Virus record (IMG/VR): IMGVR_UViG_2648501149_000017
Length of the DNA stretch: 15,337 nt
Direction: 5' to 3' (one strand)
Source: a virus
Taxonomy: Duplodnaviria > Heunggongvirae > Uroviricota > Caudoviricetes
Shown: positions 1 through 15,337 of the stretch, one piece after another
How positions within the stretch are numbered: the stretch's first letter is position 1
Layout: every line of letters starts with the position of its first letter
Notes under the pieces: generated by a model
The model's input: the letters and a program-made list of their open reading frames with translations, nothing else
Databases searched by the model: none
What the model was told of the DNA's origin: nothing
Translations under genes and position numbers: made by a program

Positions 1-1254
1 ATGCTGGAACAAATGGGCATTGCCGCGAAGCAAGCCTCGTATAAATTAGCGCAACTCTCCAGCCGCGAAAAAAATCGTGTGCTGGAAAAAATCGCCGATG
101 AACTGGAAGCACAAAGCGAAAGTATCCTCAACGCTAACGCGCAGGATGTTGCAGACGCGCGTGCCAATGGCCTTAGCGAAGCGATGCTTGACCGTCTGGC
201 ACTGACGCCCGCACGGCTGAAAGACATTGCCGACGATGTGCGCCAGGTGTGCAATCTCGCCGATCCGGTAGGGCAGGTAATCGATGGCGGCGTACTGGAC
301 AGCGGCCTGCGTCTTGAGCGTCGTCGCGTACCGCTGGGGGTGATTGGCGTGATTTATGAAGCGCGCCCGAACGTGACGGTTGATGTTGCTTCCCTGTGCC
401 TGAAAACCGGTAACGCGGTGATCCTGCGCGGCGGCAAAGAAACCTGTCGCACTAACGCTGCAACGGTAGCGGTGATTCAGGACGCCCTGAAATCCTGCGG
501 CTTACCGGCGGGTGCCGTGCAGGCAATTGATAATCCTGACCGTGCGCTGGTCAGTGAAATGCTGCGTATGGATAAATACATCGACATGCTGATCCCGCGC
601 GGTGGGGCTGGTTTGCATAAACTGTGCCGCGAGCAGTCGACAATCCCGGTGATCACAGGCGGTATAGGCGTATGCCATATTTACGTTGATGAAAGCGCAG
701 AGATCGCTGAAGCATTAAAAGTGATCGTCAACGCGAAAACTCAGCGACCGAGCACATGTAATACGGTAGAAACGTTGCTGGTAAATAAAAACATCGCAGA
801 TAGCTTCCTGCCCGCATTAAGCAAACAAATGGCGGAAAGCGGCGTGACGTTACACGCTGATGCAGCCGCGCTGGCGCAGTTGCAGGCAGGCCCCGCGAAG
901 GTGGTGGCTGTTAAAGCCGAAGAGTATGACGATGAGTTTCTGTCATTAGATTTGAACGTCAAAATCGTTAGCGATCTGGATGACGCCATTGCCCATATTC
1001 GTGAACACGGCACGCAACACTCCGATGCGATCCTGACCCGCGATATGCGCAACGCCCAGCGTTTTGTTAACGAAGTGGATTCCTCCGCTGTTTACGTTAA
1101 CGCCTCTACGCGTTTTACCGACGGCGGCCAGTTTGGACTGGGGGCGGAAGTTGCGGTAAGCACACAAAAACTCCACGCGCGCGGCCCAATGGGGCTGGAA
1201 GCACTGACCACTTATAAGTGGATCGGCATTGGTGATTACACCATTCGTGCGTAA
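1..1254 (+). CDS. proA: gamma-glutamyl phosphate reductase (glutamate-5-semialdehyde dehydrogenase), complete
   Basis: 417-aa ORF starting [16 protein letters not shown] and ending GIGDYTIRA; I recognise it as enterobacterial ProA by length and sequence. thrW lies immediately downstream, as in E. coli. Confidence 0.96.
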
Positions 1255-1368
1255 ATAAAACCGGGTGATGCAAAAGTAGCCATTTGATTCACAAGGCCAT
1301 TGACGCATCGCCCGGTTAGTTTTAACCTTGTCCACCGTGATTCACGTTCGTGAACATGTCCTTTCAGG

Positions 1369-1444
1369 GCCGATATAGCTCAGTTGGTAGAGCAGCGCAT
1401 TCGTAATGCGAAGGTCGTAGGTTCGACTCCTATTATCGGCACCA
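1369..1444 (+). tRNA. thrW: tRNA-Thr (anticodon CGU)
   Basis: 76-nt sequence GCCGATATAGCTCAGTTGGTAGAGCAGCGCATTCGTAATGCGAAGGTCGTAGGTTCGACTCCTATTATCGGCACCA with cloverleaf arms, anticodon loop TTCGTAA and 3' CCA; sits downstream of proA as thrW does in E. coli. Confidence 0.93.
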
Positions 1445-1445
1445 T
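1427..1445 (+). repeat. attL core: 19-bp direct repeat (CTCCTATTATCGGCACCAT) formed by the tRNA 3' end
   Basis: Identical 19-mer recurs at 13848-13866; typical of tRNA-targeted integration by P4-type integrases. Confidence 0.8.
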
Positions 1446-1608
1446 CACCTAGTTTTCCCAAGTCAACCCACATCAACAAAATCATTTAAAAACATATATA
1501 TTACGTTATTTTCATACGTTTGAGGTCAACCCTTGTCTCTTGAAATCAACACGCGGTTGGGGGCACAATCAGGGGCATGTTCTGTTCGGTCTAGGAAATG
1601 TGCCCCCA

Positions 1609-2799
1609 ATGATGCTGAATGCCCGCAAGGTTGAAGCTGCGAAAGGAAAAGAGAAGAGCTACAAGCTGTTTGATGGAGGTGGCCTATACCTTCAGGTCGA
1701 ACCTAATGGCTCGCGTTACTGGCGTATGAAATACCGTTTTGCTGGTAAAGAGAAACGATTGTCCTTTGGTGTTTATCCAACAGTCACACTTGCTGATGCC
1801 AGACAAAAACGAGAAGACGCGAAGAAACTACTCGCAGCAGGTGAAGATCCCGGCGAAGTCAAAAAAGCCAAAAAGCAGGCTTTAAATGCAGCGATTGAGA
1901 CACTTAACCCATTCAGAGAAGTGGCGTTAGAGTGGCACAAAATGAAATCACCCAAATGGTCTGAGGGCTATGCTTCCGACATCATTGAGGCATTCGAGAA
2001 AGACATTTTCCCGCATATTGGGCACAGACCTATAGCTGATATTCAGCCCCTTGAACTGCTTGAAGTTCTGAGGTTGATAGAAGCTCGAGGCGCTATGGAG
2101 AAAGCGAAGAAAGTCCGTCAGCGATGCGGTGAAGTTTTTCGCTATGCCATCGTAACGGGTAGGGCAATCTACAATCCGGCACCGGATCTTGCCAGTGCGA
2201 TGCAAGGACATGAAGCAGTCCACTATCCATTCCTCAAAGCCAACGAACTACCGGAGTTCTTTAATGCCCTTAATTCTTATTCAGGAAGTCCAATTGTATT
2301 GTTGGGGGCGCATTTACTTATCCTGACAGGTCTACGAACTGGAGAACTACGAGCAGGTGAGTGGCGAGAGGTGGATTTTGATAATGCGGTGTGGGAGATC
2401 CCAAAAGAACGTATGAAAATGCGTAGGAGCCATATTGTCCCGTTGTCAAAACAAGCATTATCCCATCTCAAAAGTTTGAAAGAACTAACTGGGAACTACC
2501 CGCTGATGTTCCCTGGACGCAACGATCCTAGCAAATTTATGAGTGAAGCAAGCATTAATCAGGTGTTTAAACGTATTGGATATGCAGGGCGTGTTACGGG
2601 GCATGGTTTCAGGCATACGATGAGTACAATCCTACATGAGAAAGGATTTAACAGCGCTTGGATTGAAACCCAGCTTGCTCATTCGGACAAAAACTCTATT
2701 CGTGGAATTTATAACCATGCCCAATATCTCGAAGGGAGAAGAGAAATGATGCAATGGTATGCTAATTATTTATCTGAGCTAATTGGTACTCATAAATGA
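1609..2799 (+). CDS. int: P4-type tyrosine integrase
   Basis: N-terminal arm-binding-type region (KEKSYKLFDGGGLYLQVEPNGSRYWRMKYRFAGKEKRLSFGVYP) and C-terminal catalytic region with HGFRHT and a YNHAQY tyrosine segment. The listed ORF starts at a TTG at 1540; first ATG is at 1609 (tandem ATG ATG), which I take as the start. Confidence 0.92.
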   Translation: MMLNARKVEAAKGKEKSYKLFDGGGLYLQVEPNGSRYWRMKYRFAGKEKRLSFGVYPTVTLADARQKREDAKKLLAAGEDPGEVKKAKKQALNAAIETLNPFREVALEWHKMKSPKWSEGYASDIIEAFEKDIFPHIGHRPIADIQPLELLEVLRLIEARGAMEKAKKVRQRCGEVFRYAIVTGRAIYNPAPDLASAMQGHEAVHYPFLKANELPEFFNALNSYSGSPIVLLGAHLLILTGLRTGELRAGEWREVDFDNAVWEIPKERMKMRRSHIVPLSKQALSHLKSLKELTGNYPLMFPGRNDPSKFMSEASINQVFKRIGYAGRVTGHGFRHTMSTILHEKGFNSAWIETQLAHSDKNSIRGIYNHAQYLEGRREMMQWYANYLSELIGTHK

Positions 2800-3620
2800 A
2801 TATTTTAAAAATTAATAATACTGATTCTCTGCTCAGAGATTACTACCAGTTGGATGAAGCTTCAGAAAAAATTGGTTGTAGTGAAAAGGATATACTCTGG
2901 TTTGCCAGAGAACGAGATGTAGAGCTATGCATGGAATTCCATGATGATGAGTATGATGTTTCATGTGGTTTGAAGATTGATGGTCAAATGGATGAGTTCT
3001 TATCTAATCTGAAATATTTACCACGAGATAGAAATGGCAATATTATGTTGTCAGACTTAAGTTCTATAAGAATCCCTGATGAAGATAATTTAATTGATAA
3101 AAATGGTTTTATTCGATGTTTCATATCCGGTTTATGGGCTGTTGATTATGAATATAAAGATCTGTTAGTTAAGCATGAGGGGCAACCGGATTCTTGGCCT
3201 ATTCATTTTCTACTGGCGGGTACGCCTAATATAAATTGTAAGGTAATTCTTTATGTAAATTATGATGAAAAAGAAAATTATTATCTTTTTGAGGTTTTGT
3301 GGATTACAAAGGTACAGATTCAAAAATTCATTGATATAGTCTTATGCGAACAAAAGCGGATAAAAAACGCCAATAAATATAAATCACAATCTGAGGCGCA
3401 AAAACAAAAACATGCTGTTCCTCGAGCTGAAATACTCATGGCTATTATTTCGCTCTATCATCGTGATATGAGGCTAAGAAGAGAGAGTCCAGCAGCGATA
3501 GCTGATTATCTTTTTCAACATGCCAGTGAGTTCTGGCCTAAGACCGGAGAACCGCCTTTGAGCTATGATACTGTTGTTAGTTTGCTACGTAGTTGCATGA
3601 AAAACATTAAGTTTAACTAA
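2796..3620 (+). CDS. hypothetical protein (AT-rich, unknown function)
   Basis: 274-aa ORF whose ATG overlaps the integrase stop (ATGA), suggesting translational coupling; base composition is visibly more AT-rich than neighbouring core genes. No family recognised. Confidence 0.6.
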   Translation: MNILKINNTDSLLRDYYQLDEASEKIGCSEKDILWFARERDVELCMEFHDDEYDVSCGLKIDGQMDEFLSNLKYLPRDRNGNIMLSDLSSIRIPDEDNLIDKNGFIRCFISGLWAVDYEYKDLLVKHEGQPDSWPIHFLLAGTPNINCKVILYVNYDEKENYYLFEVLWITKVQIQKFIDIVLCEQKRIKNANKYKSQSEAQKQKHAVPRAEILMAIISLYHRDMRLRRESPAAIADYLFQHASEFWPKTGEPPLSYDTVVSLLRSCMKNIKFN

Positions 3621-3745
3621 ATATTAACAATTATTGTGGCTAATGATTTTGGATTTTTTTCATTAGTCACATTTTTCTCATTTATAACCTATGTTTTAAT
3701 TTTCCGTGTTGAAGCCAATAGACTTAGATAAACGGAGAATGATGA

Positions 3746-4036
3746 ATGTTATCTAAACATGATAATACTACTTTGCAACGACCTTCAATGGATTCTCTGA
3801 TCGATATGAAGTTTATTACTTCCGATTGTTTATTAAGTGATAAATGGATTTATCGATTGATTTCTCTGAATCGCTTTCCAAAACCTATAAAAATAGGTCG
3901 GATGTCACGATGGCGCGCTGCTGATTATTATAAGTGGCGAGATGGGTTTGAAGAAAACTCAGGTCAACATTTTGAGGGAATGAGAAATAAGGCAAGAGCA
4001 ATTAATAAAGGGAATAGATTATCACCTACTCCCTAA
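3746..4036 (+). CDS. alpA: AlpA-family (prophage CP4-57 regulatory protein-like) HTH transcriptional regulator / excision regulator
   Basis: Motif LLSDKWIYRLISLNRFPKPIKIGRMSRWRAADYYKW resembles the AlpA HTH signature (RFPKP.K.G ... W); RBS ACGGAG upstream. An internal ATG at 3788 is an alternative start. Confidence 0.78.
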   Translation: MLSKHDNTTLQRPSMDSLIDMKFITSDCLLSDKWIYRLISLNRFPKPIKIGRMSRWRAADYYKWRDGFEENSGQHFEGMRNKARAINKGNRLSPTP

Positions 4037-4068
4037 GCCTTAATTGATAGTTAGTAATATTTAACTGA

Positions 4069-4242
4069 TTAGCCTTTAGGGTCAATCCCGCGTGATTGGA
4101 GTTCTTTGCGTAAAATTCTTTTAATCCAAGTTGCCAACGCGCTATCTCCATCTTTGCGCATTTCGTTTTCGAGTTGCAACCTAAAATCGTCGGTAAGACG
4201 CATTTGGAATGGTGGAGAACGTTTCTCTTGTGGTGTTGACAT
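4069..4242 (-). CDS. Arc/MetJ-type ribbon-helix-helix DNA-binding protein (57 aa); not in the ORF track
   Basis: Minus-strand translation: MSTPQEKRSPPFQMRLTDDFRLQLENEMRKDGDSALATWIKRILRKELQSRGIDPKG; pattern of an N-terminal beta-strand (FQMRLTDDF) followed by two helices is Arc-like. Start codon overlaps a palindromic repeat. Confidence 0.65.
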   Translation of the reverse strand: MSTPQEKRSPPFQMRLTDDFRLQLENEMRKDGDSALATWIKRILRKELQSRGIDPKG

Positions 4243-4282
4243 GGTAATTACCCTAGAATATGATGACTACATGGTAATTACC
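4243..4282. promoter_or_regulatory. Two copies of the 10-bp perfect palindrome GGTAATTACC (4243-4252 and 4273-4282), each preceded by CAT; candidate operator
   Basis: Seen directly: CATGGTAATTACC occurs twice 30 bp apart, at the start codon and in the upstream region of the Arc-like gene, inside the divergent region shared with the icd-like operon. Confidence 0.5.
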
Positions 4283-4310
4283 ATTGTAAGTATAGTTCGC
4301 TTGTAAAAGC

Positions 4311-4345
4311 AATGCCCGATTGTGCGGGAACACAAATCGGGCATT
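4311..4345 (+). other. Perfect 11-bp inverted repeat (AATGCCCGATT / AATCGGGCATT) with 13-nt loop in the leader upstream of the icd-like gene
   Basis: Seen directly; lies 29 bp upstream of the ATG at 4374. No T-run follows, so not a classical intrinsic terminator; could be an operator or RNA structure. Confidence 0.45.
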
Positions 4346-4373
4346 TAACCAACCGTTATAAGAGGTAACGAAG

Positions 4374-4550
4374 ATGGCTAAACAGAAGTGTACCTGGTTA
4401 TTTGCGGCGATCAACCGCAGTCAACGCAATGCCTGTCCTGTGATGTTAAGGATCACCGCAGATAACGAGCGGTCAGCGCGGCGCAGACTTGCCCCGGACT
4501 ATGTACTGAGCTTTGCCGGGCGCATTCCCTGCGGAGGTGAACATGCGTAA
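4374..4550 (+). CDS. Icd-like host cell division inhibitor (58 aa); not in the ORF track
   Basis: Translation MAKQKCTWLFAAINRSQRNACPVMLRITADNERSARRRLAPDYVLSFAGRIPCGGEHA; the W.FAA ... RR.LAP ... LSFA.R.P pattern matches my recollection of P4 Kil/Icd-like proteins. RBS AGAGG upstream; stop overlaps the next ORF start. Confidence 0.65.
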   Translation: MAKQKCTWLFAAINRSQRNACPVMLRITADNERSARRRLAPDYVLSFAGRIPCGGEHA

Positions 4551-4902
4551 TTATCCGCACCCCGGCGAACGCTGGCAGCATGAACGTGGCTGGACGGTCA
4601 CGATTATCCGATTAATAGAAGCCTCGCCCTCTGTGGCGCTGGTTAATCCTGAATTCAGCTGTGAAGTGCTGATACGTCATGACAGCGACAACCAGCTTTC
4701 TTCCTGCCCTCTGGCATGGTTTGAACAGCGGTATACGCGCCTGTTTGATGTACCGCTCTTTAAGCCTGCACCAGCTCCTGCAGGCGGTAGTGGTTCCGGC
4801 CCGCTGACACTGCATCCGTCTGTGCTATTTATCCGCTGGCGGGAGCGTAGCATATGGCGTTCTGCTGAGCCTGACGACGGTCACTATTCAAAGTTTCTCT
4901 GA
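4543..4902 (+). CDS. hypothetical protein
   Basis: ORF with GGAGG RBS and ATG at 4543 (the listed ORF begins at an upstream TTG, 4513); contains a Pro/Gly/Ser-rich linker (KPAPAPAGGSGSGP). Family not recognised. Confidence 0.6.
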   Translation: MRNYPHPGERWQHERGWTVTIIRLIEASPSVALVNPEFSCEVLIRHDSDNQLSSCPLAWFEQRYTRLFDVPLFKPAPAPAGGSGSGPLTLHPSVLFIRWRERSIWRSAEPDDGHYSKFL

Positions 4903-4933
4903 CAAAATACCGCTGAAAACGGAGTAATCCACG

Positions 4934-5218
4934 ATGAATATTTCAAACGGGCACAACGGTGCTCAGGGCCACACTTTGCCTGAAAAACACAATACCGGTG
5001 CTTTTGCCTATGGGTTGTCAGAGGACAGTTTCGGAAAGCTGACCCGCGCAAGAAATGCCTGCGACATGCTCCAGCTTCTCTTTTCTGAATACCCGTCTCA
5101 GGCCGGAGCACTGGACGCTGGCTGTGCGCATGGTGTCGCCGCGCTGATGGAGTACCTGCTGGCAGATTTGACGGATATTGCACACAGTTGCGCACTGATT
5201 GAAGGAGGTGCCAGATGA
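4934..5218 (+). CDS. hypothetical protein
   Basis: 94-aa ORF with GGAG RBS; stop overlaps the next start (ATGA). No recognisable motif. Confidence 0.55.
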   Translation: MNISNGHNGAQGHTLPEKHNTGAFAYGLSEDSFGKLTRARNACDMLQLLFSEYPSQAGALDAGCAHGVAALMEYLLADLTDIAHSCALIEGGAR

Positions 5219-5598
5219 ACCAGCCGCAGGTTTCCATTTTCCCGGCAGAAATGACCACCGCGCTTTACCGGCGGGCTATTGCTTCAGCATGGCGGCAGAA
5301 AATGCTGAACGAAACTGGCAGTGATCAGTATGGTCCGCACAGCCTGACGGTGGAGCGTATTGAAATGGCCATTGCGCTGCATATCGAGTGCGTACTGATT
5401 AACGAGTACGGCGAAGTGCAGGGCGCCGCTACCGCGCTGGCACTGCTGACTGACATGCTGGAGCCGTCACTGCTGACCGCGCCGCCGGTACTGACCGCGC
5501 GCGGCTGTGAAGTGATGGCGGAGATGTACCGCACGCTTCCGGCGGCCTTTGATGACTTCTGCAGTACCGGTGTGACGTTGTATGAGGGGGAAGTATGA
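5215..5598 (+). CDS. hypothetical protein
   Basis: 127-aa ORF with AGGAGG RBS; translationally coupled on both sides (ATGA overlaps). Confidence 0.6.
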   Translation: MNQPQVSIFPAEMTTALYRRAIASAWRQKMLNETGSDQYGPHSLTVERIEMAIALHIECVLINEYGEVQGAATALALLTDMLEPSLLTAPPVLTARGCEVMAEMYRTLPAAFDDFCSTGVTLYEGEV

Positions 5599-8267
5599 CA
5601 ATACGGACGGTTACGCAGATTTCAGCCGCCGCACGGGGGAAATGGCCTGTTATTCTGCAGATGCTGCGTATTGATGTACCTGAAAACGGCAGGCACGGTC
5701 CCTGCCCGAAATGTGGGGGCAAGGATCGTTTTCGCCTTGATGACCTTGACGGGCGCGGGACGTGGATCTGCAGCCAGTGTGGCAATGGTGACGGTCTGGA
5801 TCTGGTTAAGCTCGTAACCGGTTACAGCGTCAGAAAGGCTGCGCAGGAGGTGGCGCAGGTGCTTAATGTGCCGGATGTGCAGGAACTGCCTGTTAAGCCT
5901 GCCAGACAAAAAGCCCCTAAACGAGACATGGGTCTTACCGTGGCGGCGCTGATGAAAGAGAGCCACACGGGAGAAAGTGCCTATCTGACAGGAAAAGGGT
6001 TCGCCGGATACCCGGCCTCTCTGACCGGAAGCGTGCAGCATATCAGCGGTAAGGATTTTCCTGCCGGTTCCCTGCTGTTACCACTCACGACCAACACCGG
6101 AGCCGTGACCGGTGCACAGCTTATCGCCCCGACGGGTGAAAAAAGCATACTGCCCGGCAGCACGATGAAAGGCGCGTTTGTGTCGCTCAGCCCGTTACCG
6201 TCTGAACCACCGGTACAGGTGGTGATTACCGAAGGTTACGCTACGGCGCTGACGGTAAGCCAGCTCACTGCCGGATGCGTAGTGGCTGCCATATCTGCGG
6301 GCAACCTGCCCAATGTGGCGCAGTCGCTGCGGGCACGCTGGCCTGAGGTAAAAATTATCATCGCCGGTGATAACGATTTTCAGGACGGGGGGGAGAATCC
6401 CGGCAGAGCCTTTGCTGAACGGGCGGCAAAAGCTGTTGGCGGCTGGATGACGCTGCCACCAGGAGAGATTAAGGCTGACTGGAATGACTTTCATCGGGAG
6501 CACGGTATTACCCGTGCCCGTGAAGCCTTTCGCAACGGTCTGGTACTGTGCGGGGAAGGCCGCACGCAACTGCCGCACGGGTTCCGTCTTACCCAGGAAT
6601 ATCTCTGGTATGAAAAGCAGGTACAGCGCAACGGTGAGACGGAGATCCAGAACGTCAAAATATGCAGCCCGCTGCGCGTGACGGCAATTACCTGCGATGC
6701 CGATGGCGGTAACTTCGGACGACTGCTGGAATGGGAAGATACGTGGGGTGAGTGTCGCCGCTGGGCGATGCCAATGGAAATGCTGAGCGGCAGTGGTGAG
6801 GAACTGCGCCGGGTACTGCTGGTTAACGGGCTGTCTTATATCAGCACCACCGGTGAGGCACGCGCACGCCTGATGGAATATATCTCACTGTGTAAACCGG
6901 AACGCCGCGTGACCTGCGTCAGTCGTACTGGCTGGCATGGTCAGGTTTACGTCCTGCAGGATGAGGTCAGCGGTGAAGGTGCAGAGGGTGTCATTCTCCA
7001 GACCACTTCCGTGCAGGGGCGTGATTTCCGCGTGTCGGGCACAACAGAGGAATGGCGGGAGCATGTATCCCGCTACTGTACCGGCAACTCCCGCGTGGCA
7101 TTTGCTGTCAGCCTGGCCTTTGCTGCACCACTGTTACGGCTGGTTGGTATGGACGGCGGCGGCTACCACCTCAAAGGGGAATCGACAGACGGTAAGACCA
7201 CCACCATGAAAGCGGCAACCTCCGTCTGCGGCGGGCCTGACTACTGGCAGACATGGCGGGCCACCGGCAACGCGCTGGAGGGATGCGCCAGCCGCCGTAA
7301 CGATGCCGCCATGATGCTTGATGAGATCCGGGAAGTTGACGGACGCGAGGCAGGCAATATCGCCTACATGCTGGCAAACGGTCAGGGCAAGGGCCGTGCC
7401 GGTACGGACGGTGAGCTGCGTACCCGTAAGCAGTGGCGCCTGTTGTTCTTTTCAACTGGCGAGTTGTCTCTGACCGAACATGCGGCAAAGGCCGGTGAGC
7501 GTACTTTTGCCGGGATGGAAGTCAGGATGATCCAGATCCCCAGCGATTCCGGGAAGTTTGGCGTTTTTGAGGAGCTGCACGGCTTCGACAGCGGCAAGGC
7601 TCTGGCAGAGCATCTTGAATGGGCCACGTCCTGCTACTACGGTTCGCCGTTCCGGGAGTGGCTGAAAGCACTGACCGCTGATCTTAACGGACTAACGGCA
7701 CAGGCAAAATCGCTGATGAAGGAATATGCTGCCGCCCTGACTCCGAAAGATGCAGGCAATCAGGTGGGCCGGGCTGTGAACCGCTTTGCACTGGTGGCGA
7801 TGGCAGGTGAACTGGCAACCCGTCTGGGTATCACCGGCTGGCCTGAGGGTGAAGCACTGCGGGCAACCCGCGTCTGCCTGAACGCATGGCTGAAAGATCG
7901 CGGGCACACCGCCAATCAGGAAGATATCGCCGCACTGGAGCAGGTTCGCAGTTTCTTTACCGCGAATCAGTACAGCCGCTTTGCAGACTGGTATGACGAG
8001 CGCAACCGCCCCGGCAATATGGTGGGCTGGCGCAGGGTGGAGAAAGGCAGTACCGCGCAGGGCACGGAAGCTGTCACTACGTTCTATGTCATGCCGTCCG
8101 GCTGGAAAGAAATCTGCAGGGGATTTGACCCGCGCAAGGTGGCGCGTCTGTGCGCAGATCGTGGATACCTGCTGCCCTCCACTGATGGCAAACTCCAGAC
8201 AACCATTCGCCCGCCAGAGATGAATCCCCGCAGGCTCTATGTCTTCAACAGCGAGGTGCCGGGTTAA
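5595..8267 (+). CDS. P4 alpha-type bifunctional DNA primase / P-loop NTPase (helicase-like)
   Basis: N-terminal zinc ribbon (CPKCGG ... CSQCG), TOPRIM motifs (ITEGYATAL ... IAGDND), then a P-loop domain with Walker A-like GESTDGKTT and Walker B-like MMLDE. Confidence 0.92.
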   Translation: MTIRTVTQISAAARGKWPVILQMLRIDVPENGRHGPCPKCGGKDRFRLDDLDGRGTWICSQCGNGDGLDLVKLVTGYSVRKAAQEVAQVLNVPDVQELPVKPARQKAPKRDMGLTVAALMKESHTGESAYLTGKGFAGYPASLTGSVQHISGKDFPAGSLLLPLTTNTGAVTGAQLIAPTGEKSILPGSTMKGAFVSLSPLPSEPPVQVVITEGYATALTVSQLTAGCVVAAISAGNLPNVAQSLRARWPEVKIIIAGDNDFQDGGENPGRAFAERAAKAVGGWMTLPPGEIKADWNDFHREHGITRAREAFRNGLVLCGEGRTQLPHGFRLTQEYLWYEKQVQRNGETEIQNVKICSPLRVTAITCDADGGNFGRLLEWEDTWGECRRWAMPMEMLSGSGEELRRVLLVNGLSYISTTGEARARLMEYISLCKPERRVTCVSRTGWHGQVYVLQDEVSGEGAEGVILQTTSVQGRDFRVSGTTEEWREHVSRYCTGNSRVAFAVSLAFAAPLLRLVGMDGGGYHLKGESTDGKTTTMKAATSVCGGPDYWQTWRATGNALEGCASRRNDAAMMLDEIREVDGREAGNIAYMLANGQGKGRAGTDGELRTRKQWRLLFFSTGELSLTEHAAKAGERTFAGMEVRMIQIPSDSGKFGVFEELHGFDSGKALAEHLEWATSCYYGSPFREWLKALTADLNGLTAQAKSLMKEYAAALTPKDAGNQVGRAVNRFALVAMAGELATRLGITGWPEGEALRATRVCLNAWLKDRGHTANQEDIAALEQVRSFFTANQYSRFADWYDERNRPGNMVGWRRVEKGSTAQGTEAVTTFYVMPSGWKEICRGFDPRKVARLCADRGYLLPSTDGKLQTTIRPPEMNPRRLYVFNSEVPG

Positions 8268-8293
8268 GGCTTTGCGTGAGTCTTATTTATTAA

Positions 8294-8488
8294 GGGTAAC
8301 AGGTGAAACAGGTGGAACAACCGTATTTTACAGGGCTGAATCTGTTCCACCTTCTGAAATAGTGAGGTGGAACAGATGTAACGCCAGCCAATCCGCTGTT
8401 CCACCTTGTTACCCGCGATGTTCCACCGGTGCAGTGTATATAAATGCTTTATAAAACAAATGGGTAACACATGTTTCACCTGTTACAC
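8294..8488. repeat. Iteron cluster (putative replication origin, P4 ori/crr-like)
   Basis: At least seven copies in both orientations of TGTTCCACC / TGTTTCACC (8302-8310, 8311-8319, 8343-8351, 8366-8374, 8397-8405, 8419-8427, 8472-8480) plus GGGTAACA / TGTTACCC variants (8294-8301, 8407-8414, 8462-8469, 8481-8488), immediately downstream of the primase gene. Confidence 0.7.
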
Positions 8489-8576
8489 CGCATCAGGGAC
8501 ATAAAGCAGACTGAAACAGAGGGCATTTTTATCTGGCTGGCTTTCATAGCCACGTCTGAATAACCGCAAGCGCCCG

Positions 8577-8641
8577 TTGTACCAGCCACCACACACTGAG
8601 CACCGATAGTGTGCTTGTGTCAGCCACGACACAATTGACGT
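8577..8641 (+). promoter_or_regulatory. Psid-like late promoter with two TGT-N12-ACA dyads (Ogr/Delta activator sites)
   Basis: TGT-N12-ACA at 8577-8594 and 8615-8632, centres 38 bp apart, upstream of the sid-like ATG at 8668. Matches the P2/P4 late-promoter architecture as I recall it (sites near -55 and -18), which would put the transcription start near 8641. Confidence 0.5.
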
Positions 8642-8667
8642 AACGAACCAACCCGACAGGAGAAGTC

Positions 8668-9411
8668 ATGAACAACACCGCAGTGAATAACAACCTTTCC
8701 ACTTTTCCGGCTGTAACGCAGCGGGCACTGGAAACCATGAACACAGCCAGAAACGCATGGCTTGAAGCACGTCGTCAGCAGAAAGCGGCAGCGGATAATA
8801 TTGCGACAATCCGCCAGCGTCGCGCTGAAATGGAAGCCACGACGAACACACTGAATGAGGAGTGGCGCACGCTGTTTCGTGAAAGTCAGGGCGTGGTCTC
8901 AAAGGAAATGAAAAAACTGCGCACGGAAATTGCGCTGGGACGAGAAACTCTTGAGGATTTTGATGAGCTGCTGGAGGCTCAGGAAAGCGAAAATGCACTT
9001 TTGCCGCAGAAAGCTGCGGAATTAGCCGGAAAGTATATCCACGCGCATAACATCCTTGTGGATATTCGCGCAAAACAAATCTGGGAAGATTTTATGCAGT
9101 CGCATGGAAAAGCGCTTATTCAGACGCTGAGCCTGCTTAAATCCACAATGGGCCGGGAAGCCAGTGCCGTTGTGGGTGTGGTGAATTCAGTTAATGACCC
9201 GGACACAGTGCTGAAAGACTTTATTCATAAACATATCACCAGACCGGCTCTGGCTAACGATGCGATGCCTGAGCAGGACCCGGTGTTTAAACTGGCGGGA
9301 GTTGCCCCGGATTATGCGGCGCGTCTGGATTTCAGTAATCAACTCTCTCCGGCAGCTATGCATAAAATTAAGGTTCGTCAGGAACTTGCTGAGAAGGAGA
9401 AAGCAGTATGA
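8668..9411 (+). CDS. Sid-like capsid size determination (external scaffold) protein
   Basis: 247 aa, similar in length to P4 Sid; the segment EEWRTLFRESQGVVSKEMKKLRTEI matches my recollection of a conserved Sid region; sits directly upstream of psu-like and delta-like genes. AGGAGA RBS. Confidence 0.65.
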   Translation: MNNTAVNNNLSTFPAVTQRALETMNTARNAWLEARRQQKAAADNIATIRQRRAEMEATTNTLNEEWRTLFRESQGVVSKEMKKLRTEIALGRETLEDFDELLEAQESENALLPQKAAELAGKYIHAHNILVDIRAKQIWEDFMQSHGKALIQTLSLLKSTMGREASAVVGVVNSVNDPDTVLKDFIHKHITRPALANDAMPEQDPVFKLAGVAPDYAARLDFSNQLSPAAMHKIKVRQELAEKEKAV

Positions 9412-9959
9412 CGGCCCGAGGCACGCCTGACCAGGCACTTACCAGTTTTCGGAATGCCCGTATTCTGTGGGCCGGACATAATGAGAGCCGAAAAGCCGTT
9501 GAACAACAGATAACATCTCTCCTCGCTGCCACAGAAAAACCAGCAGATTATGCCCGACAGCTCGAATTACTGCGGGAACGTCTGGATGTGCTGAAATGGC
9601 AAATTAACTGTGCTGCGCGCGAATGCATTTACTCGCAGCATTTACTGATGGAGGCCTGCACAGAAGCCGCTCTCAGCAATTTTATGCAGGCGAATGGGGC
9701 AGCCCTGACATCTGCACTGGCTCCGTTCCTGAAGGGGCGCGGAGGGGTTGACGTTGCGTCCCGTATATTACGCAGTGCTCTGGTTCGCCAGCTGGCAATA
9801 ACACCGCCTGAAATTGCCGGGGATTATCGTGAGATCCTGGATGAATCCGGTTTGATGCCTGACCCCGGGATGATTCGTGATTGCCAGGGTTCTTACACCC
9901 CGGCACAACATCTGCGTTTTCAGCAACGCCTGAATGACATTAACGATATACAGGAGTGA
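9408..9959 (+). CDS. Psu-like polarity suppression protein
   Basis: 183 aa, close to P4 Psu in length; segments ALTSALAPFL and YTPAQ resemble recalled Psu motifs; translationally coupled to the sid-like gene (ATGA overlap). Confidence 0.6.
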   Translation: MTARGTPDQALTSFRNARILWAGHNESRKAVEQQITSLLAATEKPADYARQLELLRERLDVLKWQINCAARECIYSQHLLMEACTEAALSNFMQANGAALTSALAPFLKGRGGVDVASRILRSALVRQLAITPPEIAGDYREILDESGLMPDPGMIRDCQGSYTPAQHLRFQQRLNDINDIQE

Positions 9960-9964
9960 TATTA

Positions 9965-10237
9965 ATGGCACTTAAATGTCCGGAATGCGGTACAGTTGCA
10001 CACGCCAGAACAGCAGCCTATGAAGCTCCGTCAGTTAAACGCTCGTGGTATCAGTGCCAGAATCTGGAATGTTCCTGCACATTTACGGCACTGGAGAGTG
10101 TGGATAAGATAATCATGAAACCCCGGCGCAATGAACAGCTATCAGACAAAGCACAATCCCCGGAAAAACAACAGCAAACGCTCAATCGCTATGGCTCCGC
10201 GTCAAAACTGTCAAGCCGTCAGCAGATTCCTGTCTGA
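9965..10237 (+). CDS. Ogr/Delta-family zinc-finger late transcription activator
   Basis: MALKCPECGTVAHARTAAY ... WYQCQNLECSCTF matches the Ogr signature (C.C.HART ... Y.C.N..C). The listed ORF starts at a GTG at 9956; the ATG at 9965 with AGGAG RBS is the more likely start. Confidence 0.85.
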   Translation: MALKCPECGTVAHARTAAYEAPSVKRSWYQCQNLECSCTFTALESVDKIIMKPRRNEQLSDKAQSPEKQQQTLNRYGSASKLSSRQQIPV

Positions 10238-10257
10238 TTAGAAAAAAACGCCCACGT

Positions 10258-10285
10258 AATCCCGGTCGAGTACCGGGATTTTTAA
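10258..10285 (+). terminator. Rho-independent terminator downstream of the delta-like gene
   Basis: Perfect 9-bp stem AATCCCGGT / ACCGGGATT with 5-nt loop followed by a T-run. Confidence 0.6.
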
Positions 10286-10312
10286 CACCTTTTCCCTGGC
10301 TGGCCTGAGAGC

Positions 10313-10420
10313 GCATGAGTGCATGTCTATGGCGCATGAAAATGCATGAGCCTTATGCACCTTTTTTGAGGCGAAAACCTTTGTGTGGTGGTATCTGAGA
10401 CGATTTATGGCATGCATGAA
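10313..10420. repeat. Cluster of GCATGA(A/G) motifs
   Basis: GCATGA at 10313-10318, 10334-10339, 10343-10348 and 10415-10420, with GCATG variants at 10321-10325 and 10411-10415, in the non-coding stretch between the late genes and the cargo cassette. Confidence 0.4.
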
Positions 10421-10766
10421 AACCAGTCTGTTAAGCGAAGCGGGCAGGCGTGCGGGGCTGCCCGCGATAGCACTGAAATCAACAGGTAAAACTATTTTTT
10501 ATTAGTAGTGTAAACTGGGAGCGAACGGACTCTGTCATGCTGTATCATCCTGTAATGATCAATCTCACTGGTGTCTGTATAGATGTCAACCAGTTTCGAC
10601 GGCTGTGTCTAACTTAAAATTAGAGCTTAATCAAGTTTTTCCTCGAGAATACTTTTAAAAGACAATGAGTTATGAGAAAGTGGAGGCTGTCACGTTGGTC
10701 ATATGTAACACTCCACGTAATCTTAATCGCTTTGTAAATGTTGAAGTTAATTAATAGGGAAAACTG

Positions 10767-11726
10767 ATGCTAACCAGGGCTGAAAATATAAGAAAAATCA
10801 CAAGCTATTTAGCTATTCTCTCAAGAGAGGTTGAGATTAGTGCCTCCCTCAATCTTTTGGATATCAACGTTCAAGCGGAATCTTTTTATAGAGATTTCTT
10901 AAACTTATGTTATGGATATAATTTAAGAAATACCAATAGTGAAGAGCAAAACTACCAAGCAATAGATCTTGCTGATGAAGATCGGAAGATTGCTATACAA
11001 GTAACTTCAACTTCTGACTTGGGAAAAATTAAGAATACAGTTGATGGATTTATAAAAAGTAAGCAATATGAAAAATATGATAGACTAATTGTACTGAATA
11101 TAACTGAAAAGAAAAAGCACAGATTGAAAGAGTATGGAATAGCCGGGTGCTATGTAATTAATATCAAAGATGATGTATGGGATTATAAGGATATAATTAG
11201 AAAGATAAACGATTTGAATGATTGTGATATATCAACAATATGCTCATTTTTGGAACGTAATATTAATACTAAAGCTGCTGATAAACCGCCGAAAGAAGTC
11301 ACAACTATGTTTGCGATGATTGAATTATTGAGTGATGATGCTCACCCATTGGCAGGAAATGGATTTATTGAAGAGCCTAATCCTGAAAATAAAATATATA
11401 AAAGATTTTCAGATTATTCAGAGCGGTTGATTGGCTTATATACTGGGTTAGCTCCATTATATAGTGGGATATTTAAGTCAATAAAAGAACAGAGCGATAT
11501 TGGTATCGTAAGGTACCAAAAGATGAGTTTGTATTTAGAGTCATTTAGTGATAAGGTCTTAAGAAGCCATGGTGGAGATCCTATCTTGGCGCTTAATTAT
11601 TTAAAAGAATATTTTTCTAAACAACTGAGCCAGAGAAATGTAGATTACGATGAAACAGCTATCAAATTTTTCTTAATTGAGAATTTAATTGCATGTAACG
11701 TCTTTCCTAATTCGGAGATTCTTTGA
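10767..11726 (+). CDS. cargo protein with SMEK-like N-terminal domain (putative effector of a three-component ABC-ATPase system)
   Basis: 319 aa, AT-rich; the N-terminal segment LNLLDINVQAESFYRDFLNLCYGYNLRNTN ... QAIDLADEDRKIAIQVTSTS resembles what I recall as the SMEK domain found in conflict systems. AGGGA RBS. Assignment is from memory, not a search. Confidence 0.55.
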   Translation: MLTRAENIRKITSYLAILSREVEISASLNLLDINVQAESFYRDFLNLCYGYNLRNTNSEEQNYQAIDLADEDRKIAIQVTSTSDLGKIKNTVDGFIKSKQYEKYDRLIVLNITEKKKHRLKEYGIAGCYVINIKDDVWDYKDIIRKINDLNDCDISTICSFLERNINTKAADKPPKEVTTMFAMIELLSDDAHPLAGNGFIEEPNPENKIYKRFSDYSERLIGLYTGLAPLYSGIFKSIKEQSDIGIVRYQKMSLYLESFSDKVLRSHGGDPILALNYLKEYFSKQLSQRNVDYDETAIKFFLIENLIACNVFPNSEIL

Positions 11727-11974
11727 TGTTAAGTTTTTTTTCGAAAGATGAGGATTTGACAAAATCCCCTCCTGTTGTAGGGGCTAAAATTCTTAATTTA
11801 TTTGACGAAACAAAAAAAGAAAAAATTAGTATTTTCGATTTAGCAAAAGAATTAAAGAAAAACAACTCTCTAGGAGTGCGTGCAATTTATTTTGGAATGG
11901 TCTTTCTTTATACTCTTGATCTTATCGATTTCGATGAGCCATATGTGATAAATAAAAATGTTAAGAATAAATAA
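11726..11974 (+). CDS. small middle-component protein (about 82 aa) of the three-gene cassette
   Basis: ATG at 11726 overlaps the upstream stop (TGATG); the listed ORF begins at a TTG at 11723. Its 3' end overlaps the ATPase gene by 17 nt. Size and position between effector and ATPase fit an ABC-three-component middle component or a Lamassu LmuC-like protein. Confidence 0.55.
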   Translation: MLSFFSKDEDLTKSPPVVGAKILNLFDETKKEKISIFDLAKELKKNNSLGVRAIYFGMVFLYTLDLIDFDEPYVINKNVKNK

Positions 11975-13673
11975 ACTATATAGCATACCAGAATCTTTTG
12001 AGCCAGTAAGCTTTGATAGTGGCATCAATATCATCTTAGGTGAAAAAGATGTTTCATCTAACAAAACTAATGGAGTGGGTAAAACTCTTTTAATAGAGTT
12101 TATTAATTTTTGTTTATTAAAAGAATTTAAGTCGAGTAGAGTTTCTAAAATTCCTCATTCTGATTTTTCGAAAGACATTTTGATATGCCTTGATTTTAAT
12201 ATTGATAATATTAACATTATATCCCAGCGTTCTATTGGGAAACATAATGAGCCAACACTTGTAATAAATGGAAAAACAATAGAGTTTAGTGGATTAGATG
12301 ATGCGTTATCTCATTTAAGCAATCTTATCTTTAAGAATAGTAAGGGTATACTTCATCCATCATTTAGAGCGATGCTGGGGCCTCTGATACGCGATGAACG
12401 ATCTGAATTTAAATCTATTGTTGAGTGCTTCGACACAAAATTACATATACCTGCTGACTATACTCCTCATCTTTATTTGTTAGGTATTGATATTGCTCCC
12501 TATAAAGAGGCAAAGATTTTACAACGAGAAATAGATGATTTATCAACTACAAAAAATAAAATAAAGAGAGATATTGAATTTCTGACGGGAAAAAAAATTA
12601 GTTCTGCAAAGGCAGAGGTTAATGATCTTAAATCAAAAGTTGAACATATCAGAAACGCTATGGATGCATTTGATAGCGATAGCAGTTATGAACTTATCAA
12701 AGATGAAGTAGAAGAATTAGAAAGTTCTTTAGAAGAGTTGCGGAATAAAAGAACAATACTTAAGTTAGAGCTTTCAAGAATAAATGCTCTCGTTGGTGAA
12801 GTATACATAAATGATGATGAAGTGGTTGAAATTTATAATAAATTTAAAGTTGGATTAGGTGATGCTATCAAAAAAGAACTTAATGATGTTATTTCATTTA
12901 AGAAAAAAATAGATCACTTCCAAAACACTTTGTTAAATACGCGAAAAGAAACATTACTTTCTGAATTGCGTAAGATATCAGATAAGCTATATACAGTAAA
13001 TAGACTTTATAAAGAAAAAGCTAGTGTTTTTGAGCAGGCGGGGGGGTTTAAAAGCCTGAAAATTTTAATAATGACTTATCAGAAAAAGTTAGAGGAGTAT
13101 TCACAGTTATCTTCATTGCTTAAAAAATTTGAAGATTTCGATTCTAAATGGAAAGTTAAGAAGTCAGAACGCTCTTCTATGATAATTTCGTTAGATCTTT
13201 CTATTATGGATAACGAAAAAACGATTGAATCTTTTGAGGAAACCATTTTATCAATCCATGAATATGTTTTTGGAAATAGAAAGTGTTCTTTCGAAATTAA
13301 GGCGACAGAGAAGAAAGAAACTATCTCAATGGATTTAAGAATTGATGATGACGGTAGTCATAGTAATGAGCGAGAAAAGGTTTTCTTTTATGATTTGGCT
13401 CTTTTACTTACAGAAGAAACGTTTCGACGTCACCCTGGATTATTAATTCATGATAATATTTTTGATGTGGATCAAGATACATTAATTAAAAGCTTGAATT
13501 ATTTGGCAGAGAAATCCAGTTGCTTAAATGATGCACAATATATTTTGACGTTAAATAGCGACAAAATTAGTGAAATTGATAAAAGAGATTTGAAACTAGA
13601 TATTAACTTCTATAAGCGAGCTTCGTTAACTAAAATAAATAGATTCCTGGGAAGGCATTATCAAGAAATATAA
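11958..13673 (+). CDS. ABC/SMC-like ATPase (Lamassu LmuB-like / ABC-three-component ATPase)
   Basis: 571 aa; N-terminal head with P-loop (INIILGEKDVSSNKTNGVGKTLLIEF), long charged probable coiled-coil middle (many E/K heptad-like stretches), C-terminal Walker B / D-loop-like LLIHDNIFDVDQD. Confidence 0.65.
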   Translation: MLRINKLYSIPESFEPVSFDSGINIILGEKDVSSNKTNGVGKTLLIEFINFCLLKEFKSSRVSKIPHSDFSKDILICLDFNIDNINIISQRSIGKHNEPTLVINGKTIEFSGLDDALSHLSNLIFKNSKGILHPSFRAMLGPLIRDERSEFKSIVECFDTKLHIPADYTPHLYLLGIDIAPYKEAKILQREIDDLSTTKNKIKRDIEFLTGKKISSAKAEVNDLKSKVEHIRNAMDAFDSDSSYELIKDEVEELESSLEELRNKRTILKLELSRINALVGEVYINDDEVVEIYNKFKVGLGDAIKKELNDVISFKKKIDHFQNTLLNTRKETLLSELRKISDKLYTVNRLYKEKASVFEQAGGFKSLKILIMTYQKKLEEYSQLSSLLKKFEDFDSKWKVKKSERSSMIISLDLSIMDNEKTIESFEETILSIHEYVFGNRKCSFEIKATEKKETISMDLRIDDDGSHSNEREKVFFYDLALLLTEETFRRHPGLLIHDNIFDVDQDTLIKSLNYLAEKSSCLNDAQYILTLNSDKISEIDKRDLKLDINFYKRASLTKINRFLGRHYQEI

Positions 13674-13847
13674 GTGTTAATCATTTAAATCAAGATTTTT
13701 ATAAAAGATATTTGTTAGTTAAACCCCCACTCTAGCTTGATGCCGTTTGTTTTAATGCATATCGCTGATTGGGGGCATTTTTGGGGGTATTTTGTTTGCA
13801 TCAAAAATAAAAAATCTTTATTTTCAAAGTGATAGTTTGGTTAATGG

Positions 13848-13866
13848 CTCCTATTATCGGCACCAT
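13848..13866 (+). repeat. attR core: second copy of the 19-bp repeat CTCCTATTATCGGCACCAT
   Basis: Exact repeat of the tRNA 3' end (1427-1445); only the tRNA 3' terminus is duplicated, not a full tRNA. Confidence 0.8.
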
Positions 13867-14019
13867 TCTAACGTCTCCCCAAGTCTACTCAAGTATTTAA
13901 AAACCTCTTATAATCAGTATATTAATGCCCCTTTTAGTCTTTTGACGTCTATTTAAGTACCCCAAACTCTACAAGCAATTGAGGGGATTTGCTGTTCAGT
14001 TTAGTGGAGATACCCCCAA

Positions 14020-14358
14020 GTGAAACTCAATGCCCGTCAAATAGACACTGCCAAGCCAAAAGAGAAGGCTTACAAGTTGGCTGATGGTGGTGGTCTGTAC
14101 CTCCTGGTAAAACCTGGTGGAGGAGAATATTGGCGTCTCAAGTATCGTGTAGCTGGTAAAGAGAAGCTGTTAGCACTAGGTGTGTATCCTGAGGTCACCT
14201 TAGCTGATGCTCCTGCAAAACTTGAAGAAGCTAAAAGAGGTATCTCTGGGGGAATCGATCTGATGGAAGTGAAGCGAGAGGAAAAGATTGCCCGGGAAAC
14301 GCAGTTAAACAACACCTTCAAAGATATTGCCCTTGAGTGGCACAGTAACAAATTATAA
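14020..14358 (+). pseudogene. Truncated P4-type integrase (N-terminal 112 aa only)
   Basis: Translation KLNARQIDTAKPKEKAYKLADGGGLYLLVKPGGGEYWRLKYRVAGKEKLLALGVYPEVTLADA aligns with the N-terminus of the intact integrase at 1609, then stops long before the catalytic domain; preceded by an upstream region resembling that of the intact int (CCCAAGTC, TTTAAAAAC). Confidence 0.8.
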
Positions 14359-14792
14359 TCACAATAATAGTGTATATAATTATACATTGTATGCTTGGTA
14401 ATCATATAATGATAAAAGCTTCCGATAATCAGTATGAGATTTGTCCTTAAACTCCTGGACATGCTTTTCTAAATCTTCCAATGGTATATGTCCATTTATA
14501 CAAATAAAATTCTAGTGATAAATACCTTCAGGTATGATTAGACAACATCTTTATTCGATGGGGGTTAATCTATATTTGATATCTTTCTTTTAAATAACAA
14601 CGCCATTAAAAACGCTTTGTTTAATGACGTTTTTTTATTGTTTCCTATATAAAGCCTAACCAGCATAAACATTGGTGGCTCTTATGCTCATTGTAATTAA
14701 ATGAGAGTGTGATTAATGTCTTTATATATTCTGGTAGTTATTCTCTCCAGACGAATACATTGTAAGAAGATGACTGTTAGTATGTTTTAACG

Positions 14793-14826
14793 TCAATTAA
14801 CATCAATTAACATCAATTAACATTAA
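14793..14826. repeat. Tandem 10-bp repeat TCAATTAACA x3 (plus partial copy)
   Basis: Seen directly at the 3' end / stop codon of the minus-strand MarR-like gene. Confidence 0.5.
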
Positions 14827-15337
14827 GGTTTGATAATAATTTTTTGTTGGCGAGTTCAAATGTTTTCATTTCATCATCTGATAGCCCGCTCCAGATTTTC
14901 TTTAGCATTACATTTTGAGTGTTTATTAGTTTTTGAGCAAGTGTAACTCCGTCAGGGGTTAAGCAAATACTTTTGCTTCGACGATCGTTTTTATTATTAA
15001 TTCTTTTGGCAATATTCTTTTTTTCTAATTTGTCTATGATGTGTGTGATGTTTGTTTTGGAGAATTGTAACTCCTTGTAAATATCAGAAGGGGACTGGCA
15101 ATAATCATCAGACATATATAATGAAACTAACACCATAAATGTTGAAGTGTTTATTCTATACTCGCTCAATTCATTTTCTATAATACTCTGGATTTTGTCA
15201 TTTACTCTAATATATAAGTGTATTAACAGACTCTCCTGAGCCGGGTATGCCGGATTTTTGATTTTTTTGTAGTTTGTTATAGTTTTTAATAAATCTATAT
15301 TATTCATAATTCCACCACACGGCAAAAGAAAACTCAT
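14813..15337 (-). CDS. MarR/SlyA-family transcriptional regulator (PapX-like small regulator)
   Basis: About 165-174 aa with a central winged-helix-like region (SPSDIYKELQFSKTNITHIIDKLEKKNIAKRINNKNDRRSKSICLTPDG) typical of MarR-family proteins; AT-rich. The ORF reaches the window edge; the start is either the ATG at the very end (15337) or the internal ATG at 15307 (MNNIDLL), or lies outside the window. Confidence 0.75.
   Translation of the reverse strand: MSFLLPCGGIMNNIDLLKTITNYKKIKNPAYPAQESLLIHLYIRVNDKIQSIIENELSEYRINTSTFMVLVSLYMSDDYCQSPSDIYKELQFSKTNITHIIDKLEKKNIAKRINNKNDRRSKSICLTPDGVTLAQKLINTQNVMLKKIWSGLSDDEMKTFELANKKLLSNLNVN

Follow-up and report, generated by a model that had tools for sequence, protein, structure and literature searches.

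A probable P4-family phage satellite at thrW with a predicted short-Lamassu-type cargo

Overview

The segment at 1446-13866 of the 15,337-nucleotide window (the whole stretch of DNA analysed) is very probably a P4-family phage satellite, present as one integrated copy that its integrase recombined into thrW of an E. coli in which a decayed vat island already occupied the site (Table 1). The element is intact-looking and 12.4 kb long. Its P4-like character is evident from the Int, primase-domain, DUF5375/orf106, Sid, Psu and Delta homologies with P4, and from P4-type arm sites, iterons, a Psid geometry identical to that of P4 and a P2-family cos region. Judged by sequence, it represents a divergent lineage rather than a close relative of P4.

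Table 1. Features of the element and its flanks, in window positions
Feature	Position	Strand	Description
thrW, tRNA-Thr(CGU)	1369..1444	+	integration target, downstream of proA (1-1254)
attL core, 19-bp direct repeat	1427..1445	+	regenerates 3' end of the tRNA
Integrase arm-type sites, left	1557..1609		TTGGGGGCA at 1557, TGCCCCCAA at 1601; match annotated P4 attP arm repeats
Tyrosine integrase	1609..2799	+	ATG 1609 as in RefSeq; longest ORF from TTG 1540
orf274	2796..3620	+	orphan accessory gene coupled to int; low GC
AlpA/Vis-like HTH protein, 96 aa	3746..4036	+	candidate excisionase/regulator
Arc-like ribbon-helix-helix protein, 57 aa	4069..4242	-	divergent from early operon; candidate immunity repressor
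Early promoter	4236..4282	+	TTGACA-17-TATGAT; 11/12 promoter match
Leader hairpin	4309..4352		between early promoter and icd-like gene; MFE fold
Icd-like small protein, 58 aa	4374..4550	+	first gene of early operon; RefSeq name
orf119, conserved	4543..4902	+	phrog_30862; dN/dS 0.17-0.34
orf94, conserved	4934..5218	+	phrog_14861; dN/dS about 0.3
DUF5375 protein	5215..5598	+	PF17345; homologue of P4 orf106 (gene before alpha), 40% identical
Replicase	5595..8267	+	Zn-ribbon and Toprim primase fused to DUF927 helicase (Pfam)
Replication origin iterons	8296..8489		seven 9-bp copies, GGTG(G/A)AACA / TGTT(C/T)CACC, both orientations
Late Psid-like promoter activator sites	8578..8633	+	two TGT-N12-ACA dyads 38 bp apart
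Sid-like capsid size-determination protein	8668..9411	+	phrog_6165, E = 8e-93
Psu (capsid decoration / Rho inhibitor)	9408..9959	+	PF07455, E = 1e-44
Delta, single Ogr/Delta zinc-finger activator	9965..10237 (alternative start 9956)	+	PF04606
cos-like packaging region	10318..10468	+	GCATGA-rich flank, then AAGCGGGCA / GGCGTGCGGGGCTGCCCGC
Cargo gene 1, SMEK-domain effector, LmuA-like	10767..11726	+	Mrr-like restriction-endonuclease fold; PF21941, E = 5e-46
Cargo gene 2, small middle component, LmuC/MC6-like	11723..11974	+	PF20293 (MC6), 20.9 bits, cut-off 27.2
Cargo gene 3, YydD/DUF2326 SMC-Rad50-like ABC ATPase, LmuB-like	11958..13673	+	coiled coil; PF10088
Arm-type sites, other attP arm	13769..13789	+	TTGGGGGCA and TTGGGGGTA; blastn match to P4 attP arm repeats
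attR core	13848..13866	+	also left junction of older vat island
Truncated integrase, 112 aa	14020..14358	+	outside satellite, in decayed vat/vatX island; arm-binding domain only (Pfam)
MarR-type vatX gene	14813-15337	-	outside satellite

Insertion at thrW

ARAGORN places a tRNA-Thr with anticodon CGT at 1369-1444 (Rfam tRNA, 71.8 bits), and the RefSeq context is proB-proA-tRNA-Thr. A first-pass annotation had proposed an element bounded by 19-bp direct repeats at this tRNA, and the window bears this out: the 19-mer CTCCTATTATCGGCACCAT occurs exactly twice, at 1427-1445 and 13848-13866 on the + strand, with no further copy in the window at up to two mismatches. The copy at 1427-1445 covers the 3' terminus of thrW and one base beyond it. 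Identity between the repeats stops at exactly 19 bp, where the flanking bases differ. Any genome should contain a single copy, since the sequence belongs to a conserved tRNA.

The comparison with unoccupied sites, a check named beforehand, places both junctions. In 706 complete E. coli genomes, including Nissle 1917, thrW is fused to window positions 13867-14266 at 100% identity with nothing between; in 948 further complete E. coli genomes it is joined directly to the LysR'/paoD flank, a fully empty site. Since these genomes lack the block at exact junctions, the segment 1446-13866 was inserted precisely at the 19-bp core and does not belong to the vertical backbone. The full satellite backbone has a patchy distribution, occurring in only 61 of 5426 complete genomes. 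We give no credence to a coincidental repeat within vertically inherited chromosome: none of 200 shuffled sequences matched the 19-mer, 1654 genomes lack the block with junctions exact at the core, and GC content varies between modules, from 50-60% to 28-36%. A generic chromosomal 19-mer and a backbone origin of the block are both ruled out by the junction and backbone counts.

On its right, attR directly adjoins the decayed vat island (vat/vatX literature: PMC6592367). The integrase of that island is annotated as a pseudogene in RefSeq, with vat downstream, and the piece of it left at 14020-14358 shares 55% identity with the N-terminus of P4 Int. The vat/vatX island and CP4-6 share the thrW attachment site and a P4-type integrase with the element; whereas they are decayed, with truncated integrases and remnants of IS elements, and lack satellite genes, the element is complete. 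It inserted later than the vat island, between that island and thrW. The first-pass annotation mentioned neither this adjacency nor the truncated second-island integrase, and was likewise silent on orf274, the Arc-like gene, the cos-like site and the three-gene cargo.

Comparison with P4 and the integration module

Alignment with P4 (NC_001609), also specified in advance, recovered the homologies listed above, with Pfam and PHROG in support. The earlier description as P4-like stands, but the element is not closely related to P4: protein identities are 24-45%, and no DNA match to P4 was found at megablast level. The helicase is DUF927, and neither epsilon nor C4/CI RNA was found. With P4 and its family (Moura de Sousa & Rocha 2021/2023; Rousset et al. 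2022) the element shares a tRNA-targeting tyrosine integrase with the same arm-site consensus, a DUF5375 gene followed by a Zn-ribbon/Toprim primase, octamer-like iterons, Sid, Psu and Delta homologues, a cos adjoining a variable defence hotspot that reaches the att/int junction, and a size of about 12 kb. Unlike P4, which uses leuX, it has its att at thrW and on the other side of int.

The int gene, at 1609 (or 1540)-2799 as annotated earlier, encodes Arm-DNA-bind_3, Phage_int_M and Phage_integrase domains (Pfam). The protein is 43% identical to P4 Int (blastp), and its catalytic residues R, HxxR, H and Y align with those of P4 Int. The arm sites on both arms agree with the P4 consensus (TTGGGGGCACAT / ATGCCCCCAA, read from NC_001609), and through them Int would integrate and excise the element at the 19-bp core, probably aided by the AlpA/Vis-like protein. 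For the latter, an HTH protein is present at 3746-4036, but its assignment as alpA-like is weak: PF05930 scores 20.6 bits, just below the Pfam cut-off of 21, alongside a phrog_66/2790 excisionase match (E = 1.6e-6) and 32% local identity to P4 orf88/Vis. The intervening orf274 probably contains HTH/winged-helix modules.

Early region and replication module

No C4/CI immunity RNA, isrK or c4-a1b1 was detected by Rfam, which finds all three in P4, and no epsilon/Ash homologue was found (no PF25738 match; hhalign probability at most 1.6%). In their place lies the Arc-like gene, annotated in RefSeq (phrog_228 Arc-like repressor, E = 0.003), with two putative 14-bp operators ACATGGTAATTACC, an exact direct repeat at 4239 and 4269 that overlaps the early promoter. 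The Arc-like protein is 89.5% identical in a Pantoea relative, against 55-70% for neighbouring genes, and the promoter and both operators are conserved in Pantoea L007. We infer that it is a repressor replacing the RNA-type immunity, which in the quiescent state would bind the two operators and silence the operon from the icd-like gene to the primase.

The outer and inner stems of the leader hairpin are also conserved in Pantoea L007. Its minus strand resembles a SymR-type antisense RNA over the icd-like RBS and start codon, with a sub-threshold Rfam symR match (31.6 bits, gathering score 61). The icd-like gene, present at 4374-4550 as first annotated, encodes a protein that matches phrog_1743 and shares 52% identity with the C-terminal portion of the P4 ORF that bears the annotation 'cI'. 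Downstream, orf119 is a possible distant relative of P4 orf151 (hhalign probability 29%, E = 5.7e-4); for orf94, no relation to P4 epsilon is detectable (hhalign probability 1.6%).

The gene annotated earlier as an alpha-primase does encode a primase, at 5595-8267, but its helicase module is not that of P4. The primase part corresponds by homology to the first 316 aa of P4 alpha, with 38% identity over residues 5-316 only (blastp), and the replicase matches PDB entries 8tch and 5dgk. Where P4 alpha carries D5_N/DUF5906/Pox_D5, the element has DUF927, the helicase type of SaPI Rep and SCCmec Cch. Iterons were reported before; the seven copies, located at 8302-8480, are similar to the P4 type-1 iteron TGTTCACC. 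Their sequence co-varies in the Pantoea relative, where the repeats at the equivalent position read GGTGTAACA/TGTTACACC. After activation, the primase-helicase would replicate the excised circle from this origin just downstream of its own gene.

This helicase, closest to SaPI Rep and SCCmec Cch, raises the question whether the element is a satellite or mobilisable island of another kind, with only a superficial likeness to P4, such as one of PICI type: int, an AlpA-like regulator and a primase-replicase also make up the PICI core, and SatelliteFinder puts typical P4-likes in Type C PICI (PMC10085698). Such an origin is highly improbable, as sid, psu, delta, a P4-type Psid and a P2-family cos beside a hotspot are not PICI features, and no capsid-morphogenesis or terS/rpp-type genes were detected in the window.

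Late operon and cos-like region

The sid-like, psu-like and delta-like genes named in the first-pass annotation are all present, in the order sid-psu-delta, unlike the sid-delta-psu of P4. Sid is 24% identical to its P4 counterpart (E = 3e-11), Psu 30% and Delta 45%; Delta has one Ogr/Delta domain here and two in P4. A distance of 52 bp separates the second TGT-N12-ACA dyad from the sid ATG downstream. The geometry in P4 is identical (dyads at 9493 and 9531, ATG at 9583), and Pantoea L007 has dyads at 15567 and 15605 with the ATG at 15658. Delta, or the Ogr of a helper, would activate sid-psu-delta through these sites; Delta would also induce late gene expression in a P2-family (Peduoviridae) helper, whose capsid assembly Sid and Psu would redirect and whose terminase would package the element from the cos site.

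The cos-like region is collinear with the cos of the Peduoviridae phage Cartapus and with that of P4. However, its core (GGCGTGCGGGGCTGCCCGC, against GGCGAGGCGGGGAAAGCAC in P4) has one G fewer (GGCGTGCGGGG...) than the GGCG(A/T)GGCGGGG of P2, P4, Cartapus and the Pantoea relative. The right half of the core also diverges from the P2-family cos sites examined, and the canonical P2/P4 19-mer is absent. No phage with the same core variant was found in IMG/VR or INPHARED. The region is invariant in sister elements with at least 8 cargo variants.

Cargo and variable hotspot

About a quarter of the element is cargo: three genes (10767-13673) in a hotspot that opens right after the 19-nt cos block, found together in 3 of 5426 complete genomes. 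By sequence and predicted fold, the cargo is assigned to the ABC-3C/short-Lamassu type. It has the operon order of Lamassu/ABC-3C systems (Krishnan et al. 2020; Haudiquet et al. 2025) and of B. subtilis YydB-D, namely effector, small middle component and SMC-like ATPase, and like them sits in a defence hotspot. The first protein has an N-terminal SMEK/Mrr-like nuclease domain (PDB 26bh_D Mrr domain, E = 7.5e-15; PADLOC Aga_REase), as in short Lamassu with a SMEK effector, and a further C-terminal domain; SMEK is listed among short-Lamassu effectors (bioRxiv 10.1101/2025.04.02.646746). The ATPase, about 570 aa with a Walker A GVGKT and a coiled coil, has a predicted fold closest to YydD and LmuB (AF2 model, pLDDT 83.6; Foldseek E = 6e-25 for YydD and 3e-13 for Lamassu LmuB).

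Unlike known Lamassu, the ATPase matches the candidate family PDC-M68B (PADLOC, E = 1.4e-48) and was missed by the PADLOC LmuB HMMs and by a profile search of PDB sequences. Its Walker B reads LLIHDN against the published hhhhD[Q/S/T/E], and the middle component is a sub-threshold MC6 match, with a weak MC6 match in its Pantoea orthologue too. The most likely role of the system is to protect the host and, through it, the satellite; the nuclease would be activated when phage DNA structures are sensed.

Sister elements whose backbones are at least 98% identical have other cargo at this hotspot, including Drt3a/b, a type II-A retron, PDC-M38A/AbiL-like and DzbB-like genes, and an S8 peptidase with an ATPase. 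Their cargo diverges immediately past the 19-nt cos block, in keeping with the published P4 hotspot (PMC9122126; PMC8628076).

Integrity and prospects for mobilisation

All ORFs are intact, as first described, and under purifying selection; the 12 backbone ORFs, each of full length, give dN/dS values of 0.03-0.34 in comparison with a 91%-identical relative. The translational coupling noted before is also seen, as four-base ATGA-type start/stop overlaps at six gene pairs: int/orf274, orf94/DUF5375, DUF5375/primase, sid/psu, psu/delta and SMEK/MC. A Pantoea element at tRNA-Sec conserves the whole architecture, cargo included, at 50-91% amino-acid identity.

These features bear on whether the element might be a P4-derived island that has lost the ability to transfer. 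It would then be a domesticated defence island, retained for the Lamassu-like cargo and with satellite genes that have yet to decay, much like CP4-6 or the adjacent vat island. The one-base deletion and divergent right half of the cos core, set against all P2-family cos sites examined, fit such an island, as do the failure to find a phage with that core in IMG/VR or INPHARED, the missing epsilon gene to derepress a resident helper, and the demonstrable decay of neighbouring thrW islands; moreover, one sister copy has an IS1 inside orf274 and close relatives have lost psu. Domestication nevertheless appears unlikely. Intactness and purifying selection extend to sid, psu, delta, primase and int, and the operators, iterons, Psid dyads and arm sites are conserved as far as the Pantoea relative. 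Between two strains the satellite is 99.94% identical, while the proA-int flank is only 98.4% identical and the right flanks differ. The same cos variant occurs in at least 8 sisters with different cargoes and integrases, which argues for continuing spread and cargo exchange.

The favoured reading thus remains an integrated P4-family satellite. The earlier suggestion that it may still be mobilisable by a P2-like helper is plausible, because its parts are complete and under purifying selection; the unusual cos core, deviating from every known helper, is a real caveat. The element itself is of a well-described kind, a real but ordinary find, and the Lamassu-like trio it carries is rare.

Insertion of the satellite at thrW

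The element occupies positions 1446-13866 of the window and is bounded by the 19-mer CTCCTATTATCGGCACCAT, which occurs exactly twice in the window (1427-1445 and 13848-13866), with no further copy there at up to two mismatches and no match in any of 200 dinucleotide-preserving shuffles. A tRNA-Thr gene (anticodon CGT) is placed at 1369-1444 by ARAGORN and Rfam, and the first repeat copy therefore covers its final 18 bases and one base beyond; reading both junctions gives an identity of exactly 19 bp. The window represents the proA-thrW locus of E. coli. In RefSeq genomes with 99% identical DNA, the locus has the gene order frsA-crl-phoE-proB-proA-tRNA-Thr. Arm-type sites at 1557, 1601, 13769 and 13781, beside both att cores, match the annotated P4 attP arm repeats TTGGGGGCA / TGCCCCCAA.

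The junctions were examined with two 800-bp constructs searched among 5426 complete E. coli genomes. In 706 of the 5426 genomes, among them Nissle 1917, thrW runs without interruption into window 13867-14266, with identity reaching 100%, and in 948 genomes of the same set it runs likewise into the LysR'/paoD flank, as in strain VG12A2; the full 9-kb backbone (1446-10460) is present in only 61. These unoccupied junctions and the patchy backbone establish that the block was inserted at thrW precisely at the 19-bp core, and they rule out the alternative of a gene block belonging to the vertically conserved chromosomal backbone. The first-pass annotation had described a complete-looking P4-like satellite bounded by 19-bp direct repeats at thrW; the two exact copies, the shuffles and the comparison with empty thrW sites confirm that placement, and the interpretation as a whole is supported.

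To the right of attR (13867-15337), a truncated P4-type integrase is followed by a MarR-type gene (vatX) on the minus strand, and in strain MS1266 the right flank runs on into vat, an IS1 remnant, a second integrase fragment and yagU. This flank is the vat/vatX island already described at thrW (PMC6592367). The satellite was thus inserted between thrW and the older, decayed island, and the attR of the satellite doubles as the attL of that island. The tRNA gene is occupied in tandem, with an intact satellite ahead of the decayed island.

Gene content and family assignment

SatelliteFinder defines P4-like satellites by seven components and allows Type B elements with six of the seven (PMC10085698). 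The integrase component is represented by int, with Pfam integrase domains, identity to P4 Int and the catalytic residues, and Sid, Psu and Delta are all three present. The Alpha primase/helicase component is supplied by the primase module of the replicase, with a helicase module from a different family (DUF927). The AlpA-type regulator is sub-threshold: the HTH protein scores 20.6 bits against PF05930 (cut-off 21), matches a PHROG excisionase/regulator at E = 1.6e-6 and is 32% identical to P4 Vis over 41 aa. A TTG-initiated ORF at 4106-4306, possibly the alpA gene of the first-pass annotation, lacks support; the RefSeq gene in that interval is the Arc-like one, on the other strand. No window ORF matched Epsilon/Ash (PF25738 in P4) by Pfam, and blastp was also negative; hhalign against P4 epsilon returned probabilities of 1.6% for orf94 and 0.15% for orf119. 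The element would thus be Type B under SatelliteFinder, with six of seven components and Epsilon missing. It also lacks the P4-specific C4 RNA. Taken as broadly as in the literature, the P4-like family includes it as a divergent lineage, and it is predicted to work like P4.

All satellite genes except one lie on the plus strand. The satellite genes listed at first pass are present, the alpA-like gene as the sub-threshold match given above; the three-gene cargo at 10767-13673 had been missed. The ORFs had also been described as intact, and against the 91%-identical relative L029 each backbone ORF is full length and free of stop codons. Backbone dN/dS in this comparison ranges from 0.03 (primase) to 0.34 (orf119), with 0.05 for int, 0.09 for orf274, 0.08 for the Arc-like gene and 0.19 for sid.

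Coordinates of annotated features in the window
Feature	Position	Strand	Description
int	1609-2799	+	43% identical to P4 Int; catalytic R, HxxR, H and Y aligned
orf274	2796-3620	+	coupled to int stop codon; 33-38% GC
HTH protein, AlpA/Vis family	3746-4036	+	just below Pfam threshold
Arc-like ribbon-helix-helix protein, 57 aa	4069-4242	-	phrog_228
Promoter TTGACA-17-TATGAT	4236-4264	+	near-consensus; overlapped by two exact 14-bp repeats ACATGGTAATTACC
icd-like	4374-4550	+	first gene of the early operon
orf119	4543-4902	+	weak likeness to P4 orf151
orf94	4934-5218	+	conserved ORF
DUF5375	5215-5598	+	P4 orf106 homologue
Replicase, 890 aa	5595-8267	+	Zn-ribbon/Toprim primase and DUF927 helicase
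Seven iterons	8302-8480		GGTG(G/A)AACA / TGTT(C/T)CACC
sid	8668-9411	+	phrog_6165, E = 8e-93; blastp to P4 Sid, E = 3e-11
psu	9408-9959	+	PF07455, E = 1e-44; phrog_6366
delta (Ogr/Delta zinc finger)	9965-10237	+	PF04606, E = 1e-15; 45% identical to P4 Delta
Truncated integrase, 112 aa	14020-14358		right of attR; 55% identical to P4 Int N-terminus

The gene coupled to int, orf274, has no family match. Its homologues form only 18 clusters among 5.8 billion proteins, all of them from Enterobacterales, and occupy the same position after int wherever the context was seen. The AF2 model is confident and has no fold match past weak MerR/winged-helix pieces. An IS1 copy interrupts the gene in VG12A2, and the MS1266 version is shorter.

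Early control region

The Arc-like gene is transcribed divergently from the early operon. The 14-bp repeats are candidate operators, and the early promoter shares with them both its -35 box and its start region (control region 4069-4282). In a related element from a Pantoea sp. MAG (L007, JASGDM010000100.1), the Arc-like protein is 89.5% identical, against 55-70% for neighbouring genes, and the early promoter and both operators are kept almost base for base; the region with the Arc-like gene, promoter and operators lies at 11049-11300. Rfam searches of P4, as a control, detected the C4 immunity RNA (74.9 bits), isrK and the c4-a1b1 targets; no C4/CI RNA, isrK or c4-a1b1 was found in the window or in nine relatives. 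From the sequence, we infer that the early operon is probably under protein-based repression by the Arc-like protein. This repressor and its two operators would then stand in place of the C4/CI RNA immunity of P4.

The leader contains a hairpin at 4309-4352, with a sub-threshold minus-strand SymR-like Rfam match (31.6 bits against a gathering score of 61). The match (window 4308-4379, minus) comprises a strong hairpin followed by GCTTTT, and runs antisense across the icd-like ribosome-binding site and start codon. A cis-antisense RNA and an attenuator in the leader are both conceivable.

Replicase and putative origin

Over the N-terminal 316 residues of P4 alpha, the Zn-ribbon and Toprim primase part of the replicase shows 38% identity, and the two proteins have the primase module in common (phrog_2249/510). 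Whereas P4 alpha carries D5_N, DUF5906 and Pox_D5 domains, the rest of this protein forms a DUF927 helicase with SaPI Rep and SCCmec Cch as relatives (PDB 8tch, 5dgk). The iterons resemble the P4 type-1 iteron, TGTTCACC. In the Pantoea element, iterons lie at the matching location (15290-15480) with the sequence GGTGTAACA, one position of the 9-mer being changed from the E. coli GGTGGAACA, while the replicases are 91% identical; this change is a candidate origin-specificity switch. An ORF at 8239-8454, which overlaps the iterons and has no RefSeq annotation, was rejected as a gene.

Late operon

Upstream of sid lie two TGT-N12-ACA dyads, with starts at 8578 and 8616 (a spacing of 38 bp) and 52 bp between the second and the sid ATG. 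Spacing and distance are the same as in the P4 late promoter (dyads at 9493 and 9531, ATG at 9583), giving the geometry of the Delta/Ogr-responsive promoter before sid that is a hallmark in the P4 literature; the dyads probably correspond to the Delta-binding sites of Psid. The geometry is kept in the Pantoea element.

Many close relatives (L018-L030, backbone about 92% identical) lack psu, the counterpart of window 9386-9952, and have sid joined almost directly to delta; they fit the 'Psu-less' Type B variants already published. Directly 3' of delta, at 10246-10285, the sequence CCCGGT-CGAG-TACCGGG can form a hairpin, with ATTTTT after it; this has the look of an intrinsic terminator for the late operon, and is absent from the list of a simple terminator scan.

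The cos-like site and the cargo hotspot

A P2-family cos site beside the variable hotspot counts as a hallmark in the P4 literature. The canonical cohesive-end cos 19-mer of P2/P4 was not found in the window with up to three mismatches allowed. Positions 10318-10468 are collinear with a region of Cartapus, a Peduoviridae phage, whose annotation there is a putative cos with homology to the P2 site. The match runs through GTGCATGTCTATGGCGCATGAA (21/22 positions), GCATGAAAACCA and AAGCGGGCAGGCGTG, the last continuing into CGGGG, and in the alignment …AAAGCGGGCG/GGCGAGGCGGGGAAAGCAC of P4 stands against …GAAGCGGGCA/GGCGTGCGGGGCTGCCCGC of the window. The cos core of the E. coli lineage has one G fewer than the GGCG(A/T)GGCGGGG of P2, P4, Cartapus and the Pantoea relative, and its right half also differs from theirs; the Pantoea core is the canonical Peduoviridae-type GGCGTGGCGGGGGTACGAG. 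Among ten sister elements from RefSeq and IMG/VR, the cos sequence is invariant until ∼19 nt past the predicted nick and then diverges completely. From conservation alone, we infer that 10318-10468 would be the packaging site.

No phage in INPHARED or IMG/VR has the cos variant of the E. coli lineage. A search of IMG/VR for a cognate helper with the cos 16-mer returned just sister satellites and unrelated chance matches. The IMG/VR loci inspected for packaged genomes are predictions of the prophage type, made on isolate genomes or on metagenome contigs, and are silent on packaging. The whole element had no megablast match among 50,697 phage records, and distant blastn of the cos region gave only short cos-flank matches, to Elveevirus phages.

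Compared with strain MS1266, homology ends at 10461 and restarts exactly at the attR core (13847), which makes the cos-to-att stretch a replaceable cassette; a variable hotspot in this position is known for P4-like satellites (PMC9122126, PMC8628076). Sister backbones at least 98% identical carry Drt3a/b, a type II-A retron, a PDC-M38A/AbiL-like ATPase, a DzbB-like protein or, in another case, an S8 peptidase with an AAA ATPase at the hotspot.

A putative short-Lamassu-type cargo

In the window, the hotspot holds three coupled genes with 28-36% GC, versus 50-60% in the core. The first product (319 aa) has a SMEK domain at its N-terminus (PF21941 SMEK_N, E = 5e-46), corresponding to the N-terminal effector domain of a Lamassu/ABC-3C effector (LmuA), and a PDB match to the Mrr nuclease domain of a short-pAgo partner (26bh_D, E = 7.5e-15). 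The second product (83 aa) matches ABC-3C middle component 6 (PF20293 MC6) at E = 3.5e-4, with 20.9 bits against a cut-off of 27.2; its position and size fit a Lamassu/ABC-3C middle component (LmuC / MC), and its Pantoea orthologue gives a weak MC6 match too.

The third product is a 571-aa DUF2326/YydD ATPase (PADLOC candidate PDC-M68B, E = 1.4e-48) with an invariant Walker A motif, GVGKT. Sequence comparison (PADLOC, phmmer and a 20-sequence profile against PDB) gave no match to LmuB. For the fold of its AlphaFold model (AF2, 20 homologues, pLDDT 83.6), the nearest structure is B. subtilis YydD (E = 6e-25), followed by the LmuB chains in several Lamassu structures (9uxh_F, 9hqu_A; E = 3e-13 to 1e-11), so that fold comparison, the only tie to YydD/LmuB, relates it to the SMC/Rad50-like ABC ATPase with coiled coil (LmuB). 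A 2025 preprint places ABC-3C systems within Lamassu and counts SMEK among the short-Lamassu effectors (bioRxiv 10.1101/2025.04.02.646746). On the SMEK effector, the YydD/LmuB fold and this scheme, the cargo is read as a putative ABC-3C/short-Lamassu-type defence system with a restriction-endonuclease-fold effector. The cassette is present in 3 of the 5426 complete E. coli genomes, each time within this satellite at thrW, and additionally in one IMG/VR isolate-genome contig. We know of no earlier test of this SMEK-nuclease short-Lamassu/ABC-3C variant.

Relatives and movement

The Pantoea element (8309-20585 of its contig) has the same 15-gene architecture at tRNA-Sec, including an orf274 homologue and the SMEK-MC-DUF2326 cargo, at 50-91% amino-acid identity. 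Because the full satellite with its cargo is found in Pantoea, cargo and backbone appear to have diverged together across genera. Within E. coli, the satellite from 2971 on (2971-13867) is 99.94% identical to that of VG12A2 (L001), versus 98.4% for the proA-thrW-int segment (1-2979), and the right flanks are different; this contrast fits recent horizontal movement or recombination. Other sister elements have only 4314/4348-10460 in common with the window and carry different int and regulator modules. The limits of these shared segments place recombination breakpoints near 2975 and 4314-4348. Taken together, the comparisons argue for an active family and not a decaying remnant, which falls short of proof that the window copy moves; that this copy may be mobilisable by a P2-like helper, as the first-pass annotation suggested, is reasonable to suppose.

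Implications for the P4-like family

The element type, the tRNA integration and the cos-adjacent defence hotspot are all already well documented, and the main finding is one more P4-like example, not a new principle. Its specialist interest lies in the putative SMEK-type Lamassu cargo, the candidate protein-based control region together with the odd cos core of the lineage, and the orphan orf274. It also brings to light a widespread P4-like lineage without the RNA immunity and epsilon of P4, and with another helicase and cos core, which bears on how satellites recognise their helpers. The locus shows tandem thrW occupation beside the vat virulence island of ExPEC/Nissle-type strains, and documents a rare, easily cloned hotspot cargo of the putative SMEK-nuclease short-Lamassu/ABC-3C type.

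A bolder reading, which we put forward tentatively and hold to be somewhat doubtful, is that the element represents a distinct branch of the P4 family with rewired control and replication, whose members live in E. coli and, unchanged in architecture, in Pantoea. Relative to P4, the proposed branch would have an Arc-like repressor with two operators in exchange for C4/CI RNA immunity; it has a DUF927 (SaPI-Rep/Cch-type) helicase instead of the D5-type and is without epsilon, and its cos core is unlike that of every sequenced P2-family phage examined. If true, such a branch would have its own way of sensing and exploiting a helper, possibly a helper type so far unrecognised, and the int-linked orphan orf274 could be part of that route.

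Follow-up and report, generated by a model that had tools for sequence, protein, structure and literature searches.

The gene designated X, which lies between the integrase gene int and the regulator gene alpA of a P4-like satellite, belongs to a protein family with no annotation and no Pfam or DUF assignment that marks an int-X-alpA module across Gammaproteobacteria. It is a real gene under selection, since dN/dS for X is about 0.1 (range 0.05-0.22; by module 0.01-0.22, purifying in all). Comparison of loci indicates that X is an old, allele-shuffled partner of the int/alpA module rather than random cargo, because it co-diverges with the backbone genes and keeps one slot down to about 20% identity. 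As to its role, our best guess, made with low confidence, is that it serves the lysogeny/induction module as a binding or adaptor protein.

The X gene within a P4-like satellite

P4-like satellites are common, a sizeable proportion of Enterobacterales genomes having them, and are known carriers of defence genes. A 12.4-kb satellite of this kind occupies the thrW site of the window, by which we mean the whole stretch of 15,337 nucleotides analysed. Its att sites bracket the 12.4 kb, and X therefore sits inside the satellite. The features that bear on the argument are as follows.

1369..1444, plus strand: thrW, tRNA-Thr(CGT), called by ARAGORN
1429-1444: attL core, the last 16 nt of tRNA-Thr(CGT)
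1557..1609, plus strand: perfect 11-nt inverted repeat in the int leader, TTGGGGGCACA / TGTGCCCCCAA
1609..2799, plus strand: int, P4-type tyrosine integrase (Arm-DNA-bind_3 + Phage_int_M + Phage_integrase)
2796-3620, plus strand: X (ORF274), 274 aa, the second gene, after int
3635..3680, plus strand: predicted intrinsic terminator of int-X, 12-bp stem TGTGGCTAATGA / TCATTAGTCACA and T-run
3746..4036, plus strand: alpA, AlpA/Vis-like excisionase-regulator gene, next gene 3' of X
4069..4242, minus strand: Arc/RHH-like 57-aa regulator, final gene of the exchangeable left module
13850..13865, plus strand: attR core, an exact 16-nt copy of the tRNA 3' end and the right end of the satellite

The program-made reading frame for int begins at TTG 1540, and the RefSeq gene at ATG 1609. 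Homology to sister satellites at leuX and tRNA-Arg breaks at about 4314, and the cargo hotspot of the satellite, at about 10.3-13.8 kb or, more narrowly taken, 10.7-13.7 kb, contains an ABC-three-component-like system. The main early promoter already has a small Arc-like/YlcI-like regulator with its own operators, and in the separate leader of alpA the Shine-Dalgarno sequence is paired to a conserved stem.

A sequence-only reading of this DNA had proposed that X is translationally coupled to int, and the junction agrees: the ATG of X (2796-2798) and the TGA of int (2797-2799) share letters in ATGA. No Shine-Dalgarno sequence is recognisable before the X start in this allele, which fits coupling by termination-reinitiation here; most X homologues have GGAG-like motifs ahead of the start. 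Spacing between int and X is -8 to +13 nt in 12 of 14 loci, and no promoter-like site was found 5' of X inside int. The folding window over the terminator gives -15 kcal/mol (z -4.7), and a hairpin with a different stem sequence occupies the same position 3' of X in seven of eight loci (z -3.4 to -6.9). A terminator after X with lineage-specific stems argues that int and X form a two-gene unit; X is its second cistron, and the int transcript probably stops at the predicted terminator before alpA, and X is probably expressed alongside int in the lysogenic state.

Two inverted repeats were considered as operators, the one in the int leader as an operator for X, and both readings were rejected. 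The repeat at 3635-3671 has stems that are lineage-specific, with pairing and T-run preserved, and is better read as a terminator. The repeat in the int leader, whose 3' arm directly touches the int ATG (1609), is unchanged in six loci with four different X alleles; it is constant whatever the X allele, and so travels with int rather than with X. It may form an RNA hairpin or bind a protein, and either would control expression of int-X.

The GC content of X is 0.343 (GC3 0.28), against 0.455 for int, 0.59 for the primase and about 0.55 for host proA, which bears out the earlier description of a gene more AT-rich than the core; post-Delta cargo lies at 0.28-0.32. Among int, X, alpA and primase, X has the lowest GC in all 14 loci measured, making AT-richness a trait of the X family; the same ranking is found in elements of hosts with about 60% GC.

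Distribution and synteny of the X family

The identical X protein occurs on 901 contigs (RefSeq WP_001023347.1, 'hypothetical protein'), and an intact X frame is found in 66 of 5426 complete E. coli genomes. When related thrW islands were checked for its presence, as the sequence-only reading had suggested, X was found as an intact frame in them, so that the outcome named there as refuting did not occur. In a set of 1.84 billion proteins the family has 44 representatives, every one from Gammaproteobacteria, and tblastn searches of phage and plasmid collections returned no match.

The gene order is the same in every locus examined (more than 20): a P4-type int, then X, then an AlpA-like gene. 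These loci span at least 12 divergent lineages, down to about 20% X identity, and the slot is kept in Enterobacterales, Aeromonas and Arsukibacterium. Their att sites include tRNA-Thr CGT and TGT, tRNA-Sec, tRNA-Arg and an smpB-adjacent site, and their replication modules include DUF927 primase, D5_N helicase and DnaB. The scan for X loci used the tighter family alignment, the divergent alignment having no conserved stretch of 7-10 columns. X co-diverges with the backbone genes, and the post-Delta cargo has been swapped for unrelated systems in every locus.

Exchange of X alleles between satellites

Family members occur in both thrW and tRNA-Arg satellites, the tRNA-Arg type being 293 aa long, and X is the most polymorphic gene between otherwise near-identical satellites. 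Integrases that are 96-97% identical adjoin X alleles that are 24-58% identical, and in E. coli a single thrW int is followed by any of three X alleles. In two E. coli thrW satellites, L024 and L025, Int is 97% identical, X 58%, AlpA 100% and the next ORFs 98%. Synonymous divergence in the flanks is dS 0.07-0.31, and in X it is saturated, at pS 0.77. Nucleotide homology among thrW islands breaks off 20-40 bp 5' of the int stop. These comparisons indicate that the exchanged cassette runs from the last ten or so int codons (~10) through the terminator, and that ancient alleles have been traded by recombination.

The N-terminal modules of the L024 and L025 proteins are 35-60% identical per 20-column block, and yet the alpA promoters of the two satellites are identical and the int leaders near-identical. 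These upstream regions are the same or nearly so despite the differences in the N-module, and therefore include no operator that co-varies with the allele.

Sister satellites at leuX share the same backbone, but there the int-alpA slot is filled by an AT-rich 212-aa ORF, and hhalign finds no relationship between its product and the X profile. At least two strains bear IS1 in or beside X. Because X alleles are shuffled, and because leuX satellites carry a substitute ORF, the int-alpA slot appears to behave as an accessory or specificity position. The earlier description of X as a second acquired cargo gene thus survives in part: allele shuffling between near-identical satellites and the unrelated leuX occupant speak for it, while AT-richness as a family trait, the fixed slot and co-divergence with the backbone speak against it.

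Predicted modular organization of the X protein

Structure prediction and family alignment divide X into the following regions, all on the plus strand.

2796..2981, residues 1-62: N-module, beta-alpha-alpha-beta-beta, predicted to resemble a MerR/excisionase winged helix-turn-helix (wHTH)
2982..3311, residues 63-172: hypervariable acidic alpha/beta middle
3312..3413, residues 173-206: long helix, then a K/Q-rich low-confidence linker
3414..3620, residues 207-274 and stop: C-module, predicted helical bundle, the most conserved part

The C-module, with the motif (E)RHAxxRExVLxAA...FWP....PPLSxDxIxxLL, is conserved across the family, and the N-module and middle diverge strongly. The N-module has a family motif of its own, YYxLxxAAxxLGCxxxDxxHxAxxGxI. 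Within the middle, mean pairwise identity is 0.15 and net charge is negative in 97% of members; residues 63-172 found no match among structures. The linker has pLDDT below 50 at residues 190-205. Only A216, P254, D32, G112, R210, L214, W247 and L255 are invariant or nearly so. Net charge is -8 over the 274 residues of X and -9 in its N-module; acidity is shared by 30 of 31 members, and 81% have a negative wHTH-like module. The putative recognition helix of this module holds a near-invariant Asp.

Searches for homologs and for published descriptions

The sequence-only reading saw no recognisable motif in X, and wider searches concur: Pfam, PHROGs, NCBIfam, PADLOC and PDB sequences gave no significant match to X. 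The family scans took in X, 31 diverse members, and isolated N- and C-segments, and the lone family-level match was to phrog_7144 (no assigned function), in five of the 31 members. Searches of PDB sequences with the single X protein and with the family profile gave matches at chance level only. The 5027 models of PADLOC-DB v2 matched none of the 31 diverse members consistently and X itself not at all; isolated one-member matches were to AriB, mad1 and SspF (E 5e-4 to 9e-3). Candidate PDC families likewise showed no consistent match to X members. X shows neither a catalytic motif nor a transmembrane segment, nor a domain of effector type. A literature search found no mention of the RefSeq accessions of X. 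Neither PMC8628076 nor PMC13586616, on P4-like satellites, describes a gene between int and alpA, nor does PMC11773190 describe an intervening gene there for the PICI EcCIMP1.

Proposed role and alternatives

The explanation we favor, tentatively, is that X is a lysogeny- or establishment-phase accessory of the integration/induction module that acts by protein binding. The few invariant residues and the lack of a match to any catalytic family suggest, as part of that same tentative judgment, a non-enzymatic binding protein of three modules. X would work neither as a catalyst nor by binding an operator in the classical way, but by contacting proteins: its conserved C-module would attach to a conserved partner, whether Int, AlpA or a host factor, and its variable acidic N-module and middle would recognize a ligand that itself varies, for example a protein of a helper phage or of a competitor. 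In this way X would determine which phage-encoded factors the int/alpA switch answers to or is protected from. Protein binding is favored over DNA binding because the members are acidic, because the wHTH-like module is negative and carries Asp in its recognition helix, and because no operator co-varies with the X allele. The occurrence of the same Int beside divergent X alleles, together with the leuX substitute, argues that X is not an indispensable co-adapted cofactor of Int, and the Arc-like/YlcI-like regulator at the early promoter leaves no obvious need for another switch protein. The IS1 insertions tolerated in or beside X in at least two strains also count against the accessory we favor.

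A possible but somewhat doubtful alternative is that X is a stand-alone moron, functioning in phage interference, defence, anti-defence or competition between elements. This is in essence what the sequence-only reading had suggested, and the searches spoke neither for nor against its anti-defence or helper-interference function. It would borrow the int promoter, be made in the lysogen and just after entry into a new cell, and owe its allele shuffling to an arms race with phages or host defences. The AT-richness of X, lowest of its module in 14 of 14 loci, its dedicated terminator and the trading of ancient alleles between near-identical satellites are no less expected of a moron-like gene for defence or interference than of the accessory we favor. 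The unrelated AT-rich ORF in the slot of leuX satellites and the IS1 disruptions that are borne also agree with a moron, and an acidic, modular protein is compatible with inhibitor proteins. Defence genes are known in P4-like satellites, where hotspots beyond the main one, less populated, have been reported (PMC13586616). Against a moron stand the lack of a consistent match in 31 members to 5027 PADLOC models or candidate PDC families and the lack of an effector-type domain, transmembrane segment or catalytic motif. One family in one slot across Gammaproteobacteria and across satellite types is unlike hotspot cargo, X was never seen apart from int and alpA or in phage or plasmid records, and X, with a charge of -8 for its 274 aa, is nowhere near as negative as the DNA mimics Ocr and ArdA.

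It is rather unlikely that X is a DNA-binding recombination or regulatory protein using its N-terminal winged helix, either by assisting Int at att, in an architectural or directionality role, or by repressing the alpA/int promoter, with an Stl- or LacI-like layout. In 81% of members the N-module is acidic (-9 here), with the near-invariant Asp in the presumed recognition helix; it has no HTH_17, AlpA or MerR Pfam match, and hhalign gives at most 0.4% against AlpA neighbors. In L024 and L025 the alpA promoter is the same and the int leader nearly so across N-modules only 35-60% identical per block. The earlier remark that X is far larger than a typical directionality factor is correct, since its 274 aa are about three times the size of known recombination directionality factors (RDFs). 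The adjacent gene encodes a bona fide RDF of the AlpA/Vis type.

More speculative still, and improbable in our estimation, is a version of the binding hypothesis in which X is the helper-sensing specificity subunit of Gram-negative P4-like/PICI-like satellites, an analogue of Stl with an unrelated fold. X, not itself binding DNA, would keep Int and/or AlpA inactive in the lysogen until a helper-phage protein bound the hypervariable middle and freed them, and an X allele swap would re-target the satellite to another helper.

That X is a recent foreign gene or a decaying, functionless ORF, with AT-richness marking recent horizontal origin, may be suggested by its GC below that of its neighbors and its lack of annotation, but it is scarcely credible given a frame intact in all lineages at dN/dS 0.05-0.14, synteny held to about 20% identity and an equal GC deficit in every lineage.

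Comparison with known systems

The logic of the accessory we favor would resemble that of SaPI Stl, with a different architecture. Stl of Staphylococcus aureus is a satellite master repressor of about 250-280 aa, encoded beside int and made in lysogeny, and built of an HTH-type module at the N-terminus, a helical one at the C-terminus and a variable part between them; it is hugely divergent between related SaPIs, and some occupants of its slot have no detectable homology. X shares with Stl its size, place beside int, three-part layout, strong divergence and a non-homologous slot occupant, but the two have no sequence similarity and no significant fold similarity. X lies 3' of int in one operon, co-directional with alpA, whereas Stl is divergent from the lytic operon; the HTH-like module of X is also acidic, and the alpA and int upstream regions showed no allele-specific operator.

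RDFs are small (about 55-130 aa), basic, single-domain proteins. The AlpA/Vis/Xis group (PF05930, PF12728) has the winged-helix topology that is predicted, though not firmly, for the X N-module and a similar hydrophobic/Gly pattern, and both are genetically tied to a P4-type integrase; X, however, is three times larger, acidic rather than basic, and has two additional modules. Neither PF05930 nor PF12728 matched whole X, the 31 members or isolated N-segments, and comparison of X or its N-module with 12 neighboring AlpA proteins gave hhalign probabilities of 0.1-0.4%, that is, unrelated. A genuine AlpA homolog is always found directly 3' of X. MerR Pfam and NCBIfam profiles did not match X, fold matches were weak, and X differs from MerR regulators in having a beta-rich region, not a coiled coil, after the wHTH-like unit.

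InrR, the 'integrase regulator' next to intB13 of ICEclc, affects int expression and is itself no recombinase. It may offer a lead, since, like X, it is an integrase-adjacent gene in an integrative element with an AlpA-type regulator. The DNA mimics Ocr and ArdA have extreme negative charge density; the charge of X (-8) is far less extreme, and it has no Pfam match to them. The cos-proximal hotspot of P4, between psu/delta and att/int, holds cargo (Rousset et al. 2022; PMC8628076; PMC13586616) that is, like X, AT-rich, satellite-borne, traded by recombination between near-identical elements and IS-tolerant, but X lies on the opposite side of int, its slot nearly always holds the same family, and it matches no defence model.

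Implications

X is compact and tractable, being a single gene for which nature supplies both allele swaps and IS knock-outs. Should it prove to be a gene for defence or anti-defence, the int-alpA slot would be a second, previously undescribed accessory position in P4-like satellites. Should it act as a sensor or confer specificity, it would account for helper range and give an allele marker for satellite typing.

The integrated satellite

The element in the window is a P4-like satellite. An exact second copy of the tRNA's final 16 nt at 13850-13865 sets the length of the integrated element at 12.4 kb. Its features are as follows.

1-1254: proA, left end of the window
1369-1444: tRNA-Thr(CGT), thrW
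1609-2799: P4-type integrase (int)
2796-3620, plus strand: ORF274, the 274-aa ORF studied here
3746-4036: AlpA-like gene
4069-4242, minus strand: Arc-like gene, 57 aa
after the Arc-like gene, before the primase: icd-like gene, three small ORFs, DUF5375
5595-8267: TOPRIM/DUF927 primase
after the primase: Sid-like, Psu and Ogr/Delta genes
10767-13673: AT-rich cargo block with SMEK-domain and DUF2326 proteins

The cargo hotspot lies after Delta, adjoining attR. It encodes a SMEK-domain protein (319 aa), a short ORF of 83 aa and a protein of 571 aa (AAA / DUF2326 in RefSeq), and its PADLOC matches are PDC-M68B and Aga_REase-PNTD. One comparison locus (L031) has a similar trio annotated "ABC-three component system", and strain VE-T9 has the gene for the 571-aa protein broken into two CDS. 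A second island starts directly past attR (13866-15337), with a leader resembling that after attL and the N-terminal part of a truncated P4-type integrase (14020-14358, 112 aa). Just past the corresponding point in VE-T9, RefSeq shows a tyrosine integrase, then the phage genes yfdT and yfdR (minus strand). This arrangement suggests that thrW holds a tandem or remnant integration.

A hallmark of the int-ORF274-alpA module

The sequence-only reading described ORF274 as an AT-rich gene, coupled to int and lacking recognisable motifs. All of this stands: GC is 0.343, versus 0.455 for int and 0.59 for the primase; the start codon overlaps the int stop (ATG/TGA as ATGA) and opens 274 codons; and no family or structure-sequence library searched gave a match. 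The RefSeq label is hypothetical protein, and a literature search found no described family or paper covering it.

The family is very small: clustering at 90% identity gives 18 clusters in a set of 5.8 billion proteins, and a profile search of 1.84 billion gave 44 representatives; a further profile search added members from Aeromonas and Arsukibacterium, and all entries are "hypothetical". Contexts were fetched for homologs at 54-94% identity (Pantoea, Erwinia, Citrobacter, Shigella, E. coli), for enterobacterial members at 26-30%, for members at about 20%, and for Aeromonas and Arsukibacterium outside Enterobacterales. Every one has a P4-type integrase (Arm-DNA-bind_3 type) upstream and an AlpA-sized or AlpA-annotated ORF downstream, although most were retrieved with ORF274 as query, which biases the set toward modules containing it. 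Attachment sites vary (tRNA-Thr CGT or TGT, tRNA-Sec, tRNA-Arg, next to smpB), as do replication modules (DUF927 primase, D5_N/DUF5906, DnaB), and some elements carry Psu/Sid/Delta, others a P2-type capsid gene. ORF274 is a hallmark of the int-ORF274-alpA module.

Three Pantoea agglomerans loci hold a satellite derivative without the DUF5375-primase block, with int-ORF274-alpA-arc-icd intact and Sid-like/Delta kept; ORF274 is retained here in a replication-defective remnant. One contig labelled Vagococcus sp. (L015, NZ_JBQPOM010000063.1) shows an enterobacterial proA-thrW context with a P4-like satellite, its proA 86% identical to that of E. coli, and is probably a contaminant or mislabelled assembly.

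Between the window and its Pantoea, Erwinia and Citrobacter relatives, ORF274 is 56-60% identical, Int 63-83%, AlpA 69-78% and primase 86-91%, whereas nothing in these loci corresponds to the post-Delta cargo; ORF274 therefore behaves as a backbone-linked gene, not as hotspot cargo. Among int, ORF274, alpA and primase, ORF274 has the lowest GC in 14 of 14 loci, including elements whose int is 57-63% GC. Low GC is a property of the family, and the earlier argument from AT-richness to acquired cargo is not supported.

Sampling by backbone is less biased than sampling by ORF274. One replication and hijack backbone, 97-99% identical and found in 335 genomes, carries three left-end modules: the thrW int with ORF274; a tRNA-Arg int with a 293-aa ORF274-family protein (E 3e-32); and a leuX int with a conserved 212-aa ORF, as AT-rich as ORF274, which has no detectable relation to it and no family match. 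The int-alpA slot on this backbone is therefore always filled, usually but not always by the ORF274 family, and the leuX ORF is a second uncharacterised occupant. The latter (WP_001066505.1; L026 4346-4984, GC 0.31) also occurs in L030 and L031 and is disrupted by IS1 in L028. IS1 likewise lies in or next to the slot gene in E. coli VG12A2 and NCTC11121; in PK8277, ISKpn26 sits directly past int and the remaining island is lost.

Exchange of alleles

About 84 complete E. coli genomes carry the thrW integrase, followed by the window allele in about 66, a 262-aa allele in about 11 and a 265-aa allele in one. Between thrW islands with different alleles, nucleotide homology always stops 20-40 bp ahead of the int stop. 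Against L024 and L025, two nearly identical E. coli thrW satellites, the window shows 96-97% identity in Int and 83% in the AlpA core, and only 24-31% in ORF274. L024 and L025 themselves differ in ORF274 (58% protein identity) far more than in Int (97%), AlpA (100%), the next ORF (98%), capsid (98%) or primase (92%). Synonymous divergence is 0.07-0.31 in the flanks and saturated in ORF274 (pS 0.77); dN/dS of its modules, 0.01-0.22 with dS saturated for distant pairs, indicates purifying selection throughout. Saturated alleles between flanks of low dS, under purifying selection, show that old alleles have moved between near-identical satellites by recombination. The polymorphism arises from allele exchange, and fast evolution in place is rejected.

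The thrW int and an ORF274 allele also occur in a second type of satellite, which encodes between alpA and icd a major capsid protein of the P2 family, preceded by an ORF of ~290 aa (L024 11477-13376; L025; L021 9636-11596; L013/L015); these loci gave no Psu/Sid matches. The L025 hotspot contains Kiwa (kwaAB).

Operon signals

In 12 of 14 loci the int stop and the ORF274 start are separated by -8 to +13 nt, and no promoter-like site was found ahead of ORF274 within int. Directly past the ORF274 stop lies a hairpin with a T-run, conserved in position but lineage-specific in stem sequence; in seven of eight loci its folding is much stronger than that of shuffled sequences. We read it as a probable terminator of a bicistronic int-ORF274 transcript, which would leave alpA as a separate unit. 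ORF274 is genetically coupled to the integrase and probably translationally coupled as well; statements about expression, coupling and termination derive from sequence.

Other candidate control sites lie in and around the module. A perfect 11-nt inverted repeat, TTGGGGGCACA...TGTGCCCCCAA (1557-1609), reaches the int start codon with its 3' arm and stays the same across six loci while the leader around it varies. It could act as a protein-binding site, or as an RNA hairpin that blocks translation initiation at int and hence at ORF274. In the alpA leader (3700-3745) an upstream segment pairs with the alpA Shine-Dalgarno, TTTTCCGT / ACGGAGAA, a pairing kept with other sequences in other lineages (CCTCTT / AGAGAGG; CCGCCGT / ACGGGGG; stems at L024 11195-11240 and L013 8865-8908), which suggests translational control of alpA. 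Two copies of ACATGGTAATTACC, both including the palindrome GGTAATTACC, overlap a near-consensus promoter, TTGACA-17-TATGAT (4236-4284), that is directed at the icd-primase operon. The divergent Arc-like protein probably uses these copies as operators, and the region is the probable main switch of the satellite.

Possible functions

ORF274 encodes a real, selected, non-enzymatic protein. The AlphaFold model (mean pLDDT 81.7) has three parts. The first is an N-terminal beta-alpha-alpha-beta-beta unit inside a larger alpha/beta region, the second a long helix that leads into a disordered, K/Q-rich linker, and the third a C-terminal helical bundle (pLDDT 87.6 modelled alone). Conservation peaks in the C-module (0.35) and is lowest in the middle (0.15); the handful of residues conserved family-wide includes none that is catalytic.

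Tentatively, we favor an accessory role in the lysogeny and induction module, as a binding protein or adaptor that would combine one conserved module for docking with variable ones for recognition. Almost as probable is a moron-like gene for interference, defence or anti-defence that uses the int promoter, close to what the sequence-only reading had proposed. A DNA-binding regulator or RDF seems rather unlikely. MerR/Xis-type winged helices are closest in fold, but in one module only and by weak matches; net charge is negative in 30 of 31 family members and that of the wHTH-like module in 81%, an Asp is near-invariant in the presumed recognition helix, and alleles with differing N-modules sit beside identical alpA promoters and near-identical int leaders. 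The acidity, the Asp and the unchanged promoters and leaders count against classical operator binding or an RDF role and favor protein binding. The data contradict the reading as a recently gained gene without function, and the leftover probability falls to functions outside these readings.

SaPI Stl is the closest analogue in logic, although ORF274 fails at least one defining test for each family compared (SaPI Stl, MerR/Xis-type). We class ORF274 among the accessory or specificity genes of phage satellites; its pattern of conservation and polymorphism is clear and testable.

Follow-up and report, generated by a model that had tools for sequence, protein, structure and literature searches.

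How does a P4-like satellite that carries none of the regulatory RNAs of P4 keep its replication genes silent while it sits integrated in the chromosome? The question is raised by a stretch of 15,337 nt (the window, meaning the whole of the DNA analysed), which is a P4-like satellite of E. coli, inserted at tRNA-Thr beside proA. Rfam searches detected C4/CI RNA, isrK and c4-a1b1, all three, in P4; none was found in the whole window at E-values up to 1, or between positions 4000 and 5000 at E-values up to 10, and the Rfam sar model had no match in the window. The initial annotation had placed a small Arc-like repressor gene with paired palindromic candidate operators upstream of the icd-to-primase operon, and had proposed that a protein serves here for immunity instead of P4's RNA. 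The P4 RNAs are indeed absent, but the second half of that proposal needs amending, as control would lie with a protein plus an antisense RNA. For Gram-negative PICIs, Fillol-Salom et al. (PMC6092414) called the global repressor unclear, and the capsid-forming PICI (cf-PICI) preprint makes no mention of any repressor. We found no published description of the 57-aa protein, of the antisense RNA, or of any ribbon-helix-helix (RHH) or Arc-like repressor in P4-like satellites or PICIs.

The left part of the element holds, in order, the integrase gene, a 274-aa ORF, an AlpA/Vis-like helix-turn-helix gene and, on the opposite strand, the 57-aa ORF. The right part continues with the icd-like gene, two small ORFs, DUF5375, primase, sid-like, psu, delta, and a variable region carrying SMEK and DUF2326 genes. 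The operon itself reads icd, orf119, orf94, DUF5375, primase and ends at 8267 (annotation; PHROG primase 1139). Past delta, at 10767-13673, a SMEK-domain gene, a small ORF and a DUF2326 gene occupy the position of a known P4 defence hotspot. An otherwise 99.9% identical element in strain VG12A2 (L001) has an IS1A inserted in the 274-aa ORF downstream of the integrase gene (L001 7659-8356 versus window 2796-3620). The genes and signals framing the locus are the following:

3746-4036, plus strand: AlpA/Vis-like helix-turn-helix gene, convergent with the repressor gene (Pfam Phage_AlpA, E = 4e-4; PHROG 66, excisionase and transcriptional regulator; PGAP).
4009-4034, minus strand: terminator-like hairpin downstream of the repressor gene (consensus scan only).
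4069-4242, minus strand: gene of 57 aa for a predicted RHH (Arc/Mnt-like) repressor, ATG start at 4240-4242, translation MSTPQEKRSPPFQMRLTDDFRLQLENEMRKDGDSALATWIKRILRKELQSRGIDPKG.
4106-4306, plus strand: overlapping 66-aa ORF with a TTG start, judged spurious, running across the operators and promoter.
4360-4365, plus strand: icd Shine-Dalgarno sequence, AAGAGG.
4374-4550, plus strand: icd-like gene, 58 aa, at the head of the operon thought to be controlled (NCBIfam phage_ICD_like, E = 5e-23).

The 57-aa ORF is a real gene. It lies on the minus strand at 4069-4242, with its ATG start, where it had been claimed; that it was unlisted is true only in part, for identical RefSeq elements carry it as a hypothetical protein (WP_001605077.1, PGAP), while the O157:H7 homologue has no annotation. 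Conserved homologues, on which the claim of a repressor gene depended, exist: a search of 5.8 billion proteins returned 85 cluster representatives, nearly all of about 57 aa, from Enterobacterales, Pasteurellaceae, Gilliamella and Oceanimonas/Oceanisphaera. Two relatives bear the NCBI name ‘Arc family DNA-binding protein’. The family is compact, given that an exhaustive profile search yielded only 40 representatives at 50% identity. Across 27 distinct alleles of the gene the variable columns by codon position number 33/23/52, which we count as support for purifying selection in its frame, the statistic being shared with the overlapping plus-strand frame. The plus-strand ORF is best taken as spurious, as had been suspected: stop codons interrupt it in 6 of the 27 alleles, it has no family match, and PGAP makes no call there. 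Variability at third codon positions was also tried as a ground for dismissing it and proved uninformative, because this ORF shares its wobble positions with the minus-strand gene and the measure cannot separate the two frames.

The predicted fold and the family-level profile matches agree with the RHH nature ascribed to the protein. Its AF2 model (pLDDT 76) shows two helices preceded by an extended N-terminus, the order of elements by which the RHH superfamily (MetJ/Arc clan) is recognized, namely an N-terminal beta-strand and then two helices within about 45 residues. Profile checks against Pfam gave a divided answer: the window protein itself has no match at E-values up to 1, whereas Arc (PF03869) is the family most often matched by its relatives (13 of 42; best E = 1.5e-4), two of which score 15.3 and 18.5 bits, below the 20.4-bit cut-off. 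The 57-aa protein matches PHROG 228 (‘Arc-like repressor’) with E = 0.003, and its remote relatives match HicB, Arc, RHH_1 and RHH_5. In hhalign comparisons with the P22 record proteins, at a probability of only 15-17%, the alignment spans the strand and first helix and sets PPFQMRL in register with PQFNLRW of Arc and PHFNFRM of Mnt. The base-contacting residues of the Arc beta-strand alternate (Q9, N11, R13). Direct searches of Pfam, NCBIfam and PDB sequences with the 57-aa protein returned nothing meaningful; profile matches in the PDB were to designed helical repeats, an artefact of two amphipathic helices, and Foldseek gave only weak E-values against the PDB, the top matches being NikR RHH domains. 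On the strength of the model and profiles we would file the protein in the RHH superfamily as Arc-like, rather than as a member of Pfam Arc proper.

A protein of this fold might also be a type II antitoxin or a ParG/omega-like partition protein. We regard either as extremely improbable: the gene, monocistronic and convergent with alpA, is followed by a terminator-like hairpin, and its operon includes no toxin or ATPase partner in the window, in the O157:H7 element or in the Pasteurella element Pmp8. In Pmp8 (L070) and in the O157:H7 locus L072, too, the gene stands alone and convergent with alpA, and we reject the toxin-antitoxin reading for want of a partner gene.

Two perfect GGTAATTACC palindromes lie 30 bp apart at 4243-4252, abutting the start codon, and at 4273-4282, and they fall within the divergent region facing the icd-to-primase operon, all as initially annotated; both overlap the strong rightward promoter of that operon. 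With up to one mismatch, GGTAATTACC has four matches in the window against 0.39 expected, and none of 200 shuffles reached four. The true repeat unit is 14 nt, ACATGGTAATTACC. The regulatory signals of this interval read as follows:

4236-4264, plus strand: rightward early promoter P_E, -35 TTGACA at 4236-4241, 17-nt spacer, -10 TATGAT at 4259-4264, matching the consensus at 11 of 12 positions.
4241-4254, no strand: candidate operator O1, core GGTAATTACC at 4243-4252, lying within the rightward promoter's spacer, immediately next to the start codon of the repressor gene.
4271-4284, no strand: candidate operator O2, a perfect 14-bp palindrome, ATGGTAATTACCAT, core at 4273-4282, over the expected starts of both opposed promoters.
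4283-4312, minus strand: putative repressor promoter, -10 TACAAT at 4288-4283, -35 TTGCTT at 4312-4307, 18-nt spacer, start expected within O2 (read from sequence).

The two palindromes thus flank the -10 element of P_E: O1 fills the spacer, and O2 spans roughly +1 to +14 of a transcript expected to start at about 4271. The -35 element of P_E is the reverse complement of repressor codons 1-3 (Met-Ser-Thr), and this location would account for the conservation of an N-terminal MS(T/I/S). The arrangement recurs in other loci: TTGACA stands at the same offset within codons 1-3 in 39 of 45 distinct loci, a perfect 10-mer begins at a fixed offset just past it in about 30 of 45, a palindrome directly adjoins the start codon, with gap 0, in most of 46, and the distal palindrome lies 30-31 bp from O1 in 30 of 46. 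The repressor promoter is weak by consensus and not among the sites returned by the consensus scan, so that it is less well supported than P_E; in 26 of 46 loci a TAnnnT hexamer adjoins O2, and TTGnTT commonly precedes it by 17-18 nt. Elsewhere in the window, one-mismatch operator cores (GGTGATTACC and GGCAATTACC) occur inside the primase gene at 6221-6230 and 6683-6692 and are probably due to chance. Operator copies were also sought in the helper phage P2, which has no perfect one; its three one-mismatch matches are intragenic and near chance (5 of 100 shuffles scored as high).

Which protein would bind these sites? Among about 45 distinct loci O1 and O2 change in concert, remaining symmetric and keeping their positions, and each operator class goes with a particular beta-strand motif:

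Operator GGTAATTACC: protein motif ..SP(P/Q)(F/Y)QMRL, the window type.
Operator TGTAATTACA, at both sites: protein motif ..TDQYQ(I/L)RL, in 8 of 8 loci that retain palindromes.
Operator GGTATATACC: protein motif ..PQFPMRL, in which the predicted base-contacting Q13 has become P.
Operator GTGTAATTACAC: protein motif ..NPPFQFRL.

Where Q13 has become P, the operator centre reads ATAT instead of AATT. There are exceptions: L055 and L056 have the ..TDQYQ(I/L)RL motif without palindromes, and Pmp8 has mixed sites, a Q13 protein being paired with one GGTATATACC site. To alter a symmetric sequence at both sites requires four coordinated substitutions, while the stretch separating O1 from O2 drifts freely, which argues for one symmetric binding factor, and a symmetric RHH dimer would be consistent with palindromic sites that evolve together.

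That factor need not be the 57-aa protein. The corresponding part of P4 contains origin repeats and Vis sites, and an AlpA-like gene adjoins the locus here, so the palindromes could belong to an AlpA/Vis-like protein, to the primase as origin iterons, or to a host protein, the ORF having an unrelated role. Mosaic elements separate these candidates. In L059, L060 and the E. coli locus L075, icd and primase are 97-98% identical to those of the window, yet the repressor is only 54% identical and the palindromes are different, the breakpoint being the icd Shine-Dalgarno sequence. Conversely, in the O157:H7 element the replicase is another, unrelated one and AlpA shares only 31% identity, yet the operators are the same and the repressor retains 74% identity. 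The operators therefore differ where the primase is 98% identical and persist where AlpA and replicase have diverged or been replaced; their changes follow the N-terminus and beta-strand of the repressor and neither AlpA nor the replicase. On this evidence we reject the origin-iteron and AlpA-site readings; it leaves binding by some other factor a very slim chance; it argues that the palindromes follow the repressor rather than other proteins. The co-variation in part reflects shared descent, because gene and operators are adjacent. As a separate observation, in some 260 E. coli genomes the match to the window (94-98%) starts only at 4314 or 4348 and runs rightwards, and these two approximate positions are recombination breakpoints at terminator-hairpin edges that delimit an exchangeable cassette. 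Mosaic exchange of the cassette accounts for the abrupt divergence, immediately upstream of icd, of satellites that are otherwise nearly identical.

The interval from O2 to icd contains a structured, conserved element overlooked in the initial annotation. It is described by two features:

4303-4379, minus strand: putative cis-antisense small RNA of about 75 nt, whose 5' AGCCAU is complementary to the icd start (ATGGCU).
4387-4414, minus strand: putative promoter of this RNA within the first icd codons, -10 TACACT at 4392-4387, -35 TTGATC at 4414-4409, 16-nt spacer.

The RNA runs from AGCCAU through a first hairpin with an anti-Shine-Dalgarno loop and a linker to a GC-rich second hairpin (4311-4345) and a U-run, the last two forming a predicted intrinsic terminator; it covers the ribosome-binding site and start codon of icd, and its U-tract overlaps the likely -35 element (TTGCTT) of the repressor promoter. 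Covariation points to a maintained structure: across 38 distinct sequences, compensatory changes occur at 13 of 19 pairs, and the share of paired cells is 96%, a value reached in none of 500 shuffles and compared with 35-49% in slid controls. The strand is unambiguously minus from the asymmetry in pairing and G-U pairs: read as minus, 96% of cells pair and 110 are G-U, whereas read as plus the figures are 81% and 3. The window copy has a fold z-score of -5.3. In 40 of 41 distinct loci a TAnnnT hexamer lies inside the first gene, whichever that is, and its end is exactly 7 nt upstream of AGCCAT. Our covariance model of the element (R1) detects it in loci outside the training set, O157:H7 included, and has no match in P4 or P22. 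Rfam offered SymR (RF01809) alone, sub-threshold at 31.6 bits versus a gathering threshold of 61; we read this as a resemblance of layout, an antisense RNA over a start codon, and claim no homology.

Taken together, we think it likely that the 57-aa protein, as an Arc/Mnt-like repressor, controls the icd-to-primase operon through two operators, with the antisense RNA as a second layer. A repressor dimer would bind the two near-identical palindromes, O1 between the -35 and -10 elements of P_E and O2 over the transcription start, and so silence the icd-to-primase (replication) operon while the satellite sits integrated. From the promoter geometry we infer autoregulation as well: the protein probably limits its own synthesis, because O2 also covers the start of its leftward promoter, and the two promoters, overlapping head-on, should exclude each other. 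Transcripts that escape repression would be silenced by the antisense RNA, if it is expressed as predicted, through pairing with the icd ribosome-binding site and start codon. One way for a helper to release the block might be read-through from upstream under AlpA, a route suggested by the absence of any detected plus-strand terminator behind alpA.

In the published model of Gram-negative PICIs, control is exerted by the activator AlpA (PMC6092414), so the 57-aa repressor may not be the master switch. It could bind its palindromes as a mere local safety device, as Mnt and Arc do for ant, keeping a toxic icd-like gene quiet while the life-cycle switch lies with AlpA, Delta or helper signals. 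Besides the reported induction of Gram-negative PICIs via AlpA (PMC6092414; cf-PICI preprint), the antisense RNA targets icd specifically, and the Pasteurella testudinis locus L037 additionally has isrK and C4 downstream of the same promoter. Set against this, icd heads the sole visible operon leading to primase, and our consensus scan of the plus strand from 4264 to 4700 revealed no further promoter-like site, so that repressing P_E would shut the replication genes too. We consider a purely local role unlikely and retain repression of the whole icd-to-primase operon as our preferred reading.

Locus L037 combines the RHH cassette and antisense RNA with the P4-type RNAs on the operon strand (isrK at 4507-4595, C4 at 4644-4723; repressor at 5001). 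It is the exception among 13 sampled relatives, the remaining 12 lacking C4 and isrK, and it rules out a strict mutual exclusion of RHH cassette and C4. In E. coli the P4-type region is the commoner one, found in 1312 genomes (at least 80% coverage) versus 67 with the window allele; any detectable allele of the cassette occurs in about 455 E. coli genomes, some 389 of which carry diverged copies, mostly of the O157:H7-type element.

The cassette extends to satellites of other kinds. The capsid-forming PICI-like element of E. coli O157:H7 strain 4276 (L072), with genes for int, an HTH protein, an icd-like protein, RepA helicase, PerC and the major capsid protein, contains an intact 57-aa homologue at 6001-6174 on the minus strand; it is absent from the PGAP annotation, which draws an ‘incomplete Icd-like’ pseudo CDS (5558-6151) over it on the other strand. 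In E. coli satellites with an identical Icd protein, the same spot holds either the NPPFQF allele or a small protein of the YlcI/YnfO family. One of these (L074) encodes a YlcI/YnfO-family protein of 61 aa at 2189-2374 on the minus strand, whose sequence looks strand-helix-helix and contains ..QLNARFP.., and has three GTGCGATTCAC repeats at 2394-2490, upstream of the same kind of hairpin; this locus appears to be an alternative cassette at the same position. The 15-kb Pasteurella ‘phage’ Pmp8 (OR544139.1), submitted under that name, has the look of a capsid-forming satellite, with capsid, portal, terminase, primase and AlpA-like genes, a repressor/icd-like module at 5007-5183 and the Rfam int-alpA RNA. 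Five Photorhabdus loci (L023, L024 and L026-L028) carry two repressor/operator cassettes about 1.2 kb apart (at ~3782 and ~5001), which may reflect tandem or nested elements.

The 57-aa protein, with its defined early-promoter operators, would thus be a concrete candidate for the silencing of Gram-negative phage satellites, one common to P4-like satellites and to the O157:H7 capsid-forming PICI, where it is unannotated and where a genetic system with known helper phages exists (cf-PICI preprint). The allelic operator-protein pairs would supply a natural set of orthogonal small repressors. More speculatively, and with rather more doubt than confidence, we put forward the cassette as the missing master switch of Gram-negative capsid-forming PICIs (including those of the EcCIEDL933 type) and of some P4-like satellites. 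If so, immunity groups of satellites would be set by its interchangeable alleles, of which at least five operator classes were seen in addition to the unrelated YlcI/YnfO-type cassette found at that position, and helper phages would defeat the repressor and induce the satellite via an anti-repressor or AlpA-driven read-through.

Among known systems, P4 immunity occupies the same position, between vis/alpA and the icd, epsilon, alpha operon, and performs the same task of keeping the replication operon silent. P4 differs in that its regulator is a processed RNA of the sense strand, directed at its own leader, and in lacking any homologue of the 57-aa protein. P4-like satellites usually have P2-like phages as helpers, and the C/Pe/Pc switch of P2 resembles the cassette in that the start of the repressor gene overlaps the early-promoter -35, O1 lies in the spacer and O2 just past the -10, and the repressor promoter faces the early promoter. 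P2 C, however, is not known to be an RHH protein; the switch region of P2 has no annotated antisense RNA, and no perfect GGTAATTACC occurs in P2. In plasmid pMV158 the RHH repressor CopG and RNA II control copy number, so that there too a replication gene is held down by two agents together, a transcriptional repressor of the RHH type and a short antisense RNA. There, copG is co-transcribed with repB and RNA II targets the initiator itself, whereas the cassette repressor is divergent from its operon and the cassette RNA would target the upstream icd-like gene.

The closest parallel in layout is immI of P22, in which mnt runs leftward, Pant and Pmnt overlap, and the sar promoter lies inside ant (annotation; PMC2629481). 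Its parts differ from those of the cassette. P22 has two proteins and two different operators, the window one RHH protein and two like operators; no arc gene follows the promoter in the window operon; the -35 overlaps the repressor start codon here; and the presumed target is the satellite's icd-plus-primase replication operon, in place of an antirepressor. No homology between components was found: neither Rfam nor R1 links sar to the antisense RNA, and the similarity to Arc and Mnt is marginal. The plan is nonetheless shared. In both, the gene for a small RHH repressor points away from a strong promoter that its own opposed promoter overlaps, with one operator in the promoter spacer (Oarc in P22) and another over the start site (Omnt); and in both a cis-antisense RNA of about 70 nt, predicted in the window, lies over the ribosome-binding site of the target and has its promoter in the 5' end of the target gene. 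With its three parts, repressor, twin operators and antisense RNA, the switch of the satellite would appear to be built like P22 immI.

Follow-up and report, generated by a model that had tools for sequence, protein, structure and literature searches.

P4 is the textbook case of RNA-based satellite immunity, which operates through its CI RNA. The founding Icd protein is that of the P1/P7 immI region (c4 RNA-icd-ant), reported by Riedel, Heinrich, Schuster and others in the 1990s. In immI, translation of icd is reportedly the control point, on which the downstream gene depends through coupling, and c4 is a sense-strand, processed, trans-acting RNA. P4 CI RNA is likewise a processed sense-strand RNA; by partly complementary pairing it blocks translation of the kil/eta region, which leads to premature termination (PMC10111431, PMC4825925). 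According to Rfam, P4 carries isrK/seqA, c4-a1b1 and C4/CI between PLE and kil.

Other small RNAs face the initiation region of a gene from the opposite strand. The promoter of SymR, which pairs with symE in E. coli K-12 (RF01809), is embedded in the ORF; repression of translation was shown experimentally, and loss of SymR raises the mRNA about 3-fold and the protein more than 7-fold (PMC1891008). PtaRNA1 (RF01811) and the R1162/RSF1010 copy-control RNA (RF00043) are countertranscripts of ~75 nt over a gene initiation region. In type I toxin–antitoxin systems (hok/sok and others), a small toxic protein is held back by a cis-antisense block.

The satellite and its icd operon

The window, by which we mean the whole stretch of DNA analysed (15,337 nucleotides; IMG/VR record IMGVR_UViG_2648501149_000017), is an E. 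coli chromosomal segment that carries proA, tRNA-Thr and then a P4-like satellite prophage (Table 1). RefSeq annotates a 99.9% identical locus. The hallmarks of P4-like satellites are present: a tRNA-adjacent integrase, an AlpA/Vis-like gene, an alpha-type primase, a Sid/Psu pair and Delta. Three small genes, DUF5375 among them, lie between icd and the primase. Downstream of the primase are two Psu-fold genes, at the Sid and Psu positions, and an Ogr/Delta gene; the cargo is a pair of SMEK_N and DUF2326 genes. A search for attL/attR direct repeats retrieved none of 15 nt or longer.

Table 1. Positions of the genes and of the predicted regulatory features discussed in the text
Feature	Position	Strand	Evidence or remark
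tRNA-Thr	1369-1441
Integrase	1540-2799		First in the satellite gene order
274-aa ORF			After the integrase, before the AlpA/Vis-like gene
AlpA/Vis-like HTH gene	3746-4036
57-aa divergent gene	4069-4242	-	Weak match to a PHROG Arc-like repressor
Predicted early promoter of the icd-primase operon	4236-4264	+	TTGACA, 17-nt spacer, TATGAT; promoter scan
ACATGGTAATTACC, present twice at a distance of 30 bp	4239-4252 and 4269-4282		Both copies belong to a ATGGTAATTACC palindrome
Predicted cis-antisense RNA, ~75 nt	4379 to ~4304	-	Rfam SymR match and our own model R1
Stem-loop 2 (3' or terminator stem-loop), the inverted repeat	4311-4345	-	Followed by GCUUUUAC at 4310-4303
Stem-loop 1, UCGUUA-CCUCUUA-UAACGG	4353-4371	-	MFE fold and compensatory changes
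icd/kil-like gene, 58 aa, first of the early (replication) operon	4374-4550	+	NCBIfam NF033153 match
Predicted sigma-70 antisense promoter, inside icd codons 5-14	4387-4414	-	Read from sequence
Next gene, 119 aa, phrog_30862, function unknown	4543-4902	+	8-nt overlap between its ATG and the icd stop
Zn-ribbon/Toprim/DUF927 primase	5595-8267

The first gene of the early operon matched the NCBIfam profile NF033153 (phage_ICD_like) with 80.9 bits and E = 5.2e-23 (cutoff 25), residues 6-52 aligning with profile positions 1-47 of 48. Its product is 52% identical to P4 Kil, which makes up the C-terminal portion of an obsolete ORF of P4, 'cI'. The first-pass annotation had described this ORF as Icd/Kil-like, and the profile search bears it out; the accompanying statement that the ORF was unlisted was mistaken. 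RefSeq/PGAP names it 'host cell division inhibitor Icd-like protein' (WP_001118612.1), which is present in 333 of 5426 complete E. coli genomes, and the RefSeq-annotated icd sits in E. coli P4-like satellites at tRNA-Thr. Since PGAP already annotates it so widely, the gene itself is ordinary: judged by its sequence, it is a known Icd/Kil-type cell-division inhibitor. The PHROGs label 'transcriptional repressor' for the family probably derives from the obsolete P4 'cI' label.

The Shine-Dalgarno sequence of icd is GAGG, at 4362-4365. The icd stop overlaps the ATG of the next gene (ATGCGTAA), whose ribosome site, GGAGGTG, lies inside the icd 3' end, and 4-nt overlaps occur further along the operon at 5215 and 5595. 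An operon translationally coupled from icd to the primase had been proposed in the first-pass annotation; the leading position of icd and the overlaps agree with this, and the one 31-nt gap, at 4903-4933, makes the coupling partial. Third-position diversity in icd is lowest in the first 45 nt, which is uninformative since the whole ORF is nearly invariant. Low diversity at the 5' end is in any case expected of any translation-initiation region.

The predicted early promoter matches the consensus at 11 of 12 positions in the promoter scan and would give a leader of ~100 nt that contains the inverted repeat. The divergent 57-aa gene probably encodes an Arc/ribbon-helix-helix-type repressor of this promoter; its equivalents in relatives are annotated as YlcI/YnfO family. 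The ACATGGTAATTACC copies and their palindromes overlap the early promoter at its -35 and +1, as well as the repressor start codon, and are probably the operators of that repressor. Relatives with different repressor genes have different repeats in this region. Reading of 4236-4310 revealed no LexA-box-like site, the repeated palindrome there being ATGGTAATTACC. TATACT at 4294-4289 is the probable promoter element of the repressor gene, which starts at 4242.

The inverted repeat and the strand on which it folds

The leader contains the perfect 11-bp inverted repeat noted in the first-pass annotation. Its arms, AATGCCCGATT (4311-4321) and AATCGGGCATT (4335-4345), are 100% complementary and 13 nt apart, and one bulged base lets the repeat gain three more pairs (GTG/CAC). 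A dinucleotide shuffle of the window yields on average 0.06 perfect inverted repeats that are 11 bp or longer and have a loop of 3-20 nt, and only 15 of 300 shuffles contained any. The sequence evidence identifies the repeat as an RNA structure rather than a product of chance.

The repeat does lie at the position of the P4 immunity RNA, as the first-pass annotation had pointed out, and P4 Kil and the product of the gene that follows are members of one protein family. It might therefore be a remnant or variant of P4/P1 C4-type immunity (CI/C4 RNA or a seqA/seqC target) in the sense orientation. However, no C4/CI, isrK or c4-a1b1 match was found in the window at the Rfam gathering thresholds, nor near the site at E up to 10, whereas the same search detected all three in P4 and in locus L055, with C4 scores of 74.9 and 76.4 bits, respectively. 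The leader, moreover, is only ~100 nt long. We rejected a C4, isrK or seqA element of the P4/P1 type in the leader, and a C4-type origin of the repeat is very improbable. From P1/P7 immI, too, the window differs in having no C4 match. A terminator on the plus strand is contradicted by the leaders: no plus-strand U-run follows the repeat in any of the 25 distinct leader variants, and the terminator scan called nothing there, so we rejected a plus-strand intrinsic terminator.

Leaders were compared from eight genomes of other species, 22 IMG/VR contigs and four further E. coli variants, which together gave 19 distinct versions of the RNA region. The protein homologue search returned only 23 close relatives and the contig scan eight near-identical Icd loci; sequence diversity was drawn from leader variation, IMG/VR pattern scans and Pasteurella satellites. 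Among the collected leaders icd is almost invariant, and at least five unrelated classes of repressor/operator region occur upstream of it. The conserved module starts at the hairpin and runs into icd, the region upstream being swapped between elements, and the class of the hairpin co-varies with that of the repressor and operator.

The hairpin arms differ between relatives yet still pair, as in GCCCGATT/AATCGGGC compared with GCCTCTAGG/CCTAGAGGC or, between hairpin classes, in GCCCGAUU/AAUCGGGC compared with GCCUCUAGG/CCUAGAGGC. In a MAFFT alignment of the 19 variants, which was not fitted to the model, pairing is retained in 88% of cells, compared with 32-42% once the partners have been slid, and 31 cells are changed on both sides, against 12.6 in shuffles (none of 500 reaching 31); such counts overstate the number of independent events, because the relatives are phylogenetically linked. 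Among 20 members of greater diversity, the share of paired cells is 94.7% and changes on both sides occur in 14 pairs, the pairing being somewhat inflated by the fitting of this alignment to the model; none of 500 shuffles reached the observed value on any of five measures. Ten of the 15 pairs of stem-loop 2 are changed on both sides in related loci. Pairs 9-14/22-27, those of stem-loop 1, are kept with compensatory changes, also in Pasteurella (UCUUA-UCCUUAG-UAAGA).

The wobble pairs indicate the strand. The 19-variant alignment contains 92 G-U cells, which pair only in minus-strand RNA, against 23 A-C cells, 16 of them owed to a single doubtful terminal pair; the corresponding figures for the model-fitted alignment are 90 and 4. 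All 19 variants are more stable when folded as the minus strand. By reading, the mismatches of the plus-strand hairpin are A-C or C-A, that is, G-U wobbles of the minus strand. Neither a DNA operator nor a purely sense-strand element would produce such a bias. As far as these alignments show, the structure is selected on minus-strand RNA.

The first-pass annotation had proposed a regulatory RNA structure or an operator. The covariation upholds the first, on the opposite strand, and goes against the second. A perfect palindrome-like repeat between a promoter and a first gene is what one might expect of an operator for the repressor, the AlpA-like protein or Delta. However, it is the pairing that is conserved and not the sequence, with many compensatory changes; a strand-specific wobble bias is meaningless for duplex DNA; and the two ACATGGTAATTACC copies that overlap the promoter are better candidates. 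We rejected a DNA operator at the repeat because the pairing is kept though the sequence varies, and give this reading very little credence. A cis-antisense RNA was not among the readings considered in the first-pass annotation.

The predicted antisense RNA and its relatives

We propose, with a probability of roughly 0.7, that the repeat is the 3' stem-loop of a cis-encoded antisense RNA of ~75 nt, with SymR-like architecture, on the minus strand. The structure, its strand and conservation, the promoter-like element and the likeness to SymR are results of the sequence comparison; the existence, the 3' end and the action of this RNA are predictions, the 3' end having been placed by analogy with the annotated end of SymR. 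The predicted 5' end lies 3 nt inside icd, where AGCCAU complements AUGGCU (the start and second codons), and from there the RNA would extend back over the start codon and Shine-Dalgarno sequence of icd and cover most of the 5' leader. The 7-nt loop of stem-loop 1 carries the anti-Shine-Dalgarno CCUC, which faces the GAGG of icd. The folding energy of the minus-strand RNA is -28.5 kcal/mol (z = -5.05), and stem-loop 2, with a stem of 14-15 pairs, is followed by GC and UUUU.

SymR gave the only Rfam match near the site. The RF01809 match covers 4308-4379 (-) with 31.6 bits, below the gathering score of 61 (E = 5e-4 with 701 nt searched and 8e-5 with 106 nt searched). As predicted for the window, the promoter of SymR lies in the ORF, with the -10 box 7 nt from +1. 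The 5' ends, AGUCAU in SymR and AGCCAU in the window, both lie 3 nt past the start codon; the linkers are UGAUUAG and UGGUUAA; the loop of the first hairpin is an anti-Shine-Dalgarno in both; and the second long hairpin has a near-identical apex (GUGUUGGCGCAC in SymR, GUGUUCCCGCAC in the window). The predicted RNA of the window has the structure of SymR, namely a 5' helix, an anti-Shine-Dalgarno hairpin and a long 3' hairpin, and by prediction also its promoter and start register (+1 at 4379, -10 TACACT). However, the gene opposite is Icd-like and not symE. The partner of SymR is the AbrB-fold SymE, and its sense promoter is LexA-controlled, whereas the window has an Icd/Kil-like protein and a satellite repressor; the target in the window also heads a multigene replication operon, and the antisense RNA there is a predicted one.

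The predicted antisense promoter consists of a -35 box TTGATC (4414-4409), a 16-nt spacer and a -10 box TACACT (4392-4387) situated 7 nt from A4379. A simple promoter scan did not call it. Across 32 loci, a set that included symR and unrelated ORFs, TAnnnT precedes AGCCAU by 7 or 6 nt in 22 (-13/-8 in 17 and -12/-7 in five), compared with 0-4 loci at any other offset within 60 nt. The -10 boxes in four Icd N-terminal coding contexts are TACACT, TAAACT, TATGCT and TATAAT, and the TAGAAT of symR stands in the same register. This fixed-register box is the strongest single argument for an antisense start at AGCCAU.

The 3' ending resembles a terminator in most members. The alignment rows show a minus-strand U-run within 8 nt of the stem in about 15 of 20 members; by reading, most relatives have 3-7 Us there and some none, the latter being L012, L015, L030 (GCACUCA) and L029 (GCAACUA). 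The Pasteurella satellites Pmp7 and Pmp8 have five or six Us within the match, continuing to seven in Pmp8. No plus-strand U-run was seen in the members examined. In the window the minus-strand run is only 4 nt, and a consensus terminator scan did not call stem-loop 2.

Alternatively, a minus-strand transcript may be real but have a role other than pairing, stem-loop 2 being an insulating terminator, or a leaky one that feeds the repressor gene in the manner of lambda PRE (antisense to cro, into cI). The hairpin lies directly upstream of the probable repressor promoter, several relatives lack a U-run after it, so that read-through is possible, and its class follows that of the repressor and operator. 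However, most members do have the U-run, the same RNA module occurs opposite symE, HNH and GIY-YIG genes that have no divergent repressor, and the most conserved parts, the anti-Shine-Dalgarno loop and the AGCCAU 5' end, fit a role in pairing. We consider this alternative unlikely. Read-through of the lambda PRE style would apply mainly to the relatives without a U-run, where it could possibly coexist with control by pairing.

A covariance model, R1, was built only from satellite RNAs; it scores 88.4 bits on the window by construction, as the window is in its training set, and its E-values are rough. Its best non-self match was the annotated symR of K-12, over all 77 positions (23.8 bits, E = 7.8e-5), and the covariance matches between the satellite RNA and SymR run both ways, both under the family threshold. 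R1 retrieved Pmp7 and Pmp8 of Pasteurella multocida with 40.8 and 29.6 bits, opposite Icd-like genes that are 44-48% identical. Both hairpins there have a different sequence, the second including a U-G wobble, and a perfect TATAAT stands 7 nt before AGCCAU. Opposite another Icd subfamily (MAELQHTQ...) and within an island of a different type, R1 scored 43-85 bits, and one P4-like contig gave 47.5 bits opposite an eta-like long ORF upstream of isrK/C4.

Pattern scans of IMG/VR extended the search beyond Icd. A first pattern (CGTTNNCTC...TGGT) returned mostly chance matches, which were filtered with the model. A second, combining the 5' end and linker (AGCCAT, 18-26 nt, TTGGTYAGA) and followed by R1, gave 27 further matches of 25-57 bits on phage contigs of 41-65% G+C, all of which start opposite an AUGGCU start codon. 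The genes opposite encode HNH_3/AP2 and GIY-YIG endonucleases, ArdC-N-like, helicase and Cpn10-like proteins, and small Cys-rich proteins. Of the 26 matches folded, 25 are more stable as the antisense strand, a preference that is selection-biased, as the pattern, like the model, favours the antisense strand. In the phage-contig matches the second hairpin is followed by a tail, (U)UCGCUAUUUUA, that complements a -10 box on the sense strand, and the sense mRNA would thus begin at the base of the second hairpin.

This arrangement, in which a sense -10 box directly upstream of the hairpin would make it a 5'-terminal stem-loop of the mRNA, also suits a hairpin acting in the sense mRNA only, as a stabiliser, an RNase III site or a modulator of icd translation, with no functional antisense RNA. 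The plus-strand leader (4296-4400) folds into the hairpin as well (-31.5 kcal/mol, z = -3.49), and the R1162-like Rfam model, which is in the sense orientation, gives sub-threshold matches to some relatives. Against this stand the excess of G-U over A-C cells (90-92 against 4-23) and the lower stability of all 19 variants as plus strand. A sense-only role would also leave the fixed-register antisense -10 box and the minus-strand U-runs unexplained, and we think it improbable.

PtaRNA1 and the R1162/RSF1010 RNA share the layout of the predicted antisense RNA in their Rfam consensus: an anti-AUGGC 5' end, an anti-Shine-Dalgarno hairpin, a linker and a second hairpin. Neither RF00043 nor RF01811 matched the window at E up to 10; among more distant family members, locus L218 gave sub-threshold scores of 35.3 and 19.3 bits to them, respectively. 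Unlike the predicted RNA of the window, RF00043 is modelled in the sense orientation, and we treat the relationship as a lead only. We do not claim membership of the R1162/RSF1010 countertranscript family, as R1 scored a non-significant 8.3 bits on an RSF1010-type repA leader; a superfamily with PtaRNA1 and the R1162-like RNA is a hypothesis only.

A broader proposal, which we make tentatively and with some doubt, is that 'AGCCAU' countertranscripts of ~75 nt form a large family that includes the repeat, with SymR as its one studied chromosomal representative; the IncQ copy-control RNA and PtaRNA1 may be related to it. The family would form a portable expression-control cassette, consisting of a sense -10 box, the 5' hairpin, the Shine-Dalgarno hairpin, AUGGCU and the embedded antisense promoter. 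Such a cassette would precede Icd/Kil genes in P4-like satellites and in PICI-like islands of Enterobacteriaceae and Pasteurellaceae, and, in many phages, HNH, GIY-YIG homing-endonuclease and other genes. Satellites would use it in place of C4/CI RNA or, in some elements, alongside that RNA. The variable second hairpin, which tracks the repressor/operator type, may be the specificity determinant between co-resident elements. No description of such a family was found in the literature searched. A search covering few subscription journals likewise retrieved no paper in which a SymR-like or cis-antisense RNA is connected with Icd/Kil genes or P4-like satellites. The antisense RNA proposed here has no matching Rfam family and appears, within that literature, to be undescribed for such genes and satellites.

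Proposed role in the prophage state

The likely function of the antisense RNA would be to silence translation of icd, and thereby the replication operon, in the prophage state. It would be made continuously in that state from the promoter within icd and would pair with leaky icd mRNA, the first step probably being a kissing contact between the anti-Shine-Dalgarno and Shine-Dalgarno loops. These 7-nt loops are fully complementary, and this complementarity could nucleate pairing. Pairing would block translation of icd. Given the leading position of icd in the operon and its coupling to the next gene, the block should reduce expression of the replication genes too; it might do so through the 8-nt stop/start overlap, polarity or cleavage of the duplex. 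Once the Arc-like repressor is lifted, sense transcripts would outnumber the antisense RNA and may interfere with the antisense promoter. We speculate that, on induction, the antisense promoter could be shut off by transcription converging on it from the early promoter, at a distance of 108 bp.

The resemblance to P4 immunity (RF01695, clan CL00128) is one of position and target: the same protein family heads the early operon, and in both, as proposed here, an RNA acting on the leader of the first gene keeps the replication operon off in the prophage. The difference lies in the RNA, which in the window would be a fully complementary countertranscript, and in the presence of a divergent protein repressor. 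The architecture also fits type I toxin–antitoxin systems. However, Icd-like proteins are not membrane peptides, unlike the hok/sok toxin, and the gene belongs to a repressor-controlled operon; a role in post-segregational killing is not indicated.

A branch of P4-like satellites without CI RNA thus appears to pair a protein repressor with a fully complementary countertranscript at the same control point. If true, P4-like satellites would have a second RNA answer, independent of the first, to the problem that P4 solves with CI RNA. SymR, so far an isolated chromosomal curiosity, would gain many relatives on mobile elements. Annotation pipelines miss the antisense RNA, and an RNA gene of ~75 nt could be added opposite hundreds of Icd-like genes.

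Divergent control region and probable repressor gene

Upstream of Icd, the 58-aa Icd/Kil-like gene that heads the early operon, window 4236-4296 forms a compact divergent control region. It carries the predicted early promoter and a second -10-like element, the latter overlapped by a minus-strand TATACT that could serve the divergent gene for a probable Arc-like repressor (table). In relatives, the repeats of this region are wholly different, in step with different repressor genes (Arc-like or YlcI/YnfO). The repressor-gene stretch (window 4074-4285) was the sole match of the 4000-4950 query to any phage-collection record, with 70% DNA identity to positions 4964-5179 of Pasteurella phage Pmp8 (OR544139). 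Pmp8 is a satellite of Pasteurella multocida and the window holds one of Escherichia coli; a small divergent repressor gene is common to both.

Residue 21 of Icd is Cys in the window (TGT, 4434-4436) and Arg (CGT/CGC) in the other distinct copies listed (27 out of 27). Cys21 is a private substitution, located outside the predicted antisense promoter. PHROGs (phrog_1743) and phage records, among them those of the Pasteurella satellites Pmp7 and Pmp8, give the Icd/Kil family the label 'transcriptional repressor'. This label, which probably goes back to the outdated annotation of a 'cI' protein in P4 (NC_001609 8168-8584), is misleading.

Candidate origin and accessory stretches

Just 3' of the primase gene, repeats of the GGTGGAACA/TGTTCCACC and GGTGAAACAGG types are clustered in window 8290-8480; among them are inverted repeats of 11-13 bp at 8340-8406. 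The cluster, which is similar to the octamer iterons of P4 ori/crr, is probably the replication origin of the satellite.

The stretch from Delta to the right end of the island is cargo. Its position is that of the known P4 anti-phage hotspot, and the cargo is therefore a candidate defence system. Window 2796-3620, which separates the integrase from the AlpA-like gene, contains an intact 274-aa ORF without a Pfam match. In strain VG12A2, otherwise 99.9% identical to the window, IS1A is annotated between these two genes (L001 10259-10956).

Features of the window and of related loci
Feature	Location	Strand	Description
Early promoter TTGACA/TATGAT	within window 4236-4296		flanked on both sides by ACATGGTAATTACC repeats (two copies)
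Second -10-like TATAGT	window 4291-4296	+	just 5' of the leader hairpin
TATACT	window 4294-4289	-	overlaps TATAGT
Cargo	window 10767-13673		SMEK_N-domain protein (319 aa), small ORF, DUF2326/AAA_23 protein (571 aa)
L055 module, first copy	within 9391-10547		opposite truncated Icd-like ORF adjoining RHH gene
L055 module, other copy	within 9391-10547		opposite start of eta-like long ORF
AGCCAU architecture, examples	L192:6022-6097, L208:8172-8249, L211:4551-4624

SymR-like modules in other elements

The consensus of Rfam family RF00043 ('R1162-like plasmid antisense RNA') ends in ...UAACCA...AAAgGAG...AUGGCUac (alignment on L218:484-557), and thus reads like a sense leader with the repA start codon, not like a countertranscript. 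The Rfam entry either represents the sense strand or scores on both strands.

The P4-like contig L055 (IMGVR_UViG_2778261085_000011; 9391-10547) carries the SymR-like module, the predicted antisense RNA, twice. Its eta-like long ORF contains isrK, c4-a1b1 and C4 and terminates in an Icd/Kil domain, so one element can combine the C4 system with the countertranscript. IMG/VR loci L162-L237 show this same RNA architecture: AGCCAU, an anti-SD hairpin, UUGGUYAGA, a second hairpin and UUCGCUAUUUUA. It lies opposite the AUGGCU start of HNH_3/AP2, GIY-YIG endonuclease and other genes, on phage contigs whose G+C content varies widely. The architecture is possibly a mobile promoter/leader/antisense cassette.

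Follow-up and report, generated by a model that had tools for sequence, protein, structure and literature searches.

The island and its primase-helicase gene

The window analysed here (the whole stretch of DNA, 15,337 bp) is E. coli chromosome, in which proA and tRNA-Thr(CGU) are followed by an island. A 19-bp direct repeat, CTCCTATTATCGGCACCAT (the 3' end of tRNA-Thr), at 1427-1445 and 13848-13866 bounds an element of 12.4 kb. On its + strand the island carries, in this order, a P4-type integrase, an AlpA-like regulator (a weak match, E 4e-4), an Icd-like protein, a DUF5375 protein and the primase-helicase, followed by a Sid homologue (24% identity, E 2e-12; start at 8668), Psu, an Ogr/Delta zinc-finger protein and candidate defence genes. 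Judged by this gene content, from the P4-type integrase through Psu and Ogr/Delta, the island is a P4-like satellite integrated at tRNA-Thr. Of the components in the published description of P4-like satellites (PMC8628076), the element has Int, Sid, Psu and Ogr/Delta, with a weak AlpA; neither alpha (as PF03288) nor epsilon was detected in it. In the census of such satellites alpha was identified by PF03288, the Pox_D5 profile (PMC8628076), so that the window element would score there as a variant 'lacking alpha and epsilon'.

Several further observations concern the satellite as a whole. After delta, at 10238-13673, a 530-bp gap is followed by three genes, the first encoding a SMEK-domain protein that matches the PADLOC model of an Argonaute-associated domain, the others an 83-aa ORF and a DUF2326 protein that matches the PADLOC candidate PDC-M68B; this region is probably the defence hotspot of the satellite. 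Just past the right repeat, at 14013-14102 (-), a 90-bp segment is 78% identical to the beginning (5' end) of P4 int, which suggests the remnant of a second, decayed tandem element. An otherwise 100% identical copy in E. coli VG12A2 carries an IS1A (3059-3756) in a 274-aa gene downstream of int; the gene is intact in the window copy (~2980). Neither a search for the 19-nt cohesive end that tolerated 4 mismatches nor blastn with the ends of P4 found a P2/P4-type cos in the window, and Rfam detected only the tRNA there and no P4 CI/C4-type immunity RNA; helper phage and immunity mechanism may differ from those of P4.

The primase-helicase (890 aa) consists of a zinc ribbon and Toprim primase (aa 1-316), a DUF927 AAA+ helicase (aa 330-612) and a C-terminal domain (aa ~620-890). 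Its Pfam matches are Zn_Ribbon_Prim, Toprim_3 and DUF927 (the last with E 2e-90); D5_N, DUF5906 and Pox_D5, all three of which are found in P4 alpha and in the Pri-Rep of EcCICFT073, gave no Pfam match. Likeness to P4 alpha is confined to aa 5-316 (BLASTP, 321 aligned positions, 38% identity). With a profile of the C-terminal half, hhalign gave no match to P4 alpha (probability 0.1), and P4 alpha domains were absent from the top matches of both fold searches made with this half. A profile of 16 homologues matches two initiator-helicases, the SaPIbov1 Rep (8tch_A; E 4.9e-17, aa 410-648) and the SCCmec helicase Cch (5dgk; E 9.6e-16). The predicted C-terminal fold matches the same two proteins, and the last ~90 residues, as predicted, match the oriT-binding winged-helix protein TcpK; the structure prediction reached a pTM of 0.50 overall, with high confidence for aa ~690-890 only. 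For the last 64 residues a winged helix is predicted.

Directly upstream of the primase gene, the DUF5375 protein (5215-5598) is 40% identical to P4 ORF106, which we take to be Cnr. P4 Cnr modulates the DNA binding of alpha. The Cnr homologue has been retained although that half of alpha by way of which P4 Cnr probably works has given way here to an unrelated domain.

The repeat cluster downstream of the gene

A gap of 400 bp separates the stop codon of the primase gene (8267) from the start of sid (8668); a cluster of short repeats takes up its first half, and two dyads lie in its second. RefSeq annotates no gene in the cluster region. The features are, by position and strand:

5595..8267, +: primase-helicase gene, 890 aa, proposed initiator (Pfam hits, BLASTP, profile matches)
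8073..8264, +: codons of aa 827-890, predicted winged-helix-like module (predicted strand 827-832, helices 834-841 and 846-856, hairpin 869-871/879-884), proposed reader of the repeats
8277..8285, +: GAGTCTTAT, conserved motif at the left edge of the putative origin (alignment of 11 origins)
8294..8301, -: site 1, GGGTAACA (TGTTACCC on the - strand), degenerate; in register with full repeats of other lineages
8302..8310, -: site 2, TGTTTCACC (word scan, alignment)
8311..8319, -: site 3, TGTTCCACC; invariant in 8 class-A relatives
8343..8351, +: site 4, TGTTCCACC; half of a 13-bp inverted repeat (repeat I3) with site 5
8366..8374, -: site 5, TGTTCCACC; pairs with site 4
8375..8383, -: site 6, GATGTAACG, degenerate; GGTGGAACG in most class-A relatives
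8397..8405, +: site 7, TGTTCCACC (word scan, alignment)
8407..8414, +: site 8, TGTTACCC, degenerate (alignment)
8419..8427, +: site 9, TGTTCCACC; final site left of the A+T-rich stretch
8437..8461, no strand: A+T-rich stretch TATATAAATGCTTTATAAAACAAAT, 22 of 25 positions A/T, proposed DNA-unwinding element
8462..8469, -: site 10, GGGTAACA, degenerate; opposed to site 9 across the A+T-rich stretch
8472..8480, +: site 11, TGTTTCACC; TGTTCCACC in two relatives (L004, L040)
8481..8489, +: site 12, TGTTACACC; TGTTCCACC in all 7 other class-A relatives
8578-8595 and 8616-8633, +: two TGT-N12-ACA dyads (repeat D3), outside the putative origin

The word TGTTYCACC has 7 exact matches in the 15,337-bp window, all of them within 8302-8480: at 8302 (-), 8311 (-), 8343 (+), 8366 (-), 8397 (+), 8419 (+) and 8472 (+). 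By chance a mean of 0.23 would be expected; the maximum was 2, and 7 or more were reached in none of 200 dinucleotide-preserving shuffles. The earlier note, which had reported at least seven copies in both orientations within about 200 bp, is borne out by these counts, and its bounds of 8294-8488 are correct to within one base. When one mismatch is allowed, the sole extra copy within the element is TGTTACACC at 8481; the other such copy stands at window position 3, in proA and outside the element. The note had also seen GGGTAACA variants interleaved with the repeats. Exact copies of the 8-mer stand at 8294, 8407 (-) and 8462, and a variant of it stands at 8481; searched for as a bare word with one mismatch, it shows no window-wide enrichment (10 copies, 8.8 expected), and its significance derives from aligned relatives that hold in-register repeat sites at the same positions. 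The variants are degenerate sites in register, at which sister lineages carry the full word.

In total, the cluster holds 12 sites, 7 exact and 5 degenerate copies, in both orientations, with 9 to the left and 3 to the right of the A+T-rich stretch (25 bp, 88% A+T; 20-bp windows reach up to 0.85 A+T). The two outer ends of the cluster form a 19-bp inverted repeat, while the inverted repeat made by sites 4 and 5 is a perfect one. The functional unit probably starts at the conserved GAGTCTTAT (8277) and ends at 8489. The only match to the DnaA box TTWTNCACA in the window is at 10099, with none near the cluster; iteron plasmid origins that depend on DnaA, in contrast, have DnaA boxes next to their repeats. 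Scans of 8150-8750 for sigma-70 promoters and terminators found nothing.

The earlier note had described P4 ori and crr as built from octamers, and the P4 record indeed annotates TGTTCACC as 'type 1 repeats' in both. The motif scan that it had proposed came out negative: TGTTCACC is absent from the cluster and has a single copy in the window, at 4536, as chance predicts. A full-text literature search for TGTTCACC returned unrelated primer sequences only.

Class-A relatives keep the dyads to the right of the cluster, which stand 38 bp apart, the first 90 bp and the second 52 bp before the sid homologue. In P4, TGTGTCAGGGCTGGCACA occupies the equivalent place upstream of sid, and the window dyads resemble the P4 Psid region. 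On the model of the P2/P4 late promoters, the dyads at 8578-8633 are probably the Ogr/Delta-activated late promoter of the sid-psu-delta operon.

Repeat words and C-terminal modules among relatives

Homologues of the primase-helicase with 57-100% identity are abundant in Enterobacterales, where they extend over many genera; of 5,426 complete E. coli genomes, 329 contain the close form. A protein-based scan of one genome per species gave 55 loci. In the intact homologues examined among them, the gene is followed by a repeat cluster: within 450-600 bp past the stop codon, a lineage-dependent word is found in 4-12 copies in almost every locus, and about 45 relatives across Enterobacterales share the same site array, in register. 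The relatives use at least 8 repeat words, with GGTGGAACA (as in the window), GGTGTAACA, GGGGTAACA and CTGGTAACA / GTGGTAACA in some lineages and GTGGATACA, GYGGTTACA and TGTAGTACA in others; the word of class-D origins reads TGTTACCAG. In the scanned relatives, the 600 bp that follow the gene contain no exact P4 octamer, except for one copy in L039.

We aligned 11 origins belonging to six word classes and found 12-13 sites in register, with a common orientation pattern and an A+T-rich block at the place equivalent to that in the window. At the left edge, TCTTAT is identical in 11 of 11 aligned origins, while GAG is found in 8 and GTA in the other three. Site 12 of the window, TGTTACACC, is the repeat word of the sister 'class B' lineages; like the GGGTAACA variants, it stands in register and has the word of a sister class. 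The five TGTTCCACC sites are invariant in eight close class-A relatives, and variable columns make up 3 of 63 in the seven exact repeats compared to 37 of 134 outside them (Fisher p = 1e-4). At the weaker sites of class-A relatives, base 5 toggles among C, T and A. Word changes often concern one base, e.g. TGTTACACC to TGTTCCACC or TGTTACCCC, rewritten across about 12 sites.

Four loci had initially been scored as free of repeats. One of them (L054) is a frameshifted pseudogene; the other three (L039, L047 and L056, from Klebsiella spallanzanii, Scandinavium and Apirhabdus) have arrays shifted by ~1.1 kb downstream, behind an inserted gene of 335 aa that overlaps the primase stop codon (6149-7156 in L039). 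Their word is GTGGGAACA, in 10-13 copies. The shifted array still opens with GAGTATTAT followed by three tandem sites, and the GAGTNTTAT edge moves along with it; in L039 the left-edge motif is kept as GAGTATTAT (7310-7320), although the inserted gene parts the primase gene from the origin.

A more distant case is a circular E. coli element of 12,152 bp (L061, NZ_CP148430), whose TOPRIM-DUF927 protein is 32% identical to that of the window. Directly after its gene (6540-6652) there are inverted repeats, three copies of GTTGGTTCA before and three of TGAACCAAC behind an A+T-rich stretch. This 'plasmid' is an excised satellite-like element with the genes int, Icd-like, PerC and TOPRIM-DUF927; a second cluster of the same word, GAACCAA, lies ~1.8 kb away (~8400) and is reminiscent of P4 ori and crr. 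Another 'plasmid', OX345456, with a homologue of 74% identity, was considered as evidence for autonomy and rejected, being a linear contig of a fragmented assembly.

The C-terminal module was compared with the word in close pairs, defined by a core (aa 321-826) that differs by no more than 6%. Pairs that share the word diverge equally in the two parts (core 1.7%, last 64 aa 1.8%), whereas pairs with different words diverge more in the last 64 aa (8.4%) than in the core (2.9%). Four independent contrasts were available: Escherichia/Pantoea, class A against class B; Xenorhabdus, where L023 (class B) and the four class-D loci L024/26/29/31 are separated by 5 differences, with 0 among the four; Proteus L025 and L028, with 2 core and 4 terminal differences; and Pectobacterium/Brenneria (L019, L020, L030). 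Positions 846, 850, 866, 867, 870, 878 and 887 recur, which corresponds to the start of the second helix and the hairpin. The residue at position 866 goes with the word in all of 46 loci: Lys866 accompanies words of the GG[T/G]G type (20/20) and Arg866 the others (26/26). Only the close pairs are informative in this respect, as segment-by-segment identity to the window protein revealed no block that follows the repeat class. In the Proteus pair, the closest of the contrasts, the whole origin is 22% diverged, with the same A-to-C change at nearly every site. Repeats are not enriched in mismatches relative to spacers there (26/112 versus 23/105, p = 0.87); the expectation of conserved spacers with changed repeats was dropped for this pair, as mismatches are equally frequent in both.

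Across the loci compared, the word thus changes together with the winged-helix-like C-terminal module of the primase-helicase. Since the codons of this module adjoin the origin, their joint divergence could partly reflect linkage or recombination of one patch instead of co-adaptation. It is a tentative idea, one to which we give rather less than even credence, that the family, if the recurrent residues do set specificity, constitutes a readable protein-DNA recognition code, with at least 8 specificities, and an incompatibility system against cross-talk between co-resident P4-like satellites.

A putative origin of the SaPI/PICI type

The SaPI replicons of Staphylococcus aureus are among the closest known counterparts. 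The Reps of SaPIs are self-loading initiator-helicases whose C-terminal winged helix binds repeats of 5-6 nt, and SaPI origins consist of 6-12 repeats immediately downstream of rep around an A+T-rich centre (PMC9371898). The window helicase is homologous to the SaPIbov1 Rep (8TCH), which has the SaPI1 and SaPI5 Reps beside it in this group, and to the related Cch (5DGK); its gene is immediately upstream of the array, and the putative origin likewise comprises short repeats (12) and an A+T-rich centre with opposed sites, 9(+)/10(-). The differences are that SaPIs belong to the Gram-positive S. aureus, whereas the window has a Gram-negative host and the context of a P4-like satellite; that the window protein has a fused zinc-ribbon-Toprim primase of the P4/T7 type; that the repeats are 9 bp long in the window but 5-6 bp in SaPIs, with unequal arms (9 + 3) in the window; and that the C-terminal domains are only 10-14% identical.

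Gram-negative PICIs share the SaPI layout: in EcCICFT073, pri-rep-ori drives plasmid replication, and the origin, just downstream of pri-rep, has two sets of repeats flanking an A+T-rich region (PMC6092414). Like the window element, EcCICFT073 is a satellite found in E. coli and carries int together with an AlpA-type regulator and an Icd-like gene; it is, however, a PICI with lambda-type cos and not a Sid/Psu/Delta satellite. Its Pri-Rep is of the P4-alpha type (D5_N, DUF5906 and Pox_D5, no DUF927) and has no similarity to the window protein, and its origin repeats (L059, CFT073 12005-12240), which we read as TGTCTACC, differ in their word from those of the window.

P4 itself is a satellite of the same type, with a P4-type integrase at a tRNA gene and with Cnr, Sid, Psu and Delta homologous to those of the window element, and it also has short repeats in both orientations around an A+T-rich stretch, in words that look alike (GGTGAACA in P4, GGTGGAACA in the window). 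The window cluster takes the position of the two P4 cis sites at once, that of crr right behind alpha and that of ori right in front of sid. Nevertheless, the gene order differs, sid following the primase gene directly in the window; P4 has two cis regions, 4.5 kb apart and both required, where the window has one cluster; type-2 repeats are present in P4 but not in the window cluster; and alpha combines a D5_N/DUF5906 helicase with a Pox_D5 origin-binding domain, in place of which the window protein has DUF927 and an unrelated C-terminal domain. The window origin thus departs from the P4 ori/crr system in initiator domain, repeat word and two-site layout. In one respect the earlier note, which had suggested that the longer core may reflect altered specificity, has to be amended: the 9-mer is not the P4 octamer under a modified DNA-binding domain of alpha, as only aa 1-316 are alpha-like and the helicase and C-terminal half match SaPIbov1 Rep and Cch. 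The P4 word TGTTCACC, the EcCICFT073 word TGTCTACC and the window family's TGTTCCACC have a common TGT..ACC frame, while the DNA-binding domains differ. This frame could be due to chance; in a bolder version, alpha could have exchanged its helicase and DNA-binding half for a SaPI-type one and retained the cis site.

Taken together, we consider it likely, with good confidence, that 8277-8489 is the vegetative replication origin of the 12.4-kb P4-like satellite, of the SaPI/PICI type and bound through the C-terminal domain of the upstream primase-helicase. The comparative evidence and the predicted fold thereby lend support to the central proposal of the earlier note, a putative iteron origin recognized by the C-terminal domain of the adjacent primase. 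The first site (8294) closely follows the stop codon of the initiator gene (8267). By homology to the SaPI Reps, the C-terminal domain of the DUF927 helicase would bind the repeats, oligomers on both arms would melt the A+T-rich centre, and the helicase would load itself without DnaA, DnaB or DnaC; the fused Toprim domain would then lay primers, and the host polymerase would copy the excised circle. As in P4, copy number may be under the control of the Cnr homologue encoded upstream. The unequal arms (9 + 3 sites) count against this reading. In an incomplete literature search we found no paper describing the origin of this subfamily.

Three other explanations have to be weighed, all of them weaker than that of an origin. 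The repeats might be bound by another protein of the element, Cnr-like (DUF5375) or AlpA-like, which would recruit the primase-helicase indirectly. Here the position of the Cnr homologue, directly upstream of the primase gene, would fit, and the correlation of winged helix and word could stem from linkage alone. Yet in L019 and L030 the Cnr-like proteins differ at only 2 of 136 positions, although the two loci have different words and primases with 8 differences in the last 64 aa; Xenorhabdus loci keep the repeats without a comparable upstream ORF; and the homologous SaPI Reps bind their repeats directly (PMC9371898). We regard another binder as quite unlikely. The absence of any second cluster of the word in the 12.4-kb element, even with one mismatch allowed, bears on a different possibility, that of a crr-like accessory site that enhances replication from a true start elsewhere in the element. 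In P4 the cluster immediately downstream of alpha is in fact crr and not ori, but the window cluster also occupies the position of P4 ori upstream of sid and has its own A+T-rich centre, which makes an accessory site the least probable of the three.

Finally, the array might serve mainly in transcriptional control and not in initiation, as an operator or as an insulator that separates the early operon, whose last gene is that of the primase, from the late promoter of sid-psu-delta. Plasmid iterons often autoregulate too, the primase gene has no predicted terminator behind it, and the array lies ~90 bp upstream of dyads typical of Ogr/Delta-activated promoters. On the other hand, no sigma-70-like promoter overlaps the array, which together with its GAGTNTTAT edge moves as a unit in L039, L047 and L056; an A+T-rich centre and opposed repeats with a Rep-type helicase gene upstream are the layout of a SaPI/PICI origin; and the element contains no other candidate origin. 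A mainly transcriptional role is thus very unlikely, its standing being just below that of another binder.

The putative origin reveals no new mechanism: its kind is already known, and what sets it apart is a helicase and DNA-binding half that is SaPI-like rather than P4-like. We consider it moderately notable for its clean series of specificity switches, and these natural variants lend themselves to studies of origin recognition and incompatibility. The defined cis element of 210 bp with its 64-residue candidate reader is also a candidate minimal replicon for delivery vectors based on satellites. A large proportion of Enterobacterales genomes contains P4-like satellites, which bring hotspots of anti-phage defence with them; elements like that of the window, counted as 'lacking alpha', would have a complete replication module after all, made up of a P4-type primase, a predicted self-loading helicase of the SaPI/Cch type and a putative iteron origin.

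Follow-up and report, generated by a model that had tools for sequence, protein, structure and literature searches.

The late promoters of phage P2 lack a −35 consensus, as is well established in the P2 literature. Termed PP, PO, PV and PF, these promoters depend on the activator Ogr, and each carries a site of dyad symmetry about 55 bp before its start (NC_001895). The consensus of Ogr-dependent promoters is TGT-N12-ACA (PMC3931495), and Ogr and Delta reciprocally activate the late genes of P2 and P4 (PMC8628076, PMC7552001). In P4 (NC_001609), the promoter Psid heads the sid/psu/delta operon and contains two exact dyads of this pattern, at 9493–9510 and 9531–9548. The P4 promoter PLL, which belongs with the same activator family, has an exact TGT-N12-ACA at 9133–9150, upstream of orf88/vis.

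The window, by which is meant the whole stretch of 15,337 nucleotides analysed here, contains an operon of the same three genes preceded by two such dyads. With a probability of about 0.87, this promoter is the counterpart of Psid in a diverged clade of P4-like satellites and is activated by proteins of the Ogr/Delta type. It is another copy of a known activator-dependent late promoter type and leaves the understanding of how such promoters work unchanged. What is new is a modest addition: the start-proximal dyad, absent from P2's late promoters, is present in every locus checked, across two lineages of Sid. A survey of P4-like satellites (PMC8628076) makes no mention of promoters.

The satellite prophage and its late operon

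The window is E. coli chromosome, in which proA and a tRNA-Thr gene (1369–1444) are followed by a P4-like satellite prophage of about 12 kb, integrated at the tRNA gene and adjoining proA. The gene set of P4-like satellites (integrase, alpha primase-helicase, sid, psu and delta) is co-localised in the window (Table 1), and the RefSeq annotation of an identical locus agrees with this content; judged by its genes, the element is assigned to a diverged clade of P4-like satellite prophages. Its promoter region is 100% identical to that of strain VG12A2. Of 5426 complete E. coli genomes, 333 carry promoter variants of at least 90% identity, and 982 carry the P4 type.

Table 1. Features of the satellite prophage and of the promoter region in the window
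Feature	Position	Strand	Remarks
P4-type integrase	1540–2799		Gene list of the element
vis/alpA-like excisionase-regulator	3746–4036		PHROG 66 match
icd-like small protein			Encoded in the element
DUF5375 protein	5215–5598		Encoded in the element
Alpha-type primase, Toprim/DUF927	5595–8267		Domain matches
Intergenic space, 400 bp	Between the end of the alpha-like primase (8267) and the sid-like ATG (8668)		Holds both dyads
Distal dyad TGT-N12-ACA	8578–8595	+	TGTACCAGCCACCACACA, exact pattern match; putative primary Ogr/Delta activator site
Proximal dyad TGT-N12-ACA	8616–8633	+	TGTGTCAGCCACGACACA, exact match; putative second activator site, as in P4 Psid
−10-like hexamer CACAAT	8630–8635	+	Overlaps the 3ʹ half of the proximal dyad
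Predicted transcription start zone	8641–8645	+	Distal centre 8586.5 plus P2 spacing of 54.5–58.5 bp
Ribosome-binding site AGGAG of the sid-like gene	8658–8662	+	Read from the sequence; ends 5 nt before ATG 8668
sid-like gene, 247 aa, first of the late operon	8668–9411	+	PHROG 6165 at 8e-93
psu-like gene, 183 aa	9408–9959	+	Pfam Psu at 1e-44
delta-like gene, 90 aa, single Ogr/Delta zinc-finger domain	9965–10237	+	Pfam Ogr_Delta at 1e-15
Stem-loop and T-run, probable intrinsic terminator of sid-psu-delta	10258–10284	+	Nine-pair hairpin, then UUUU(U)
Cargo region	10767–13673

Several parts of the element lie away from the promoter. After the integrase, an ORF of 274 aa (2796–3620) matches no Pfam, PHROG or PADLOC family; in VG12A2, it is interrupted by an IS1 (L001 2959–3656) that is missing from the window. 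The cargo, placed between the cos-like region and the point where the element ends, consists of three genes, encoding a SMEK-domain protein (PADLOC Aga_REase-PNTD model, 3e-41), an 83-aa ORF and a DUF2326/AAA protein (PADLOC candidate PDC-M68B, 1e-48), at a position that is a known defence hotspot of P4-like satellites. Just past the satellite, an ORF at 14020–14358 starts with VKLNARQIDTAKPKEKAYKLADGGGLY, which by eye resembles the arm-binding N-terminus of a second P4-type integrase and suggests the remnant of another island in tandem at tRNA-Thr. This ORF has no PADLOC match, and RefSeq places a LysR pseudogene fragment there on the opposite strand. An Rfam scan of the whole window returned the tRNA as its sole match, with no P4 CI/C4-type immunity RNA, so the immunity mechanism of this lineage is not evident from known RNA families.

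The three genes that the earlier note had assigned to sid, psu and delta are distant homologues of the P4 genes, by PHROG and Pfam matches and by direct comparison with P4. The Sid-like protein, which has 123 homologues across Enterobacterales, is 24% identical to P4 Sid over 226 aa (E 2e-12), and the Psu-like protein is 30% identical to P4 Psu. The delta-like translation, annotated as the same CDS by RefSeq, contains a C-X2-C-X22-C-X4-C motif and shares 47% identity with P2 Ogr (E 7e-17); it is the operon's own candidate activator. Unlike the 166-aa Delta of P4, a tandem of two domains, the 90-aa protein has a single domain, which shares 45% identity with the N-terminal domain of P4 Delta and 25% with its C-terminal domain; stoichiometry at the two sites may differ between one- and two-domain proteins.

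Gene order is sid-psu-delta in the window but sid-delta-psu in P4, a swap reported in about 20% of P4-like elements (PMC8628076). A delta homologue follows sid in 19 of 19 genome loci. It stands directly after sid, the P4 order, in L004–L008, L010, L012, L013, L017, L018, L020 and L021, and psu lies between the two genes in the window and eight other loci. The same two-dyad promoter is kept with both gene orders. At the other end of the operon, the hairpin at 10258–10284 (−13.8 kcal/mol, z = −2.2) probably closes the transcription unit; a simple terminator scan did not call it.

A sequence box, ACCTTTTCC(C)TGGCTGGCC, occurs at 10269–10320 of the window, past the delta terminator, and at 9435–9488 of P4 (L002), just upstream of Psid. 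The same box precedes the distal dyad in L009, L011, L013 and L016–L021, Pantoea/Mixta/Rosenbergiella elements in which it lies just before Psid. In several of these elements, it can fold into a hairpin (CCTTTTCCTGGC/GCCAGAAGAAGG), behind which a T-run extends into the TGT of the distal dyad.

A probable replication region and a cos-like region flank the operon. Directly after the alpha-like primase gene, 8294–8489 holds about ten iterons (GGTGGAACA, GGTGAAACA and GGGTAACA) in both orientations, and the cluster ends about 90 bp before the distal dyad. These repeats resemble the type-1 ori/crr repeats of P4 (GGTGAACA), and in P4, too, a GGTG(G)AACA iteron cluster closely precedes Psid; the cluster is probably the origin or cis replication region of the element. 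The 19-nt P2/P4 cohesive end has no match in the window with up to 4 mismatches. The stretch 10328–10517 aligns to the P4 cos region with a score of 67, attained by 0 of 200 shuffles, with a diverged core at about 10437–10475 (AAGCGGGCAGGCGTGCGGGGCTGCCCGC, against AAGCGGGCGGGCGAGGCGGGGAAAGCACCGC in P4). Since the cos-like sequence differs from the P2/P4 cohesive end, the natural helper, and with it the activator that it supplies, may not be P2; a P2-like phage with a different cos may serve instead.

The dyad pair and its conservation

The earlier note had reported two exact TGT-N12-ACA dyads whose centres are 38 bp apart, and a pattern search finds both, at 8578–8595 and 8616–8633, with centres at 8586.5 and 8624.5. 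The TGT of the distal dyad lies 90 nt upstream of the sid-like ATG. The proximal dyad reads TGTGTC-AGCCAC-GACACA, a perfect 6+6 palindrome, and the two dyads are 19-nt direct repeats of each other with 84% identity. Other intergenic regions of the window contain no exact dyad. A third exact match, at 9977–9994 within the delta-like gene, merely encodes the leading Cys pair of the zinc finger (C-P-E-C-G-T) and is almost certainly a coincidence.

A single TGT-N12-ACA is nothing unusual: 6 occur in the window where 3.6 are expected, and 29 of 200 shuffles do as well. These counts lend some plausibility to a palindrome pair that arose by chance, and the resemblance of TGTG...CACA to CRP half-sites does the same for host-factor sites near an ordinary constitutive promoter. 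However, a pair with a spacing of exactly 38 bp, at any place in the window, appears in 0.06% of 5000 Markov shuffles and has an analytic expectation of 0.0013, a probability of about 0.001. The CRP consensus TGTGA-N6-TCACA corresponds to TGT-N10-ACA, whereas the spacing is N12 in both dyads and in all relatives. Moreover, a sigma-70 scan of 8268–8667 detected no −35/−10 promoter. Conservation of the pair across deep divergence, in 156 of 156 loci, effectively refutes chance, and both versions of this explanation are scarcely credible.

Another idea is that the inverted repeats work as hairpins in RNA or DNA, for instance to terminate or attenuate transcription behind the alpha gene, and the predicted fold does allow a 7-bp stem at dyad 2. 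The fold energy is nevertheless ordinary (z = +0.46, with 137 of 200 shuffles at least as good), no T-run stands behind the dyads, and among relatives the interiors vary without a stem-preserving pattern beyond TGT and ACA. A hairpin function is thus extremely improbable.

The layout was described in the earlier note as Psid-like, and the DNA upstream of P4 sid bears this out. In both elements, the dyads are 38 bp apart, the distal TGT lies 90 nt before the sid ATG (9583 in P4) and 34 nt separate dyad 2 from that ATG. In both, the ATT after dyad 2 completes the hexamer CACAAT, and TAAC stands 7 nt further on, at the presumed start. The geometry relative to the −10-like hexamer, ribosome-binding site and ATG is identical. 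The surrounding DNA, in contrast, is diverged, with 48 of 113 positions identical when the two are compared without gaps. In a phage collection, neither blastn with the promoter region nor tblastn with the Sid-like protein gave a match, P4 being too diverged. A PLL equivalent was sought upstream of the vis/alpA-like gene (3746), where no exact dyad occurs in the window or in 11 related loci; one-mismatch dyads in the window stand at chance level (80 against 71 expected). TTTAAC...TTAACA, which recurs at about −131 before that gene, was rejected for want of a TGT half-site.

For conservation, 24 Sid-like proteins were aligned and 158 loci were assembled: 19 from contigs of a one-genome-per-species set, 60 from IMG/VR and 79 from IMG/VR with P4 Sid as the query. 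The 156 loci with an intact sid 5ʹ end were counted; their Sid proteins are 37–100% identical to that of the window or about 96–100% identical to P4 Sid, forming two lineages. Sources include Escherichia, Shigella, Enterobacter, Citrobacter, Pantoea, Mixta, Rosenbergiella and others, together with the IMG/VR contigs. Absence of the dyads from relatives had been named as grounds for rejecting the promoter; instead, both exact dyads are present in all 156 loci, with a spacing of 38 bp in 148 of them and of 39 bp in the other 8. In the two loci without the pair, the sid match starts at residue 113 or 199, the 5ʹ end of the gene being missing.

This constancy is confined to short segments. Among the 53–63 distinct promoter sequences of these loci, the distal dyad has 27 distinct 12-bp interiors and the proximal dyad has 18. 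Compared in pairs, the sequences are on average 47% identical in the distal interior, 55% in the proximal interior and 40–44% in the flanks and spacer. TGT and ACA are nonetheless constant in both dyads, and the proximal TGT and CACA are invariant in all 53 distinct variants. Constant TGT and ACA around varying interiors are the pattern to be expected if a protein recognises two short half-sites separated by a set distance. Additionally, dyad 2 is directly followed by ACAATT, giving the −10-like CACAAT, in every locus and in P4. Part of the conservation of the proximal ACA could reflect the overlapping −10 alone; the proximal TGT half (about −26 to −24) is also invariant and is not explicable in that way. 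Across the 612 kb of DNA retrieved, 312 of 522 dyads belong to the pairs.

The iteron cluster, 90–280 bp upstream, adjoins the dyads closely enough to raise the idea that they are replication-origin sites for the alpha primase-helicase or another replication protein, rather than promoter elements. However, the dyad sequence is unrelated to the iterons, and the distance from dyad 2 to the sid ATG is held at 30–37 nt (mode 34) in all loci. Furthermore, the dyads stay with sid wherever alpha is found. The alpha gene is upstream and co-directional in the window and its clade, whereas it is divergent in P4 and remote or divergent in other clades. Because the position of alpha varies among clades, the dyads are to be counted with the sid operon rather than with the replication region; an origin function is very improbable.

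Promoter anatomy and the predicted start

The promoter has no recognisable −35 and a weak −10: no −35 hexamer accompanies CACAAT, which is the only −10 available. The start was predicted from the annotated distances between site centre and mapped start at the four late promoters of the P2 RefSeq record (NC_001895), which are 54.5 bp for PO, 56.5 bp for PP, 55.5 bp for PV and 56.5–58.5 bp for PF. Within the resulting zone, the most likely start is A8642 (or A8643), in the conserved TAAC; A8642 lies 7 nt past CACAAT, and its counterpart in P4 is A9557. With +1 at 8642, the distal dyad would span −64 to −47, centred near −55, and the proximal dyad −26 to −9, centred near −17.5 and overlapping the −10.

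Work by Julien and Calendar in 1995 reportedly located the Delta-protected sites of P4 Psid near −55 and −18, and the geometry predicted here agrees with those positions. The earlier proposal that both dyads point to one start near 8641 holds if the sites are centred near −55 and −17/−18, and the −55 part of it is borne out by the centre-to-start distances of 54.5–58.5 bp in P2. Position 8641 is itself a predicted start rather than a sequence feature, and the present estimate is 8641–8645.

Two other arrangements were rejected. If dyad 2 were the −55 site of a more downstream promoter, the start would land inside sid, the N-terminus of which aligns to P4 Sid from residue 12. A leftward promoter sharing the distal dyad, as in P2 PP/PO, would have no leftward gene to serve, and inspection by eye of the minus strand around 8531–8546 showed no −10 conserved in other clades.

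The position of the proximal dyad bears on its role. Covering about −26 to −9, it includes the −10 hexamer, and proteins bound over such core-promoter positions usually block polymerase. The dyad could therefore be a negative operator, at which high levels of Delta occupy the −10 site and shut the operon off, so that it would serve autoregulation and not co-activation. A brake is plausible for an operon that encodes Delta and is under its control, and the proximal site is missing from the P2 late promoters, whose operons contain no gene for the activator. However, the spacing of 38–39 bp in 156 of 156 loci suggests one stereospecific complex with polymerase. Moreover, the Calendar laboratory reportedly found in 1995–96 that activation is strongest, not weakest, at the P4 promoters with two sites. 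A negative operator is, on balance, unlikely.

Proposed mechanism and comparison with P2 and P4

If the promoter is indeed a Psid counterpart, its mechanism can be sketched by analogy with P2/P4 biology. With a weak −10 and no −35, RNA polymerase would be unable to use the promoter unaided. An Ogr/Delta-type zinc-finger activator, either an Ogr-like protein of the helper or the satellite's own 90-aa Delta-like protein, would bind the distal dyad near −55 and recruit polymerase through the C-terminal domain of the alpha subunit. A second copy of the activator would sit on the proximal dyad near −17/−18, overlapping the −10. Transcription would then run from near A8642 through sid, psu and delta to the terminator near 10258–10284. 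Because delta lies inside the operon, firing of the promoter would make more activator, a positive feedback. The same protein could also act on the late promoters of the helper, boosting helper late genes.

The least certain step is what the proximal site does. Its constant distance from the distal dyad argues for one joint complex, and the position over the −10 leaves room for autorepression. It is possible, though doubtful, that the proximal dyad has a separate control function specific to satellites, being invariant in every sid operon examined and absent from the helper's late promoters. Were this so, the dyad could let satellites respond at lower activator levels and fire before the helper, or it could instead cap expression by autorepression. 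Either would amount to a distinct two-site mode of the Ogr family that includes binding inside the core promoter.

The proposed mechanism would place the capsid-hijacking genes of a common E. coli lineage (333 of 5426 genomes) behind a helper-responsive, self-amplifying switch of the Psid type. If it proves equally general in the rest of the family, the two-dyad layout could provide a compact mark by which to annotate satellite late operons and to predict the helpers able to trigger them.

The promoter differs from those of P2 in its dyads. The P2 sites are imperfect, reading TGT-N12-CCA at PF and PO/PP and TGT-N12-CAA at PV, so that the exact TGT-N12-ACA of the window matches no P2 late-promoter site. 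Additionally, each P2 late promoter has a single site, without a second dyad 38 bp downstream, whereas the window has two. The activator family is common to both. The small single-domain Ogr-family activators delta of retronphage phiR73, PSP3 Pag and 186 B cross-activate P2/P4 late promoters; by description, with their C-X2-C-X22-C-X4-C motif, they resemble the 90-aa protein of the window. The features that mark Psid itself are found together in the window: a TGT-N12-ACA dyad upstream of a late operon, an Ogr/Delta zinc-finger gene in the same element and the trait specific to P4 Psid, a second dyad 38 bp downstream that overlaps the −10.

What the first reader, a model, noticed from the sequence alone, without database searches (positions are those of the whole stretch)
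10767..13673. AT-rich three-gene cassette in the P4 defence hotspot: candidate anti-phage system (SMEK-like effector + small middle protein + ABC/SMC-like ATPase)
Seen in sequence: three tightly coupled genes (1-nt and 17-nt overlaps) with a composition much more AT-rich than the flanking P4-like core; the 571-aa protein has an SMC/ABC-like head (GVGKT P-loop, C-terminal LLIHDN ... D motif) around a long coiled-coil-like middle. Established knowledge: P4-like satellites carry variable anti-phage systems between the psu/delta late genes and the att site, and effector / small protein / SMC-like ATPase is the Lamassu and ABC-three-component layout. Inference: this is a defence system, possibly a poorly characterised or new effector variant, since the 319-aa protein has a SMEK-like N-terminus plus an unrecognised C-terminal half.
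Basis: partly seen in the sequence, partly recalled or inferred. Interest (0 to 1): 0.88.

Follow-up and report, generated by a model that had tools for sequence, protein, structure and literature searches.

The report
SMEK-nuclease Lamassu-type defence cassette in P4 satellite
A P4-like phage satellite of E. coli carries, in its swappable cargo slot, a three-gene ABC-3C / short-Lamassu-type system (nuclease effector, small adaptor, Rad50-like ATPase) that most likely kills infected cells to stop phages; the type is already catalogued, so this is an ordinary though untested member.

Summary
Three co-directional genes lie at 10767-11726, 11726-11974 and 11958-13673, overlapping by 1 and 17 nt. 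Their GC is about 30%, against 50-60% in the P4-like core.

The window is a P4-like satellite integrated at tRNA-Thr, with 19-bp att repeats at 1429-1447 and 13849-13867. The cassette fills the slot between delta and attR. In E. coli HS30-1 the same backbone carries a retron St85 in that slot.

The proteins are:
- a SMEK (PD-(D/E)xK, Mrr-like) nuclease fused to a conserved helical C-terminal domain;
- an MC6 middle component;
- a DUF2326/YydD-type coiled-coil ABC ATPase. Its best fold matches are B. subtilis YydD, then an SMC head, solved Lamassu LmuB chains and Rad50.

The trio keeps the same order in 69 of 70 related loci across at least eight phyla.

It is an ABC-3C system, the class that recent Lamassu papers equate with type II Lamassu. 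A 2025 Lamassu paper lists SMEK among short-Lamassu effectors. The effector is therefore the standard architecture of a widespread family, not a new variant.

I found no experimental test of this subtype. 2023 PADLOC Lamassu models do not recognise it. Its Walker B is an invariant hhhhD-N.

Verdict: a new member of a known kind, of modest interest.

The parts
10767..11726 (+). Effector (LmuA-like, 319 aa). Residues about 1-165 are a SMEK / PD-(D/E)xK nuclease domain. Residues about 170-319 are a helical C-terminal adaptor domain (CTD) ending in the invariant CNVFPN motif.
11726..11974 (+). Middle component (LmuC-like, 82 aa), ABC-3C MC6 family.
   Evidence: Pfam MC6 scores 21 bits (E 3.4e-4), below the 27.2 cut-off. 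The protein is 61% identical to the L005 protein, which scores 33 bits. A homologue sits between effector and ATPase in 69 of 70 loci.
11958..13673 (+). Coiled-coil ABC / Rad50-like ATPase (LmuB-like, 571 aa), DUF2326/YydD family. Motifs: Walker A G39-V-G-K42-T; signature-like D465-G-S-H-S469; Walker B L495-L-I-H-D499 followed by an invariant N500; N533 at the H-loop position.
   Evidence: Pfam DUF2326 4e-19; PADLOC PDC-M68B 1.4e-48. The model has pLDDT 84.3. Foldseek hits: YydD 9a6c_A 4e-23; LmuB 9hqu_A, 9hqx_B, 9ux7_A and 9nyg_B at 5e-11 to 5e-9; an SMC head and Rad50 in the same range.
10238..10766 (+). Intergenic region between delta and the cassette. It presumably holds the cassette's promoter. 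GC falls from 0.49 to 0.36 across it.
   Evidence: The consensus scan found no convincing sigma-70 site here.
13849..13867 (+). attR: a 19-bp repeat (ctcctattatcggcaccat) of the 3' end of tRNA-Thr. It marks the right end of the satellite, 175 bp after the ATPase stop.
   Evidence: Read directly. Matches to complete genomes that carry the cassette end at 13867.
1429..1447 (+). attL: the same 19 bp inside tRNA-Thr (1369-1444 and adjoining bases).
8668..10237 (+). P4-like late genes sid-like (8668-9411), psu (9408-9959) and delta (9956-10237), which border the hotspot.
   Evidence: Pfam Psu 1.6e-9 and 1e-44; Ogr_Delta 1e-15.
1540..2799 (+). P4-type tyrosine integrase of the satellite.
   Evidence: Pfam Arm-DNA-bind_3, Phage_int_M and Phage_integrase.

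Best explanation
The cassette is an ABC-3C system of the short (type II) Lamassu kind, carried as exchangeable cargo in the defence hotspot of a P4-like satellite.

Proposed mechanism, inferred by analogy with the solved V. cholerae and Salmonella Lamassu complexes:
1. Two copies of the Rad50-like ATPase (ORF3), one small middle component (ORF2) and one effector (ORF1) form a resting complex. The effector's C-terminal domain is held in it and the SMEK nuclease is kept monomeric and inactive.
2. During phage or plasmid replication the ATPase-adaptor module binds free DNA ends or replication intermediates.
3. ATP binding, with slow or no hydrolysis, releases the effector.
4. The effector oligomerises through its C-terminal domain and assembles an active PD-(D/E)xK site.
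5. It degrades DNA indiscriminately and the infected cell dies (abortive infection).

Shown here: gene structure, domain identities, fold relationships, strict three-gene co-conservation, and hotspot position. Inferred: complex stoichiometry, trigger, effector activation and phenotype.
For: Domains:
- SMEK_N E 5e-46; MC6; DUF2326 E 4e-19.
- The SMEK domain is homologous to a solved pAgo-associated nuclease domain and has a restriction-endonuclease fold.
- The ATPase model matches YydD, four independent solved LmuB chains, an SMC head and Rad50.

Conservation:
- The Walker A lysine, the Walker B aspartate and a signature-like motif are invariant.
- The trio is co-linear in 69 of 70 loci across Pseudomonadota, Bacteroidota, Bacillota, Acidobacteriota, Campylobacterota and candidate-phyla-radiation (CPR) lineages.

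Context:
- Related loci sit next to a type I R-M (L007), a type III R-M plus UvrD (L003), in other P4 hotspots (L004-L006), and beside ArdA and PRTRC genes (L002).
- The commonest flanking families are ResIII, DEAD, integrase and T4SS coupling protein.
- Nine plasmids carry full-length effector homologues.
- The identical satellite backbone carries retron St85 in the same slot. The backbone occurs in 66 genomes, the cassette in 3.

Literature:
- ABC-3C is equated with type II Lamassu (bioRxiv 10.1101/2025.06.23.660979).
- SMEK is listed as a short-Lamassu effector; LmuA1B2C1 senses DNA ends and LmuA tetramerises via its CTD (PMC12663957).
- Lamassu-family systems, Lamassu-Mrr from E. coli SE15 among them, protect by abortive infection and need the ATPase, the effector and LmuC (bioRxiv 10.1101/2022.05.11.491447).
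Against: - I found no experiment on a SMEK/MC6/DUF2326 system.
- The PADLOC 2023 LmuB model matches only at E 0.014, and only in the coiled coil.
- A sequence profile of the ATPase finds no solved LmuB.
- The effector and middle component show no hhalign similarity to the validated SE15 LmuA and LmuC.
- The effector's C-terminal domain has no significant structural match.
- Walker B is hhhhD-N, outside the hhhhD[Q/S/T/E] reported for short Lamassu. N533 replaces the H-loop histidine, so ATP hydrolysis may be absent.
- One P4-borne 'Lamassu lacking a known effector' gave no protection against 28 phages (PMC13586616). Whether that system is this type is unknown.
- The fold match to LmuB is no better than to an SMC head or Rad50.
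Confidence: 0.75

Rival explanations
1. It is a separate ABC-3C lineage (YydD/DUF2326 type) that shares only the general three-part plan with Lamassu. The ATPase would act as a nucleotide-bound switch that does not hydrolyse ATP. The trigger would be something other than DNA ends, for example a phage protein or another DNA structure.
For: - The best structural match by twelve orders of magnitude is B. subtilis YydD, not LmuB.
- LmuB HMMs and PDB sequence profiles fail to connect the ATPase to LmuB.
- The catalytic-Glu and H-loop-His positions are invariant Asn.
- The C-terminal domain and the 82-aa middle component have no detectable similarity to validated LmuA and LmuC.
- PADLOC files the ATPase under a distinct unpublished candidate, PDC-M68.
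Against: - Haudiquet et al. seeded their Lamassu survey with the ABC-3C set and report SMEK effectors within short Lamassu. They also report divergent Walker B motifs as a short-Lamassu trait.
- The fold and gene order are the same as in Lamassu.
- The class of C-terminal-domain-only proteins lacking a nuclease resembles their 'clade O'.
Confidence: 0.15
2. The main role is competition between mobile elements rather than anti-phage defence. The cassette would eliminate plasmids (as DdmABC does) or act on the P2-type helper or rival satellites, or act as an addiction module that stabilises the island.
For: - Type II Lamassu DdmABC acts on plasmids as well as phages.
- The cassette rides on a satellite, on plasmids and in a locus with conjugation-related genes.
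- Lamassu systems are toxic when over-expressed.
Against: - Validated Lamassu systems and the tested P4 hotspot cargoes protect against lytic phages.
- The same slot holds an anti-phage retron in HS30-1.
- There is no antitoxin-like gene.
- These roles are not exclusive of phage defence.
Confidence: 0.07
3. It is a non-defence DNA-repair or chromosome-maintenance module (an SbcCD/Rad50-like function), or a decaying, non-functional passenger.
For: - The ATPase fold is equally close to Rad50 and to an SMC head.
- One E. coli copy (VE-T9) has the ATPase split into two CDS.
- A Salmonella cluster is truncated (P0159).
Against: - The distribution is patchy: 3 of 5426 complete E. coli genomes.
- The location is a hotspot, and the composition is AT-rich and foreign.
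- There is no Mre11/SbcD partner, and the ATPase is linked to a restriction-endonuclease-fold effector.
- All three ORFs are intact here, and motifs are strongly conserved across phyla.
Confidence: 0.03

Closest known systems
Short (type II) Lamassu, e.g. V. cholerae DdmABC / Lamassu Vc-Cap4 and Salmonella LmuACB (PDB 9nyg, 9hqu, 9hqx)
   Same: - The gene order is effector, small protein, ATPase.
- The ATPase is a Rad50-like coiled-coil protein of about 570-630 aa without a zinc hook.
- The effector is an N-terminal nuclease plus a C-terminal adaptor domain.
- Walker B is divergent.
- Foldseek E values to LmuB chains run from 5e-11 to 5e-9.
- SMEK is listed as a short-Lamassu effector.
   Different: - The nuclease is SMEK/Mrr-like, not Cap4.
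- The middle protein has 82 aa, against 164-182 aa for the four LmuC proteins listed.
- The adaptor domain is not detectably similar by structure. Sequence comparisons with LmuA and LmuC used only the SE15 proteins.
- Walker B is hhhhD-N.
- PADLOC 2023 LmuB models do not hit.
ABC-3C systems (Krishnan et al. 2020; Pfam MC1-8 and CTD families)
   Same: It has the defining three-component layout. The middle component falls in MC6, and RefSeq annotates the sister E. coli variant as 'ABC-three component system middle component 6'.
   Different: No Pfam CTD model matches the effector's C-terminal domain. I could not read the original paper.
B. subtilis YydB-YydD (PDB 9a6c integrative model)
   Same: YydD is the best structural match of the ATPase (E 4e-23, 18% identity), and both carry DUF2326. 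YydB gives the highest TM-score for the effector model (0.30, not significant).
   Different: The effector match is not significant. YydB (481 aa) does not match the SMEK nuclease domain, and from memory it is a metallophosphoesterase. I found no function reported for it in the searched literature.
Lamassu-Mrr of E. coli SE15 (experimentally validated, Millman et al. 2022)
   Same: It has three genes with an Mrr-type PD-(D/E)xK effector and an SMC-like ATPase. It acts by abortive infection and needs all three genes.
   Different: The protein families differ: LmuA 379 aa with Mrr_cat, LmuC 168 aa wHTH. hhalign probability is below 1%.
Short pAgo SMEK-APAZ systems (Kordia jejudonensis; PDB 26bh)
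   Same: The SMEK nuclease domain is homologous (E 7.5e-15 over residues 4-158). PADLOC 'Aga_REase' matches at 3e-41.
   Different: There is no APAZ domain and no Argonaute. The sensor is an ABC ATPase.
PADLOC candidate PDC-M68
   Same: The ATPase matches PDC-M68B at 1.4e-48 over nearly its full length.
   Different: Neither other protein matches a PDC-M68A model. The candidate is unpublished.

Membership tests
ABC-3C system | Three tightly linked co-directional genes: effector, middle component, ABC ATPase | tested here: met
   Overlaps of 1 and 17 nt. The same order holds in 69 of 70 related loci.
ABC-3C system | ABC-type ATPase with a coiled-coil insert between the two head halves | tested here: met
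   Walker A, a signature-like motif and Walker B are present. The model has helices 180-438 between beta-rich head halves. Fold matches are to SMC, Rad50 and LmuB.
ABC-3C system | Middle component belongs to a defined MC family | tested here: met
   MC6 scores 21 bits, below the 27.2 cut-off, for this protein. It is 61% identical to the L005 homologue, which scores 33 bits.
ABC-3C system | Effector carries a recognised C-terminal adaptor domain (CTD family) | tested here: inconclusive
   A conserved C-terminal domain exists and is found only with MC6 and DUF2326 partners. No Pfam CTD model matches any of 36 family members.
Lamassu (short, type II) | LmuB: SMC/Rad50-like ATPase related to known LmuB | tested here: inconclusive
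   Foldseek E values to four solved LmuB chains run from 5e-11 to 5e-9, the same range as Rad50 and an SMC head. The PADLOC LmuB HMM gives E 0.014, in the coiled coil only. No PDB sequence hit.
Lamassu (short, type II) | Walker A Gx4GK[S/T] and Walker B hhhhD[Q/S/T/E] (PMC12663957) | tested here: not met
   Walker A is K36-T-N-G-V-G-K42-T: the GK[ST] core is present but the first Gly is Lys. Walker B is LLIHD-N, with N500 invariant in 28 sequences. This is a close variant but outside the published pattern.
Lamassu (short, type II) | LmuA = N-terminal effector domain + linker + CTD; SMEK among the listed effectors | tested here: met
   SMEK is named as a short-Lamassu effector. There is no sequence similarity to the validated SE15 LmuA.
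Lamassu (short, type II) | LmuC homologue (HTH-like small protein) between lmuA and lmuB | tested here: inconclusive
   The position and small size fit. There is no similarity to SE15 LmuC.
Lamassu (short, type II) | Recognised by current DefenseFinder Lamassu models | not testable with these tools
   DefenseFinder is not available here.
Lamassu (short, type II) | Protects against phage by abortive infection; needs the ATPase, the effector and LmuC | not testable with these tools
   Needs an experiment.
PADLOC PDC-M68 | Both the A and B components are present | tested here: not met
   B matches at 1.4e-48. No PDC-M68A hit for ORF1 or ORF2.
Short pAgo SMEK-APAZ system | SMEK nuclease fused to APAZ and paired with a short Argonaute | tested here: not met
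   Only the SMEK domain is shared. There is no APAZ or PIWI domain in the window.
P4-like satellite defence hotspot | Variable cargo between psu/delta and int/att of a P4-like element, with known defence systems in the same slot | tested here: met
   int, alpha, sid, psu and delta were identified, as were the att repeats. The same backbone carries retron St85 in this slot in HS30-1. Sister cassettes lie between psu and int in L004-L006.

The most novel reading that the evidence does not exclude
The SMEK/MC6/DUF2326 trio represents a self-contained YydD-type branch of ABC-3C systems that pre-2025 Lamassu models miss. Its ATPase has Asn at both the catalytic-Glu and the H-loop-His positions. It would therefore work as an ATP-bound latch rather than a hydrolysing motor. 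Its adaptor domain also exists without any nuclease, in a class of about 175-190 aa. This hints at an output other than DNA cleavage, or at decoy or regulatory versions.
Probability: 0.15. Interest if true: 0.55.

Novelty: new member of a known kind. Interest (0 to 1): 0.3.

Why it matters
If it is active, it would be the first tested example of the SMEK-effector subtype of Lamassu/ABC-3C, in a convenient E. coli context.

It would also give a natural test of how far the Lamassu ATPase cycle tolerates loss of the catalytic Glu and the H-loop His.

It adds one more case showing that P4-like satellites shuffle defence cargo at a fixed slot: a retron in one strain, this cassette in another. It does not open a new class of system.

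Tried and rejected
- Sequence searches of the ATPase against solved structures, with the single sequence, a full profile and a C-terminal head profile, gave only coiled-coil noise or nothing.
- hhalign of the effector and middle-component profiles against the validated SE15 LmuA and LmuC gave nothing.
- I asked whether this is Millman's 'Lamassu-Mrr' of E. coli SE15. It is not; the proteins differ.
- The LmuB sequences in that paper's supplement are cut at 400 residues, so no full LmuB profile could be built.
- Krishnan et al. 2020 could not be opened.
- A search for the P2/P4 cos sequence as I remembered it found nothing. The promoter and terminator scans were uninformative.
- Literature searches for DUF2326, PDC-M68 and YydD returned nothing relevant.
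It was redone with alignment A3.
Full report
**Observation.** The window holds three + strand ORFs at 10767-11726 (319 aa), 11726-11974 (82 aa from the ATG that shares its A with the preceding TGA) and 11958-13673 (571 aa). GC is 0.28-0.33 across the cassette and 0.49-0.62 in the region 4250-10250. The P-loop GVGKT (39-43) and LLIHDN (495-500) are present.

**Surroundings.**
- The window starts in proA, followed by tRNA-Thr (1369-1444).
- Next comes a P4-like satellite: integrase 1540-2799; an AT-rich unknown gene 2796-3620; an AlpA-like regulator; an alpha-type primase 5595-8267 (Zn-ribbon, Toprim, DUF927); a sid-like gene 8668-9411; psu 9408-9959; and ogr/delta 9956-10237.
- A 19-bp repeat of the tRNA 3' end (ctcctattatcggcaccat) lies at 1429-1447 and again at 13849-13867. 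The element is therefore about 12.4 kb, and the cassette is its last cargo before attR.
- Once the element is excised and circular, that position is between psu/delta and att-int. This is the P4 hotspot defined by Rousset et al. (PMC9122126).
- In E. coli HS30-1 the same backbone, at the same tRNA, carries a retron St85 effector and reverse transcriptase plus a RipA-family protein in exactly this slot.
- The backbone gene at 2796-3620 occurs in 66 of 5426 complete E. coli genomes. The cassette occurs in 3.
- A sister cassette (47-57% identity) lies between psu and int in other E. coli and Enterobacter P4-like elements.

The hotspot claim is supported.

**The effector (ORF1).**
- It matches Pfam SMEK_N (E 5e-46, residues 10-148) and NCBIfam SMEK_N.
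- It is homologous to the solved nuclease domain of the Kordia jejudonensis Mrr/SMEK-APAZ partner of a short Argonaute (26bh_D, E 7.5e-15).
- Residues about 170-319 are helical and match no Pfam family in any of 36 homologues. They have no significant Foldseek hit.
- This half is nevertheless conserved over its full length in the family, with invariant P204, P206, K209, R213, F214 and a terminal C-N-V-F-P-N motif.
- Searched alone against 1.84 billion representatives, it finds only 163 clusters. These fall into two length classes: about 315-325 aa (SMEK plus this domain) and about 175-190 aa (this domain behind a short Gly/Asn-rich tail, without a nuclease). Shorter, fragment-like and intermediate-length entries also occur.

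It behaves as a dedicated adaptor domain.

**The middle component (ORF2).** It scores below the Pfam MC6 cut-off (21 against 27.2 bits). It is 61% identical to the sister E. coli protein, which passes at 33 bits and which RefSeq names 'ABC-three component system middle component 6'.

**The ATPase (ORF3).**
- It carries DUF2326 (E 4e-19) and matches PADLOC candidate PDC-M68B (1.4e-48). It does not match LmuB models (E 0.014, coiled coil only).
- Its model (pLDDT 84.3) has an N-terminal and a C-terminal head half joined by helices 180-438.
- The best Foldseek match is B. subtilis YydD (9a6c_A, 4e-23). Next, at about 3e-11 to 5e-9, come an SMC head, four solved Lamassu LmuB chains (9hqu_A, 9hqx_B, 9ux7_A, 9nyg_B) and Rad50.
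- Invariant columns in 28 sequences include K36, T37, N38, G39-V-G-K42 (position 43 is Thr or Ser), D465-G-S-H-S469, R472, E473, L496, H498, D499, N500, D505, Q527 and T531.
- I placed these on the model's secondary structure, and on the usual ABC motif order as I remember it for SbcC. Both placements are my own reading. By that reading D499 is the Walker B aspartate. The residue where the catalytic glutamate normally sits is an invariant asparagine. The H-loop histidine position is N533.

**Conservation of the trio.** A scan of one genome per species with the effector alignment returned 70 loci. They come from Alpha- and Gammaproteobacteria, Campylobacterota, Bacteroidota, Bacillota, Acidobacteriota and Patescibacteria. 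tblastn shows the middle component and the ATPase directly downstream, in the same order, in 69 loci. The one exception is a contig that ends 160 bp after the effector.

**Context of related loci.**
- Neighbourhoods with precomputed domains include a type I R-M (L007), a type III R-M plus a UvrD helicase and an integrase (L003), and a locus flanked by ArdA and PRTRC genes (L002).
- Among 133 flanking ORFs from 36 loci, the commonest Pfam families are ResIII (5), DEAD (4), phage integrase (3), MFS_1 (3), response regulator (3) and T4SS coupling protein (3). I ran no background control, so this is only suggestive.
- Nine plasmids carry full-length effector homologues.

**What it is.** The layout and families are those of an ABC-3C system. 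Recent Lamassu papers equate ABC-3C with type II Lamassu. The most complete survey (Haudiquet et al., PMC12663957) seeded its search with the ABC-3C set and lists 'HNH, SMEK, and Lipase' as effectors specific to short Lamassu. It also describes a clade that lost the effector domain. That clade resembles the 175-190-aa class seen here.

**Likely mechanism.** I infer it from those structures. An effector1-ATPase2-adaptor1 complex senses DNA ends or phage replication intermediates. The effector is released and oligomerises through its C-terminal domain. The assembled nuclease then degrades DNA, giving abortive infection. None of these steps was tested for this subtype.

**Limits of the membership claim.**
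- PADLOC 2023 Lamassu models do not recognise the ATPase.
- Profiles find no solved LmuB by sequence.
- The effector and adaptor share no detectable similarity with the validated SE15 Lamassu-Mrr proteins.
- Walker B (hhhhD-N) lies just outside the published short-Lamassu pattern hhhhD[Q/S/T/E].
- The closest structure is YydD rather than LmuB.

I therefore file it firmly as ABC-3C and probably as short Lamassu. I keep a 15% rival that it is a separate YydD-type branch with its own trigger.

**Literature on function.**
- I found no paper that tests a SMEK/MC6/DUF2326 system.
- A 2026 study of P4 hotspots reports that most untested cargoes protect against phages. Its one 'Lamassu variant lacking a known effector' did not. 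[quoted passage not shown]

**Verdict.** The effector is the standard one for a widespread, catalogued subtype. This is a new, experimentally untested member of a known kind, sitting in a confirmed defence hotspot. Interest is modest (0.3). The main open points are the asparagine-substituted ATPase site and the lack of any functional test for this subtype.

Noticed in passing
window 2796-3620 (+): A 274-aa ORF in a second AT-rich patch (GC 0.33). It overlaps the integrase stop by 4 nt. It has no hit in Pfam, PADLOC or PHROGs. It is present in 66 of 5426 complete E. coli genomes, always next to this integrase. It may be backbone-linked cargo of unknown function.
   Followed up: partly
L080 21266-23630 (E. 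coli HS30-1): The same satellite backbone at the same tRNA-Thr carries a retron St85 effector and reverse transcriptase plus a RipA-family protein in the delta-attR slot, in place of the cassette.
   Followed up: yes
window 13868-14358: Directly after attR comes sequence found next to tRNA-Thr in about 1400 E. coli genomes. It is followed by a 112-aa ORF (14020-14358) that is only the Arm-DNA-binding N-terminus of a P4-type integrase. This looks like the remnant of an older island at thrW, giving a tandem arrangement. The three complete genomes that carry the cassette have a different right junction.
   Followed up: partly
window 8668-10237 versus L006 1968-3511: The gene order here is sid-psu-delta. 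The Enterobacter P4-like element has sid-delta-psu. The integrase is at the opposite end and in the opposite orientation relative to the hotspot.
   Followed up: no
L079 4559-6273 (E. coli VE-T9): The otherwise 99.8% identical cassette has the ATPase annotated as two overlapping CDS (AAA family ATPase + DUF2326). This indicates a frameshift, which is either inactivation or an assembly error. A Salmonella Newport cluster (P0159, 329 aa, 'partial') is likewise truncated.
   Followed up: partly
L076 764-1718; proteins P0274, P0309, P0323, P0363, P0340: A class of 175-199-aa proteins has the effector's C-terminal domain but no nuclease. Their N-terminus is a Gly/Asn-rich peptide of the type GxNxPNVxGxxNxV. 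In L076 (Peribacteria) the upstream ORF has a hydrophobic helix and ends in the same kind of peptide, so a frameshifted or split membrane-type effector is possible. The middle component and the ATPase follow as usual.
   Followed up: partly
L005 142-1101 (protein P0031): The sister E. coli variant, present in 7 complete genomes, has Val where the family's nearly invariant D67 sits (AIDLAD becomes SIVLID). Its close Citrobacter relative keeps the Asp. This may be an inactivated nuclease site.
   Followed up: no
window 4239-4252 and 4269-4282: A perfect 14-nt direct repeat, ACATGGTAATTACC, spaced 30 nt apart. It contains the palindrome GGTAATTACC. It lies in the regulatory region between the AlpA-like gene and the Icd-like gene, and could be an operator pair.
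   Followed up: no
window 14813-15337 (-): A MarR-family regulator (Pfam MarR 1.6e-9) in AT-rich DNA outside the satellite. Its weak PADLOC 'CARF3' hits most likely reflect only the shared winged-helix region.
   Followed up: partly
window 11355-11408 (effector residues 197-214): The most conserved stretch of the C-terminal half (G-NGF-EEPxP-xxKIxKRF) lies inside the segment that AlphaFold predicts with pLDDT below 50 (residues 195-214). This is the pattern expected for a partner-binding interface.
   Followed up: no
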